DNA of 40,145 nt from a virus, in the IMG/VR virus record IMGVR_UViG_3300021509_000003. The stretch is one strand, 5' to 3'. Both the position numbers and the translations under genes were made by a program. Numbering within the stretch: position 1 is the first letter of the stretch; the number at the start of each line of letters is the position of its first letter. This document shows, one piece after another, positions 1 to 40,145 of this stretch. Below the pieces are notes generated by a model. That model had not been told where the DNA came from and did no database searches. It saw nothing but the letters and a program-made list of their open reading frames with translations.

Positions 1-127
1 CCTGCATTGTCCACCAAAATTGAATTTTCATTTTTAAGACCTTCAGTAGCGGACACAATAGCCTCAGCCATAGACAAATGGCCTTGCCTATTGACTGCTG
101 CTGCATCTTTTAATCTATTTAACAAAG
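1..127. repeat. Terminal direct repeat, copy 1; identical to 40019-40145 (circular closure overlap)
   Basis: Bases 1-127 match 40019-40145 exactly by direct comparison. Confidence 0.95.
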
Positions 128-587
128 TGATAGCTTCTTCTATGCCATATCCACGCATCAAAAGGTTTTGTAAGGCTTTGGCTGCGTTACCTACATCTAT
201 CAAGCCATCTGCCGATAACTGAGAGGCGGCTTGAAAAGCACGGGCCACTTCAATGCCCTTAAATTTAGCAATACTGGCCAGCCCAATCATGGCCATTTTG
301 AACTCATTAGCGCTTTTAATGCTATGTCTAAAAAATTGCTGGCCACGGTAAATAATTAAAACAGACAATACGTTTTGCAATGCCACTTCTAAATCGCTGA
401 CTTGGAGTTTGAAGCTTTGAAGTTCTCTCCTTGTCCTTCTAAAATTATTATTCAAATTTCTTGTGCTTTCACCAGCCCTTTTTGTTCTTTCTCCTAGCTG
501 CCTGATGGCAGAAGATGTTGACTTGATTTTTTCTAGCGCATCTGCTACTTTAGCTCTTATAAGCAATATTAAGGAGGTATCCGCCAT
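1..587 (-). CDS. Tail tape measure protein, N-terminal part (same gene as 38512-40145; 1-127 is the duplicated overlap)
   Basis: Minus-strand frame of ORF 38512-40143 stays open through the overlap up to ATG at 585-587, which is preceded by GAGGTG (592-597) and an in-frame stop (591-593). Whole gene is 2094 nt, 697 aa. Confidence 0.7.
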   Translation of the reverse strand, partial: MADTSLILLIRAKVADALEKIKSTSSAIRQLGERTKRAGESTRNLNNNFRRTRRELQSFKLQVSDLEVALQNVLSVLIIYRGQQFFRHSIKSANEFKMAMIGLASIAKFKGIEVARAFQAASQLSADGLIDVGNAAKALQNLLMRGYGIEEAITLLNRLKDAAAVNRQGHLSMAEAIVSATEGLKNENSILVDNA

Positions 588-798
588 GTCTCACCTCAAA
601 AAGTTTTTATGGGATGTAATAAAAGGGTTTTTTGTATTTTTCTTTTTGTATTTTTTGTTTATATATTTTGGTGCTCATCATGAAGGTTTTCTCGGTCTTA
701 TTATTATTGTGTCTGGTGTTATTGCCATCATTGGAATTGCTTTAGGGCTATTCAAAGGTATTATTCGTTTCATTGCTCGTTCTGCACGAAACGATTAA
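586..798 (+). CDS. Small membrane protein, 70 aa, two predicted TM helices (holin-like or toxin-like candidate)
   Basis: AAGGAGGT at 571-578, then ATG at 586 after a 7-nt spacer; in-frame internal start of track ORF 463-798. Product MSHLKKFLWDVIKGFFVFFFLYFLFIYFG...IIIVSGVIAIIGIALGLF is strongly hydrophobic. Sits in a ~350-bp stretch with no minus-strand ORF. Confidence 0.4.
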   Translation: MSHLKKFLWDVIKGFFVFFFLYFLFIYFGAHHEGFLGLIIIVSGVIAIIGIALGLFKGIIRFIARSARND

Positions 799-951
799 AT
801 TGTTTTGCATCTGCCCAAACTGCTGCTCTAATCAGAAGTGCCAGTTCTTTATCTCTTTTTATCGCCGATTTAACCGCTTTTTTAAAATAGCTCATTCCAT
901 ACTCCCATGCGTGAATGTGTCCCCGCTCAATCAAAAAAGATATTGCATCCT

Positions 952-1266
952 CTATTTGCCCCCCATCGCCACTGCTTCCATCTGGGTAGGCAGTTGGACG
1001 AAAAAATCTTTATTTACCTCTTTAAAGGCCTCTAAAACTTTTGTGTAGTTGTTAGCGCTTTCAACAAGATCTTCTAATTTGGTTCCTTCTGGCAATTCTA
1101 TACAATTTTTCCATACTTTGATCATTGTGTCGTAATCACCGACTAAAATATTGGCCAAAAATTCTGTCTCTTCAAACCAAATCTTGGCCTGGTAAATATC
1201 TTTTGCTGAAAGTTCCTTTACTTTTATTTCTTTACCATCAATTACAATAGTTTTTTCTAGCCTCAT
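952..1266 (-). CDS. Hypothetical protein (possible tail assembly chaperone by position, immediately upstream of tape measure)
   Basis: 104-aa ORF, last late gene before the tape measure start. No recognisable motif. Confidence 0.3.
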   Translation of the reverse strand: MRLEKTIVIDGKEIKVKELSAKDIYQAKIWFEETEFLANILVGDYDTMIKVWKNCIELPEGTKLEDLVESANNYTKVLEAFKEVNKDFFVQLPTQMEAVAMGGK

Positions 1267-1284
1267 TTACTCCTCCCTGCCTGC

Positions 1285-1647
1285 CTATTGTATATTATAT
1301 TTTTTTTCATCATAAATAATTTCTTCCTCAACTTGCATTTGCTTTTCAGCTTCTGTTACTGGGATTGCCTCAAGTAAAAACTCAATATCTTTAATAAGTA
1401 ATCCTATACAAAATTCCATAGGTTGTTGTGGGCTGTCAAAACATAATGTCCATAAATTTTCTTTTTTACCGCTTTCTTCATAGGCCTTCATAATTGTTTG
1501 CAATTTTTTATAAAATATTAATTTTTCCTTTCTACCGTGTAGATAAAATGTATATCTTCCTGTGCCTTTTGTAAGAGCATATTCTTCCTCTCCTGTTTCA
1601 GTCCTTACCCGCACCCGCCAATTCTCATTTTGTGCTATAAGTCCCAT
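1285..1647 (-). CDS. Hypothetical protein
   Basis: 120-aa ORF overlapping the upstream gene by 13 nt, suggesting an operon. Confidence 0.4.
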   Translation of the reverse strand: MGLIAQNENWRVRVRTETGEEEYALTKGTGRYTFYLHGRKEKLIFYKKLQTIMKAYEESGKKENLWTLCFDSPQQPMEFCIGLLIKDIEFLLEAIPVTEAEKQMQVEEEIIYDEKKYNIQ

Positions 1648-2285
1648 TTTTTAAAATCAAGTTGTCCATTATCCAATTTTATATATGTGCAACTATCAAG
1701 CCAGTCGCCACAATCAGCTATAATTTGACCGCTCTCTATTCTCATTATGCCTGCATAATGAGTGTGCCCTATCACTATTAGATTATAAGTATGGTGTTCC
1801 GCAAACCCGAACACATTGCTGTATATCGCACCAATTGACTTATGCCATTTTTTTCTATTATATTGTTTCCAATGTGAAGGGGGTTTGAAAAACCAAGGGG
1901 CAATCTTTTTCAAAAACCGCCACGGTGCCCAGCTACAAGCAGCGTCAAATTGATATCCATGTGTAAAAAATATATTATTAATAATAAAATAAGGAGGAGT
2001 TTCACAGCTGATGCCTAACAACTTTTGAATTGTTTTGTCTAAATCTGGGTCGTGATTTCCTTTTAGCAAATAACATTTACCACTTAAAATAAGTTTCTTT
2101 AATGCTTTCAATAATAAAGGACCTGTTTTTGATTCCATTATTTCTTTTTCTGTGCAACGCACTCTGTCTATTATGTCCCCTACACCCACTATTAAATCTG
2201 CCTCATCCAAAGCATAATCCACAAAACTTAAAAATTTTTTATTTGTATAAGGAATATGAATATCTGAAAAAGCGATTATTTTCAT
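1635..2285 (-). CDS. Calcineurin-like metallophosphoesterase
   Basis: Motifs in order: FSDIH (DxH), GVGDIIDR (GDxxDR), LKGNHD (GNHD), GHTH. Confidence 0.7.
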   Translation of the reverse strand: MKIIAFSDIHIPYTNKKFLSFVDYALDEADLIVGVGDIIDRVRCTEKEIMESKTGPLLLKALKKLILSGKCYLLKGNHDPDLDKTIQKLLGISCETPPYFIINNIFFTHGYQFDAACSWAPWRFLKKIAPWFFKPPSHWKQYNRKKWHKSIGAIYSNVFGFAEHHTYNLIVIGHTHYAGIMRIESGQIIADCGDWLDSCTYIKLDNGQLDFKKWDL

Positions 2286-2665
2286 AACATCCCTATAAAT
2301 TTAACCATATAAGGAGTGACTTGCTCTATTAACTCCTTTGTTACTAATCCAGCAAATCGTTGCCACAAACCCAGTACTTCTGCCTTTTCACATTCACTCA
2401 GTTCATCAACTGTTTTCCCCCGCACAATTTGGTCAATTCGGTCAAGACACTCTAATGCCTCAACAGGAAGTTTTTTTATATCTTCTCCCAATGCTGACCT
2501 CCAATAACATACAGAAAACTCACTGTGTTCACAGAGCACTTCTGCTAATTCATCTGCTTGAATCATTAACTTATTGTAATTTTTATTAAATTTTTTAAAG
2601 TTGCTTCCAGGACCGGCACAACCTAATCCTAATAATATGCAGAGAAAAAGTATTATTCTTTTCAT
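2282..2665 (-). CDS. Small lipoprotein (lipobox LLGLGC)
   Basis: N-terminus MKRIILFLCILLGLGCAG is a signal peptide with a lipobox cysteine. Start and stop overlap neighbours by 4 nt (ATGA). Confidence 0.55.
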   Translation of the reverse strand: MKRIILFLCILLGLGCAGPGSNFKKFNKNYNKLMIQADELAEVLCEHSEFSVCYWRSALGEDIKKLPVEALECLDRIDQIVRGKTVDELSECEKAEVLGLWQRFAGLVTKELIEQVTPYMVKFIGML

Positions 2666-3675
2666 ATTACCACCTCTATTTCTAACAATTGAATAACATT
2701 AAATATTTTATTAGCGATGGTTACTTTATCGCTACCTGCAAAGAGCAATCCAATTAAAGACAAACCATTTTTAGTCTCTTTAACAACAGCACTACCGCTA
2801 TCTCCTGGAGCACTAAATTTTTGTGGTTTGTGGTCAATCAATATCTGGTCAACAAAATACGCTATATGGCCTTCTTTATCTATTTGAACTTGACATTCGT
2901 AATCAACTGCCCTCACCAATCCTTCTGTTACTCCAGTAGTGCGGCCAGATTTCATAACGGATTCGCCAAGTTTAACCGTGTCCACAGAGATAATATGCCC
3001 CAACTCAAGCAGTTCAGGATCAGCTGTATTATTACGCAATTTTGCTATTGCACAGTCAACTTTATTCTCTGGCATTTCCCCAAATACTTCTATTCCATAT
3101 TTAAAACGAAATTTACTGCCCAAGCAGTGGGCAAGAAAATTCAAAATATGTGTAACAGCTCGTGAATATGGACAATCAGCCGTTTTTATAGGAACAAATT
3201 TAAGAAGCTCTGCTACTTTATCTTCCAGCTTCCCTCCATCATAAGGACCTGGCTGTAAAATGGCATCCCCAATTTTACCTTTATTTACATTGGCAAGAAC
3301 ATGGTTATTGGAAACTAAAACTAATTCGCCTTTATGATATGCCAGAAATCCCGCTGTGCCAGCCGTTATATCCTTATGCCCAACTGAAACGCCCATTTTA
3401 AAAGGACGATATCTTTTTGTGCGGTCAATGGCTACTAATTTTTCTGCTACTTCTAAAAAAGTAATATCTCCTACCTCCATCACATCAGTAGGGATATTTT
3501 CAACTTCTCGTGGGACAACATCTTGGGGTTTGAGTTGGTCCAGAGGCAATTTTTTTCGCACAGTTATTACCAATCCTTCACCTGTAATTTGTCCTTTTCG
3601 GACGAGCAATCCTCTGCCCATTCCCAATACATTTTTCTTTTTATAAAGCGCTTTTTTTGCTTCTTTGCTTATCAT
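2662..3675 (-). CDS. Trypsin/chymotrypsin-fold (S1) serine protease with ~110-aa N-terminal extension
   Basis: Catalytic residues in canonical order: His in VSNNHVLANV, Asp in KVDCAIAKL, Ser in APGDSGSAVV. Confidence 0.6.
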   Translation of the reverse strand: MISKEAKKALYKKKNVLGMGRGLLVRKGQITGEGLVITVRKKLPLDQLKPQDVVPREVENIPTDVMEVGDITFLEVAEKLVAIDRTKRYRPFKMGVSVGHKDITAGTAGFLAYHKGELVLVSNNHVLANVNKGKIGDAILQPGPYDGGKLEDKVAELLKFVPIKTADCPYSRAVTHILNFLAHCLGSKFRFKYGIEVFGEMPENKVDCAIAKLRNNTADPELLELGHIISVDTVKLGESVMKSGRTTGVTEGLVRAVDYECQVQIDKEGHIAYFVDQILIDHKPQKFSAPGDSGSAVVKETKNGLSLIGLLFAGSDKVTIANKIFNVIQLLEIEVVI

Positions 3676-3960
3676 TTATTCTCCTACATAATACATAGTA
3701 AAATCAAACCATTTTTCATTTCTAACATACATTGTTCCTTTTAAAGCATGCTCGTTTATTTTTTCTAAGACATCTCGCACAGGCCAATATTTATAGTGCA
3801 GTTCCATATCTTTAATTTTAAAATCTGCCAAAAATAATTCGCTCCCCCAAGGAAGAAAGTTTTTCCCACTATCTCCTTCTATTTTTTTGGTCAGGATGTG
3901 TGTTTCCCCGATGTAAACTTTCCAATATCCATCAAGTATTTTATTCATTTTATTTGACAA
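3676..3960 (-). CDS. Hypothetical protein
   Basis: 94-aa ORF tightly packed in the same operon. Confidence 0.4.
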   Translation of the reverse strand: MSNKMNKILDGYWKVYIGETHILTKKIEGDSGKNFLPWGSELFLADFKIKDMELHYKYWPVRDVLEKINEHALKGTMYVRNEKWFDFTMYYVGE

Positions 3961-4465
3961 TTTCCTTTTTAATTAACTTACCACCAGCAGCTTGAATTAT
4001 GCAGATAAATATTTCGGGCGTTACCAGCCACGGTTTGATGTGACTCCATCCAAATATCTTTACCAATGGAGCAACACAGCCTTCACTGCAAAAATATTGT
4101 CCTTCTTTTTCCTTTCTCCATTTAGTAAAAAGTCCAAAAGCCGCTATATAATCAAAATATGCTCCTTTATTGGCAAGCCCCTGCATAAAATTATGTATAA
4201 AAACTTGCTGTGCTTCAGAAACTTCCAATTTCCATATTTCATATTTACTTCCTTTAGGGTAGCCTTTTAAAAATGGCCTAATAGCCCATTTTACTTTAAA
4301 AATTTTCCAAATATTTTCTGGCCAACATTCTATGGCATAATCAGGTCCTGCCTGTTCGGCAGGAATTAAATAGGCAATGTGGCTGTATTCACTTTGTGTT
4401 TGATACTCAATTACTTTTGCCAACCAATCATTACCTTTTAAAGCAATATATTTAATTTCAGCCAT
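3950..4465 (-). CDS. Permuted papain-fold cysteine peptidase/amidase (YiiX/C92-like, NlpC/P60 superfamily)
   Basis: His-containing EYSHIAYLIP precedes Cys-containing YFCSEGCV, the permuted order of this family. Contains an in-frame copy of the 16-mer cctgcctgttcggcag. Confidence 0.45.
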   Translation of the reverse strand: MAEIKYIALKGNDWLAKVIEYQTQSEYSHIAYLIPAEQAGPDYAIECWPENIWKIFKVKWAIRPFLKGYPKGSKYEIWKLEVSEAQQVFIHNFMQGLANKGAYFDYIAAFGLFTKWRKEKEGQYFCSEGCVAPLVKIFGWSHIKPWLVTPEIFICIIQAAGGKLIKKEIVK

Positions 4466-4482
4466 TTGAAACCCGCAAAATG

Positions 4483-4519
4483 CCTGCCCGACGGCAGGCG
4501 GGCCTGCCCGCAGACGGGC
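4483..4519 (-). terminator. Two tandem GC-rich hairpins immediately 3' of gene 4519-5271
   Basis: cctgcccgacggcagg (4483-4498, 6-bp stem) and gcccg-caga-cgggc (4506-4519); a short U-tract follows on the minus-strand RNA. Confidence 0.5.
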
Positions 4520-5271
4520 TATACATTATAATCTTCTACTACATAAGGCTCACTCTGCCCGGAAGGAGTAACTAATGTTCCTTCAAATTCAAGAGTGCCA
4601 AAATCATCAGCTAAAAAGTCAATTTCTGAAGAAGGTGTAAATACTGCTTTATAGACACGCACCTTGCAGTTTTTCCCATTTGCCCAATTTTTGCCGTTTA
4701 AAACAAATGCACCCTGCACTGTAGGTTTCTTTGAACCTGCCACTTTTTGATATGTTTTTGCCTCATAGCTGTAGTCCACTTTTAAAACTTGTCCTTCTGT
4801 AATATCTCCGCTAGATAGTGCTTTTATCATTCCCATGTCGTAATCTACTACATAGTCTTCATTTTCTGTATATGTAGTGTCTCCGCCTTCATTTGTTACT
4901 ATTGGTGCTGGGTCTTTCTTCACTCTGTCGTGTGCAAGGGCTACATATTTATCTAGCTTTGCATTGATAGTCTCATCAGTAACAGAACCCTCGCTAACAT
5001 CTTGAAGTGATGCCTCTCCTAAAAGTGCCATAGCTAAAGTATCTTTATCAAAATCATCCAGCGTGAAACTTATTTTTGCAGGCTGATGTAAATAAACAGT
5101 ATCAAGTGCTTGGCCATATGTATCCTTCATTTTGGAAAGACGTTCCTTTTTTTCAGTTGCTTCCTGAATAGCAAATTTAGTAGCATTGCCAATTTGCACC
5201 CAACCTGTGCTATTGCCCTCATCGTCAAATCTATCAAACCAAAGGTCTCCAGCTCCTATAAATCCAGCCAT
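4519..5271 (-). CDS. Putative major tail (tube) protein
   Basis: 250-aa acidic Thr/Gly-rich ORF with GGAGG RBS, followed by hairpins. Size and position resemble lambda gpV-type proteins; no motif-level proof. Confidence 0.35.
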   Translation of the reverse strand: MAGFIGAGDLWFDRFDDEGNSTGWVQIGNATKFAIQEATEKKERLSKMKDTYGQALDTVYLHQPAKISFTLDDFDKDTLAMALLGEASLQDVSEGSVTDETINAKLDKYVALAHDRVKKDPAPIVTNEGGDTTYTENEDYVVDYDMGMIKALSSGDITEGQVLKVDYSYEAKTYQKVAGSKKPTVQGAFVLNGKNWANGKNCKVRVYKAVFTPSSEIDFLADDFGTLEFEGTLVTPSGQSEPYVVEDYNV

Positions 5272-5321
5272 TTATTTCCCCTCCTCTTATTTAGTTTTTT
5301 ATAGTTATTTTCTGCATTCTC

Positions 5322-6335
5322 CTATGGAACATAAATCCCTCCTTGTGTCTGCTTCCAAGGCACTTTCGTGTATATCATGCTATGTGGCAAGCCTCTTAAC
5401 ATGCGGTAGACTGGACTGCGATACATATTTTCACGGATTTCATCCGATGACCACGCACGGTTTTCAATAACAAGAGCAGCAATCAGGCCCTTAAAAGGGT
5501 ATTTAACAGTATGCAAAACATTTGCACCAACGAAGAGCTGTCTTTCGCTATTATCAATAGTATGTGGACCAATATTCAAACTTGCCTCTTCCAACCCATC
5601 TAAATAAACTTTCATATATGCCCCGTCATAAATCGCTGTAACATATATCAATCTCCCTTTAGGCAAAGTATATTCAACTCTTTTATATCCATCAGGATAA
5701 CCTAACCCATCAATATATAAAGAGAAATATTTTGTTACTAAATCATAATCCCCATCACCGTAAGAAGGCCTGTATTTACATACTATGTGACCTCTATCAA
5801 CTTGAGATATTACCCACACCCCTATTGTAATTCGATTAACAACAGCTAAGCTTGTGTCATCTCCGCAATCTACATAGCCACTATCTCCATCAATCTCAAA
5901 TCCCATTACCCCAGGGGTAACCATATATGGCCTTGCACCACCATGAGGCACACCGTGATTGCCGCTTCCTGACAAGTCAACCCACCCACTAGACCTACAA
6001 TCCAGTGGGTAGCATGATAAGTCCAAAACAGATTGTTTTTTACTCACTTTTTCAACTCCTATTACACCATTATTCACAATTACCTGCCAAATATCGCCAG
6101 CGAGGTCCCGAAGATAAAATTGCGTATCTGGCTGTGCTGTGGTATCCGCTAGAACCAGACGGCCATTGTCGATAGAAAGCACCCATGTAGTTGTTCCATC
6201 TTTATCGTTTATGACTGGATTAGATTCACTTTCAGCCTCCGTGTTTTCCTCTAGTTGCAGCTTGCCATTGATAACTTTCAGTTTCCAGTATTGTTCAACT
6301 GCTGCATCTTCTAGAGGATAATATTCCTTTATCAA
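5322..6335 (-). CDS. LamG/concanavalin-A-like lectin-fold domain protein
   Basis: C-terminal FKGLIAALVIENRAWSSDEIRENMY matches the LamG signature; upstream GD/ITIGVWV beta-sandwich pattern. Confidence 0.5.
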   Translation of the reverse strand: MIKEYYPLEDAAVEQYWKLKVINGKLQLEENTEAESESNPVINDKDGTTTWVLSIDNGRLVLADTTAQPDTQFYLRDLAGDIWQVIVNNGVIGVEKVSKKQSVLDLSCYPLDCRSSGWVDLSGSGNHGVPHGGARPYMVTPGVMGFEIDGDSGYVDCGDDTSLAVVNRITIGVWVISQVDRGHIVCKYRPSYGDGDYDLVTKYFSLYIDGLGYPDGYKRVEYTLPKGRLIYVTAIYDGAYMKVYLDGLEEASLNIGPHTIDNSERQLFVGANVLHTVKYPFKGLIAALVIENRAWSSDEIRENMYRSPVYRMLRGLPHSMIYTKVPWKQTQGGIYVP

Positions 6336-7825
6336 TTATTGCTCCTTCCTATTTCCACCCATCTATCTTCGACATAAACTAAGCTTAAAGTATCGTTTTG
6401 ACCCATGACAAAATCACCTGCCAATTCACTCACCCCTGCTGTATCGCTGAAATTGCATACATTAGCAGAAACATTCACAATCGTAACAACCGTTCCGTCT
6501 ATCACATCTGCCTCCCCCATAATAATGTCACAGCCATCTGCATCATTGCAGATTAACTTCACAGAGCTGGTTGAAGGAGTAAGAGTATAAGAAGCAGGAT
6601 TAGCATCGCCTGAGTCTGTAACAGTAACTTCGTCTGGGGACGAGCCGATGACTCCATTTACCTCTATACTCCTCAATTTTCTTCTGGTTGCAAAGTGGAC
6701 TAACGCCTCCCTCAATGTCACAACTTTAATACCTCTTTCCCTTGCCCAGTCGATAGTGTTTGCAATTCTCTCTTCAGTTAAAGTAGAGAGATTAGCATGA
6801 CCATACAACAAGCCAAGCTCGTTATTTGTGGCTATGGTATCCAGAAAATTTTGAAGCTCCGAATCACTCAGTTTGTCAGTTTCAAAACTTTTTCGAGGCA
6901 GGGCATAAAGCTCGTCAGTCCCAATAGGAAAAGAAACCCTTCCATCACCACCCTTACAAGCAGCCCTGTAAAAATGCGAGACCCAAACTCTCGCCTCTGG
7001 ATTCTCGCTATTGTAAGGATAAACAAAAGCTCCTATCCTCAAATCCATCTCAGACAAAATCCTTTTGGACTCATATAGCTCCTTGTATGCATAGTCCTCA
7101 TGAATCTTCAGAACTGCACCATCCGATACTTGATACGAATTCGCAAGCCCATTTTCAATCGTAACATAATTACCGTTGTCATCTGACCCTGTCCCAGTTA
7201 CCGTTACATTTTCAGGCCCTGCGTTGTCGTCCCAGACTCTGTAGACGTATCCAACTTTGATGGGGCTAAGATACTCTATATAGAGTTTGGTATCTCCTGT
7301 GTTCGCATCTTGGGTCAAATCAGTAGAATAGAAGGCAAGATGATTTAAGCCATGGCTCGCAATTTCCCAGCCCGCATCTTGCATCTCCCGCAGCTGATGA
7401 GGTAATATTCCTGACGGGCCTTCCATTCCATTGATGTTTATTGCTGCCACTGCAGGAACACCTTTCTCCTGGTGAATAGGATAAGCTTTCGTCCAGGTAG
7501 CCCTGACAGCGTCATCATAAACGATAACAAGCATAGGTCTTACCGAAAAATTCCCCAAGTTACAACACAAATCATTTATCAGCACTGAAGAATTTGAAAG
7601 AGAAAGTCGTTTCCATTCCGACGCACTGTTGCACAAGCCATCAGCAGTATCGCAGACGTATAAAACTTTATCGTCTTCTTCGTAACATAAATCACCTGCT
7701 CTACCATCTGTAATAGATGTGCAATCTGTCGTATGTGTTCTATAACGCCAAAAATACCAAGTGGCTGCACTAATAGATGTAACTAGAAACAGGATAAGAA
7801 TCAGTAAAGATAAAATTTTTTTCAT
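6332..7825 (-). CDS. Secreted polysaccharide deacetylase (CE4/NodB-homology domain) with Cys-rich N-region and C-terminal extension
   Basis: Signal/TM segment MKKILSLLILILFLVTSISA. NodB motifs IVYDDA (DD), ASHGLNH (HxxxH), VYPYNSE (xPY). Confidence 0.6.
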   Translation of the reverse strand: MKKILSLLILILFLVTSISAATWYFWRYRTHTTDCTSITDGRAGDLCYEEDDKVLYVCDTADGLCNSASEWKRLSLSNSSVLINDLCCNLGNFSVRPMLVIVYDDAVRATWTKAYPIHQEKGVPAVAAININGMEGPSGILPHQLREMQDAGWEIASHGLNHLAFYSTDLTQDANTGDTKLYIEYLSPIKVGYVYRVWDDNAGPENVTVTGTGSDDNGNYVTIENGLANSYQVSDGAVLKIHEDYAYKELYESKRILSEMDLRIGAFVYPYNSENPEARVWVSHFYRAACKGGDGRVSFPIGTDELYALPRKSFETDKLSDSELQNFLDTIATNNELGLLYGHANLSTLTEERIANTIDWARERGIKVVTLREALVHFATRRKLRSIEVNGVIGSSPDEVTVTDSGDANPASYTLTPSTSSVKLICNDADGCDIIMGEADVIDGTVVTIVNVSANVCNFSDTAGVSELAGDFVMGQNDTLSLVYVEDRWVEIGRSNN

Positions 7826-7837
7826 TTCAAAACTCCA

Positions 7838-8476
7838 TTATTGCAAAAATATTTGCATAAAACTGTCAAAACTACCTCTTGAAAGATATAGTCTGACTTC
7901 GCCTTTCTCAGTGGTAGCAATTTTGTTGTATATTTGAACTCTCAAAGCAAGTCTTTCAGTTGCAGCAATCTCAAATCCATTTGTTAAATTTAAAAACGCT
8001 AGCCCAGAGCATTTTTGATATGTAGTTGAATTAGTAGAAAAATTAGGCGTGGCTTCTCCATTTACTTTGCTTGTAAAATTGTCTGAAGCATCCATTATTC
8101 CTAAGTTGAAAACACCTTTTGTCCAATAGACGTCCCCCTCCGTACTACCAGTTCGAACAATTCCAACGCAGCAGATACAAGGAATAATCTGAGCTGGAAC
8201 TATTATTTTTCTTGGAACAGATAAGGCTAAAACAAAGGTTTTATCTATTTTTAAAGTTTCATCAGTTTCTGTAATTTCTGCTTCCTCATAATCTAAAGCA
8301 CAACTCTCTGGATTTTCTAAGTCTGATGGATTAGGGGTAGTCTTTAAAATGTAGCTTTGCCCATCTCCAAAAGGCCACTTATCATTGACCTTTTGAAGAC
8401 AAAATATTTTAAATGGAGAATCTATTTTAAATGCTTCTCCATCAAAAACTTTTCTTAATATTTCCACAGTTATCAT
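7838..8476 (-). CDS. Hypothetical virion structural protein (neck/tail region)
   Basis: 212-aa ORF in the head-tail joining region. Confidence 0.35.
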   Translation of the reverse strand: MITVEILRKVFDGEAFKIDSPFKIFCLQKVNDKWPFGDGQSYILKTTPNPSDLENPESCALDYEEAEITETDETLKIDKTFVLALSVPRKIIVPAQIIPCICCVGIVRTGSTEGDVYWTKGVFNLGIMDASDNFTSKVNGEATPNFSTNSTTYQKCSGLAFLNLTNGFEIAATERLALRVQIYNKIATTEKGEVRLYLSRGSFDSFMQIFLQ

Positions 8477-8949
8477 GTTCTTCTATCCTCCCTTATTTTT
8501 ATTTCCGCAGTCAGTAAATTCAGGAAAGTCGGATATTTTCGCAAGGTTAAATCTTCATCTACGCTAATGGTGCTGATTTCTTTAAAGAAAATAGGAGCCT
8601 CAACGGATTTAGAAATTTCCTGTCTAATTAACTGCCCTAAATGGTCTATCTCAAATTCTCCATTGTATTTTTTACCTTTGTCATCATTTTGGATATCGGT
8701 TTGAAAAATACACAGGAAAATAAAAATTTCATAATCAATTAGACGTTGCTCATTTTGTTCGTTCACTGTTCCTGTCTTCCATCCTAACAAGGCAAAAGGA
8801 CAATTTGATGTTTCAGGCAAATCATTTACATCTGCTCCTAAAAATACTTTTATGGGTTTGTTATAATAAAGTTGGCAAAAATCATCTATCAACTGGCTGT
8901 TTATTATTTGCGTTCTAATGTCATCTAAAATTTGTGTTATTCTTTTCAT
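8473..8949 (-). CDS. Hypothetical neck/tail-completion protein
   Basis: 158-aa ORF, 4-nt overlaps with both neighbours. Confidence 0.35.
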   Translation of the reverse strand: MKRITQILDDIRTQIINSQLIDDFCQLYYNKPIKVFLGADVNDLPETSNCPFALLGWKTGTVNEQNEQRLIDYEIFIFLCIFQTDIQNDDKGKKYNGEFEIDHLGQLIRQEISKSVEAPIFFKEISTISVDEDLTLRKYPTFLNLLTAEIKIREDRRT

Positions 8950-9281
8950 GTCCTGGGTCTTTCTCTCCTCTCACAGCTTAATTCCCAAATACCCATATTT
9001 TCTTTGCGGGCTAAAACTTCCCATTGCTTGGCCTGAGCATCTTCTATAAAATCATGGTTCTGTGGTTCGTTTAATCCAGCTTGGTCTAGGTCTTCTTTTT
9101 TTACCCAAATTTCAGCTTGTTCAGCAGTGGCAAGTTCTGCATCTGCATCTAATTCACGTTCAAAAATAACAGCAGTGAGAGATGTTGGAACACCGTCCCG
9201 AATATAAGAAACTGTTTGAGCTAATTCATTAGTATTAAAAAAAACAGCTATGTCTTGTTGTATTACATTTTGCAAACTCAT
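8946..9281 (-). CDS. Putative head-tail adaptor/connector protein
   Basis: 111-aa acidic ORF; call is by size and position only. Confidence 0.3.
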   Translation of the reverse strand: MSLQNVIQQDIAVFFNTNELAQTVSYIRDGVPTSLTAVIFERELDADAELATAEQAEIWVKKEDLDQAGLNEPQNHDFIEDAQAKQWEVLARKENMGIWELSCERRERPRT

Positions 9282-9562
9282 TGCCGTATCATAAAAAATA
9301 ATATCAAGTTAATTAAACCTCCGCCTGCTGTGCCTAAAAGAGCCGCTACAGCATAAACAATAGCTAGTCTTATCTCTACTTTCCGCAGACGTTTTTCTAT
9401 ATCGCCAATTTCATTTCTATTTTCTATAAAACGTACACTAGTATTTTCTAACTGCCCTTCTATCCGGCTAATTTTCACTATTAATTGCTCCTGGCCGTTC
9501 TTTAAATAACGAATATCCTCAGCTAATTGCTTGAGATAATCTTCAGAAAGATCCGGGGGCAT
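9278..9562 (-). CDS. XhlA-like small membrane protein (N-terminal coiled coil, C-terminal TM helix)
   Basis: Coiled-coil heptads then IVYAVAALLGTAGGGLINLILFFMI. ATG at 9560-9562; the track start at 9568 is a TTG two codons upstream. Confidence 0.45.
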   Translation of the reverse strand: MPPDLSEDYLKQLAEDIRYLKNGQEQLIVKISRIEGQLENTSVRFIENRNEIGDIEKRLRKVEIRLAIVYAVAALLGTAGGGLINLILFFMIRQ

Positions 9563-9583
9563 AAACAACCTCTCTTGCCTATC

Positions 9584-9637
9584 CCCGCCTGCCTGTCCCC
9601 GCCTGCCGTCGGGCAGGGGCAGACAGGCCTGCCTGTC
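9584..9637 (-). repeat. Composite GC-rich palindromic element between 9640-9999 and the next gene
   Basis: Contains cctgccgtcgggcagg (9602-9617) nested in a longer imperfect inverted repeat; same architecture as 36704-36752. Confidence 0.6.
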
Positions 9638-9639
9638 AG

Positions 9640-9999
9640 TTATGCCAGCATAACTTCTATCTCTGTAGTAGCACCAGCAGCTACTGTGCCCATTGCATAG
9701 CCAAAAAGAATGCCATTTGTAGCGTCTTTATTAATCTCGTCTCCATCTTTATATAGCTTATCCCAACGGGCAACGGCGCTATTGCCAGCGTCATCCTTTC
9801 CTGTAACATTCAATTTTACGACCACAGCATCACGGACAATTACTGTTGCCCCGCCATCATCATCTCTATCAGTCAAAGCAATTGCTGGAATTTCTGCTTT
9901 ATCTTCTCCTAATATAATAGGGTCTCCACTGTTCACACCTTCTGCAACAGAAGGTTCATAAAAAGTTGTGCCTTGTCCAAAGCTTATATTTTTTGCCAT
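9640..9999 (-). CDS. Putative capsid decoration/accessory head protein
   Basis: 119-aa Gly/Ala/Asp-rich ORF directly after the capsid gene, followed by a strong hairpin element. Confidence 0.3.
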   Translation of the reverse strand: MAKNISFGQGTTFYEPSVAEGVNSGDPIILGEDKAEIPAIALTDRDDDGGATVIVRDAVVVKLNVTGKDDAGNSAVARWDKLYKDGDEINKDATNGILFGYAMGTVAAGATTEIEVMLA

Positions 10000-10032
10000 T
10001 TTTTTATGCCTCCTTTTTCAATTTGTAAGGTT

Positions 10033-12390
10033 TTAAGCACCTGGATTCTTATATAAAGCTTTCCAGCTTATGGCTTTTGCGCCTGCTTCAATCCTTACCT
10101 TAAATTCTACGCCATCAACATGCCAGCCTTCCTTTTGTTCAAGAGTAGGGGCCTGTTTCCCATCCAGGAAGAAAATAGTTACAGTCTTTCCTTTTGGTCC
10201 AGCCACATACCAAGCAGTGCCAGCATCATCTAAGCGTCCATCACTAATAACCTTTAAGTTGTATTTACGAAGAATATTAGGTTTGGCCGATACTTTCCCA
10301 CCAGTAGTAGAAAAATCTACATATTGCATGCCAAGCAATTCTTCTACATCCATTCCATCTTCAATACGGACAATTATAAATTGTGGTCTAATGTGAAGTC
10401 TGCGTTTACCGCCAATGTCTTTTTGTTTAAGCATAGCTTTTATGGCTGCTTTAATGGTATCTGTGCTTGGGGCTGCCCCGGCGCCGGCTAAGTTACCATG
10501 ACTAGAATGAAAAAGTGCCACACCATCGCCCATAGTTGGGTTTGTGGTCAAAACTTTATACGCTAAATCGGCTATTTTTCGCCTGGCTGCTGCACCCATT
10601 TCCTTTGGGATTCCAGTTAAGGCATTTAAATCATCATTTATGATTGTTTGTCTTGTGATAGAGAAAAGCTTGCCATAGGTGGCAATTGAATACTTCTCTT
10701 GCTGTTCGCTAACCGTGCCATATTTGTATTCTGCCCCTTCTGGAATTTTATCCAGGTCATCAAATTCACCTGGGCGAACCAGTTTATTTTCTTTAAAATC
10801 GCTAACAGAACCTACACCGCACCATTCACGCCAAGTTTCTGGTTCTTCTTCAAAGCCCTGCATTAAGGCCTTGTTGGCTACATTTTGAAGGATAAGAGGA
10901 AAATCAGAGGAAGTGTGTGTAAAAGCACGTGCTACCATGTCCATTTTGCTTAAGCCTCTACATGGAATATTTGACCTGATAAGACACTCTCTAGCTATTT
11001 CTACCAGAGGACGGTTAGCAAAATCCTCAGCCCCGCTATCTTTAACCTCTTCAGCAGAGACAAAACCAACTCTTAAAAGCAATCCATTCTGAACGGCCCT
11101 ATTAAATTTATCTTTTTCATCCTTACCTGTTACAGGTTCACCAGTTTCCATCCTTCCAACTGGAGTATTTCTTTCAGCCAGTTTTTGAAGAATTAAATCT
11201 TTTGCCCTTTCCACGGTGTATTTTTGCTCAATCATCTCATCCATCAACTTCTCATCAATATTATGCATTTTGCAAAGAGACCTAATCTCCATTACTCGCT
11301 TGCGTTCTGCTTCTTCTCCTTTTTTCCTTGCTTCCTCTATCTCTTTTTGTATTTCTTCAGGATTTTTAATTTCTTCTTTTCTTTTTTCTTCTGCCATTGT
11401 TTTATCCTCCTTTTTATTTTCTTGTCCGACTGTTCGACCCACACCTACCGAGGCATCGGCAGGCACAGGAGTTAAAGAAAACTCAAAAACACTCCATCTT
11501 TGCGCTATGTATGCAGGCCCCTTAAATCCATTCCATTGCTCTTTTTCTTGCAGTTTGAGCCATTTATGAACTTGATATCCAACTGAAACGCCCCGTAATG
11601 TCTGATCTTTAATTTCTTGATATGCTTCCAGGGCCTTTTGTGTAGTGCCAAACTGAATTATGGCACGGCCTTTTTTGTCCTCTTCATCAAGCCAAATTTT
11701 TAAAGGTTTGGCCACTCTTTGATTTGGGTCATGATTTATCAAAATGCTGCCAACTTCTTTTATCGGTTTAAAATTAATAGCGTCTTTTGTATGAAGTAAG
11801 ATTTCTTTTCCATACCAGCGTTCTACTGGCTCTTCTGAGCTAAAGCTCACTTCTACAATGCGGTTTTCATCATCCAGGATGCCACGCATTTCACAAGGAA
11901 AAGTGCGCCGCATTCTGGCGTCAGTAGGAGGGAGGTCTCTTTCATCTTCACTAGTAGGAAGATATGAGTCAGCCTCAAAAGTATCTAGTTGTTTTTCAAC
12001 ATTTTTTTTAAGAGCTGGAGGTTCTTTCCCAAATTTTTCATAATATTTCACGATATGCTTATATACATCTTCTCTATCTTTATCTGGTATGTTTACTCCT
12101 TTCCTAGCCCCATTTAATACCTGCATAGCTAATCTAACGCCATGCCAAACAGCTTGTAATTCATCATTAATTACATCAGCAAATTTTAATTTATAACCTT
12201 GAAATTCTTGCTCATGTTCTGAATCATACCAAAAAAATGCCTTTCTAAATTTTTTCCAATCGATTTTATCTTTATCACCAGACCCATCGCTACTTGCCCA
12301 CTTCCGCACATTTTTTTCAGCTTCATCATGATGATATGGACGCTCTAAATCCTCACATATAGATAAATTAACAAATGGTGTTACCGGCAT
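10033..12390 (-). CDS. Fused prohead protease (HK97/S78-like) + coiled-coil scaffold + major capsid protein (HK97 fold, Mu gpT-like)
   Basis: Protease motifs INHD, LRGVSVGYQ, FEFSLTPVPADASVG; Glu/Lys-rich coiled coil in the middle; capsid-like motifs ALFHSSHGNL and RLHIRPQFIIV. One uninterrupted 785-aa frame with GGAGG RBS. Confidence 0.7.
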   Translation of the reverse strand: MPVTPFVNLSICEDLERPYHHDEAEKNVRKWASSDGSGDKDKIDWKKFRKAFFWYDSEHEQEFQGYKLKFADVINDELQAVWHGVRLAMQVLNGARKGVNIPDKDREDVYKHIVKYYEKFGKEPPALKKNVEKQLDTFEADSYLPTSEDERDLPPTDARMRRTFPCEMRGILDDENRIVEVSFSSEEPVERWYGKEILLHTKDAINFKPIKEVGSILINHDPNQRVAKPLKIWLDEEDKKGRAIIQFGTTQKALEAYQEIKDQTLRGVSVGYQVHKWLKLQEKEQWNGFKGPAYIAQRWSVFEFSLTPVPADASVGVGRTVGQENKKEDKTMAEEKRKEEIKNPEEIQKEIEEARKKGEEAERKRVMEIRSLCKMHNIDEKLMDEMIEQKYTVERAKDLILQKLAERNTPVGRMETGEPVTGKDEKDKFNRAVQNGLLLRVGFVSAEEVKDSGAEDFANRPLVEIARECLIRSNIPCRGLSKMDMVARAFTHTSSDFPLILQNVANKALMQGFEEEPETWREWCGVGSVSDFKENKLVRPGEFDDLDKIPEGAEYKYGTVSEQQEKYSIATYGKLFSITRQTIINDDLNALTGIPKEMGAAARRKIADLAYKVLTTNPTMGDGVALFHSSHGNLAGAGAAPSTDTIKAAIKAMLKQKDIGGKRRLHIRPQFIIVRIEDGMDVEELLGMQYVDFSTTGGKVSAKPNILRKYNLKVISDGRLDDAGTAWYVAGPKGKTVTIFFLDGKQAPTLEQKEGWHVDGVEFKVRIEAGAKAISWKALYKNPGA

Positions 12391-14174
12391 ATTATTCCCT
12401 CCCGCCTGCCTGTTTGCTCAACAGATAAGCCTACCTGCCTGTTCGGCAGATAGGTCTGTCCAATAGGCAAGCTATTTTTAGCCTTTTTTTCTTCTTGAGC
12501 CTTTGCCCAATTTTTGACCCATTGTTTGGCCTGGCTCACTGTCCATTTATCTTTATCAAAAATAAAAGAAATAATTTTTTTACAATCTATACAGTAACGG
12601 GCTTGTATTCCCTTTTTTTCACTGATTGTGATAGTGCGAATTTCATGACCTTTATGTTTTCCCTCTTCTCCAGGAACCGGCACATGAATTTTATTTTCTG
12701 TTACTTCAACTCGAGTTTGAATATCCTGAAATTTTACTTGCATTTGTGATATATCAGTGAGACCTAAATCATTTAAATATTGTTTTTCTTTTGCTCTTTG
12801 ATTGGCTATTTCTTGCCAATCTTTACCTTTAACAGCACATTCATCCGCCAAGCTAGTTAAACCAAGTTGCAGTTCTAACTTCTTTGCCTGAGCTTCTTTC
12901 AATGGGTCAACCCAATCAAAACCTTTGAAAATCCAGCGGTGTTTCAGCCAATTTTCAGGAGCCTTAATAAATCCCTGAACCTGCAAATAGCCGCTCACGA
13001 TGCCATATTTCACAAAGTCTTCCCAGATAGGTTGGAGAAAATATCTTTCAAGTGCTTTCCGGAATGGAAGCATATAATCCCGCAGTTCTAATTCACTATG
13101 CCGAGTAGAAGAATAATTTACATCTGATTTATCACCACTTATTTGTTCATATGAAAGATTTACGCCTCGGCCCATGCCCCGCAAAATAATTTTTACAAAA
13201 TCTGGGAAAGTGCTGCCTGGACGTTTAGGATTGATAACTTCTATTTCTTCTCCTGGGCCAAGATGTTCTACCATTCCAGGAGCTATCTCTATTTCTCTTT
13301 CTTTTGTTTCTGTATTTTGAGTGCTAGTTTGCATGCGTCCCCATATATCAGATGTCTTTATAATTATTCCAAAACAGGCAGCTACTTTGGCAGACATTAG
13401 TTCTGCTTCTAAAAGTTCTGAAAGGTGATAAGCGAGGGGAATAACAGGAGCTAAAAGTGGAATGCCCATCAATTGTCCAGGACGGCGAAAAGGAGAAAAG
13501 TGAATAATATCTTGGGCAGGAATGCGAATGGATTGTTGTTTCAAAATGAATGGATTAGAAATATCTACTTTCCAGAAATGATAAGCAACTATTTTACCTG
13601 TTTGGTCTATCTCAAAACCATTCCAGTTCCAATTATCCTTTTTAGGCGTGCCCATACCACATAAACGGCTATATTCCAGTGCTTCAAGACAAAAAGGGAA
13701 ATCTCTGGATTTATCTATAACTTTGTGGAAAAAAATGCCTCCATCTAAAAATAATTTTAAAATTGCCAGCCGTTCCAGGTCTCCAAAATGAAATTGGTCG
13801 TAATAATCGGCTACTCGTGCCCACTGTTTAAATACATTCTCAGCCTTAGAATTAAATTGTTCGTTATCTGTGAGAGCCTGTGGTGTGCTGCCTCCACCAA
13901 TCATGCGGTTAACAATCAGGTCGATACTGCCACGAACAAAAGATTCATTCCAATATAGATAATTGGCTCTAGCTCTGACTGTTTGCAGGTCTGAGAAATT
14001 ATCATTTGGACCTTCTGCGCTGGTAGTCCAATATGAAGACATGCGGTCTTTAGAAGCAGCTTTTAAATGCCTGCGAACTACTTTTTGAAGATATTCCCGC
14101 TTTGCCTTCCATTTTGGGAAAGCTGCCCAAAAAAAGGCGTCCAGGGCTTTTGAAATGGATTTTAAAATGTTCAT
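12381..14174 (-). CDS. Portal protein, lambda gpB family
   Basis: LSYEQISGDKS... and VKGKDWQEIANQRAKE align with lambda gpB VSYEQLSRNY... and KRGDDYQEIFAQQVRE. Follows a gpW-like gene with ATGA overlap. Confidence 0.85.
   Translation of the reverse strand: MNILKSISKALDAFFWAAFPKWKAKREYLQKVVRRHLKAASKDRMSSYWTTSAEGPNDNFSDLQTVRARANYLYWNESFVRGSIDLIVNRMIGGGSTPQALTDNEQFNSKAENVFKQWARVADYYDQFHFGDLERLAILKLFLDGGIFFHKVIDKSRDFPFCLEALEYSRLCGMGTPKKDNWNWNGFEIDQTGKIVAYHFWKVDISNPFILKQQSIRIPAQDIIHFSPFRRPGQLMGIPLLAPVIPLAYHLSELLEAELMSAKVAACFGIIIKTSDIWGRMQTSTQNTETKEREIEIAPGMVEHLGPGEEIEVINPKRPGSTFPDFVKIILRGMGRGVNLSYEQISGDKSDVNYSSTRHSELELRDYMLPFRKALERYFLQPIWEDFVKYGIVSGYLQVQGFIKAPENWLKHRWIFKGFDWVDPLKEAQAKKLELQLGLTSLADECAVKGKDWQEIANQRAKEKQYLNDLGLTDISQMQVKFQDIQTRVEVTENKIHVPVPGEEGKHKGHEIRTITISEKKGIQARYCIDCKKIISFIFDKDKWTVSQAKQWVKNWAKAQEEKKAKNSLPIGQTYLPNRQVGLSVEQTGRREGIICR
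12401..12460 (-). repeat. GC-rich palindromic element at the portal/capsid junction
   Basis: gcctgcctgtt (12404-12414) and cctgcctgttcggcag (12434-12449); lies in the 3' tail of the portal ORF and upstream of the capsid RBS. Confidence 0.55.
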
Positions 14175-14392
14175 AATGATGGAGAATATTTGGAAAATGT
14201 TCTTGTCTTATAATTCAAGAGCATGCGGTCATATTGTGCTTGCAACTGACGCCGTTCAGCATACAGAACCGCAAGGTCCGCTTTTCTGACTCGCCTGTCG
14301 CCTAAATCGTATGATTGAGCGCCATTTTCAATAGCTTCTATAGCTGCCTCAACAGCCTCTAGGCGCTCCTGAACGGTTTTGATATTTGCCAT
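14171..14392 (-). CDS. gpW-like head-tail joining protein
   Basis: 73-aa protein with the helical ERLEAVEAAIEAIENG...GDRRVRKADLAVL pattern of lambda gpW, directly upstream of the portal as in lambda. Confidence 0.5.
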   Translation of the reverse strand: MANIKTVQERLEAVEAAIEAIENGAQSYDLGDRRVRKADLAVLYAERRQLQAQYDRMLLNYKTRTFSKYSPSL

Positions 14393-14412
14393 ATTTTATA
14401 TATGGCAAAAAA

Positions 14413-14470
14413 AGGCAGAAAATACCCGCAAAAAATGCAAACTTTTTAAAAAATGCAGAAAATGCAAAAA
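14413..14470 (-). promoter_or_regulatory. A-tract plus TGCA repeat cluster upstream of the gpW-like gene
   Basis: AAAATGCA-like motif at about 14415, 14432, 14450 and 14459; reads as phased TTTGCATTTT on the minus strand. No SD in front of the ATG. Confidence 0.35.
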
Positions 14471-14481
14471 AAGAAAACTAA

Positions 14482-14802
14482 TTATTGGTTGCCGGTTGGT
14501 AGGTGAGAACAAGTATAAAAGGCAAAAATAGTATATTGCTTCCAGCGTTTTAAATCAGGATTGGCAGCAAGAGCATCAATAAGAGCTTGCATTTCACTTT
14601 CATTTTCCATTTCATCGTAAATATGCTCCCAAATAATTCCCTGTTCTGTTTTTCTTTTTTGGAGAGATAAAACAAGGGTCTGCCCCTGATAAATGTCATA
14701 TTTCATAACATCTTTATTAATATACATAGGTTTTAAATTTTGCAAGATTAATTTATTTATAAACTCATCATCAGGACATAATTCCTTTTTTTTATAGATC
14801 AT
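14482..14802 (-). CDS. Hypothetical protein
   Basis: 106-aa ORF in the small-gene island between large terminase and gpW. Confidence 0.4.
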   Translation of the reverse strand: MIYKKKELCPDDEFINKLILQNLKPMYINKDVMKYDIYQGQTLVLSLQKRKTEQGIIWEHIYDEMENESEMQALIDALAANPDLKRWKQYTIFAFYTCSHLPTGNQ

Positions 14803-14816
14803 ATTTCTTCACCAAT

Positions 14817-15035
14817 TTACTTATCTTCTATCTTCTCTATCTCACTTAACAATAAATAATATTTATCCCCATTTTGTAGTTGCACTTTTACTTGCTTAGG
14901 TCTTTCATTGGTATATGTTGATATTATTATGGCTTGTTGTCCACATATCTCAAGTCCTTTGGTATAAAAATTTGCCAAAATTCTTACCTTATCACCTACT
15001 CGTGGAAATTCTTGCAACTTTAGCTTTTCACTCAT
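14817..15035 (-). CDS. Hypothetical small protein
   Basis: 72-aa ORF. Confidence 0.4.
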   Translation of the reverse strand: MSEKLKLQEFPRVGDKVRILANFYTKGLEICGQQAIIISTYTNERPKQVKVQLQNGDKYYLLLSEIEKIEDK

Positions 15036-15044
15036 TATATTTCC

Positions 15045-15278
15045 TTACCACTTAAATGCATTTTCTATTATTCTCACTCTTGTCAGCAGTTTAGAATAAT
15101 CCTCTTTAAACAAATCTACTGCCTCTTGACTCATTAGGAAGCGATTTAATCTTTCTACATCTTCTAATCTAATAGAGCTACGCACAAGACTAATGGTTGA
15201 ATGAACCTGTCCTGCAATATGCAACCAATATTCTTTATCTGGATTTATTTTGTCTGCCGTTCTAGATTTAATGGACAT
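15045..15278 (-). CDS. Hypothetical small protein
   Basis: 77-aa ORF. Confidence 0.4.
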   Translation of the reverse strand: MSIKSRTADKINPDKEYWLHIAGQVHSTISLVRSSIRLEDVERLNRFLMSQEAVDLFKEDYSKLLTRVRIIENAFKW

Positions 15279-15458
15279 TTATCCCTCTATATTTTGTTTT
15301 AAAAAATTTTCTAAGCTTTTTTTAACGACATATCTTCTTTTGCCGATGCGGATTTCTTGTATTTTCCCTGTATCAAGCCAATCGTAAATTGTCCTAACGC
15401 TTCGCTGTAATTGTCTAGCTGCAATGCTCACTTCTAATAGTTCACCATTTTTAAGCAT
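15279..15458 (-). CDS. Excisionase/MerR-like HTH DNA-binding protein
   Basis: LEVSIAARQLQRSVRTIYDWLDTGKIQEIRIGKRRYVVKKSLENFL is typical of Xis-type HTH domains. Trimmed to ATG at 15456-15458; the longer track ORF overlaps the terminase 3' end. Confidence 0.5.
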   Translation of the reverse strand: MLKNGELLEVSIAARQLQRSVRTIYDWLDTGKIQEIRIGKRRYVVKKSLENFLKQNIEG

Positions 15459-15475
15459 TTTAATAATCTCATCTA

Positions 15476-17317
15476 TTATCGAAGCCACCCTGGCCTCCTG
15501 GACAACCAAGAATTTTTTAAATGGCGTCTTTGTTGTTGAATTATCTGTTGTGTCTGTTGTGGTGGAGATTCTGTTATAATAGGTTGTAAATATCGCACTT
15601 GAAGATGGTCCGCAGCACAAAAAGCATATACAGAAGCGTCTAAATAGTGATTTTGAGTTGCTACTTGCACCCACTCCTCATAATACCGCAACCCTTTTCT
15701 AATTCTTCTCTTTTCCTCAGCTATTATTTGAGTTGCGTAATCCATACCAGTAGCTTTGTGTAAATTCCAACTGCCTGATTGTCCACTTTCTATTTGAAGT
15801 TTTCTATTGATAGCATCTTTATAATAATCGGTGTTAATCAGAATAAGGCGTAATCCGCCGGGAATAGGTTTATTTTTACCTGGATATTTATCAATAATGC
15901 TTTCACGAAAAGGCACGCCACTCGTTTTAGTGCTCATGCCTTTGATTGCATATACAATACCTCTCCCATTGCGGCGCACCCATTCATAAACTTCATCTGT
16001 GCGATGACCACCGCTGTCAATAAAAGCACGCATAATAGGAATAGTTTTATCGTCCAAACGGTAGGCAGAATAAAACAAAATAAGTTCAAGTTCTTCCCAA
16101 TTATGGGCGAATCCATATCTAATCATCCATGTGGTTAAATCTAAATCATTAGCCCAGGCATGGATGACATAATAAAAACCATCTTCTTGAGTATCTACCC
16201 CAGCAGTGAGAGCCACAGCTTGTGGTGGAACTACTCCAGGGTCAAGATTTCCTCGCAAGCATAAAATTTCTTCTTCTTTACGTTTTTCTATAACTTCTTT
16301 CCAAGGCTCTGCTAAACGACTATTTACAAAATCCATCAGAAGAGCTGGATCATCTTTTGCTTCCAAAAATTCAGCCGCAATTTCTCCCCAAGTAACAAAA
16401 GGAGAATATAAACCAGATAAATGAAATCCTACCTTCCTTCTTTTTGTTGATTTTTCTTCTACAATTTCCCATTTTCCTTGGGTCAACATTTCTTGTTTTT
16501 CACTTTCTTTTATATGCGCATGACATTTTTCACATTCATACCAGGCAATATCTCGAATAATTTCAGGGTCCTTCTCTTCTTTAGGCCACTTAATGTTTTG
16601 AAATTGCAAAAATTGGTATTCTCCACAATATGGACAGGGAACAGCATAACGATATATCACATTACAAGATTGTAATTGCCTCCAAATATTCCCTGTCTCA
16701 AGAGTAGGTGTACTCGTATAAATAATTTTTTTAAAACTTTTAGTATATGTGCTGGTTCTTTTTTTTGCTAAAGCAATTGGGTCGGCTTCTTTGCCAGAAA
16801 ATGGTGGATATTTATCTATTTCATCTAAGATTAGATAGCGTATAGGACGTGAAGATAAAACAGCCGGGGAATTTGACCAGCCTAAAAAAACTGTCATAGA
16901 TTGAAATTTCATTTCTAAAAGCTGGAAGTCAAAAGCGTTTGGAGTTTTCCTATCTCGCAGAACACTACAAGCATCTATACTTGGCTGTAATCTATTTCTA
17001 GAAAAACCCTCTGCTACATCTTGAGTAGGAAAGACAAAAAGAAGTGGACCAGGGTCTTGATGTATAACATATCCAATAAAATTAATTTCTGCTTCTGTTT
17101 TCCCTAATTGAGCAGCGGCGCAAAATACAATTTCTTCTACTTCTATATCGCAAAAAGTATCCATAATAGTACGTAAATATGGAGTTCTTTCTGTTCTCCA
17201 AGGACCTGGCTCTTTTGATGATCTAGGCACAAGCACACGATAGCGGTCAGCCCATTCACTTACTGTGATACCTTCAGGCAATTGAAGAACTCTTTTTTCT
17301 CGTTCAGTCAAATTCAT
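15476..17317 (-). CDS. Terminase large subunit, lambda gpA family
   Basis: Blocks shared with lambda gpA: VSEWAD, CPYCGEYQFLQF...YECEKCHAHI (gpA ACPHCGEEQYLKF...YLCEHNAC), LYSPFVTW (gpA YSPFTTW), LDASVYAFCAA (gpA LDCFVYALAA). Confidence 0.9.
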   Translation of the reverse strand: MNLTEREKRVLQLPEGITVSEWADRYRVLVPRSSKEPGPWRTERTPYLRTIMDTFCDIEVEEIVFCAAAQLGKTEAEINFIGYVIHQDPGPLLFVFPTQDVAEGFSRNRLQPSIDACSVLRDRKTPNAFDFQLLEMKFQSMTVFLGWSNSPAVLSSRPIRYLILDEIDKYPPFSGKEADPIALAKKRTSTYTKSFKKIIYTSTPTLETGNIWRQLQSCNVIYRYAVPCPYCGEYQFLQFQNIKWPKEEKDPEIIRDIAWYECEKCHAHIKESEKQEMLTQGKWEIVEEKSTKRRKVGFHLSGLYSPFVTWGEIAAEFLEAKDDPALLMDFVNSRLAEPWKEVIEKRKEEEILCLRGNLDPGVVPPQAVALTAGVDTQEDGFYYVIHAWANDLDLTTWMIRYGFAHNWEELELILFYSAYRLDDKTIPIMRAFIDSGGHRTDEVYEWVRRNGRGIVYAIKGMSTKTSGVPFRESIIDKYPGKNKPIPGGLRLILINTDYYKDAINRKLQIESGQSGSWNLHKATGMDYATQIIAEEKRRIRKGLRYYEEWVQVATQNHYLDASVYAFCAADHLQVRYLQPIITESPPQQTQQIIQQQRRHLKNSWLSRRPGWLR

Positions 17318-17319
17318 TT

Positions 17320-17922
17320 CTATCTAATCTTGCCTTTTACTTCCACCACAATTTTTTTATATTTTTTTGTAGGTAATGCCTGTATTTTTTGCCAAAACTG
17401 CGATAAAGCTTCTTCCTGTAGATGTATTGGTAAATTATCAGTTATAACAGGTATATATTTACCTTCTCGACAATAACTTTGTAATAACTCTAATACCTCT
17501 TTTTTAAGAATTTGACGCACTATTGGTATAGTTTTTCCACTCTTATCAGCCAAAATTGTGGCTAAGCGAAACTCAAGTGCAAGTAAACTTTGTTTAAATT
17601 CACTTGCACGGGTAGCCCATTCCATTTCTATTTTTTCACGCTCAACATATTTACCCCTTAATGCTTCAAGCTCCAGTTTTTCTTTTTCTAACTTAATCAA
17701 ATTGAGAGCATCTTTTATTTTTGAACTATCAGCTCGTTTTTTAATACCAAAGTTTTCTTCAAAACAGCGAATTATATCAGGCAAGTAATATTTACTCCCA
17801 TCCTGCCTAATCTTTTGCCTCCATTTACCAAGCCAATCCCGGATAGTGCGGTCAGAACGATTAAAAGCAAGAGCAAGTTGCGGCACAGTTAGAAAAAGAC
17901 TTTTAAATAATCTTGCCACCAT
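17320..17922 (-). CDS. Putative terminase small subunit
   Basis: N-terminal HTH LTVPQLALAFNRSDRTIRDWL, then coiled coil; ends 3 nt before the large terminase start. Confidence 0.5.
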   Translation of the reverse strand: MVARLFKSLFLTVPQLALAFNRSDRTIRDWLGKWRQKIRQDGSKYYLPDIIRCFEENFGIKKRADSSKIKDALNLIKLEKEKLELEALRGKYVEREKIEMEWATRASEFKQSLLALEFRLATILADKSGKTIPIVRQILKKEVLELLQSYCREGKYIPVITDNLPIHLQEEALSQFWQKIQALPTKKYKKIVVEVKGKIR

Positions 17923-18471
17923 TTATTTCTCCCATTTAAATCCACATTTTGGACATTGAATAAAATTCTTCTTTTTTTCTTCTTTTTCTTCTTGTCTTTT
18001 TTCATTTTCTTTATTCTTATCTAAAACTTCATCTACAAAATAAGTATTATAAAAATTTTCAAAATCAAAATCAGGAATAGATAATTGGAGAAGTAATTTA
18101 TCTATATCAACATCATGTTCATAGATAAATTTATATAATCCCTCATCAGATATCTTTCCAAAACAACTATTTAAAAGAAGCAACTTTTCAGCCGCTTCCT
18201 GTTCATTGGCCGCTTCAATTTCCACAACTGGAATTTTGTCAATTGTGTAGCCTTCTTCAAGAAGCTTGCGCACAATAAAAAGCCGTTGGTGACCATCCAA
18301 AATATTGTTTTGCCAAACAAAAACAGGAAAGCTAAATCCATAGTCCAAAATAGCCTGCTTCAATTTTTTAAACTCTTCTTCGCCAAGTTCTTTAAGATTG
18401 CCTTGAAAATCTTTAAGTTTATTTATGGGAATATATTTTTGACTTTTACATGTAATCTTAATTTTTTTCAT
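17923..18471 (-). CDS. ParB N-terminal (nuclease-like) domain protein with C-terminal zinc ribbon
   Basis: ParB/Srx-type motif ILDGHQRL; C-terminal CPKCGFKW. Confidence 0.55.
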   Translation of the reverse strand: MKKIKITCKSQKYIPINKLKDFQGNLKELGEEEFKKLKQAILDYGFSFPVFVWQNNILDGHQRLFIVRKLLEEGYTIDKIPVVEIEAANEQEAAEKLLLLNSCFGKISDEGLYKFIYEHDVDIDKLLLQLSIPDFDFENFYNTYFVDEVLDKNKENEKRQEEKEEKKKNFIQCPKCGFKWEK

Positions 18472-18579
18472 AACCGATTATCTCTGTTTGGTAATTACAT
18501 TTTTGGATTTCAAACTCGGTCAAACTGTGAACCGGGGCGATCCGTATCAGGGAGTTTTCTAGGAAGGACCCAAAATTTT

Positions 18580-19185
18580 TTATTTTTTGTTTGTATAATA
18601 ATGATAACTGTGCCACCATTGATTTATAAATGTCTTTTCTGTTTTTTCTTTTATAATTGGCCAAATCCGGCGGTTTTGAAATAGCTTAGATATAGTTATG
18701 CCAGTCGCTTTCAGTTCTACAATAGGCGTCCGTTTTTTCCCTTTTCTTCTAAATACTCTTTGGCCTAACCAAGATCCTGCTTTCACCATGCGATAAATCC
18801 ATTTACCAGTTTTCATCTTTCTGACTCTTATAGGTAAATATCCACCAATAAATGCACTTTTTATAAATGTTCTTTTACTTCCTTTTTTTATCTTGACCGT
18901 AACTCCTTTTTTTATTTGTCTTGGAGCAAAATATTTAAAAGGAATGGGACCACCTATTATTGTCAATGCAGCTTCAAAATTCCCTCGTGTTGCTTTTTTT
19001 ATAGTTGCTGCCTTTTTAACATCTCCGGCTTTAATATTATATTGTTTGCGAATTTCTTTACTTCCGGTGGTAAACATAGTTTTAGCGGCTCTATTCAAAG
19101 CCGCTACTGTTGCTTGATTAACTGCCCAAGGATTCATTAAAGCTTCTGCAGTAGATATATTTTTTATTTTTAATTCTAAAAACAT
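18580..19185 (-). CDS. Hypothetical basic protein
   Basis: 201-aa Lys/Arg-rich ORF; no recognisable motif. Confidence 0.4.
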   Translation of the reverse strand: MFLELKIKNISTAEALMNPWAVNQATVAALNRAAKTMFTTGSKEIRKQYNIKAGDVKKAATIKKATRGNFEAALTIIGGPIPFKYFAPRQIKKGVTVKIKKGSKRTFIKSAFIGGYLPIRVRKMKTGKWIYRMVKAGSWLGQRVFRRKGKKRTPIVELKATGITISKLFQNRRIWPIIKEKTEKTFINQWWHSYHYYTNKK

Positions 19186-19700
19186 TTCTCTACGAAAAAT
19201 ACATGTTGACCAATTATTTTAGTCATTCGCATCCCTTTTATCCATTCAGGCATAGCCCAATAAGTTGCGATATAATGTGTGGCTCCTGTTGTAATATCTT
19301 GGCATCCTTTCATAACTGCTAGTGCACACGTATAACAATCAAACAGTGCCCCTTCTCCTAATAATGTTTTATCAAGCCGATTAAAAATTTCTTCTGTAAA
19401 TTTCTGCTCTTCTTTTTTTCGCTGTATAGGTGGGAGTGACTCCTTAAAATATTCAATTTTTTTTGCAATGCGTTCTAATAACTCCCTATTTGGGTCCCCA
19501 GGATTAAAACAGCTAAATTGATAAGGTTTAAGAATTTCAATTTTGTAATTTGTCTTATTTTTCATAACTCTATTTCTAACCACGCAGCCAACAGCTAAAC
19601 GGCCACAATGATCTAATCCTCTAGCTTCTCCAAAGATAACAAGGGTCAAAAGTTCTAATTCATTTAATTTATCTAACATTTTGTCCCCCTTTTTCCCCAA
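19176..19700 (-). CDS. SleB-like cell wall hydrolase (endolysin candidate)
   Basis: LTLVIFGEARGLDHCGRLAVGCVVRNRV ... YQFSCFNPGDP matches the SleB/CwlJ hydrolase signature. No signal peptide. Confidence 0.55.
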   Translation of the reverse strand: MGKKGDKMLDKLNELELLTLVIFGEARGLDHCGRLAVGCVVRNRVMKNKTNYKIEILKPYQFSCFNPGDPNRELLERIAKKIEYFKESLPPIQRKKEEQKFTEEIFNRLDKTLLGEGALFDCYTCALAVMKGCQDITTGATHYIATYWAMPEWIKGMRMTKIIGQHVFFVEKCF

Positions 19701-19915
19701 TACATTGTAATTATTTTATTTTTCCCTTCATCTACTTTAAATATTAAATTGTGTTCGACATTCCAATAAATAGCTGGTACACACAAATCATTTGGCACAA
19801 CACGGTAAAATTGAACTTTAAATGATTGTTTAATTAGTTGCTCAATTTCTTTTTGAGTAGGCCGATAACCAGTAAAATCAATCCATTTTTTAATAAAATA
19901 CCTACTTAATCGCAT
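19673..19915 (-). CDS. Hypothetical protein
   Basis: 80-aa ORF. Confidence 0.35.
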   Translation of the reverse strand: MRLSRYFIKKWIDFTGYRPTQKEIEQLIKQSFKVQFYRVVPNDLCVPAIYWNVEHNLIFKVDEGKNKIITMYWGKRGTKC

Positions 19916-19917
19916 TT

Positions 19918-20247
19918 TTAACTCATCACTTCTTTAATAATCCATTGTTTTTTCTTTTTTTGAGCAAGAATAAATTTAAACCAAGGAAACATCTTTGCAG
20001 CTACTTTCAATTTTACCATTGCATCTTCACGAATAAATCCACCTTTTACTTCGTGAATTTCAAAATGTCCTGGAAATACTACTAGAAAATCAGGCTTATA
20101 ATAGGTTTTGCCTGCCAGTTTCAAGCTAAATGGTTCATATTTCCAATCCAATATTTCCCCGGCTTTTTTGCGCAATTCAAGCTCTTTGGCATATTCTATC
20201 TCGGTTTTATTCATTGCCCTATCTGTGACATGAACAATGGGACGCAT
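19918..20247 (-). CDS. PD-(D/E)xK nuclease, VRR-NUC-like
   Basis: YKPDFLVVFPGHFEIHEVKGG carries the D...E.K catalytic pattern of small VRR-NUC nucleases. Confidence 0.45.
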   Translation of the reverse strand: MRPIVHVTDRAMNKTEIEYAKELELRKKAGEILDWKYEPFSLKLAGKTYYKPDFLVVFPGHFEIHEVKGGFIREDAMVKLKVAAKMFPWFKFILAQKKKKQWIIKEVMS

Positions 20248-20314
20248 TATCGTTCAACTCCTATCCTAAAAACTGTTTCTTCATCTGTAGGAATGTATTT
20301 TTCAAATTCATGTT

Positions 20315-20623
20315 TCAAATAGTTTCCAATTTCTTTAAATTTTTTAAATATAATTTTTCCTGAAACATAATATGGTTCATAATACTCCCAATTTCTTGAG
20401 TAGCTTTCTTGGCCTCATTCACACTTTGTAGAGAAACCGTCTGTATTTCAATCTCATTAAAAGGTTTTTTGCCTTCAAGTTTATAGGTATCTTCTAAAGA
20501 TTTTCCTTGCACTATTTCCCGATGAACTGGAATATCCACTTTAATTTCTGCCTCTGTTTCAATATAGATATAGATGACAATACCATTTTTTTCCCTTATA
20601 ACCTCAAATTTTTTTACCTGCAT
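20315..20623 (-). CDS. Hypothetical protein
   Basis: Trimmed to internal ATG (MQVKKFEV) because the upstream part of the track ORF is better explained by the Zn-ribbon ORF in another frame. Confidence 0.4.
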   Translation of the reverse strand: MQVKKFEVIREKNGIVIYIYIETEAEIKVDIPVHREIVQGKSLEDTYKLEGKKPFNEIEIQTVSLQSVNEAKKATQEIGSIMNHIMFQEKLYLKNLKKLETI

Positions 20624-20780
20624 TTTGTCTTTCCTCTTCCTCGTATAATTTTCTCCAACATTCCCAGGAACATGTGCCTTTGCTTGGAACTTTCTTCCCA
20701 CATACAGGACACTTATAACCCTTTTTTCTGCGACCCATTACTATTCGGTCGTAACTTCCATGAATTCTAACTTTTCTCAT
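20604..20780 (-). CDS. Small zinc-ribbon protein, 58 aa (below the ORF-track cutoff)
   Basis: MRKVRIHGSYDRIVMGRRKKGYKCPVCGKKVPSKGTCSWECW...; its ATG overlaps the upstream stop as ATGA. Confidence 0.4.
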   Translation of the reverse strand: MRKVRIHGSYDRIVMGRRKKGYKCPVCGKKVPSKGTCSWECWRKLYEEEERQNAGKKI

Positions 20781-21667
20781 TTTTTCTCGTCTCCTAAAGA
20801 AACTAACGAAGATTTATTTTTTTCTAAAAATGCTATTTTTTCTCTTAATTTTTCAGCTTCTTCTTTGTAGCCTGAATCATATGAATATTTTTCCAACATT
20901 TTCAGCCTTTGCCTCATTGCTTCAATTTTAGCCTCAGAACTTATTTTTGATTTGGTAGGAGGTGATTTATTATTTTTTCTCTTAATCCAGTTTAGTAAAG
21001 TAGCATAATGTGATTTATATTTTTTTCCTTTACTTGCTATATACGCACCTAACTCTTCTATTGCCTCATCAACTATTTGTTTATCAAAACGAGATTGCAA
21101 TTTTTGATATTCTTTTTCAGTTAATTTTACATTTTTAAATTCAGATAAATATAAGCAAGCGTGAGAATCCATGCTTGCGTCAGGTTTTTGTCCTTCAAAA
21201 TCTTCTGAAAGGCTTTTTTCTTCTTTCTTTTTTATTTCTTTCTTCTTTTTATATTTAACTTTAACTTCTACTTTAATATTCCAAAGGGTTTGGCAATGCT
21301 TTAAAAGCCTTTGAAAGCCTTTGAAAGCCTTTATACTATCTGGGGCTTCTTCAAGCTCTTTTTTTACTGCCTTAATCATATTAGGATTAAGGCTTTGATA
21401 TTTAGGATAATTAGGCAAAATAATAAATCCTTCATAATAAAAAACTTTTTCATCTTTCTCAAATCTTTTGATAATTTTTAAAATCATTTCTTTATCTATA
21501 CCTGTATCAAATGCGATGCGTTTTAAAGAAATTTCATAAAAACCACTAATGCGACTTAACGGATTGGTGAGAAAATATAAAAAAAGCAATTTCTCAATAG
21601 GGTCTAAATTAACTATATAATTATCATCCCAAAAATGAGATGATACATATCTTTTTACATAGCTCAT
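20777..21667 (-). CDS. Putative replication initiation/replisome organiser protein (DnaD-like)
   Basis: N-terminal winged-helix-like region LLFLYFLTNPLSRISGFYEISLKRIAFDTGI and Lys-rich linker; contains internal 10-bp tandem repeats. Confidence 0.45.
   Translation of the reverse strand: MSYVKRYVSSHFWDDNYIVNLDPIEKLLFLYFLTNPLSRISGFYEISLKRIAFDTGIDKEMILKIIKRFEKDEKVFYYEGFIILPNYPKYQSLNPNMIKAVKKELEEAPDSIKAFKGFQRLLKHCQTLWNIKVEVKVKYKKKKEIKKKEEKSLSEDFEGQKPDASMDSHACLYLSEFKNVKLTEKEYQKLQSRFDKQIVDEAIEELGAYIASKGKKYKSHYATLLNWIKRKNNKSPPTKSKISSEAKIEAMRQRLKMLEKYSYDSGYKEEAEKLREKIAFLEKNKSSLVSLGDEKK
21304..21333. repeat. Three tandem 10-bp repeats (aaagcctttg) inside the replication gene; iteron-like origin candidate
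   Basis: aaagcctttg x2 then aaagccttta, read directly. Confidence 0.6.
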
Positions 21668-21678
21668 TTTTTACCCCA

Positions 21679-22428
21679 TTAATCAGAATATGGCATAATC
21701 CGCCCATATTTTTCACTTCCTTTAAAATCAGTGTTAGGGGACATTTCCTTTTTTTGTTGTTTATCCATTGCCTTCCCGTCTGTCCGACAGGTAATCCCTA
21801 GCGACTTCTTTATTTCCCACACTATCTGTGTCTCTAGCGACCTTAGTTCTTCAGCTGCTTTCTGTTCTAACTTCTCGAATGTCTCCGGGGATACGCTAAA
21901 ATCAACCCAAATCCGATATTTACTTACAGCAGGTCCTTGTTTTCGCTGTATAGGTGGTAATTGGCCCCTCTTTTTCAACCTTTCATAACAAGCAGCGCAA
22001 AGCCCTCTAGCCTTATGGGTCTTTCTCCGCCCACATTCTGCACAAATTACTATTTTCTTACTTTCTGCCATTATCTTCTCCTTTCTCTTATAAACTTCTT
22101 CACAGAGCACTTTCCACTCTGTGCAATCTTCACATACCCCAGGCATAGGAAATATATTAGGGTTTGTCCATTGGCCAATTTCTTTCAGCCTGGGCCTTTT
22201 TCTGTTTGCCTCACATTGTTTAGGACTAATCCGTCCTAAACCATGCGGGCATATGAAAGTATTGGCCTCTAGCCAACGTATCTTATCTTCGTCAACCTGC
22301 CCAACTCCTGAACCACTTCTTGGCGGGTTAGATGTATCTAAATTTCCTTTTATTGGTTGATATCCTTTTTCTCTCTTATATTTCTTTGCTTTCCCCAAAG
22401 GATGCTGCTCTTTACTCAATTCAATCAT
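21679..22428 (-). CDS. Cys-rich hypothetical protein (multiple CxxC pairs)
   Basis: 249-aa ORF with CEDC, CAEC and CAAC pairs; basic. Confidence 0.4.
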   Translation of the reverse strand: MIELSKEQHPLGKAKKYKREKGYQPIKGNLDTSNPPRSGSGVGQVDEDKIRWLEANTFICPHGLGRISPKQCEANRKRPRLKEIGQWTNPNIFPMPGVCEDCTEWKVLCEEVYKRKEKIMAESKKIVICAECGRRKTHKARGLCAACYERLKKRGQLPPIQRKQGPAVSKYRIWVDFSVSPETFEKLEQKAAEELRSLETQIVWEIKKSLGITCRTDGKAMDKQQKKEMSPNTDFKGSEKYGRIMPYSD

Positions 22429-22525
22429 AATAATTCATCATATCTCCAAGCATCCAAAAGAAATGCCCAGAAAATTTGTTTAATTACCTTTTTTAATTGA
22501 GAGGCCCCCTCCCTTTTTGGGTTCA

Positions 22526-22717
22526 TTATGAAACCTCTTTCCTTCCAAATTCCTTAAGAATGCACTCCATATAATAGAGTGCTCCCATGATTCCTAATTC
22601 CCTTTGTTTAGGTAGTTTTTTTTCTAGCTCTAATTCCTTCTCTAACTTTTCATGCCACTCTCTTTTTTTTCTCTCCCATATTTCTTTGCTTTCCCCAAAA
22701 ATTGCTTTTTTCTTCAT
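22526..22717 (-). CDS. Hypothetical small protein
   Basis: 63-aa ORF. Confidence 0.3.
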   Translation of the reverse strand: MKKKAIFGESKEIWERKKREWHEKLEKELELEKKLPKQRELGIMGALYYMECILKEFGRKEVS

Positions 22718-22731
22718 TTCTACTTTTTTAG

Positions 22732-22817
22732 CGGAGGGGGCAGGATTTGAACCTGCAGAGTTTTTAAAAACTCGTGGTTCTCAAGACCACTGCTTTAAAC
22801 CACTCGGCCACCCCTCC
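22732..22817 (-). tRNA. tRNA-Ser (anticodon UGA), type II with long variable arm; CCA not encoded
   Basis: Manual fold: acceptor GGAGGGG/CCCCTCC, anticodon stem GTGGT/ACCAC with loop CTTGAGA, variable arm GAGTTTTTAAAAACTC, T-arm GCAGG-TTCAAAT-CCTGC, discriminator G. D-stem is weak (GCC/AGC). Confidence 0.8.
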
Positions 22818-22849
22818 CTTTTTGTCTTTCTTTAAAAATTTTAAAATAT

Positions 22850-23137
22850 TCATTTTGAACTTATTTCTTCTAATTCTAGTATTTCCTCCCTTTTTTTCTT
22901 ATGTAAAGCACAATACCCTCCGCCATATCGCATGCTTATTCGACAACCCACGCAATCTTTCACTTCTTTGTTAAATTGAATCCATTGAGCTTCAATTAAC
23001 TTTTTAAGTATTAAAGTTATGGCATCTATCCTCTTTTCCAACTCGTTTATTTTTTCTTGAATCTCCATTTTTTTTCCTTTACCTATAAAATAATCAACAC
23101 CAAAAAAAAGAACACTGCCCAAAAAACAACACTCCAT
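22850..23137 (-). CDS. Small zinc-binding protein
   Basis: 95 aa with coiled coil and C-terminal CVGC...C..H cluster. Confidence 0.4.
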   Translation of the reverse strand: MECCFLGSVLFFGVDYFIGKGKKMEIQEKINELEKRIDAITLILKKLIEAQWIQFNKEVKDCVGCRISMRYGGGYCALHKKKREEILELEEISSK

Positions 23138-23187
23138 AAAATTGCCCTAAACACTCCCATTTTCTTTTCCTATTTGTATTTTAAAAT

Positions 23188-23222
23188 GGGCCGGTATTTT
23201 CTAACCCGACAACCCCCGGCCC
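23188..23222 (-). terminator. GC hairpin downstream of gene 23239-23760
   Basis: Inverted repeat GGGCCGG (23188-23194) and CCGGCCC (23216-23222); A/U-rich sequence follows on the minus-strand RNA. Confidence 0.35.
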
Positions 23223-23238
23223 CTGGGCGGCTAAGAGT

Positions 23239-23760
23239 TTAAGGAGGTGTAGGTATGCCAGCCAACTTTTGTCCTTTATTTTTCCTTAATGCTTCCACCA
23301 TAAGCCATAATTTTGTTAAAGCAGTTAATGCCTCGTAATATTCTTTTTCAAACTGTTTGCTTTCGGCATTAGAAACATTTCCATCTGCTACTACCTCAAC
23401 AAACTTATTCAGACACTCAGTGCTCTCTTTGAGTGCCTGGCTAACAAGTATTAAAGCTTTCTTATCCACTTTCCCTTCTATTTTGGGCTGTGGCACTAAA
23501 AGAAATCCGGCTTGATTAACTAAATATTCCAAAACTTCTTTTCCAACTTGTTTAGTCAAATAAGGCAAAAGAAAAGCAGGCAAATTATTGAAAGGATTTT
23601 CAGGATTGAGCCATTTATACATAGTATCTGGGCGAATGCCCAGGTGGGAAGCTACTCCATTGATTGGTAATCTTTTCAAATAGAAAACATCATTTAAAAA
23701 CCGCTTGAATTGTCTTGACCATTCTACATGATCCCAATTAATGTAGCGGATATTACCCAT
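23239..23760 (-). CDS. HTH DNA-binding regulatory protein
   Basis: INGVASHLGIRPDTMYKWL HTH near the N-terminus; overlaps the Cro-like gene by 8 nt. Confidence 0.4.
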   Translation of the reverse strand: MGNIRYINWDHVEWSRQFKRFLNDVFYLKRLPINGVASHLGIRPDTMYKWLNPENPFNNLPAFLLPYLTKQVGKEVLEYLVNQAGFLLVPQPKIEGKVDKKALILVSQALKESTECLNKFVEVVADGNVSNAESKQFEKEYYEALTALTKLWLMVEALRKNKGQKLAGIPTPP

Positions 23761-23986
23761 TATCTACTTCCTTGTGAAATTTGGATTTATGATAACAATT
23801 TTTTCTGGTAATCTTTTGTAAAAGATGAGGAAAATCTTGTGGTGATGCCCAAAATTCCAATGGAAATTCAGAAATCATTGCAAGTTTTCGAGCAACAGTG
23901 AGGGATGGTTTCTTGCGGTTGTGCAAAATATCATTTAAATGCTGGGGTGTTATCCCAGCTTTTAATGCTATGTCTTTTTGTTTCAT
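23753..23986 (-). CDS. Cro-like XRE-family HTH regulator
   Basis: DIALKAGITPQHLNDILHNRKKPSLTVARKLAMI is an XRE HTH; divergent from the repressor gene. Start lies 10 bp from the -10 hexamer, so the mRNA is probably leaderless. Confidence 0.6.
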   Translation of the reverse strand: MKQKDIALKAGITPQHLNDILHNRKKPSLTVARKLAMISEFPLEFWASPQDFPHLLQKITRKNCYHKSKFHKEVDNG

Positions 23987-23995
23987 TGTAAAATG

Positions 23996-24035
23996 ATTAT
24001 ACAGCTATTAGTTTAATTTGTCAAGGGGGAAATTA
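23996..24035 (-). promoter_or_regulatory. Perfect consensus sigma70-type promoter on the minus strand (copy 1 of a 40-bp exact repeat)
   Basis: Minus strand reads TTGACA (plus 24019-24024), 17-nt spacer, TATAAT (plus 23996-24001). Identical 40-mer at 28110-28149. Confidence 0.6.
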
Positions 24036-24049
24036 TACTAAAAGGGGAA

Positions 24050-24784
24050 TTGCAAATTAATATAGCTAGAGATTATATTGAAAATGTGAAAAAAAGAAAA
24101 AGATACTCATTGACATATCAATATTGGCTAGCTGCTTTCAAAAAAGAAATTAAAAAAAGACCACGAGGATTTCAAAAAGAATTAGCAAAACGATTACATA
24201 AAACAGCAGTACATATCAATGATATTCTGGGGCAAAGAAAAGGAGCCTCTTTAGAATTACAAGAAAAAATTGCTCAAGATCTTGGTTATTCATATAAAGA
24301 AATGATAGAAATAGGAAAACAAATTTTAGAAGAAGCAAACTTTCAACCTATTTGTTATGAAACTATCTATTTAAAAACAGAAAAAAGACCAAAAGAAAAA
24401 ATAGGGCAACGACTAAAACAAGCTAGATTAGCATTAAACCTCACCCAAAAACAATTTGCGGAACGCTTAGGACTTAAATGGCATCAAATTAAAGATATGG
24501 AATCAGGGAAGCTATTAATTAAGCCAGAAATAGCTGAACAAATAGAAAAAATTTTCTCTATAAATTTTCGTTGGCTTTTAATAGGTGAAAATGAAATGTT
24601 TTTGAAACCAGAAATTAGAGAACCTAAAGCACTTTATAAAACATTAAAAAATGATAGAGATATTGTTACTGAAAAAATAATAACCATGCTTCAAGACATG
24701 TCAGATGAGCAAAAACGAGAGATTCTACGGTATATTGAAGAAAAGAAACTTTTAACAGACTTGCTAAAAGAACGCAGGAAATAG
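24050..24784 (+). CDS. Repressor-like protein with two XRE-type HTH domains
   Basis: Two HTH units: ELAKRLHKTAVHINDILGQRKGASLELQEKIAQDLG and IGQRLKQARLALNLTQKQFAERLGLKWHQIKDMESG. No in-frame ATG near the 5' end, so start is TTG at 24050 or GTG at 24089. Confidence 0.55.
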   Translation: MQINIARDYIENVKKRKRYSLTYQYWLAAFKKEIKKRPRGFQKELAKRLHKTAVHINDILGQRKGASLELQEKIAQDLGYSYKEMIEIGKQILEEANFQPICYETIYLKTEKRPKEKIGQRLKQARLALNLTQKQFAERLGLKWHQIKDMESGKLLIKPEIAEQIEKIFSINFRWLLIGENEMFLKPEIREPKALYKTLKNDRDIVTEKIITMLQDMSDEQKREILRYIEEKKLLTDLLKERRK

Positions 24785-24860
24785 AATTAAATGTGGGTGG
24801 GTACATTTTGGGTACAAAATTGCCTCTATTTTTCACTTTATTGCTTTTTTTTGCTTCTTA

Positions 24861-24889
24861 TTGACATTTATTAAAATACTTACTACACT
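24861..24889 (+). promoter_or_regulatory. Sigma70-like promoter (TTGACA-17-TACACT) pointing into the tRNA-like att segment
   Basis: TTGACA at 24861-24866, 17-nt A/T-rich spacer, TACACT at 24884-24889. Confidence 0.35.
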
Positions 24890-24904
24890 TAAAAAATATG
24901 ATTT

Positions 24905-24946
24905 GGAGAGATGCCCGAGAGGCCGAAGGGGCACGACTGGAAATCG
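24905..24946 (+). other. attP candidate: 5' half of a type II tRNA (Ser, anticodon GGA)
   Basis: Acceptor GGAGAGA, TG, D-arm CCC-GAGAGGCCGAA-GGG, anticodon stem CACGA, loop CTGGAAA, then TCG; tRNA-likeness ends there. No T-arm or 3' acceptor strand. About 40 bp past the integrase stop. Confidence 0.45.
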
Positions 24947-24988
24947 GCTAGAAAAGTTAATAATAATAAATATTTTAGGAGATAGTGG

Positions 24989-26014
24989 TTACCCTGTGGG
25001 TCTTTTTAGTTTTTTAATTGCATTAATTAAATGTTCTTTTGTTAAATGTGAATAAATAAGTGTAGTAGATATATCACTATGCCCTAAAAGTTCTTGCACT
25101 GTTCTTAAATCCACCCCCGCCATGATAAGTTTGCTAGCAAAAGTATGTCTAAGACAATGTAAAGTGTAACCTTCAAGACCTGCTTGTTTAAACCAGGTAG
25201 AGAATTTTTTACTTACATATTTAGGGTCAAAACTTTTAAATATTTTGCCAATTTTAATAACTTCCGGATCATTATTCATTTCTTGGATAATTTCTTTCAA
25301 TTCAGAACTAATTGGTACATATCTTATTTTCTTGGTTTTGGTTTTTCTAAAAAGGATAAAACCATCTTTTATGTCTTGCCAATTAAGATTAAGCACTTCG
25401 TTTCTTCTGGCTCCTGTATTTAGATAAAATTCAAATAGCCAACGCCATTGTGTGTCTTTGATTTGCTTTCTCACAGCATTTATTTGTTTATCTGTAAGAA
25501 ATTTAAGCGGTTTTTCCTGGATTGATAGTTGTTTATAACCTGATAATTGATTATACTTTAAATATCCCCATTCAACTGCTTTTGAAAAAGCAGCCTTTAT
25601 GGTGCGGATGTCTATATTACATGTAGCTCTGGATTGGCCTTGTTTAAGCCTCATGTTAACTAATTTATCTAAATGTTTCTTATTGATTGCTTTAATATCT
25701 AAATTGCCAGTAATCTGTCTGAGTAATCTAAAAGCATTCTGAGCAATACGATAGCTGGCTTCAGATAAATATTTTTCAATATAGTCAAGATATTCTTGAA
25801 CAAAATCGTCTAGTCTAACAGTTCTTTCAAGAAGGCTAAGTTTTCTTAATAAATATTCCCTTTTTGCTTTGGTGAAAATAACCTGGGCCTCAGCTTTATT
25901 TTTTGTGCCGAGGCTTTTTTTCCGCCGTCGGCCATTCTCAGACCAATAAATATACCATACGCCATTGTCTCTCTTTTTTAGGCGCATGATTATGCTTAGC
26001 CTATCAGGAATCAT
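24989..26014 (-). CDS. int: Tyrosine site-specific integrase
   Basis: C-terminal catalytic region HCLRHTFASKLIMAGVDLRTVQELLGHSDISTTLIYSHL with the R...HxxR...Y signature. Confidence 0.9.
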   Translation of the reverse strand: MIPDRLSIIMRLKKRDNGVWYIYWSENGRRRKKSLGTKNKAEAQVIFTKAKREYLLRKLSLLERTVRLDDFVQEYLDYIEKYLSEASYRIAQNAFRLLRQITGNLDIKAINKKHLDKLVNMRLKQGQSRATCNIDIRTIKAAFSKAVEWGYLKYNQLSGYKQLSIQEKPLKFLTDKQINAVRKQIKDTQWRWLFEFYLNTGARRNEVLNLNWQDIKDGFILFRKTKTKKIRYVPISSELKEIIQEMNNDPEVIKIGKIFKSFDPKYVSKKFSTWFKQAGLEGYTLHCLRHTFASKLIMAGVDLRTVQELLGHSDISTTLIYSHLTKEHLINAIKKLKRPTG

Positions 26015-26017
26015 TTG

Positions 26018-26806
26018 TCAAATTCCTAAAATTTTTTCTAATTTAGGTAATTCCTGTAATTTGGGGAAATTAGGGAATTCTTGCAATTCAGGTAAATCAG
26101 GATATGCCCTAAAAAGATTATCCTTTAAAAATACTGGTATATTATTTTCTTTTGCTTTTTTAATTATTTTCTCTACCCACTCACGCTTAGGCGGTTTATA
26201 TGGATTTGTTTGAGCACCAATAATAACCCAATTAGGAAATTGCTCCCCTTCAAAATTATTAAAATAATCCACAAAAACTTCAGCTAGTAAGGGTTCAAAA
26301 GAAATGAACTTAATATTGTCATTTTTCAAAAATCGTCTTAAAACTACATCCCTTCTTTCTCCATAAGTAATTGTAACCCCTAACCAGCAATTCTTTGGGA
26401 ATTTATATTTTGTATATGTCCCAGGAAATTTAGTAAGGAATTGAAAAATGTGTTGTGGATAACGTTCAATCTTATCTAGCACAAAAGACATCCATTCTTT
26501 TTTCCACCATCTAATATCACTCATAGAATTTACAAAAATCCGTAAACGTTTTAAGGGATATAAAAGTTTGCCATAATTTTTAAACATAAAAATAGGTTCA
26601 AATTGTTTTATTTGTGCCCGTAAAAGAGGTTTTGTAAGAGGTGAAGTTTCAATATTATGCCTTTTCCTATATTCAAATTCTGCATCTGCAATTTTCTTAA
26701 AAAATCTTTTGGCTATTTTACGAGCATAACAATACTCACACCCTGTTTTACATCCCCAAACTGGGTTCCAAACCCTATCACACCATTCTATTTTTGTTTT
26801 ACCCAT
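26018..26806 (-). CDS. Gp37/Gp68-like protein with N-terminal CxxxCxxC cluster and C-terminal PELQEFP repeats
   Basis: N-terminus TKIEWCDRVWNPVWGCKTGCEYCYA; C-terminus DLPELQEFPNFPKLQELPKL encoded by DNA repeats. Family name is from memory of the motif. Confidence 0.4.
   Translation of the reverse strand: MGKTKIEWCDRVWNPVWGCKTGCEYCYARKIAKRFFKKIADAEFEYRKRHNIETSPLTKPLLRAQIKQFEPIFMFKNYGKLLYPLKRLRIFVNSMSDIRWWKKEWMSFVLDKIERYPQHIFQFLTKFPGTYTKYKFPKNCWLGVTITYGERRDVVLRRFLKNDNIKFISFEPLLAEVFVDYFNNFEGEQFPNWVIIGAQTNPYKPPKREWVEKIIKKAKENNIPVFLKDNLFRAYPDLPELQEFPNFPKLQELPKLEKILGI
26021..26087. repeat. Three copies of a 13-bp AATTCYTNNAATT motif at ~27-bp spacing just upstream of int
   Basis: aattcctaaaatt (26021), aattcctgtaatt (26049), aattcttgcaatt (26075). 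Confidence 0.5.
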
Positions 26807-27122
26807 CTTTTTCTATTTCCTTTGTTGGTTTTTTAAAGTATTGCATAACACTATCATACCAGTTTATTTTTCTTATTTCTTCTTTTGTAAACCTCAGTTC
26901 TCCTTCATGATACCGAAGAAGATTAATTAGCTCAGAGAAAGCCTTCCCTATTTTGTTTAATTTAATTCTTCCAACGGGGTCATCAGTAATTTTTTCAGGG
27001 CATTCTCGCATTTGTGTTGCTAAAGCCCATAATCTCATAATCACTAAATGTTTATTCATACGCCAATCTTTATTTTTAATATTTCCTGTATTACTTCCTC
27101 TTTGTATCTTTATTTCTTTCAT
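26799..27122 (-). CDS. Hypothetical protein
   Basis: 107-aa ORF in the lysogeny module. Confidence 0.4.
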   Translation of the reverse strand: MKEIKIQRGSNTGNIKNKDWRMNKHLVIMRLWALATQMRECPEKITDDPVGRIKLNKIGKAFSELINLLRYHEGELRFTKEEIRKINWYDSVMQYFKKPTKEIEKDG

Positions 27123-27126
27123 AGTT

Positions 27127-27468
27127 TTACCATTCTGTTATTACTTCTACATTCCATCCCCACTTCGCTAACCAACTTTGTAAATAACGCTGAAGATTAT
27201 GGGCGGTGGGGTCAGCTTCATCTACATAAGCAATCCACCTTCCATCCAACTCTTCTACTTCAAAACATTTCAGGTCTCCCCAATTAATAGCGTCCATATC
27301 AAGACTAAGTTTTTGAATTAACTCCTCGTTAACCGCTTTTATTAGATCTTTATCAGGAACATAAAGACTAGTTATTAACCAGTTAACTAAAGATTGAATA
27401 ATCTTCTTTGCGTCCTCTTTTCTCCTTAATCCTAACCGAACAAACCGGTCAAATTCCTTTTTTTTCAT
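27127..27468 (-). CDS. Hypothetical protein
   Basis: 113-aa ORF. Confidence 0.4.
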   Translation of the reverse strand: MKKKEFDRFVRLGLRRKEDAKKIIQSLVNWLITSLYVPDKDLIKAVNEELIQKLSLDMDAINWGDLKCFEVEELDGRWIAYVDEADPTAHNLQRYLQSWLAKWGWNVEVITEW

Positions 27469-27604
27469 TTCTTGGTTTATATAAATAACAATGATGTTTC
27501 AAAAGATAGCCAAAAATAGAACAACACTTTCCTTTTTTATCCCAATGGGAACATTTATAACATCTCATTAAAACTCCAAAGTTTATTACCTTTTGCCTCA
27601 TTTT

Positions 27605-27811
27605 TTATATTTCTGTCAATATTTTTTTAAGTCTATATTCTTGTTCGCTAGTGTCTTCCATGAATTTTTTTAGCTCTTTTATGCTAAAATAAATCGACCT
27701 GCCTATTCGTTTGTGGGGCACATATGGGCGAACCGCTTTTTTAAAAGTATTTACGCTCATACCACAAAAAGCAGCAGCCTGTTTTTGTTTTATGAAATTT
27801 TTATTTTTCAT
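27605..27811 (-). CDS. AlpA/Xis-like HTH DNA-binding protein (excisionase candidate)
   Basis: QAAAFCGMSVNTFKKAVRPYVPHKRIGRSIYFSIKELKKFM is typical of AlpA-type HTH. Confidence 0.5.
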   Translation of the reverse strand: MKNKNFIKQKQAAAFCGMSVNTFKKAVRPYVPHKRIGRSIYFSIKELKKFMEDTSEQEYRLKKILTEI

Positions 27812-28001
27812 AATATTTTACCAATTCCAACACTACATTTATATGTAAAATTTTATGTTGATAAGAAGGCAGGAATGAATTTGCATAAACCTTTCTCACA
27901 AATTTAACATAGTTTTTATTCTTGATTCCCCTAAAAGCTTGATATCCTGTTAACTGAGCATATGTTTTACATGCCTTTTTCTCTTTATAAGTCAACTTCA
28001 T
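27801..28001 (-). CDS. Hypothetical small protein, first gene downstream of promoter repeat copy 2
   Basis: 66-aa ORF, 11-nt overlap with the next gene. Confidence 0.35.
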   Translation of the reverse strand: MKLTYKEKKACKTYAQLTGYQAFRGIKNKNYVKFVRKVYANSFLPSYQHKILHINVVLELVKYYEK

Positions 28002-28109
28002 TTATTACCTATTTTTTAAAATTAAAATAACACCTCCAAATATCCACAGATAAAGGCAAATACTCAAAAATTCTAACATTTCTATTACCCCCTTTCGTAA
28101 ATTATCAAA

Positions 28110-28149
28110 ATTATACAGCTATTAGTTTAATTTGTCAAGGGGGAAATTA
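28110..28149 (-). promoter_or_regulatory. Perfect consensus sigma70-type promoter (copy 2 of the 40-bp repeat)
   Basis: Identical 40-mer to 23996-24035; about 110 bp upstream of the start at 28001. Confidence 0.55.
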
Positions 28150-28243
28150 ATCCAATAGTTATATTAAAGAAAAAATTTATTCATATTTAGCCGTAGAGAC
28201 AATTTCTTGTATAAGAAGGTAGTTTATGTCATGTTAAGGCAAA

Positions 28244-28260
28244 CCTGCCCGCAGACAGGC
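28244..28260 (-). terminator. GC-rich palindrome at the end of the tail operon
   Basis: cctgcccgcagacaggc; differs at one position from the 17-mer at 4503-4519; followed by UUU on the minus-strand RNA. Confidence 0.4.
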
Positions 28261-28276
28261 AAATATGAAGGTGTTT

Positions 28277-28606
28277 TTACGCTGGTTCATTGCAACTCAT
28301 AAGTTTTTTGAATATACTAGGCTTGCATGGATAAAATCCATCTTCACCTTTAACTATATAGTCTCCTATATTGGCTTTCCTTGCTCCTTTAGGTGTAAAT
28401 ATCTTCAATCCATTTTTTCTCACCACGTTTTCAAACTCTTCCCAAGTCCACTTTCTTGCTGAGGGGTGCAATCCTGTAAAGCCAATAACTTCTCTTAAAT
28501 TATCACCAGTCCATTGTATTGCCTCTATTACAATCGGCTTTTTTCTATACTTTTTAATTGGCATAATGTTCCTCCTGTTAAAGGTATTTTTACGCTGCTC
28601 CTTCAA
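28277..28606 (-). CDS. Hypothetical protein (last gene of tail operon)
   Basis: 109-aa ORF. Confidence 0.4.
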   Translation of the reverse strand: MKEQRKNTFNRRNIMPIKKYRKKPIVIEAIQWTGDNLREVIGFTGLHPSARKWTWEEFENVVRKNGLKIFTPKGARKANIGDYIVKGEDGFYPCKPSIFKKLMSCNEPA

Positions 28607-30953
28607 AATGTCCTGCTGTGAGATATGTATTTGCTACTCCTGGGATTTGTCCTAACCAAAGCAAGTTGCCATCAAAATCAAAGAAGGCAAAAATCCTTGC
28701 TATTATTTCTTCTTGAAAAACATGTTCTGTCCAATCATTAGGATATCCTTCTTGATACCATTTTTCGTCAAGTTCTTTGCTGATTTGCACTATTGCATAT
28801 GTTATTAATATTTTTTCTTCTCCAATAGCTATCCCTACATCTCTAATTTCTGTGCCGCTGCATCCCCAACTTGAGCCATAATAATTTCCATTATATTTTA
28901 AAGCTTCAACAAAAATATATTCTGCGTCTGTAATGTTTTGTATTTCTTTATCAGCAAAATCACATGTAATCTTCCATTTTCCTTGTTCCTCATCGTATGC
29001 ATACCCTATACCAAGTCTTGTAAATCCCGAATTTAAAATATTTGCTCTGTGTCCTTCTGATTGCATCCATTCATTAAAAAGTGTTTCAATTGCTTCTTCT
29101 GTCAAATCTTCATTAACTACTTCTCCTATGTTTTCTCCCCATACATTATATATTATTCCCTGTTCATCATATCGTTGTTGAGGATTTTTACCATCACTAC
29201 CAGTATGAGAGAAAAAATGATTTCTAGCCATATCATTTGAATGCCTTTGTGCGACTACATCTAATGCCCCATCTTCTTCAAGTGCTTCCAATCCTTCATC
29301 AGCTCTTGCCTGATTATGCAATTCTAAAAATTTACTTCTGATATTATCACTTTGAAGTTGTGCTACTTCTTTTGGGATTTCCAGCCTTACTACTTTGCTT
29401 CCTATTTTTACAAAATATTCAAGTTTGAATTTCTGGAATGCCTTAAATTCATCCCAATAATCATCATTATCACTATCTACAAGTTCATTCCAATAGTCAA
29501 AAGCTCTGCTGACAGTATAAACACAAACTTCAATCCAATCCATTCCTATTTGTTTTCTACAATAATTTAAGATAGTTGCATGACAGGGATGGGGAAAGCG
29601 TTCTGATCCCATATCCAGAATTGCAGGATATTTAGCACTATATGTAGTAGTTCCAGCTACAGTGCGAATTTTTGTTTGATGTTCTACATCTATATATCTC
29701 ACAGGAACAGGCATTGCATTTTCTACAGGAGTAGCTGTCCAGTCTTGATATGCTTCGGTCCAACAATCAAAATTGATTTGTAATTTTGCTTCCAGTGTTC
29801 GATGATTATCTTCGTCATTTATGGTCATTACATTTTCTATACTGTGTGGGTAAACCGTGCCATTTACAATGTCAAATCTATGTTTACGAATTCGTTTGAC
29901 AAATGGTGACATCATATGTGGAGAGGCTTCAATTAAATTTATTTCCCAGTCATGATCATCTATAATGTCTGTATATATAGGAATAAAACTAAATATAGTT
30001 TCAAGACTTATCTCACCTCCCATTAAAGGGTAATCTGGTATTTCATTATTAAATTCTTCTTGATGTTCATTCACATAGTTTTGAACATATTGTTTACAAA
30101 AATCTTCTAAATTTATGTCTTGTTCTTTTGTTTTATTGAGTAGATTAAAAGCCTGAAGTTTCATTTTGTTATAATCTGCCCAATATGTCCAGGACCCGTT
30201 TTGCACTTCTTTTATTTTTAAATCAAAATCACTTTTGATAATTATCAACCTGTCATCGCTTACCACTGCAGAATCTACAAATCCATATCCTGTTCTAACA
30301 AATAGTGATGTCATATTATTGTCTCGTTCTCTTCTGTTTGATGCCCATCCCCCATATTCTCTAAACATATCAGGAAGCCAGCCTGAAACATCTACTTCTG
30401 CGATTTGAATTTTCGCAAAAGGGCGCCTTTCACAGGTTCTCATAGTATCAAGCACAGTCGGCTCGTAGTTTATTGAGATGTATTCATAGAAATTTTTTAT
30501 ATCATAGAAAGGCTCGCCTAGCAGAAATTTATATTTTCCTTGATGCTCCCACCAATGGAAAAGGTGAGTTTTGGGCACAACAATTCCTTCGTTCTTAAAC
30601 TCCTTTTCCAAATCAATCAGTTTTTCCCTCAACTCCTCTTTTATTCTAAAATCATTTAATCCGCTTAATTGGACTACTTTCCCACTCTCAAGGCAAAGAC
30701 AAAAATAGCTCTTTGCGCCTCCTCTATATCTTACAATCAAAAGCATACTTCCTTCAGGGCAACTTTCTTGTGGCCTCACTGCTCCAGCAGAAATAAAAAC
30801 CCTTCCCTTTCTACTTGTATGAAGCAAAACAAGGTCGTTAAGGACCACTACATAGTCTCCTACTCTAAATTTGTATTTACTTGCAGGACGCCTTATATGG
30901 CCATCGCTACATAAAATTAATCCATTGTCTAAAACTTTAACTATATAAATCAT
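28590..30953 (-). CDS. Large tail-associated protein with C-terminal CAP/SCP (YkwD-like) domain
   Basis: C-terminal third: HNQARADEGLEAL...HSNDMARNHFFSHTGSDG...WGENIGE...WMQSEGHRANILNSGFTRLGIGYA matches the CAP signature. Confidence 0.55.
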   Translation of the reverse strand: MIYIVKVLDNGLILCSDGHIRRPASKYKFRVGDYVVVLNDLVLLHTSRKGRVFISAGAVRPQESCPEGSMLLIVRYRGGAKSYFCLCLESGKVVQLSGLNDFRIKEELREKLIDLEKEFKNEGIVVPKTHLFHWWEHQGKYKFLLGEPFYDIKNFYEYISINYEPTVLDTMRTCERRPFAKIQIAEVDVSGWLPDMFREYGGWASNRRERDNNMTSLFVRTGYGFVDSAVVSDDRLIIIKSDFDLKIKEVQNGSWTYWADYNKMKLQAFNLLNKTKEQDINLEDFCKQYVQNYVNEHQEEFNNEIPDYPLMGGEISLETIFSFIPIYTDIIDDHDWEINLIEASPHMMSPFVKRIRKHRFDIVNGTVYPHSIENVMTINDEDNHRTLEAKLQINFDCWTEAYQDWTATPVENAMPVPVRYIDVEHQTKIRTVAGTTTYSAKYPAILDMGSERFPHPCHATILNYCRKQIGMDWIEVCVYTVSRAFDYWNELVDSDNDDYWDEFKAFQKFKLEYFVKIGSKVVRLEIPKEVAQLQSDNIRSKFLELHNQARADEGLEALEEDGALDVVAQRHSNDMARNHFFSHTGSDGKNPQQRYDEQGIIYNVWGENIGEVVNEDLTEEAIETLFNEWMQSEGHRANILNSGFTRLGIGYAYDEEQGKWKITCDFADKEIQNITDAEYIFVEALKYNGNYYGSSWGCSGTEIRDVGIAIGEEKILITYAIVQISKELDEKWYQEGYPNDWTEHVFQEEIIARIFAFFDFDGNLLWLGQIPGVANTYLTAGHFEGAA

Positions 30954-31126
30954 TTTTTGGATGCCCCTAACACATAACGATTTGTCCCAGAGATTAAAAT
31001 TACTACTTTTTCCCCTTCTTTTATATGTTCATCAGTTAATGGCTTTGCTATTTTCAACATGCCATCTTTTCTTACTAACCAAGTTCCATCCGGCAGTTTT
31101 TTTATGAGCTTTGCTTCACTATACAT
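30950..31126 (-). CDS. Small hypothetical protein, 58 aa (below the ORF-track cutoff)
   Basis: MYSEAKLIKKLPDGTWLVRKDG...; start overlaps the upstream stop (TAATG) and its stop overlaps the next start (ATGA). Confidence 0.4.
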   Translation of the reverse strand: MYSEAKLIKKLPDGTWLVRKDGMLKIAKPLTDEHIKEGEKVVILISGTNRYVLGASKK

Positions 31127-32787
31127 TAATCACCATATCCCTCAGCTGTTATTCTTGATAACAATTCTGTGCCTTCTGTTGTCTTCTGCATTGTTATTTC
31201 TACATTCTTTACTCGTAAAGGCGGGAGGGCAGCTAGAATGTCATGTAGATCAATTTCTTTTTCTTCTGCTCCTTCTACTTGTTTATTTACACATACATCC
31301 TCATCAATAGAAAGTTCTACATCCGTTCCAGCTTCTATATCATATTGCCCGGGGCCCTCGATTACTACTTGATATTTACATTTTGTTATCCTTTCAATAA
31401 TAGCTGAGAGGTCAGGACATTCTCCCTCAAATTCAATTTCTTTATCTTCTCCTTCACTCCCTATCTCAATAATTATTGTTTCGGTAGCAATTCTATCTTC
31501 ACTTTGTGCAAAAGGTAATGTGGGAATATTGGGTTGAGGTGACATGATTGTCTTTTCACTATCTGCTCTTTCCTGGGCAATCTGTGAAACTTTTTTCCAT
31601 TCTCCGCCTTCATATTCATATACTACCGTCCAATGCACTTCGCTATTTGATATACGCACTATATCCTCTGACACTTTTGAGTATTCAGTATTGCTTTCAT
31701 ATATAACAGCTTCTTGGGGGGTGTTTGGTAAGGCAATTGATTTTGTTGTTACTTCTTGTTTTAAAAAGTCATCTTCATAGAAATATTGTGTATCTTCTAT
31801 ATTTGTTTGGGTTAATTCCTGATTAGTGTATATTTCTTCTTCTGTATGCTTTTTAACAAGTTTTCGGCTTCTAATGAAATATTTATTAACATCATCAATT
31901 TCAGGGTCATATTCAAAAGTAACAATCTTTCTTTTAACCATCCCAAGCTTCCATTTAAGATTATAATTTGCATCTCTATAATATACTTTCCCATAATGTT
32001 CCTCTTTTTCTTCCAGCGTAAATCCTGCCTCTGATGTTACATATCTTACAATCCTATTTATTATTTTTCCTTTGTTGTTATATCTTTCCTCTACTGTACG
32101 CTTTGTTTCTTGATCAATTGTTCTTGGGCTATAGACATTCACAATTAAATTACGCACTCTAGGCGGTTGACTTTTTGTTATAGAAAGTGATTTCAACCAG
32201 AATCCATCTCCAAACTTTAAATTATATGGGCTTCCTATTTCCTGACAATATAAAACCTTTACAGCATTTTTAGTAATGTACACATCAGCCGTTCTCACAA
32301 TCTGATTGAATGGCGCTAATAATTCTTCAAGACATTTTTTGAACGTGCCCACATAGCTTTTAACAGGATTTATAAGAGATACAACTTTGTAATTAAGCCG
32401 GCTGTCCCAATACAAATCCACTCCTGCCTGTTCGGCAAGCAATTTAGCTACTTGCCCAGATGTAATATCTCCAATCAATACAGGAGATAATCCTTCTGCT
32501 AATCTGCCATCATAACATACATAACACATAACCTCTTTTTGTATTTTTTGTGAAATATTGCTTAAAAATTCAACTGTTGCTACATATTCTTGATTCCGCA
32601 AAGATAAATTTATTCTCTGCCACTTACCATCTAAAGATATAGTTTTTGCAGTCCCAGGAATATTGATTGTAACTTCACATTCTTGAGTTTTTGCATATTT
32701 TATGCACTCCCAGTCAGGAATTTCATATTCCCCTATGGGTGCTATATTTACATCATATCTTATAGACTTACGCTTGACTTCGCTCAT
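31126..32787 (-). CDS. Tail/baseplate structural protein
   Basis: 553-aa ORF in the distal tail block, ATGA-coupled to the upstream gene; contains an in-frame CCTGCC-N5-GGCAaG copy at 32423-32439. Confidence 0.4.
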   Translation of the reverse strand: MSEVKRKSIRYDVNIAPIGEYEIPDWECIKYAKTQECEVTINIPGTAKTISLDGKWQRINLSLRNQEYVATVEFLSNISQKIQKEVMCYVCYDGRLAEGLSPVLIGDITSGQVAKLLAEQAGVDLYWDSRLNYKVVSLINPVKSYVGTFKKCLEELLAPFNQIVRTADVYITKNAVKVLYCQEIGSPYNLKFGDGFWLKSLSITKSQPPRVRNLIVNVYSPRTIDQETKRTVEERYNNKGKIINRIVRYVTSEAGFTLEEKEEHYGKVYYRDANYNLKWKLGMVKRKIVTFEYDPEIDDVNKYFIRSRKLVKKHTEEEIYTNQELTQTNIEDTQYFYEDDFLKQEVTTKSIALPNTPQEAVIYESNTEYSKVSEDIVRISNSEVHWTVVYEYEGGEWKKVSQIAQERADSEKTIMSPQPNIPTLPFAQSEDRIATETIIIEIGSEGEDKEIEFEGECPDLSAIIERITKCKYQVVIEGPGQYDIEAGTDVELSIDEDVCVNKQVEGAEEKEIDLHDILAALPPLRVKNVEITMQKTTEGTELLSRITAEGYGD

Positions 32788-35528
32788 GATAATAATTGCT
32801 CCTGTGGAGTTGGTGTTGGGGGAGGTGGTGAAGGTGGTTCAGGAGGCGGGACAACAGAAGGACAAAGGCTTACTTCAGCCTTTACCCAGTGGTGTTCAAG
32901 TGTAGTTTCTACAGCAAATCCTTCCTTTTCATGCATTAAAATCATATTTTTAAATTTAATGTTTCCATTCTCATCATAATTAAATATATCCTGCCAATAT
33001 TCTGGTTTTTTCTTCCAAACTAAACTTTCAAAAACAGCCGGGTAATAATATTGCCCATATCTAAAACACGGTTTGATATAACCTAACAAATTGCCTTCAT
33101 AATCAAAAAATAATGGTCCTTGATGCTTTTGTATATAGTTAGATTGAGACCCTAGCCATTCTTCATATTGCCAGATAGCTGCATATGGCCGTAATATAAA
33201 AAAGTCCCTCCCGCAATACCATAGACGCCATTCGTTAGAAGTTGGTTTATCCCCTGCCATGATTTGCGTTTCTGAAATCAAACTTAAGAATTCATCATAT
33301 TTCAATAACCACAAGCTTCCCGGATCTTTTCTAGCTAACATATATAAATATTCACCATCTGTGTTTAAAGAAAACACAGATTTATATTCATTTTTCAGCC
33401 AAGTACTTATTGGAATATGATATTGTTCATTTTCCCCGCCTGCCTGTCGGGCAGGGTTCCATATTATTGTCATTCCTGTTACTTCGTCTGTAATTGAGGA
33501 AGCAAAATAAAATATTTTTTCTTTTAGCTTAATTAGTGCAAAAGCAGGGTCATTTAACTCCTGGGCAGGAGGTTTATTTTCAATGTTTATTTCCCAAACA
33601 ACTTCTTTTTTCATTAAATCATAACAAAAAAGCTTCGGATTATCTGAATCTATATCAGCAAAACCAAAAGCTGATGTATTCTCCACAAAACTTATATTTC
33701 CAGGCAAATTAGGGAGGATTCCCCAGTCTGATGTGCTACTTTCTCCTATATATGATATAGCTTCCCATCCATTCCCAATTACAACCCTCAATGGGATTTG
33801 AAAATCTGCTTTCTGTAAGTCAGTTCGGGATTTTACTGCATAATCAACAAATTCAACACTGCATCTAATACCATCTTGAGCCAATGTCGTTGTTGAGGAG
33901 ACTCCACATAACACATTATCTGCAAAAGATAATGTAGTTTTAACACCCTCTAAATTTGGGATAGACAATAAAATTTGTGATATAAGTCCTTGTTTTTCGG
34001 CATTTAAATTAATTTTAGCCTGTATTGCCTTCCAATCTGTAGTATATTTTATGGCAAATGGCTGTTCTATATATCTTTCATAATCCGTTGTAATAGTAGT
34101 AGGGTCAACTAATTCATTATCAACAGCATTATCTTCCCAGGCCTCAGTAATTACAAAAGCCCTTTCTCCTACTTCATAGGCAGGTCTAAAATTACCTATA
34201 TATACTTTATGACAATCATATCTATCCCAACAAAAGCCCGTAAATCTTCGCTGCCCATATTGACTAGAGCTGTAATAATGCCAGATAGTGTGCCCATCTT
34301 CTAAATTAATATTGTAATCTTCAACAAAAAATTCTGTGCAATCTTGACATACAGCACTTCTATACAGCCCAATTCTAATTTCACCGTTTGAATTTCTTTT
34401 AAATAAATCAATACCAATTGCTTCTTCTGTCCCACCAACCTTAAAAGTCTTTCCATCTACAGCTATTTCTTCCCCATCCGTATTAACAGGCATATTTTTG
34501 ACCCATTCAAATTGCTCTTTTTCTTTGTCATACAGAGCAAGTCGAGTTTGGGCAGGATTGCCATATCGCCATGCATATACAATATATTTATCACAAGCAC
34601 TGATATGTATTTCTGAGACATATTCTCCCCATATTTCATCAAGCGGCGGAGAACAAGCCACTCCTTCCTTGTCCTGCATAATATCAAGCGTAATTTTTGA
34701 AGCTACACCATCTTCGGCAAATGCAGCTTTTGAAGCCACACCATCTTCAGCAAAAGAACATTTACAGGGGATTAAAGATTGATAGCAAGGCGCCAGAAAG
34801 GTTGAAGCTTTTATTCCTGCTGTTTTTTCTATATTTGTGTCATCTGTTTTGTATGAATATACCTGCTGGGGCCGATAACTTCCTTTTGCACATATTAATA
34901 CATCTACTCTTTTTTGACTAAGTGCCACATCTACAGCATGATAATCTGCATTATTAAACTTCTCCTCAACAATTGTTTTCTTTAGATTGCCTTCTAAGTC
35001 ATAAATAAAAACAATCCTTCTATTTGGCTCTAAAATTGCGATTTCTTGATTTTCAGGGTCATAATCATATCTTGCCAATCTAGCAAAATATTCAAGCGCT
35101 CCTGAATGATATAACTGTTCTTGATATGTATAATTGGTCCCTTGTTGTTTTTTCCATTTCGTAATCGCCCCAAAATTTGAAAGAGTATAAAGATAATCAT
35201 TTCTATAAAGATAGTCAGGCTCCTTAAGATGGTCACAGTTTGTTTTTGTGCCATTTATACCTGTAGATAAAAGTAGAGCATCACCTTTTACGCCTGATTT
35301 CCCTACATTCAAAAGATAGCAGCTAGATTTTGCTGCCTCAACCAATATATATGTATGTGATTTTACACCAGAATAAACAGAAGGAAGAACAAGTATTGCT
35401 TGTGATTTTACGCCTTGTCTTTTACTTTCACCTTCACTGAGAGTGCAAAAGTATCCTTTATATTTTCTCTTTGTTCTTTCTCCAATGCGAGCCTTTTTAT
35501 TAGCCTGTATTCCTTCATATTCTGCCAT
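32784..35528 (-). CDS. Large tail fibre/host-specificity candidate
   Basis: 914-aa Trp/Tyr-rich ORF, the largest in the tail block; Pro-rich C-terminus, internal 11-aa tandem repeat, and an in-frame palindrome copy at 33439-33455. Confidence 0.45.
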   Translation of the reverse strand: MAEYEGIQANKKARIGERTKRKYKGYFCTLSEGESKRQGVKSQAILVLPSVYSGVKSHTYILVEAAKSSCYLLNVGKSGVKGDALLLSTGINGTKTNCDHLKEPDYLYRNDYLYTLSNFGAITKWKKQQGTNYTYQEQLYHSGALEYFARLARYDYDPENQEIAILEPNRRIVFIYDLEGNLKKTIVEEKFNNADYHAVDVALSQKRVDVLICAKGSYRPQQVYSYKTDDTNIEKTAGIKASTFLAPCYQSLIPCKCSFAEDGVASKAAFAEDGVASKITLDIMQDKEGVACSPPLDEIWGEYVSEIHISACDKYIVYAWRYGNPAQTRLALYDKEKEQFEWVKNMPVNTDGEEIAVDGKTFKVGGTEEAIGIDLFKRNSNGEIRIGLYRSAVCQDCTEFFVEDYNINLEDGHTIWHYYSSSQYGQRRFTGFCWDRYDCHKVYIGNFRPAYEVGERAFVITEAWEDNAVDNELVDPTTITTDYERYIEQPFAIKYTTDWKAIQAKINLNAEKQGLISQILLSIPNLEGVKTTLSFADNVLCGVSSTTTLAQDGIRCSVEFVDYAVKSRTDLQKADFQIPLRVVIGNGWEAISYIGESSTSDWGILPNLPGNISFVENTSAFGFADIDSDNPKLFCYDLMKKEVVWEINIENKPPAQELNDPAFALIKLKEKIFYFASSITDEVTGMTIIWNPARQAGGENEQYHIPISTWLKNEYKSVFSLNTDGEYLYMLARKDPGSLWLLKYDEFLSLISETQIMAGDKPTSNEWRLWYCGRDFFILRPYAAIWQYEEWLGSQSNYIQKHQGPLFFDYEGNLLGYIKPCFRYGQYYYPAVFESLVWKKKPEYWQDIFNYDENGNIKFKNMILMHEKEGFAVETTLEHHWVKAEVSLCPSVVPPPEPPSPPPPTPTPQEQLLS
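34697..34762. repeat. Two tandem 33-bp units inside the 914-aa gene
   Basis: tgaagctacaccatcttcggcaaa... repeated with about 3 mismatches; encodes SKAAFAEDGVA twice. Confidence 0.6.
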
Positions 35529-35689
35529 TTATGCAAATCTCGTTATATATGCCCTATATCCTTTTAAATCTCTCTTTGTTCTTTCTCCAATACGAGCCTT
35601 TTTATTTGCTCGCAACCCATCAAAATTGCGAGCAGCTCTTTTACCACAGCAAGTTTTTTTATCAGCTCTTAATCCTTTATATTCTGCCA

Positions 35690-36691
35690 TCAGACTGTCC
35701 TAGGAATAACTATAACATAATCACTTGTGCCTATAACAAACACATCATATGTCTTCCCGTCATAAGTAATAGTATCTTCAGACACAACTGATTGCTTACT
35801 CTTATCAAAAGTAAAAATATATTTTAAATATCCCAGCATTTCTTCATATGAAGCATTGTTGTTTACTATAGCTATCGGGAAAAAGTATCTTCTACCACTG
35901 TATCTATGTGCATTGTCAATATATCCTTCTAGTTGAGGGTCAATACCTTCATGGGTTCTTACATAATAGTTTATCCCAGGCGTACCATCGTAATAAAACT
36001 GTTGAAACAATGCATTGGTTTTAGAACCATCAAGGTTACTTACAGAAATAACATTTGGTATAGGGTCTTCTCCTACCCTTGCCCCTGAACCATACGAATT
36101 ATCCAAATGCTCAAATGTAATTGTATTTCCAGAAATGCTGCTTATTTTAGCCCGTTCACAATTTGTATCATCCATAATGAGATACCATTCACCTTCTGAA
36201 AGACAACTTGCATCATCTACATCTACAGAAACATTATCACCACTACTAACAGCAGCCTGTGTGGTTGTATAATCTTTGTTATATACTGTGTCATAACGCC
36301 CGCCATAGAAACAATAATATGTAGTGCCTACTTTAGTGATTACTTTTATATGGTCTTTATCTCCATATAACCAACAGATATGAGTGCTACCAGAAGAATA
36401 AATATAGCTATATGTTACTTTTCCGCTTTGTTTTTTCCCGGTATGAGTTCCATTATCCCAGCTCAAAAACTGCAATACCTCAATTCTGTGCGATGAAGTA
36501 TTTTTCCTGAATTTCATGCATAATTTCCCTTTACCATCCTCTCCTGAACTAGTAACTACAAAATAATCACTCCCGCTTCTCTGGTCGTCATGGTCAGTCC
36601 AGCCTAATGTTGTAACTAAAAAATCATGCAATTTATCAAGTAAATCACTTTCATTGTTAACTGTTTGATTTAATAAATTTGAATATGCCAT
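35690..36691 (-). CDS. Tail structural protein (hypothetical)
   Basis: 333-aa ORF in the distal tail block. Confidence 0.4.
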   Translation of the reverse strand: MAYSNLLNQTVNNESDLLDKLHDFLVTTLGWTDHDDQRSGSDYFVVTSSGEDGKGKLCMKFRKNTSSHRIEVLQFLSWDNGTHTGKKQSGKVTYSYIYSSGSTHICWLYGDKDHIKVITKVGTTYYCFYGGRYDTVYNKDYTTTQAAVSSGDNVSVDVDDASCLSEGEWYLIMDDTNCERAKISSISGNTITFEHLDNSYGSGARVGEDPIPNVISVSNLDGSKTNALFQQFYYDGTPGINYYVRTHEGIDPQLEGYIDNAHRYSGRRYFFPIAIVNNNASYEEMLGYLKYIFTFDKSKQSVVSEDTITYDGKTYDVFVIGTSDYVIVIPRTV

Positions 36692-36701
36692 TATTGCCTC
36701 C

Positions 36702-37049
36702 TTACCTGCCTGTTCCCTGCCCGACTGGCAGGCGGGGGCAGACAGGCTTGCCTAGTTTTAAAACATTTTTATATGGAAAATATGAAAGACTATAAAAGAC
36801 CTCAAGCACTTTCTCTCCTTTAAATATGTATCCCCTAACACTATCTCCGAACACTCCTCCAAATTCCACTCCTATTATTTGTCCTTTTCCACCCATACTT
36901 GCTATTGCATGCCTTACAAAATAATAGCTATCTGCATTCGTGATTTTTTTGCCATTTAGTTCAAGCTCAACAATAGGTTTAGAAATATCAGGAAAATAAC
37001 CATCTTTTTCTGTCCATACACTACCATCTATTAACGTTGCTTTCCACAT
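36702..37049 (-). CDS. Hypothetical tail protein
   Basis: 115-aa ORF with AAGGAG RBS; its last 12 codons run through the palindromic element. Confidence 0.4.
   Translation of the reverse strand: MWKATLIDGSVWTEKDGYFPDISKPIVELELNGKKITNADSYYFVRHAIASMGGKGQIIGVEFGGVFGDSVRGYIFKGEKVLEVFYSLSYFPYKNVLKLGKPVCPRLPVGQGTGR
36704..36752 (-). repeat. Composite GC-rich palindromic element (paralogue of 9584-9637)
   Basis: Contains cctgcccgactggcagg (36716-36732); flanks parallel those of 9584-9637. Confidence 0.6.
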
Positions 37050-37062
37050 ATTTTTTCTCCTT

Positions 37063-37105
37063 CCTGCCCCCGACTATCGGCAAGTTATGTTACCCAAAGG
37101 GCAGG
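37063..37105 (-). repeat. GC-rich inverted repeat CCTGCCC...GGGCAGG spanning the stop of 37085-37708
   Basis: cctgccc (37063-37069) and gggcagg (37099-37105), with inner palindrome ccgactatcgg. Confidence 0.5.
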
Positions 37106-37708
37106 GTTATCCAATGTTCCTTCAGCTGGTTTATGCAGCACTATATTGTCTGAGCTACAATTTGCATCAGCTGGTTTCAATGTATTACCACTGCTCCCCG
37201 GTGTTAGCTGTGTCCATACCGGTGTGTCTTCTGTTCCTCCAGCACTAGCGTCATTAAAATACCATGTTAGTGTCGGCGCTGCTCCAGAATAACTATATCT
37301 AACAAATATCACACAATCTAAATCAGCAGGCACGCTGGCATCATAAGGTATTTCCCAACAGAGATTAAATCGAACACTTTCATTTTGTCCTGGTGCAGCA
37401 GCGGATAAATTTACATAACTATCACTTCCCTTTAATCTGTTTGCCGTGGCTCCACCTGCTGTAGCATTTGCAGGCTTCCAATCGGCATTTGAAGGCGGAT
37501 TATCAGTAGTAGCTACAGCGCATAACATAGGTTTATTCCCATTTCCAGCAGTCCCAGTGAAAATTTCATGATTAGTGCTATTAACATTAAAGTCGTCCCA
37601 TGCTTCCAGTTTGGGCGGTTCTGCCAGTGCTTCTGAAAACTGCACCCGAAGAACATTTTGTGCCGTGCTGTTATTTCCTGCTCCTTTTACTTCGCTTGGT
37701 ATTGCCAT
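37085..37708 (-). CDS. Virion structural protein (hypothetical)
   Basis: 207-aa Ala/Gly/Thr/Asn-rich ORF with strong RBS (GGGAGGA); flanked by hairpin elements on both sides. Confidence 0.4.
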   Translation of the reverse strand: MAIPSEVKGAGNNSTAQNVLRVQFSEALAEPPKLEAWDDFNVNSTNHEIFTGTAGNGNKPMLCAVATTDNPPSNADWKPANATAGGATANRLKGSDSYVNLSAAAPGQNESVRFNLCWEIPYDASVPADLDCVIFVRYSYSGAAPTLTWYFNDASAGGTEDTPVWTQLTPGSSGNTLKPADANCSSDNIVLHKPAEGTLDNPALWVT

Positions 37709-37720
37709 TTTAATCCTCCC

Positions 37721-37760
37721 CGCCTGCCTGCCTGCCAGTTGGGCAGGTTAAGCAGGCCTT
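37721..37760 (-). repeat. GC-rich palindrome CCTGCC-agttg-GGCAGG between tail genes
   Basis: cctgccagttgggcagg at 37731-37747, preceded by gcctgcctg. Confidence 0.55.
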
Positions 37761-37762
37761 AG

Positions 37763-38086
37763 CTATTCTAAAATTATCAGGCTTGCCCCACCATCTCTAA
37801 AATCAGTGATAGGGGGTAATTCTTTTATTGACAGACTTAAAAAATATACATTATAATTTCTTCCATAAATATCAGTATATGTTGTTTTTTTTGCTACTTT
37901 GCTTTTTAAAGTATCCATATCACTTTTTTTAATCCTAAAAGATATATCAATTCTTTTTTTTGCTTTCTCTGCATATTGCACAACAGTTGAACCACAAACC
38001 AATTCGTGTTCTGTTGCTTCCCCCTCCAGTCCCTCATCAATTGTCTTTACATCATATATAGACACACCAGCCAATGTAGCAATCAT
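37763..38086 (-). CDS. Hypothetical tail protein
   Basis: 107-aa ORF. Confidence 0.4.
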   Translation of the reverse strand: MIATLAGVSIYDVKTIDEGLEGEATEHELVCGSTVVQYAEKAKKRIDISFRIKKSDMDTLKSKVAKKTTYTDIYGRNYNVYFLSLSIKELPPITDFRDGGASLIILE

Positions 38087-38512
38087 TTACACCTCTGTAA
38101 TAGATACAAAATTTCCGCCTTCCTGTCTGAACCGTGCTATAAAAGGCAATTTTAACCAATCTTCTGAAACTACATCAGTAGATGCATCAGGCTTCAATAT
38201 AGCAGGCCCTTCAATTTTTATAGAAGAGCCTTTCAGGTAAGAAGAAACAAATTTGAATGTGCATTTTTTTGGTTTTTCCATTAAAAAATCCTGCCATCTT
38301 GAAACAGACAGTTTATCAACACTGAATCGCAATCTTACATCCGTCGCCCGAGCCACTTCATCTTCAAGCCTCATTATATATTTACCGTTGATATTAACTG
38401 GTTTTTTTATTTCTTCTGTTTCAAAATCAATTTCTAACACACAATCTACAGCTTCTCCCCAATTTTCTTCATCTATATATATTTCACCTCCACCTAAACA
38501 AAATGCAGCCAC
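38087..38512 (-). CDS. Hypothetical tail protein immediately after tape measure
   Basis: 141-aa ORF; GTG start overlapping the tape measure stop. Confidence 0.4.
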   Translation of the reverse strand: MAAFCLGGGEIYIDEENWGEAVDCVLEIDFETEEIKKPVNINGKYIMRLEDEVARATDVRLRFSVDKLSVSRWQDFLMEKPKKCTFKFVSSYLKGSSIKIEGPAILKPDASTDVVSEDWLKLPFIARFRQEGGNFVSITEV

Positions 38513-40145
38513 TATGTTCCCCCTCTTGCCTGATACAACTCAAATTCTTCTGATAGCCGTTCCATCAAGTTTTGCATCCGCATAGGCATATTTTTTGTGA
38601 TATTGCCAATATGAAGATGGAAATTTTTTTGCATACTTTGTGGGCCTGCCATTGGAAAAGAAAAAGAAGGAGAAAGATGTGGTAAATTGAATCTCAATGT
38701 TAAGTCTTTTACTCCGCTTATAGCAGTTATTTTTTGGCCAACATCACGCAGAGTTTCAGATATAGGCCTTATTGGAGATGCTCTCCCTTTTATATCAATA
38801 ATAACTTCCTGGTTTTTTATTTCTTTTAATTTGGCTTTAAGTTCTTCTATTTTAGCTTTTGCTTTATTTATATCTGCATCTATTTCAGTTAATGTTTTCT
38901 TTTTAGACAATTCATCTAATTGTCCTTTTATATTTGCTAATTTTTCTTCATACTTTTTAAGTTGTGCATTTAAATCCTCTGTATTTTTTTGTTGAGTTGC
39001 AAGATTTTCCTCGGCCTTTGCCTTCATTTCTTCATGTATGCGGAGTAGCAAATTGCCTGCATCCTGCACCCCTCTTTCTGCCTCTTCCTGGTCTTTTAGA
39101 CCCTCAGCTATGTTTTGTGCTTCCTGGGCCAATTTAGCTGCCTTTTCCAGTGAACCCCCATAATATGCCTCAGCTGCTGCGGCCAGTTTCTCTTGATATT
39201 GTCTTTGTCTATCCAGGGCACGTTCTTCTTCAGACATACCTCTTTGGCGAATAGCATGGATTTTATCCTGGGTAGTCTGAACGATATTTTCAATGGCTTC
39301 CTGTTGCTTCTTAACTTCTGCAGCATATTGTTTTTCAAGTTGTATGGCAGCATTATATTTTTGTCTAATGGTTCTAATAAGGCTTTGAATATTTTTTTCT
39401 TCTTCCTTTATTGCCCCCTGACGCAACTTTCCTAACTGATTTAATTCTTGTTGTGCCTGCTTTAATTCATTTGAGGCTTGCACTAGTTGTTTTTGATTTT
39501 GAGTAAGTTTTTGAGCACTCTCAGCCGCTTTTTCAAATGGGTCCTTTTCCATTTCTTCAGCCAAATCCGTCAGCATTTCTTCGCCAAGACGATCAAGTTC
39601 CTCCAATTCTTTCTTGAGACGGCCAATGCCACCCTTAAAGCCTGTCTTCAACCAATTGGCAATTATTTTAAATTTTTCTATCCAGGTAGCAAATTTTATT
39701 CCAAGAGCTTTTACTCCCCAAAACATTGGAGTAATTACATTTTTTAAAAACCAATTAGCAGCACTTGTGACTTCTTGCAGTGCTGGCAATAATGCTTCAC
39801 CTAAACGAGCTTTAAAGATTTTGATTTCCTGATTTAATTTAGCCTGTTGACCTTGAAATTCACCTGCCATTTTGGCTGCATTACCAACCATTGGCTCAGT
39901 TTCTTGCAGAATACCTAAATATTCTGCTTGCCTTTTTTCGGCTAAAGTCAATTGCCCTACGGTCTTGCCTATTTTTTCTGCATATTCCTTCCACATTACT
40001 GAAACATTTTTAGTGACGCCTGCATTGTCCACCAAAATTGAATTTTCATTTTTAAGACCTTCAGTAGCGGACACAATAGCCTCAGCCATAGACAAATGGC
40101 CTTGCCTATTGACTGCTGCTGCATCTTTTAATCTATTTAACAAAG
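38512..40145 (-). CDS. Tail tape measure protein, C-terminal part (continues into 1-587)
   Basis: Long Ala/Gln/Lys/Glu-rich coiled-coil protein, open at the window edge, followed by distal tail genes. Confidence 0.75.
   Translation of the reverse strand, partial: LLNRLKDAAAVNRQGHLSMAEAIVSATEGLKNENSILVDNAGVTKNVSVMWKEYAEKIGKTVGQLTLAEKRQAEYLGILQETEPMVGNAAKMAGEFQGQQAKLNQEIKIFKARLGEALLPALQEVTSAANWFLKNVITPMFWGVKALGIKFATWIEKFKIIANWLKTGFKGGIGRLKKELEELDRLGEEMLTDLAEEMEKDPFEKAAESAQKLTQNQKQLVQASNELKQAQQELNQLGKLRQGAIKEEEKNIQSLIRTIRQKYNAAIQLEKQYAAEVKKQQEAIENIVQTTQDKIHAIRQRGMSEEERALDRQRQYQEKLAAAAEAYYGGSLEKAAKLAQEAQNIAEGLKDQEEAERGVQDAGNLLLRIHEEMKAKAEENLATQQKNTEDLNAQLKKYEEKLANIKGQLDELSKKKTLTEIDADINKAKAKIEELKAKLKEIKNQEVIIDIKGRASPIRPISETLRDVGQKITAISGVKDLTLRFNLPHLSPSFSFPMAGPQSMQKNFHLHIGNITKNMPMRMQNLMERLSEEFELYQARGGT
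40019..40145. repeat. Terminal direct repeat, copy 2; identical to 1-127
   Basis: Exact 127-bp identity with the window start. Confidence 0.95.

Follow-up and report, generated by a model that had tools for sequence, protein, structure and literature searches.

Two exact copies of a predicted full-consensus promoter form a candidate PR-/PL-like pair in an uncultured temperate phage

Phage lambda has two strong early promoters, PL and PR, with near-identical repressor/Cro operators (OL and OR) lying over their -35 and -10 elements. One of these promoters drives cro-cII, while the other drives an operon that ends in xis-int and runs towards attP. The lambda repressor and Cro are HTH proteins that use the same sites. 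In coliphage 186, CI acts at pR and at distant sites (pB and FL/FR); the switch promoters of this phage are face to face, int belongs to the lysogenic operon together with cI, and CII is of the CP76 type. An example of a phage regulator translated from a leaderless mRNA is lambda cI expressed from PRM.

The window analyzed here is a 40,145-nt stretch of viral DNA (IMG/VR record IMGVR_UViG_3300021509_000003) that represents a circular genome of 40,018 bp, closed by a 127-bp terminal assembly overlap. Nearly all of its genes are on the minus strand. Within it, the sequence ATTATACAGCTATTAGTTTAATTTGTCAAGGGGGAAATTA (the 40-mer) occurs as two exact copies (Table 1), and, with the terminal overlap set aside, the genome has no longer exact repeat. 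No third site was found in the window, even when up to 3 mismatches were allowed. The copies are direct repeats, 4,114 bp apart, and their edges are abrupt: in the 40-bp blocks flanking the repeat, the identity between copies drops to 15/40 and 17/40, against a background of 11 +/- 3. Rfam gave no match at either copy. We considered whether the copies are att-type direct repeats and rejected this, as both are inside the circular phage, the candidate attP is elsewhere, and the repeat is a perfect promoter.

Table 1. Features of the switch region and related elements (window positions unless a contig is named)
Feature	Position	Strand	Remarks
GCCTGCC/GGCAGGC motifs	4480-4519, 9587-9634, 12400-12417, 28237-28260, 33426-33456, 36707-36753, 37710-37738		
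CII-like regulator, Phage_CP76	23239..23760	-	second gene of predicted P1 transcript
cro-like gene, 77 aa, HTH_3	23753..23986	-	ATG 9 nt after -10, without SD
P1, copy 1, proposed PR-like promoter	23996..24035	-	-35 TTGACA 24024-24019; -10 TATAAT 24001-23996
Dyad B of copy 1, candidate operator	23996..24017	.	ATTAAAC-N8-GTATAAT (minus strand), over spacer and -10
Dyad A of copy 1, candidate operator	24014..24035	.	TAATTTC-N8-CAAATTA (minus strand), over -35
Repressor-like CI, 244 aa, XRE	24050..24784	+	two HTH regions, helical C-terminal tail
Candidate attP core	24905..24946	+	between int and cI stops
Tyrosine integrase	24989..26014	-	last gene of predicted P2 operon, towards attP, convergent with cI
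orf50, orf113, orf107, DUF5131 protein	26018..27601	-	middle genes of predicted P2 operon
Excisionase-like HTH_17 protein, 68 aa	27605..27811	-	
orf66	27801..28001	-	second gene of predicted P2 operon
orf24, 24 aa, hydrophobic, MLEFLSICLYLWIFGGVILILKNR	28005..28079	-	strong SD AAAGGGGG 8 nt upstream
P2, copy 2, proposed PL-like / excision-integration promoter	28110..28149	-	-35 28138-28133; -10 28115-28110
Dyad B of copy 2, candidate operator	28110..28131	.	
Dyad A of copy 2, candidate operator	28128..28149	.	
Sister-phage PL/PR promoters with dyads	L004 3556-3596, 5338-5404; L005 2475-2515, 4257-4323		

Read on the minus strand, the 40-mer is TAATTTCCCCC-TTGACA-AATTAAACTAATAGCTG-TATAAT. Both copies match the sigma-70-type consensus at 12 of 12 positions, this being the E. 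coli consensus, which may differ from that of the host, and the 17-nt spacer falls within the 16-18 nt expected of such promoters. Only 0.04 perfect TTGACA/TATAAT sites are expected in the window, compared to 3 that were seen. Both copies are intergenic and upstream of co-oriented genes; copy 2 sits in a 197-bp gap downstream of the tail genes, approximately 30 nt from the next gene, orf24. These data support the prediction that each copy is a strong sigma-70-type promoter feeding the genes that follow it. An earlier note on this DNA had reported the exact repeat, the full-consensus promoter on the minus strand of both copies, the position of copy 1 inside the 63-bp gap between divergent Cro-like and repressor-like genes, and the closeness of its -10 to the Cro-like ATG. 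Our analysis bore out all of these points: the gap spans 23987-24049, the two genes have HTH_3 and XRE matches, and 9 nt separate the -10 (ending at 23996) from the ATG (23986). The note also proposed a probably leaderless cro mRNA and control of both transcripts by the same repressor or operator; the first proposal is strengthened by variants and the second gains indirect support, as described below.

The third perfect site (TTGACA-18-TATAAT, 37828-37857, plus strand) is antisense within minus-strand structural genes and could be an antisense promoter or a chance occurrence; the ORFs neighboring it on either strand had no PHROG matches. A separate motif family, GCCTGCC/GGCAGGC, has 16 copies where 2.4 are expected in this genome of 35% GC. 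Some copies form inverted pairs, there are intergenic clusters, and several closely precede the SD and ATG of a structural gene. One such G+C-rich element lies 90 bp upstream of copy 2, and we rejected it as a terminator since its fold was unconvincing (z = -1.0).

Two overlapping 22-bp dyads, A and B, both with a 7-N8-7 geometry, together cover the whole 40-mer, and the outer edges of the two dyads are the ends of the repeat. The arms of dyad A are perfect over 6 bp and match at 6/7 over 7 bp, those of dyad B match at 6/7, and the two dyads differ in their half-sites. With half-site centers 15 bp apart, this geometry is longer than that of classical HTH operators. The same dyad-symmetric sequence overlaps both promoters, as would be expected of a shared operator, with statistical backing that is post hoc. 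When the sequence was shuffled with the hexamers fixed, 0 of 200,000 shuffles gave the 7-N8-7 tiling geometry, and when gaps of 0-12 were allowed, 0.13% had 7-bp-arm dyads touching both ends; since both tests were chosen post hoc and the sequence is A+T-rich, these statistics are suggestive rather than formal. No further copies of dyad A or B were found elsewhere in the genome.

At copy 1, the -10 ends at 23996 and the cro ATG starts at 23986, with no SD upstream, and a canonical +1 at P1 would leave a cro leader of 3 nt. In a variant contig (L014), two substitutions create ATGATG, and the first of the two ATG codons coincides with the canonical +1, 7 nt past the -10. Similarly, the cro ATG of a sister phage, described below, falls on the 8th nt past the -10 and also lacks an SD. 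The cro mRNA is therefore predicted to be leaderless or to have a leader of 3 nt or less, a reading supported by the fact that three different sequences share this geometry, in which the ATG is 7-10 nt past the -10. Like lambda cI transcribed from PRM, the window cro would start within about 3 nt of its predicted 5' end without an SD; in contrast to PRM, the predicted leaderless gene is the lytic-side cro.

Downstream of CII are early genes and a tRNA-Ser, followed by the large terminase, portal and a protease-major head fusion, all on the minus strand; past the circle junction, the tape measure follows, and then tail proteins as far as 28277. The phage-encoded tRNA-Ser(TGA) (22731-22817, minus strand) was the sole Rfam match. 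A segment of approximately 320 bp (22494-22816) that contains it together with a 63-aa ORF is absent or replaced in the variant contigs L014 and L011. We also observed that two neighboring early genes, of 249 aa and 63 aa, have a 41-nt direct repeat at their 5' ends (22366-22406 and 22666-22706; 88% identical, with 24 nt exact), which suggests that part of a gene was duplicated.

The repressor-like gene, cI, is the only clear plus-strand gene. It starts 14 nt from copy 1 and its end is convergent with int. The N-terminal HTH of CI (residues 42-75) is 44% identical to residues 3-36 of Cro (E = 3e-6), and a central HTH_3 domain spans residues 122-176. The C-terminal tail of approximately 45 aa is conserved, helical and common to two otherwise different regulators, P0004 and P0005; the relatives of CI have only this tail or the central domain in common with it. 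P0004 and P0005, homologues of the C-terminal part of CI, were set aside, their upstream regions being unrelated. An S24 peptidase domain is absent from CI, so that induction is probably not via RecA-stimulated self-cleavage. The AlphaFold model of CI had a mean pLDDT of 59.6, with values below 50 for the N-terminal HTH, and its N-terminal half was of too low quality to be informative. The start codon of cI is TTG, and an SD-like AAAGGGG is only 2 nt upstream of it. A promoter scan found no plausible plus-strand promoter for cI.

A minimal divergent cro-like/cI-like pair was also seen in a MAG contig (L003, 600-1600), where a tRNA and host NrfD/cytochrome genes enclose it. This pair may be what is left of a prophage, and its cI shares 49% identity with the C-terminal half of the window CI.

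The tail genes ahead of copy 2 include those for the tape measure and a CAP-domain tail protein. The first ORF after P2 is orf24, which may encode a small membrane peptide and whose stop overlaps the SD/start region of orf66. The repressor and Cro genes flank P1, and P2 is positioned to drive the operon containing xis and int. The gene map of the earlier note was right, and its claim that copy 2 follows the tail genes and heads towards int held up; on the other hand, it took the 66-aa ORF to be the first one downstream, whereas orf24 (28005-28079) precedes it, and it did not note the tandem layout that brackets the lysogeny module. Homologues of the integrase (48-53% identity) belong to unrelated integrated elements that have only the xis-int-att end in common with this phage, and they were uninformative for the promoters.

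The gap between int and cI is 200 bp. It contains a segment that, compared by eye with the E. coli tRNA sequence, resembles the 5' half of tRNA-Ser(GGA), up to the anticodon loop. This segment is a candidate attP core, although a partial Rfam search of the fragment returned no tRNA score. On the phage circle int, the candidate attP and cI all lie between the two copies of the 40-mer. With the candidate attP in this position, the prophage would hold the cassettes at opposite ends, about 36 kb apart, and this separation makes a lambda-style 2.3-kb OL-OR looping unlikely in the lysogen. A search of GTDB genomes found nothing for the promoter core or the CII alignment, and it yielded no prophage copy, no attL/attR and no direct assignment of a host.

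Close variants of the window are approximately 98.5% identical overall, and their 40-mer cassettes are unchanged. At this level of identity, descent alone would leave a 40-mer unchanged in roughly half of cases, and its conservation is uninformative. Searching metagenome contigs with the promoter core recovered three near-identical contigs only; two of them (L014 and L016) carry the copy-1 context and one (L015) the copy-2 context. L015 is a mosaic in which the genes on either side of copy 2 are deleted or replaced, orf66 being swapped for an unrelated 94-aa ORF, while the intergenic region, the promoter and orf24 (with one amino acid change) are kept at approximately 99% identity. The promoter thus moves together with orf24. 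In three Logan contigs, each from a different run (L011, L012 and L013), position 1 is 30 nt inside the repeat, as a k=31 assembly graph breaks at a 40-bp repeat; this is an indirect sign that those samples contain the repeat as well. A megablast of 23000-29000 against GenBank phages gave no match, IMG/VR had no relatives for the exact 40-mer, CI, CII or the tail proteins, and we found no description of this phage in the literature.

The strongest comparative evidence is from a sister phage group (L004-L010), which encodes a CII that is 69% identical to that of the window and a different repressor of 158 aa. Like the window phage, it has exactly two perfect TTGACA-17-TATAAT promoters, with an operator dyad in the spacer, a predicted leaderless cro and a CP76-type CII. 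In contrast to the window promoters, its PL and PR are divergent in a lambda-like layout, their dyads are 13 bp long (AGAC-N5-GTCT), and the two promoters have only the hexamers and the dyad in common. In a 9-kb sister contig all five of these dyads are on PL/PR, where 0.04 would be expected; three are at PR and two at PL, with one inside each spacer. Perfect early promoters with shared spacer operators thus appear to be a habit of the lineage, for which the window phage would use a fully duplicated cassette. The sister phage also has an outer-membrane beta-barrel moron between PL and the repressor operon. One source names the sister CII homologue as Candidatus Desulfofervidus auxilii, and on the basis of that name the phage host is probably Ca. 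Desulfofervidus, a thermophilic sulfate reducer. Ca. Desulfofervidus is a syntrophic partner in anaerobic methane and alkane oxidation and, to our knowledge, no phage switch has been described for it.

Taking these observations together, we favor, with moderate confidence, a model in which the two 40-mers are duplicate promoter-operator cassettes that form a PR-/PL-like pair under one repressor, and probably under Cro too. We infer the transcription starts, the binding of the repressor and Cro, and the co-regulation of both copies by the same repressor from the sequence. Shared control is supported indirectly, because the dyads tile the 40-mer and because the sister promoters share five operator dyads. 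In this model, P1 would be the PR equivalent, expressing the leaderless cro, cII and the replication genes and then the whole 36-kb lytic set. P2 would be the PL equivalent, with a transcript that runs in the direction of attP through orf24, orf66, the excisionase-like gene and a further four genes to int. In the lysogen, CI would sit on the dyads at both cassettes and occlude RNA polymerase, keeping P1 and P2 off; upon infection or induction, the two promoters would fire together. Cro, a paralogue of the N-terminal HTH of CI, would probably bind a subset of the sites and later turn both promoters down. With about 36 kb between them in the prophage, each cassette would have to be repressed alone, which fits the presence of an identical, complete operator set at each.

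Several other explanations of the repeat were weighed against these duplicate cassettes. One possibility, a chance match or an assembly artefact, could be entertained given that the source is a metagenome assembly with a 127-bp terminal overlap. It is effectively refuted: 0 of 100 shuffles had such a repeat, and both copies were found again, at 99.99% identity, in a 17-kb contig assembled independently from another sample (L001), so the repeat is real. The copy-1 and copy-2 contexts were each recovered separately in further samples as well. Another possibility is that both copies are real strong promoters whose 40/40 identity is historical, arising from recent copy-paste or gene conversion, and that they share no operator; the repressor would then act elsewhere or at one copy, and P2 would be constitutive or regulated differently. 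This would be consistent with the visible mosaicism of the phage around copy 2, with the sister PL and PR, which have the hexamers and 13-bp dyad in common rather than the whole promoter, and with our finding no divergent relatives in which the copies could co-vary. However, the copied segment would need to end precisely with the final base of the -10 and with a dyad's outer edge, the 63-bp cro-cI gap contains no other operator-like repeat, and an unrepressed full-consensus promoter for xis/int would destabilise the prophage. We consider a historical duplicate of this kind unlikely.

The direct repeats could also serve mainly as a recombination substrate. They are direct and exact, they lie 4,114 bp apart, and what they flank is precisely the set of lysogeny genes: on the phage circle they bracket a 4.1-kb cI-attP-int-xis module, and in the prophage they would bracket the 36-kb lytic region. 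Recombination would give either a deletion phage that is virulent or, in the host, a small remnant with cI and int that is immune, and both the breaks of short Logan contigs within the repeat and the small cI/cro-like pair beside a tRNA and host genes in the L003 MAG are compatible with such events. Nevertheless, 40 bp offers homologous recombination a poor substrate, the contigs that the promoter core retrieved (L014, L015 and L016) all lack a recombinant junction, and this explanation leaves the perfect promoter anatomy unaccounted for while being compatible with promoter function. We regard recombination as the main role of the repeats as very improbable. A more specific arrangement, which we regard as doubtful, is that each cassette is a bipartite operator bound by one CI oligomer, with the Cro-like N-terminal domain on one dyad and the central XRE domain on the other. 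Cro would then compete at one dyad only, and the identity of the copies would be kept since integration separates them by about 36 kb, with no OL-OR-type looping. A side possibility within this arrangement is that the repeats occasionally recombine, shedding the lysogeny module or the lytic genes.

Viewed as duplicate cassettes under one repressor, the window promoters resemble those of lambda in being paired early promoters with shared candidate operators, one for a cro-cII operon and the other for an xis-int operon. They lack the divergent layout of a lambda-type pair: both are on the minus strand with int-attP-cI between them, in tandem and 4.1 kb apart, whereas the lambda promoters diverge around cI. 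Unlike lambda, the whole 40 bp is identical between the copies, both hexamers are perfect, and two 22-bp dyads take the place of three 17-bp sites. In addition, the candidate attP of the window phage lies between the copies, and its CI has two HTH regions and no RecA-cleavable S24 domain. As in 186, one repressor is proposed here to serve both the lytic promoter and a distant second promoter, and the gene directly following the cro/apl position codes for a CII from the same Pfam family. A switch of the phage 186/P2 type was nonetheless rejected, as the window cI and cro diverge, int and cI lie on opposite strands, and only the CII family is common to both. The switch promoters of 186 face each other and its int is in the lysogenic operon, while the window cI and cro point away from each other and int belongs to a separate predicted operon, that of P2.

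By this comparison, the working principle appears to be the same as that of lambda PL/OL and PR/OR, an ordinary design in an unusual layout rather than a new principle. The analysis provides a testable regulatory map for an uncultured temperate phage, comprising two promoters, two candidate operators, a two-HTH repressor, a predicted leaderless cro and a candidate attP. As the cassette has the E. coli consensus, it is directly testable in E. coli reporters, and it might be a compact repressible promoter part. In concept, the arrangement would be a variant of lambda OL/OR in which the promoters are in tandem and would be parted by integration.

Follow-up and report, generated by a model that had tools for sequence, protein, structure and literature searches.

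The window analyzed here (the whole stretch of 40,145 nucleotides of IMG/VR record IMGVR_UViG_3300021509_000003) most probably carries the attachment site (attP) of a temperate phage with a tyrosine integrase that targets bacterial tRNA-Ser(GGA) genes for recombination in their anticodon-loop region, in a mirror-image configuration with the 5' fragment of the tRNA gene on the phage. This reading is drawn from a block of identity with bacterial tRNA genes, the attP form of the site and the junctions seen in relatives, from which we infer the crossover point, the activity of the promoter and the function of the hybrid tRNA.

The first 127 nt of the window are repeated exactly at its end (1-127 = 40019-40145), an overlap typical of assembly at k=127, so that the contig closes into a circle of 40,018 bp. 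Given this terminal overlap and the circular genome, the sequence is that of a temperate phage in its circular form, and the site is in the attP state, not at a prophage junction. The phage has a GC content of ~35% and carries almost all of its genes on the minus strand, and no match was found when region 22500-26100 was compared with GenBank phages by megablast. The lysogeny region and the site consist of the following features:

20777-21667, minus strand: replication organiser
22731-22817, minus strand: complete tRNA-Ser(UGA) gene (ARAGORN, Rfam)
23239-23760, minus strand: CII-like gene, near the cI-like gene
23753-23986, minus strand: cro-like gene, adjoining the cI-like gene and divergent from it
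24050-24784, plus strand: cI-like HTH repressor (PF01381 HTH_3, E = 1.5e-12; PHROG transcriptional regulator/repressor families)
24795-24819, plus strand: P-arm repeated motif GGGTGGGTACATTTTGGGTACAAAA, putative arm-type integrase binding site from alignment with relatives
24861-24889, plus strand: predicted sigma-70-like promoter TTGACA-17-TACACT (10 of 12 consensus positions)
24905-24946, plus strand: tRNA-Ser(GGA) 5' part, identity block common to the predicted attB (42/42 identity to genomic genes)
24937-24943, plus strand: anticodon loop CTGGAAA, putative 7-bp overlap (crossover) region; the block ends 3 nt after the loop
24947-25002, plus strand: P' arm, composed of a non-tRNA spacer and, overlapping the integrase stop, the motif TGGTTACCCTGTGGGTC (24986-25002)
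24989-26014, minus strand: tyrosine integrase (PF00589, E = 1e-31; phrog_1 integrase, E = 9e-74)

The cI-like gene flanks the P arm. The complete tRNA-Ser(UGA) gene reported in the initial annotation is present, with its position corrected from 22732-22817 to 22731-22817 and its orientation given as the minus strand. Together with an adjacent 63-aa ORF it makes up a cassette of 324 bp (22494-22817), which is absent from a variant (L058) that is 98.5% identical to the window and keeps attP; the cassette junction in this variant shows CTTTTT microhomology, and a 41-nt repeat occurs 300 bp apart (22366 and 22666). Other repeats were also observed in this genome. Copies of a 49-nt repeat (92% identical) at 23996-24044 and 28110-28158 contain a perfect minus-strand promoter (TTGACA-17-TATAAT), one copy lying in the cI/cro intergenic region and the other 4.1 kb away, upstream of minus-strand genes towards int, and the pair may represent a duplicated operator and promoter under one repressor. 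Despite the AT-rich genome, GC-rich repeats (CCGCCTGCCTG / GGCAGGC) recur at 4480-4519, 9612-9634, 12379-12417, 28237-28260, 33426-33454, 36707-36753 and 37697-37738, often just upstream of minus-strand gene starts, and may be hairpins or a common regulatory or leader element. Among the late genes, a 787-aa protein (28590-30953, minus strand) contains a CAP/SCP domain (PF00188, E = 2e-20).

The plus strand at 24905-24946 reads GGAGAGATGCCCGAGAGGCCGAAGGGGCACGACTGGAAATCG, which occurs only once in the window and comprises the acceptor strand, the D arm, the 5' anticodon stem, the anticodon loop and 3 nt of the 3' stem. The initial annotation had recognized here, just past the integrase stop, the 5' part of a tRNA-Ser gene whose likeness to tRNA is lost after 3 nt of the 3' stem, and both points were borne out by comparison with real genes. 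The 30-mer at 24917-24946 matches 47 loci in a species-level genome collection, all of them inside tRNA-Ser(GGA) genes (from Syntrophales, Nitrospirota, Thermodesulfobacteriota and others); the complete 42 nt of the window are found in most of these genes. In 100 shuffles of the window, no match to the fragment was obtained with up to 3 mismatches allowed. Directly after the block comes T in all the genomic genes (TGTG in nearly all, by which the stem CACGA/TCGTG is completed) and GCTAG in the phage, and the resemblance therefore stops 3 nt into the 3' anticodon stem. A class II cloverleaf forms when a genomic 3' part is added to the fragment; alone, the fragment lacks the T arm and the 3' acceptor strand and is not a complete tRNA gene. 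Verification by a tRNA finder, which the initial annotation had proposed, gave no tRNA at this position: as expected for half a gene, the fragment was called neither by ARAGORN nor by Rfam (at the gathering threshold, at E<=10, or with the stretch cut at 24947 for truncated hits). Two other origins of the fragment were considered and rejected, namely a copy of the phage tRNA-Ser(UGA) gene (only ~60% identity) and one half of a split tRNA (no matching 3' half occurs anywhere in the window).

The search for tRNA genes matching the fragment gave 47 tRNA-Ser(GGA) loci, and no lysogen junction was found among them. The scanned genome contigs contained tRNA genes and no lysogen of the phage; none of the 47 genomes with a matching tRNA has the P' sequence, and none comes near the 35% GC of the phage. 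An integrase was detected near only one of the 47 loci (L035, 28% identity), in the conventional position 3' of the tRNA, and the 39-mer was not found in IMG/VR. In two Deltaproteobacteria MAGs (L045 7662-7885 and L046 5522-5743), a tRNA-Ser(GGA) 5' fragment was observed that extends into the T arm and then diverges, with a complete tRNA-Ser(GGA) copy ~190 nt downstream; these fragments may be the scar of a 5'-type element using the T loop, or the product of a local duplication.

The region around the fragment (24790-25002, ~200 bp) has the anatomy of an attP site, with GGGTAC/GGGTGC-type repeats on both arms, an anticodon stem-loop at the inner edge of the block and the adjacent integrase stop. 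The P-arm motif aligns with GTGGGTGCATTTTGGGTGCAAAAG and with GGGTATGCAAA repeats in contigs of two integrase relatives (L056 and L226, respectively), at an equal distance upstream of the tRNA start. The promoter that the initial annotation had placed about 16 bp upstream of the tRNA is present as TTGACA-17-TACACT, ending 15 nt before tRNA +1, and its geometry (TTGAC-17-TAnAnn, 13-15 nt to tRNA +1) is kept in the same two relatives; as a sequence match, however, it is not above chance (7 sites in a 1.2 kb AT-rich stretch versus 5.0 +/- 2.1 in shuffles). This promoter points at int, and no terminator-like site was found in a scan between it and the int 3' end.

The inner limit of the block is also conserved. 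Identity ends 0-1 nt past the anticodon loop in L052, L226, L227, L237, L109 and L176, and the limit in the window fits the anticodon-loop sublocation class of attP sites described in PMC8371274. On the other arm, a counterpart of the P' motif, TGGGTGC(A/T)AATTGGGTG, follows the anticodon loop at a distance of 40-45 nt in L225, L226, L052 and L227; this spacing is conserved although the tRNAs differ, which puts the loop at the center of the site. The core at 24937-24943 is 45 nt outside the int ORF, and only the P' motif overlaps the last int codons.

The same arrangement was recovered repeatedly. The cI-like gene, motif, promoter, tRNA half and int are contiguous in ~15 other contigs that are 98.5-100% identical to the window and come from at least four assembly sources, including the following:

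JGI: L058, L228, L231
ENA: L218-L222, L234
Logan: L233, L235

Samples containing the phage are SRR7051071, SRR7051057, SRR32473251/52, JGI 3300021488 and 3300021512, and ERZ272482xx. Exact-protein look-ups of int (in its 341-aa and 332-aa forms) and of cI returned attP-form contigs only, with no attL or attR. In some samples assembled by Logan at k=31, int-side contigs start at 24917 (first 31-mer 24917-24947) and the cI-side contig ends at 24934 (last 31-mer 24904-24934), which implies that a second sequence in these samples shares exactly 24905-24946 with the phage, but not the bases at 24904 and 24947. The stretch common to phage and bacteria thus extends from tRNA +1 to 3 nt past the anticodon loop. 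These contig breaks are consistent with the presence of attB or of prophage junctions, and they would equally be produced by any bacterium in the sample that has this tRNA 5' part.

The integrase is convergent with the tRNA fragment, its stop codon being 42 nt away, and an alternative start at 25987 would give a protein of 332 aa. Across 24 aligned relatives, R203, K226, H286, R289 and H312 are invariant and Y321 is nearly invariant. The protein search returned integrase relatives at 98%, 75%, ~50% identity and below, of which a few are named (Desulfurobacterium, Hydrogenivirga and Ca. Magnetobacterium), and no close integrase relatives were found in IMG/VR with the window integrase, P0006 and P0009 as queries. 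All six typeable relatives with an integrase identity of at least 40% are linked to a tRNA 5' half that is cut at the anticodon loop. Past the int stop, L225 (75% integrase identity) has the reverse complement of ...CCGAAGGGGCACGACTGGAAATCG followed by GCTAGAGAAG, in which the half is as in the window, as are the first six P' bases (GCTAGA), and the remaining P' arm has diverged. The half is that of tRNA-Ser(GGA) in L226 (53%; 3458-3498, minus strand), where it is cut directly after the loop, and that of tRNA-Thr(CGT) in L052 (49%) and L227 (50%), where it is cut 1 nt past the loop; L237 (40%) has a tRNA-Leu(CAA) half (10931-10970, minus strand) that begins 7 nt past the int stop. The half is convergent with int in L225, L226, L052, L227 and L237.

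Chromosomal genes are found beyond the half in three of these contigs, including those for amidase, LpxK, RodA, PBP2 and MreBCD in L052, Cbi transporter genes in L227, and MnmE, YidC and RnpA in L237, and on the int side of the same halves lie mobile-element genes (Xis-type HTH_17, RecT, primase and tape measure). This combination of host genes beyond the half and mobile genes on the int side marks these as integrated elements, with a truncated host 5' half at the junction next to int. The int-side junctions of L052, L226, L227 and L237 are of the type predicted for the phage of the window. The prophage of L052 continues in L249, the rest of that contig, which ends with the far junction not yet reached. 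In L238-L240 (39%), there is an extra ORF after int and no recognizable tRNA piece, and the single cI homologue that lies on a long contig (P0123, L248) amounts to a small remnant beside a tRNA-Leu gene and was uninformative.

Some of these contigs have additional features. In L226, three GTATGCAAA repeats and a TTGACA-17-TATAAA promoter were observed in an element-type layout (3520-3640, minus strand) upstream of the truncated 'host' half, with ~600 nt of AT-rich non-coding DNA between them and the host genes, as if an earlier element of this type had left its remains there (serial tRNA-promoter replacement) or a tandem integration had occurred. The prophage of L052/L249 (a 146-kb MAG contig) carries a DarT/macro-domain (DarTG) pair directly after the S24-peptidase repressor, as well as an HD-domain gene and an SMC/AAA gene, i.e., defense-type cargo within the lysogeny module.

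The opposite junction, with a rebuilt tRNA, was seen in two relatives. In L056 (48%), an element with PolB, DUF3987 and int genes lies 5' of a complete tRNA-Ser(GGA) gene, with tRNA-Arg and rho coming after it. Over the 140 nt preceding this tRNA, L056 aligns with 24785-24904 of the window and with the upstream region of L226, and the three have in common a doubled GGGT(A/G)C, CTATTTT, TTGAC, a 17-nt spacer, TAnAnn and 13-15 nt to tRNA +1. By comparison, the upstream regions of the 47 genomic genes are mutually different, and none has the doubled P-arm motif at that position. From the element-type upstream region of L056, which the genomic genes lack, it follows that the promoter and 5' part in L056 belong to the element and are joined to a 3' part from the host. 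In L109 (28%), an entire 6-kb element (with an AAA_25 helicase-like gene and int) is present with both of its ends, a 40-nt fragment at 5060-5099 and a complete tRNA-Leu(CAA) gene at 11154-11242, and the host RNase II gene lies outside. The direct repeat flanking this element corresponds exactly to nt 1-40 of tRNA-Leu, starting at +1. An intact tRNA plus a displaced 5' fragment is thus seen as a whole in L109 and as single junctions in L052, L226, L227, L237 and L056. In L056 and L109, int is on the P side, in contrast to the P' side in the window, and a rebuilt tRNA was seen only in this other gene order.

In a rough neighbor-joining tree without support values, the integrases of the window, L225, L226, L056, L052, L227 and L237 form one clade, in which all seven members are of the 5' type; this integrase clade appears to be uniformly 5'-type. 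Distant relatives (22-35% identity) have mostly conventional 3' pieces and in a few cases 5' pieces (L086, L070, L176 and L185). Two of the latter, L176 (10933-10969) and L185 (9317-9358), are IMG/VR contigs with integrases of ~25-29% identity and tRNA 5' halves that are convergent with the int stop; the sequence of the L176 half reads as Arg(ACG) cut directly after the anticodon loop, and the L185 half is Ser(UGA)-like according to a BLAST match spanning tRNA nt 1-42.

The phage carries tRNA nt 1-42 together with its own upstream region (the P arm and a sigma-70-like promoter), and according to the proposed mechanism crossover would take place in or next to the anticodon loop, with 24937-24943 as the probable 7-bp overlap. 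At the cI end of the prophage, the order would be cI, P arm, phage promoter, phage 5' half and host 3' half, which would yield an intact tRNA-Ser(GGA) gene transcribed from phage DNA; the expected form of this junction is 24850-24946 of the window followed by TGTG...TCTCTCCGCCA. At the int end, the displaced host promoter and the truncated 5' half would be followed by P' and int and would point into the int 3' end, with a junction of the form non-phage upstream sequence, 24905-24946 and then GCTAGAAAAGTTAATAA. After integration, the cI-like gene would lie at the prophage end beside the rebuilt tRNA. The proposal of the initial annotation that a tRNA is rebuilt after a crossover in the anticodon region is supported, as junctions of the predicted types occur in L052, L226, L227, L237, L056 and L109.

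Several other explanations were weighed against this mechanism. In one of them, the site would serve tRNA-dependent lysogeny, in which the host tRNA-Ser(GGA) gene is destroyed and not rebuilt and the phage tRNA-Ser(UGA) at 22731-22817 compensates for it. A tRNA-Ser with U34 could read some of the same codon box, which agrees with this idea, as does the complete tRNA-Ser encoded by the phage, and the strategy is established in actinobacteriophages (PMC10865867). [quoted passage not shown] Because of the short cores, the other anticodon and the missing cassette, this explanation is highly improbable. The chance is slighter still that the fragment is a passenger relic, i.e., a host 5' half and promoter acquired by imprecise excision (in the style of specialized transduction) or by an old rearrangement and without a role in integration. 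Its 100% identity to bacterial genes and the lack of a lysogen junction among contigs carrying int or cI would suit such an origin, but the layout recurs with integrases of 75%, 53%, 50%, 49% and 40% identity and with three tRNAs, the cut invariably falls at the anticodon loop, from which the P' motif keeps a fixed spacing, and the upstream region aligns between elements and not with host upstream regions, which are mutually different.

It is also conceivable, though improbable, that the segment is primarily a regulatory transcription unit, which produces the truncated half as antisense RNA into the int 3' end or as a tRNA-half RNA, with the rebuilding of a tRNA being secondary or absent. The direction of the promoter towards int with no terminator-like site between them, and the convergent layout kept in L225, L226, L052, L227, L237, L176 and L185, are in line with such a function; yet it would leave unexplained why identity reaches exactly to tRNA +1 and why direct repeats flank the element in L109. 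A regulatory role is compatible with integration by the 5' mode as an addition to it, not as a replacement. The last alternative, that prophage ends were falsely joined during assembly through the 42-nt repeat and the attP form is not physical, draws on the fact that a repeat common with bacterial DNA lies exactly at the joint. The k141-named ENA contigs and the 127-nt overlap of the window imply k-mers longer than this repeat, and the joint is spanned at k = 127-141; it is also spanned in Logan contigs (L233 and L235) from samples without graph branching and recurs in JGI, ENA and Logan contigs of different samples. Such contigs, spanning the site with k longer than the repeat, practically exclude an artifact.

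With integration at the anticodon loop of tRNA-Ser(GGA) as the preferred reading, some further consequences may be considered. A tRNA-type promoter would be directed into the int 3' end in both the attP and the prophage states and, speculatively, might regulate int. A broader proposal, which is unlikely as it stands, is that the clade (from hydrothermal and anaerobic-sediment-type metagenomes) always uses the 5' mode, so that the prophage controls the expression of a host tRNA, and that convergent transcription silences int according to the integration state. If this were true, each integration would permanently replace the promoter of a host tRNA with an element-borne one beside the arm sites of Int, a strong host tRNA promoter would be left firing through the truncated half antisense into int, and the element-type arm repeats upstream of the 'host' half in L226 would be a trace of serial promoter replacement. 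The site provides a clean, sequence-defined example of mirror-image tRNA integration in a free phage genome in which the promoter, arm motifs and core are readable. It should be useful for those who map islands and prophages and expect 3' fragments, as well as for annotation, since tRNA finders miss tRNA halves, and it is relevant to a possible rewiring of host tRNA expression by mobile elements.

The fragment in attP is usually the 3' part of the tRNA gene, which leaves the host promoter in place, 'with very few exceptions' in bacteria (PMC8371274). The rarity of a 5' fragment was nevertheless overrated in the initial annotation, as such cases had already been documented (PMC4383910; bioRxiv 10.1101/410191; PMC8371274): the arrangement is rare but known, and no new kind of mechanism is involved. 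A possible novelty is an entire integrase clade with the 5' mode and a conserved P-arm/promoter layout. The Islander survey reported a 5' tDNA fragment in 159 of 3919 islands (Hudson, Lau and Williams 2015, PMC4383910), and the bacterial 5'-fragment cases are attributed in PMC8371274 to Williams 2002. Like the phage of the window, these islands have a tyrosine integrase, an attP with an end fragment of the target tRNA gene and a crossover centered on the anticodon loop, and the displaced fragment is the 5' one, so that the rebuilt gene is without its host promoter; the present case differs in being the free (attP) form of an uncultured low-GC phage, with a recognizable promoter and arm motifs.

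In pelagiphages HTVC109P and HTVC120P, a phage-borne partial 5' end complements the split host tRNA, as established by junction analysis (Zhao et al., bioRxiv 10.1101/410191). Their junctions were demonstrated experimentally. These SAR11 podoviruses have a genome organization unrelated to that of the phage studied here, and their rebuilt tRNAs contain base changes or deletions, while the fragment in the window has the exact sequence of genomic genes; their description includes no conserved promoter or arm architecture.

Conventional anticodon-loop attP sites, such as those of P22 and HP1, share with the present site a loop that serves as the overlap between inverted stem arms and a lambda-like arm-type site of ~200-250 bp beside int. 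They carry the tRNA 3' part and keep the host promoter, and the site in the window is their mirror image. This conventional class is described in PMC8371274, following Williams 2002. In tRNA-dependent lysogeny, the core of ~10 bp is too short for a tRNA to be rebuilt, and the phage tRNA, which is required for lysogeny, agrees with the target in isotype and anticodon (Guerrero-Bustamante and Hatfull 2024, PMC10865867). A tyrosine integrase targeting a tRNA gene and a phage tRNA for the same amino acid are common to both cases, but the window has a 42-nt block and a different anticodon, and its phage tRNA is missing from the nearly identical L058.

As far as the pTN3-like integrases of Thermococcales (Cossu et al. 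2017) are described in PMC8371274, they also resemble the phage of the window, in that their attB coincides with a tRNA gene's 5' half and DNA of the element drives expression of the recombinant tRNA. In the same description, these archaeal enzymes are 'suicidal' integrases with attP inside int, a gene that integration splits, and the tRNA is driven by the int promoter. By comparison, attP in the window lies outside int except for the last few codons, int is convergent with the tRNA half, and a separate promoter precedes that half.

Follow-up and report, generated by a model that had tools for sequence, protein, structure and literature searches.

GC-rich palindromes between the late genes of a temperate phage as probable copies of a miniature REP/SDR-like repeat

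We analysed the GC-rich palindromes in a 40,145-nt stretch of virus DNA (IMG/VR record IMGVR_UViG_3300021509_000003; hereafter the window), the genome of a temperate phage with integrase and cI/CII-like genes. These palindromes probably represent a miniature non-coding repeat of the REP/SDR type, in whole copies, in pieces and in nested combinations, which would have spread in trans and been kept at harmless sites. Because their presence varies between near-identical phages and letter-identical copies occur in bacteria of many phyla, they resemble selfish DNA on a miniature scale, as opposed to purpose-built phage signals. In annotations, GC-rich hairpins between phage late genes usually appear as terminators or processing sites. 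Those of this phage act like invasive repeats that rewrite the ends of ORFs and add peptides to structural proteins, which affects the annotation of metagenomic phages.

A sequence-only reading had claimed an excess of such palindromes, and comparison with shuffled sequences bore this out. The strict motif CCTGCC-N3-6-GGCAGG occurs exactly six times in the window (at 4347, 4483, 9602, 33439, 36716 and 37731) versus 0.01 in shuffles, and a census that allowed up to one mismatch per arm counted 10 units versus 0.12 expected. The repeat unit is a tagged hairpin of 20-21 nt, CCCG-CCTGCC-(3-5 nt loop)-GGGCAGG, composed of a 4-nt tag (CCCG, or CGGG on the other strand), a 6-bp GC stem (CCTGCC/GGCAGG) and a loop of 3-5 nt; an untagged 17-nt relative, CCTGCC-GAACA-GGCAGG, is also present. 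Among the copies compared, the arms are constant and the loop is variable. Larger stems in the window reflect the frequent nesting of the unit within other hairpins, with nested or inverted compounds at 9584, 36704 and 4483. None of the six reading frames of the GC-rich unit contains a stop codon, and the 21-nt form amounts to exactly seven added codons. Tagged units are present in both orientations, and the family 8-mer CAGGCAGG occurs 11 times (0.69 expected), always on the coding (-), or mRNA, strand (11:0). It had also been noticed that cctgcccgacggcagg at 4483 is the reverse complement of cctgccgtcgggcagg at 9602; this identity widens to a 20-mer that includes the CGGG/CCCG tag, whose two window copies (4483-4502 and 9598-9617) lie in opposite orientation and which is confined to this phage lineage in IMG/VR.

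The elements are given below in window coordinates, with their state in the contig L275, which is 96-97% identical to the window. Every gene at these loci is on the - strand, and the RNA-relevant sequences are therefore the reverse complements.

37709..37762, - strand: intercistronic spacer 5' of the 207-aa gene, with unit CCTGCCCAACTGGCAGG (37747->37731), then (GGCA)n, then a CGGGG tail merging into the SD GGAGGA; outer stem GGCCUGCU/AGGCAGGC around the unit; -25.6 kcal/mol, SD unpaired; unchanged in L275.
37063..37105, - strand: long-loop palindrome CCCTGCCC...GGGGGCAGG immediately 5' of the 115-aa gene's SD; the 207-aa ORF upstream (37085-37708) terminates within it; polymorphic, L275 having 9+1 additional nt that make a full tagged unit, CCTGTCCGACGGCGGACAGGCGGG.
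36702..36752, - strand: nested element, with inner tagged unit CCCGCCTGCCAGTCGGGCAGG (36736->36716) and outer arms GCCTGTCTGCC / GGAACAGGCAGG; forms the final ~17 codons of ORF 36702-37049 and adjoins the SD of a 333-aa structural gene; -29.5 kcal/mol; unchanged in L275.
33435..33459, - strand: tagged unit CCTGCCCGACAGGCAGGCGGGG, in frame in the 914-aa ORF and encoding NPARQAGG; 4 substitutions in 23 nt relative to L275, against a background difference of ~3%.
32423..32439, - strand: slightly decayed copy of the untagged subfamily, CTTGCCGAACAGGCAGG, in frame in a 553-aa ORF.
28244..28260, - strand: imperfect, weak member CCTGTCTGCGGGCAGG followed by TTTGCC, just 3' of the gene that closes the tail/lysis block; -11.4 kcal/mol, z ~0; unchanged in L275; of all copies the most like a weak terminator.
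21777..21795, - strand: decayed intragenic copy in ORF 21679-22428 (CCCGTCTGTCCGACAGG on the + strand); the homologous position in the mosaic relative L070 holds a canonical CCCGCCTGCCTGTCGGGCAGG.
12401..12460, - strand: compound element at the junction of the portal and protease-capsid genes, with hairpin CCTATCTGCCGAACAGGCAGGTAGG (12454->12430) and half-unit ACAGGCAGGCGGG joined directly to the SD; read through by the portal ORF (12381-14174); -33.8 kcal/mol, z -3.2; the junction lacks the element in distant relatives.
9584..9637, - strand: compound element 3' of a 119-aa head gene, with the exact 20-nt unit CCTGCCCGACGGCAGGCGGG (9617->9598) within the loop of hairpin GCCTGTC-TGCC-GACAGGC, followed by repeat GGCAGGCGGGGA; -41.2 kcal/mol.
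4479..4519, - strand: element 3' of the major tail protein gene, with the 20-nt unit at 4483-4502 (reverse complement of 9598-9617); on the mRNA, hairpin GCCCGUCUGCGGGC, then the unit, then CAUUUUG.
4347..4363, - strand: untagged unit CCTGCCGAACAGGCAGG, in frame in a 171-aa ORF and encoding IPAEQAGP; an insertion of +15 nt / +5 aa relative to five homologues (40-62% identity); rearranged in L275.
1276..1285, - strand: half-unit GGCAGGCAGG joined directly to the SD of a 104-aa gene; 4-nt indel at its edge relative to L275.

RNA folding produced a GC-rich stem-loop at each of the seven loci cited in the sequence-only reading, which had placed all of them between an upstream stop codon and a downstream ribosome binding site. 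Six loci do lie directly upstream of SDs, and elements flank the capsid and major-tail genes, but this placement breaks down at two loci: the upstream ORFs (portal, 12381-14174, and 36702-37049) read through the element, and ORF 37085-37708 ends inside one. Similarly, the proposed loop of 4-5 nt does not describe 37063-37105, where it is 24 nt, and 28244-28260 is a weak and imperfect member. Nor are the elements restricted to the space between genes: three or four copies are in frame within ORFs (4347-4363, 33435-33459, 32423-32439 and the decayed 21777-21795), and these, with the half-unit at 1276-1285, had been overlooked. Five of the 11 spacers in the virion-gene block carry an element versus one of the 16 elsewhere, where the spacers are longer (Fisher P = 0.03), and the promoter/operator regions of the window contain none.

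Comparison with close relatives showed that the elements are the least stable sequence in the genome. When 5.2 kb were aligned globally with the IMG/VR contig L001, which is 98% identical, indels of more than 2 nt were confined to the 9584-9637 spacer. L001 is without exactly CCTGCCCGACGGCAGGCGGG (9598-9617), a single unit and not a doublet, with clear edges, no target duplication and the surrounding hairpin's loop empty at that position; a different insert, of 27 nt, lies 14 nt beyond the missing unit. The sole homologue found for the 914-aa protein was a 98% relative, which led to L275. In L275 a 24-nt stretch containing the unit at 4483-4502 is missing, and each of the two identical 20-mers is thus absent from a different close relative (9598 from L001, 4483 from L275). 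Five of the nine indel runs against L275, and 41 of the 53 gap nucleotides, fall in element loci that account for 2% of the alignment (P = 4e-7), and stem changes break pairs without compensation; loci 37721, 36704 and 28244 are perfectly conserved. Such presence/absence could in principle also arise by precise loss or by gene conversion between copies. A metagenome scan for further close relatives returned only distant capsid homologues, all of them without elements; megablast with a 10-kb query gave no matches among cultured phages (INPHARED), and the element was not found in cultured phages. Matches in plasmids were at chance level, in GC-rich replicons, and were dismissed, and a search for a lysogen through the integrase yielded matches only on contigs shorter than 2 kb.

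The same kind of hairpin is dispersed among bacteria. A sister 21-mer, CCCGCCTGCCGGACGGGCAGG, has at least 120 exact matches in GTDB species genomes, where chance would account for at most a few; those listed are from Bacteroidota (including isolates), CPR, Nitrospirota, Planctomycetota and others. At 125 bacterial loci among the matches listed, the flanks are unrelated and compositionally random, and the edges of conservation are the edges of the unit missing from L001. The sister 21-mer is nested in itself at four loci (L171, L165, L164 and L225), lies within hairpins of 6 bp or more formed by its flanks at 12 of the 125 loci (1.2 expected), and interrupts tandem heptamer arrays in phase at seven of the 125 (0.19 expected) with no target duplication; such arrays were seen at bacterial loci only, and none exists in the window. 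A target-site duplication of 1-5 nt was not detected above permutation at the sister 21-mer loci. Copies stand in frame in housekeeping genes, for example in a surface loop of MetRS, and the same insertion is orthologous in different species in two cases (L141/L216 and L217/L245). One Bacillota MAG holds several different prophage-like contigs rich in copies, many of them within long ORFs, and a single 18.9-kb contig of this kind has 13 exact copies. What looked like an insertion in a tRNA gene (L172) was rejected, as the sequence is a tRNA 5' fragment beside a GIY-YIG ORF with no intact tRNA. There was no recurrent neighbour gene such as a RAYT: ORF clusters from 120 bacterial loci comprised housekeeping families only, and RAYT was not among the best 25 of 55 Pfam families from 90 ORFs on element-rich contigs.

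We weighed these observations against the view that the palindromes are RNA elements of the late operon selected by the phage, acting as 3' exonuclease barriers, RNase III-type processing sites or 5' stabilisers, which we consider unlikely as the reason for their existence. Folds of the mRNA strand are stable (-20 to -41 kcal/mol at six cited loci and -11.4 kcal/mol at 28244), the SDs that follow six of the loci are unpaired, the elements lie on either side of the capsid and major-tail genes, L275 shows no change at three loci, and REPs stabilise upstream mRNA in E. coli (PMC3733652). The concentration in the virion block and the 11:0 strand bias of the 8-mer would also be expected from a selected RNA function. 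However, z-scores relative to shuffles are modest at these six loci (-1.2 to -3.2) and nil at 28244, the same junctions have no elements in distant relatives, and filled and empty alleles exist 3' of the major-tail and head genes in near-identical phages. The occurrence of tagged units in both orientations, the copies inside ORFs, and the rapid, pair-breaking and non-compensatory turnover between relatives weaken the idea of a dedicated mRNA signal. On that view, the hairpins would tune how much capsid, tail and distal-tail protein is made relative to one another, and their resemblance to repeats elsewhere would be secondary, through co-option. Sequestration of the SD as a translational switch was rejected on the unpaired SDs of the MFE folds, CsrA-type GGA loops were rejected because mRNA-strand loops in the window have no GGA, and an Rfam search at gathering score matched only tRNA and RNase P, with no match over an element.

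In agreement with the earlier remark that most lack a clean U-tract, the palindromes do not qualify as classical intrinsic terminators, and Rho-independent terminators or attenuators that divide late transcription are a quite improbable explanation for the family. Although the hairpin at 12454-12430 passed the terminator pattern scan, the only one to do so, and CAUUUUG follows the 4483 unit and UUUGCC the 28244 element at the end of the late block, terminator-like sites are as numerous in the window as in shuffles, a purine-rich SD and not a U-tract follows most elements, and intragenic copies and both orientations do not suit this function. That the palindromes are double-stranded DNA targets of a regulator, from phage or host, or else serve the host as DNA uptake or Chi-like signals, is more improbable still. 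Invariant arms with a variable loop would be expected if sequence counted for more than structure, and a strand bias is present, but the unit is found unchanged in bacteria from many phyla, whose regulators are unrelated, its copies lie in housekeeping genes and heptamer arrays, and the promoter/operator regions of the window are without copies. Uptake and Chi signals are lineage-specific. The uptake-signal origin once suggested for the palindromes is unlikely, since the motif is common to many phyla and not restricted to one species. We regard an assembly or sequencing artefact as negligible: 21 nt is a common minimum k-mer size and the window has a 127-nt assembly overlap, but the loci recur in independent assemblies (IMG/VR contigs L001-L003 and L012; Logan contig L275), the sister 21-mer is also present in isolate genomes from different assembly pipelines, and variants of other lengths and the orthologous insertions in different species exist. 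The earlier interpretation stands in part, in its secondary idea of a REP-like dispersed repeat of host type, which is favoured by the unit-sized presence/absence, the in-frame ORF copies and the same hairpin in unrelated genomes.

If the elements are mobile repeats of the REP/SDR kind, the unit would duplicate or move as a self-contained DNA segment, leaving no target-site duplication, preferably into the loops of pre-existing hairpins, its own included. The mobilising machinery would work in trans and not be encoded by the phage; no transposase, reverse transcriptase or HNH nuclease was found among the ~40 window ORFs scanned, which are all but about a dozen small ones. The likeliest candidate would be a host single-stranded DNA hairpin transposase of the HUH/Y1 (IS200/IS605-RAYT) type, and the temperate phage might acquire copies during residence in such a host. 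These would presumably last only at harmless sites, such as the 3' ends of ORFs, surface loops of proteins and the short spacers 5' of SDs among the closely packed virion genes. Within the late polycistronic mRNA the copies are predicted to form stable stem-loops with the SD left accessible, and these might incidentally shield or punctuate the message, as E. coli REPs do; any such mRNA-stabilising effect would be a secondary by-product.

We tentatively propose that the window elements belong to an undescribed cross-phylum family of ~21-nt tagged hairpins, CCCG-CCTGCC-loop-GGGCAGG, which might rank with the smallest known mobile DNA units. Judging from the loci examined, its members insert without target duplication into hairpin loops (their own too), heptamer arrays and, in frame, genes, and they keep identical letters in Bacteroidota, CPR/Patescibacteria, Nitrospirota, Planctomycetota, Bacillota prophages and others. 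Letter identity across phyla would imply a widespread mobilising activity or frequent transfer between phyla, and temperate phages such as this one would then be victims and possible vehicles. Because natural filled and empty alleles exist (window versus L001 at 9598-9617, and window versus L275 at 4483-4502), the movement of the element and its effect on mRNA fate are directly testable.

A literature search returned no relevant match to the sequence strings of the unit, and by topic only papers on REPs, SDRs and heptamer repeats. REP/BIME elements, and REPINs mobilised by RAYT (IS200/IS605-type Y1) transposases, are among the nearest known counterparts (PMC3733652, PMC3116915). Like them, the unit is a short stem-loop palindrome (REPs are 20-40 nt) with a conserved 4-nt tag at one stem foot; it is dispersed, mainly extragenic but now and then in frame, paired or nested into bigger hairpins, inserted into other small palindromes, transcribed within mRNAs, variable in presence between close strains, and above chance in copy number (10 versus 0.12 in the window; 13 on the Bacillota-MAG contig). 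The REP-defining end tag is a GTAG or CGTC tetranucleotide (PMC3733652), whereas the tag here is CCCG, with GTAG/CGTC absent. A REPIN replicates as an inverted doublet that folds into a longer hairpin; nesting and inversion of units are seen at three window loci, but the indel against L001 comprises one unit. The unit also lies at the very short end of the size range, no RAYT was found in the scanned window ORFs or near any locus examined, and, while a REP family is confined to one species or genus, this unit is phage-borne and identical across phyla. Its size of 20-21 nt, its clean insertion or absence without target duplication, and its identity in unrelated phyla are hard to fit to known REP/RAYT biology.

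Rickettsia palindromic elements, according to PMC3733652, are ~100-150 nt, CGTC-tagged and found in one lineage only. They share with the present elements the occurrence of palindromic repeats in frame in apparently functional genes, and differ in their length, tag and restriction to a single lineage. MITEs (70-300 nt) have terminal inverted repeats and a target-site duplication, in contrast to this 20-21-nt unit without duplication. The intergenic repeats of phages include the SAS/ESAS of cluster K mycobacteriophages, the PeSL stem-loops of T4 and the RNase III sites of T7. These are also repeated motifs or stem-loops 5' of starts or between phage genes, but they are bound to a phage lineage, conserved in position and not known from host housekeeping genes, whereas the elements here vary between near-identical genomes and are shared with bacteria. 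The GC clusters of yeast mitochondria are 30-60 nt, and AG-flanked target duplications have been reported for them. They too are short GC-rich palindromes scattered across an AT-rich genome, in spacers and some genes, and polymorphic between strains, but they are longer elements of a eukaryotic organelle with unrelated sequence.

The SDRs of Nostocaceae were reportedly described by Elhai et al. in 2008 as 'very small mobile repeated elements' with hairpin units of 21-27 nt. Their insertion is said to be precise and without obvious duplication, within tandem heptamer and other repeats, and differences between related strains were reportedly the evidence for their mobility. Of the literature that cites this SDR work (PMC4390886 and PMC5861425), PMC5861425 reports SDRs in Nostocaceae only. 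The present family differs in occurring in Bacteroidota, CPR, Nitrospirota, Planctomycetota, Bacillota prophages and one phage. It resembles SDRs, in a comparison by description only, in clean insertion without duplication, in varying between close relatives, in the interruption of heptamer arrays and self-nesting at bacterial loci and in hairpin-loop nesting in the window, and its hairpin unit of 20-21 nt is close to the 21-27 nt of SDRs.

The recurrence of GC-rich palindromes proposed by the sequence-only reading is real: CCTGCC-N3-6-GGCAGG occurs six times in the window against 0.01 expected, a count that tolerates one mismatch in each arm gives 10 units against 0.12 in shuffles, and CAGGCAGG matches 11 times where 0.69 are expected, always on the coding strand. 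A GC-rich stem-loop is present at all seven loci that had been cited (4483, 9584, 12401, 28244, 36704, 37063 and 37721); as RNA, six of them have fold energies of -20 to -41 kcal/mol, and the fold of 28244 is a weak one (-11.4 kcal/mol). The sequence at 4483 is, as claimed, the reverse complement of that at 9602, a match that extends to a 20-mer, and the RNA-relevant element sequences are the reverse complements of those first listed. The proposal that the hairpins lie between an upstream stop and a ribosome-binding site held only in part, because two ORFs (the portal ORF and 36702-37049) read through elements, the stop of a 207-aa ORF lies inside an element, and ORFs contain further copies (4347, 33435, 32423, and a decayed copy at 21777). 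Its view that these are not ordinary terminators was borne out, since there is one intrinsic-terminator-like site and such sites show no excess over shuffles.

In one orientation, the recurrent unit reads CCCG-CCTGCC-(3-5 nt)-GGGCAGG, in which a 6-bp stem with a small loop comes after a 4-nt tag. Copies with the tag run both with and against transcription (GGCAGGCGGG, five times on the minus strand and twice on the plus strand); an untagged relative, CCTGCC-GAACA-GGCAGG, is present three times in a single orientation. The large hairpins are compounds, in which a unit is nested between arms (e.g. GCCTGTC...GACAGGC) or stands beside half-units, GGCA or 14-nt repeats. The G-rich 3' end of the element directly abuts the Shine-Dalgarno (SD) sequence at six of the seven loci between genes, and in the predicted folds of the elements the SD is unpaired.

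Positions 1-127 and 40019-40145 form an exact 127-nt terminal direct repeat (assembly overlap), so that the window represents a circularly assembled, complete genome of ~40.0 kb (about 40,018 bp); the tape-measure ORF (38512-40143) runs on over the circular junction. The GC content is ~36%, and the minus strand holds almost every gene. Judged by its sequence, this is a temperate tailed phage, with the features listed here.

Features identified in the window
Upstream of the gene starting at 1266: half-unit of the repeat
10033-12390, minus strand: protease-major capsid fusion, a single 785-aa ORF with head-maturation protease and major capsid (phrog_4523, E = 2e-165)
22731-22817, minus strand: tRNA-Ser (anticodon TGA) in the early/regulatory region, on which ARAGORN and Rfam agree
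28138-28110 and 24024-23996, minus strand: sigma-70 promoters 1 and 2, in long AT-rich spacers bordering the lysogeny/early region
37828-37857, plus strand: sigma-70 promoter 3, within a tail gene, antisense
Other genes: gpA-type large terminase, tyrosine integrase, cI-like HTH protein, CII-like protein, DUF5131
Other structural genes: portal, major tail protein, tape measure

The three promoters are perfect 12/12 sigma-70 consensus matches (TTGACA-17/18-TATAAT). No transposase, RAYT (the Y1 transposase type tied to REP elements), reverse transcriptase or HNH nuclease was found among the ~40 ORFs of the window covered by the scan, which took in all but about a dozen small ones.

The close relatives available for comparison are few, three contigs and one mosaic. 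L001, a phage contig 98% identical over 5.2 kb, differs from the window in 114 alignment columns, and indels longer than 2 nt are confined to the 9584-9637 spacer. There, the window-only insert is exactly CCTGCCCGACGGCAGGCGGG (9617->9598), placed with unambiguous edges and without duplication where the loop meets the 3' arm of the hairpin GCCTGTC-TGCC-GACAGGC, which is uninterrupted in L001; L001 carries a different GC-rich insert of its own (27 nt), 14 nt downstream. The exact 20-mer was found in IMG/VR only in the window phage's own contigs. Its twin (the reverse complement of CCTGCCCGACGGCAGGCGGG), at 4483-4502 after the major tail gene, is absent from L275, a 27.8-kb contig 96-97% identical to the window. 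Element loci make up 2% of the L275 alignment yet hold five of nine indel runs and 41 of 53 gap nucleotides (P = 4e-7). L275 has a full tagged unit at the 37063 locus that is missing in the window, its copies within ORFs at 4347 and 33439 have been rearranged or carry several substitutions, and its changes within elements break pairs without compensation; loci 37721, 36704 and 28244 do not differ. The mosaic relative (L070/L103) carries a canonical unit at the position of the window's decayed copy in ORF 21679-22428, and its own compound element upstream of another gene. No elements were found in distant relatives, including at the portal/protease junction.

Two window blocks, 7836-5441 and 2669-1650, which include polysaccharide-deacetylase-like and metallophosphoesterase genes, are absent or replaced in L275, a case of modular mosaicism inside the structural region. 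Off-diagonal BLAST matches with L275 also imply a ~53-nt direct repeat with 105-nt spacing (35452-35504 / 35557-35609) that spans the start of a 914-aa gene (32784-35528), one copy lying in the first codons, the second copy in the 161-nt upstream spacer; L275 gene calls place a 53-aa ORF at this site.

A second view of insertion came from the 171-aa gene. In all five homologues of its protein (40-62% identity), five residues are missing where the palindrome encodes IPAEQ(AGP) in the window and the 96% relative; the DNA alignment has a 15-nt gap at this site, and no family members were found in the homologous loci. The gene itself (3950-4465, minus strand, after the major tail gene) encodes conserved Cys/His motifs (FCSEGC), and its protein has no Pfam or PHROG family match. 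Its neighbourhoods are quite different in other metagenomic contigs (L253, L254), and in this it resembles moron-type cargo genes.

Scanning IMG/VR with a structured pattern yielded low-GC multi-copy contigs in which, among the matches listed, the commonest unit is the 21-nt sister CCCGCCTGCCGGACGGGCAGG. In GTDB (one genome per species) this 21-mer has at least 120 exact matches, where chance predicts well below ten and almost none in low-GC loci, in which most matches fall. Among the matches listed, carriers include Bacteroidota isolates (Flavivirga, Mucilaginibacter, Flavobacterium, Aequorivita, Flagellimonas, Aureibaculum) and MAGs of CPR/Patescibacteria, Nitrospirota, Planctomycetota, Ignavibacteria, Elusimicrobia, Chloroflexota, Proteobacteria and one Bacillota. 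Flanks are unrelated, with flat composition up to the 21-mer edge, and neither target duplication nor a recurrent neighbouring gene was found at these loci. In 12 of 125 copies (1.2 expected), the flanks pair into a hairpin of 6 bp or more that has the 21-mer in its loop. Several copies sit within the loop of another copy, and seven of 125 (0.19 expected) lie in phase within tandem heptamer arrays, interrupting them. The interrupted heptamers include GAGTTAT, ATTTTCA, TATTGAA, AATTCGA, GGAAACT and TTTCAAA (bacterial loci L136, L207, L221, L232, L233 and L250, from Bacteroidota and other genomes); the 21-nt length equals three heptamers.

Some housekeeping genes carry the 21-mer in frame, as in a MetRS surface loop that exceeds the one in solved MetRS structures by 5-7 residues. 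One Bacillota MAG has several distinct prophage-like contigs dense in the unit (one of 18.9 kb has 13 copies, and many copies are within long ORFs), whose phage modules are unrelated to one another. The element had no Rfam match, no carrier among cultured phages, and no occurrence of its sequence in open-access literature text. Three individual loci were also recorded. At L172 4553-4680, in a Harrisonbacteria MAG, the 21-nt element splits a tRNA 5' fragment, GCCAATGTAGCTCAGATGGTAGA|GCAACTCC, which is directly followed by a GIY-YIG-like ORF, with no intact tRNA by ARAGORN; Mucilaginibacter sp. PPCGB 2223 (L193 4499-5077) has two exact 21-mers, 84 nt apart, just upstream of its RNase P RNA gene; and a Bacteroidales MAG histidine kinase (L164 961-2376, minus strand) contains, in frame, a double element of nested type (..NLPAARLPDGQGRHGG..), just ahead of GTTFTL, a conserved motif in the ATPase domain.

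We consider it likely that the window palindromes are a miniature dispersed mobile-type repeat rather than purpose-built phage signals, because the unit is discrete, with edges fixed twice independently, identical copies within the genome are each missing from some near-identical relative, copies are tolerated within ORFs, and hairpin-loop nesting recurs in unrelated contexts over phyla. The main rival is a secondary role in RNA, in which the elements would stabilise or punctuate late message, as E. coli REPs do for mRNA. Enrichment of elements in the structural block (Fisher P = 0.03) and the strand bias of CAGGCAGG are consistent with such a role, which is compatible with a mobile repeat and for which there is room.

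For the mobile-type repeat, the form of the unit suggests how it may move: IS200/IS605-RAYT Y1 transposases act on single-stranded DNA substrates consisting of a tag and a short hairpin (PMC3116915, PMC3733652), and since the unit has this form, mobilisation in trans by a host enzyme of this type appears the most plausible mechanism. Units would have colonised the temperate phage during its residence in the host, and purifying selection would leave copies in the short pre-SD spacers of a tightly packed operon.

The element is neither a MITE nor a terminator, and it belongs to no Rfam family. It appears to work like REP/REPIN elements, although a test for the REP tags GTAG/CGTC found neither in the window unit. 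Small dispersed repeats (SDRs) of Nostocaceae are cited in PMC4390886 and PMC5861425. The element also appears to work like these SDRs, which are 21-27 nt long and associated with heptamer repeats, and for which we know of no established mechanism; its distribution is far wider than that reported for SDRs, and the cross-phylum 21-nt unit may be something not yet described.
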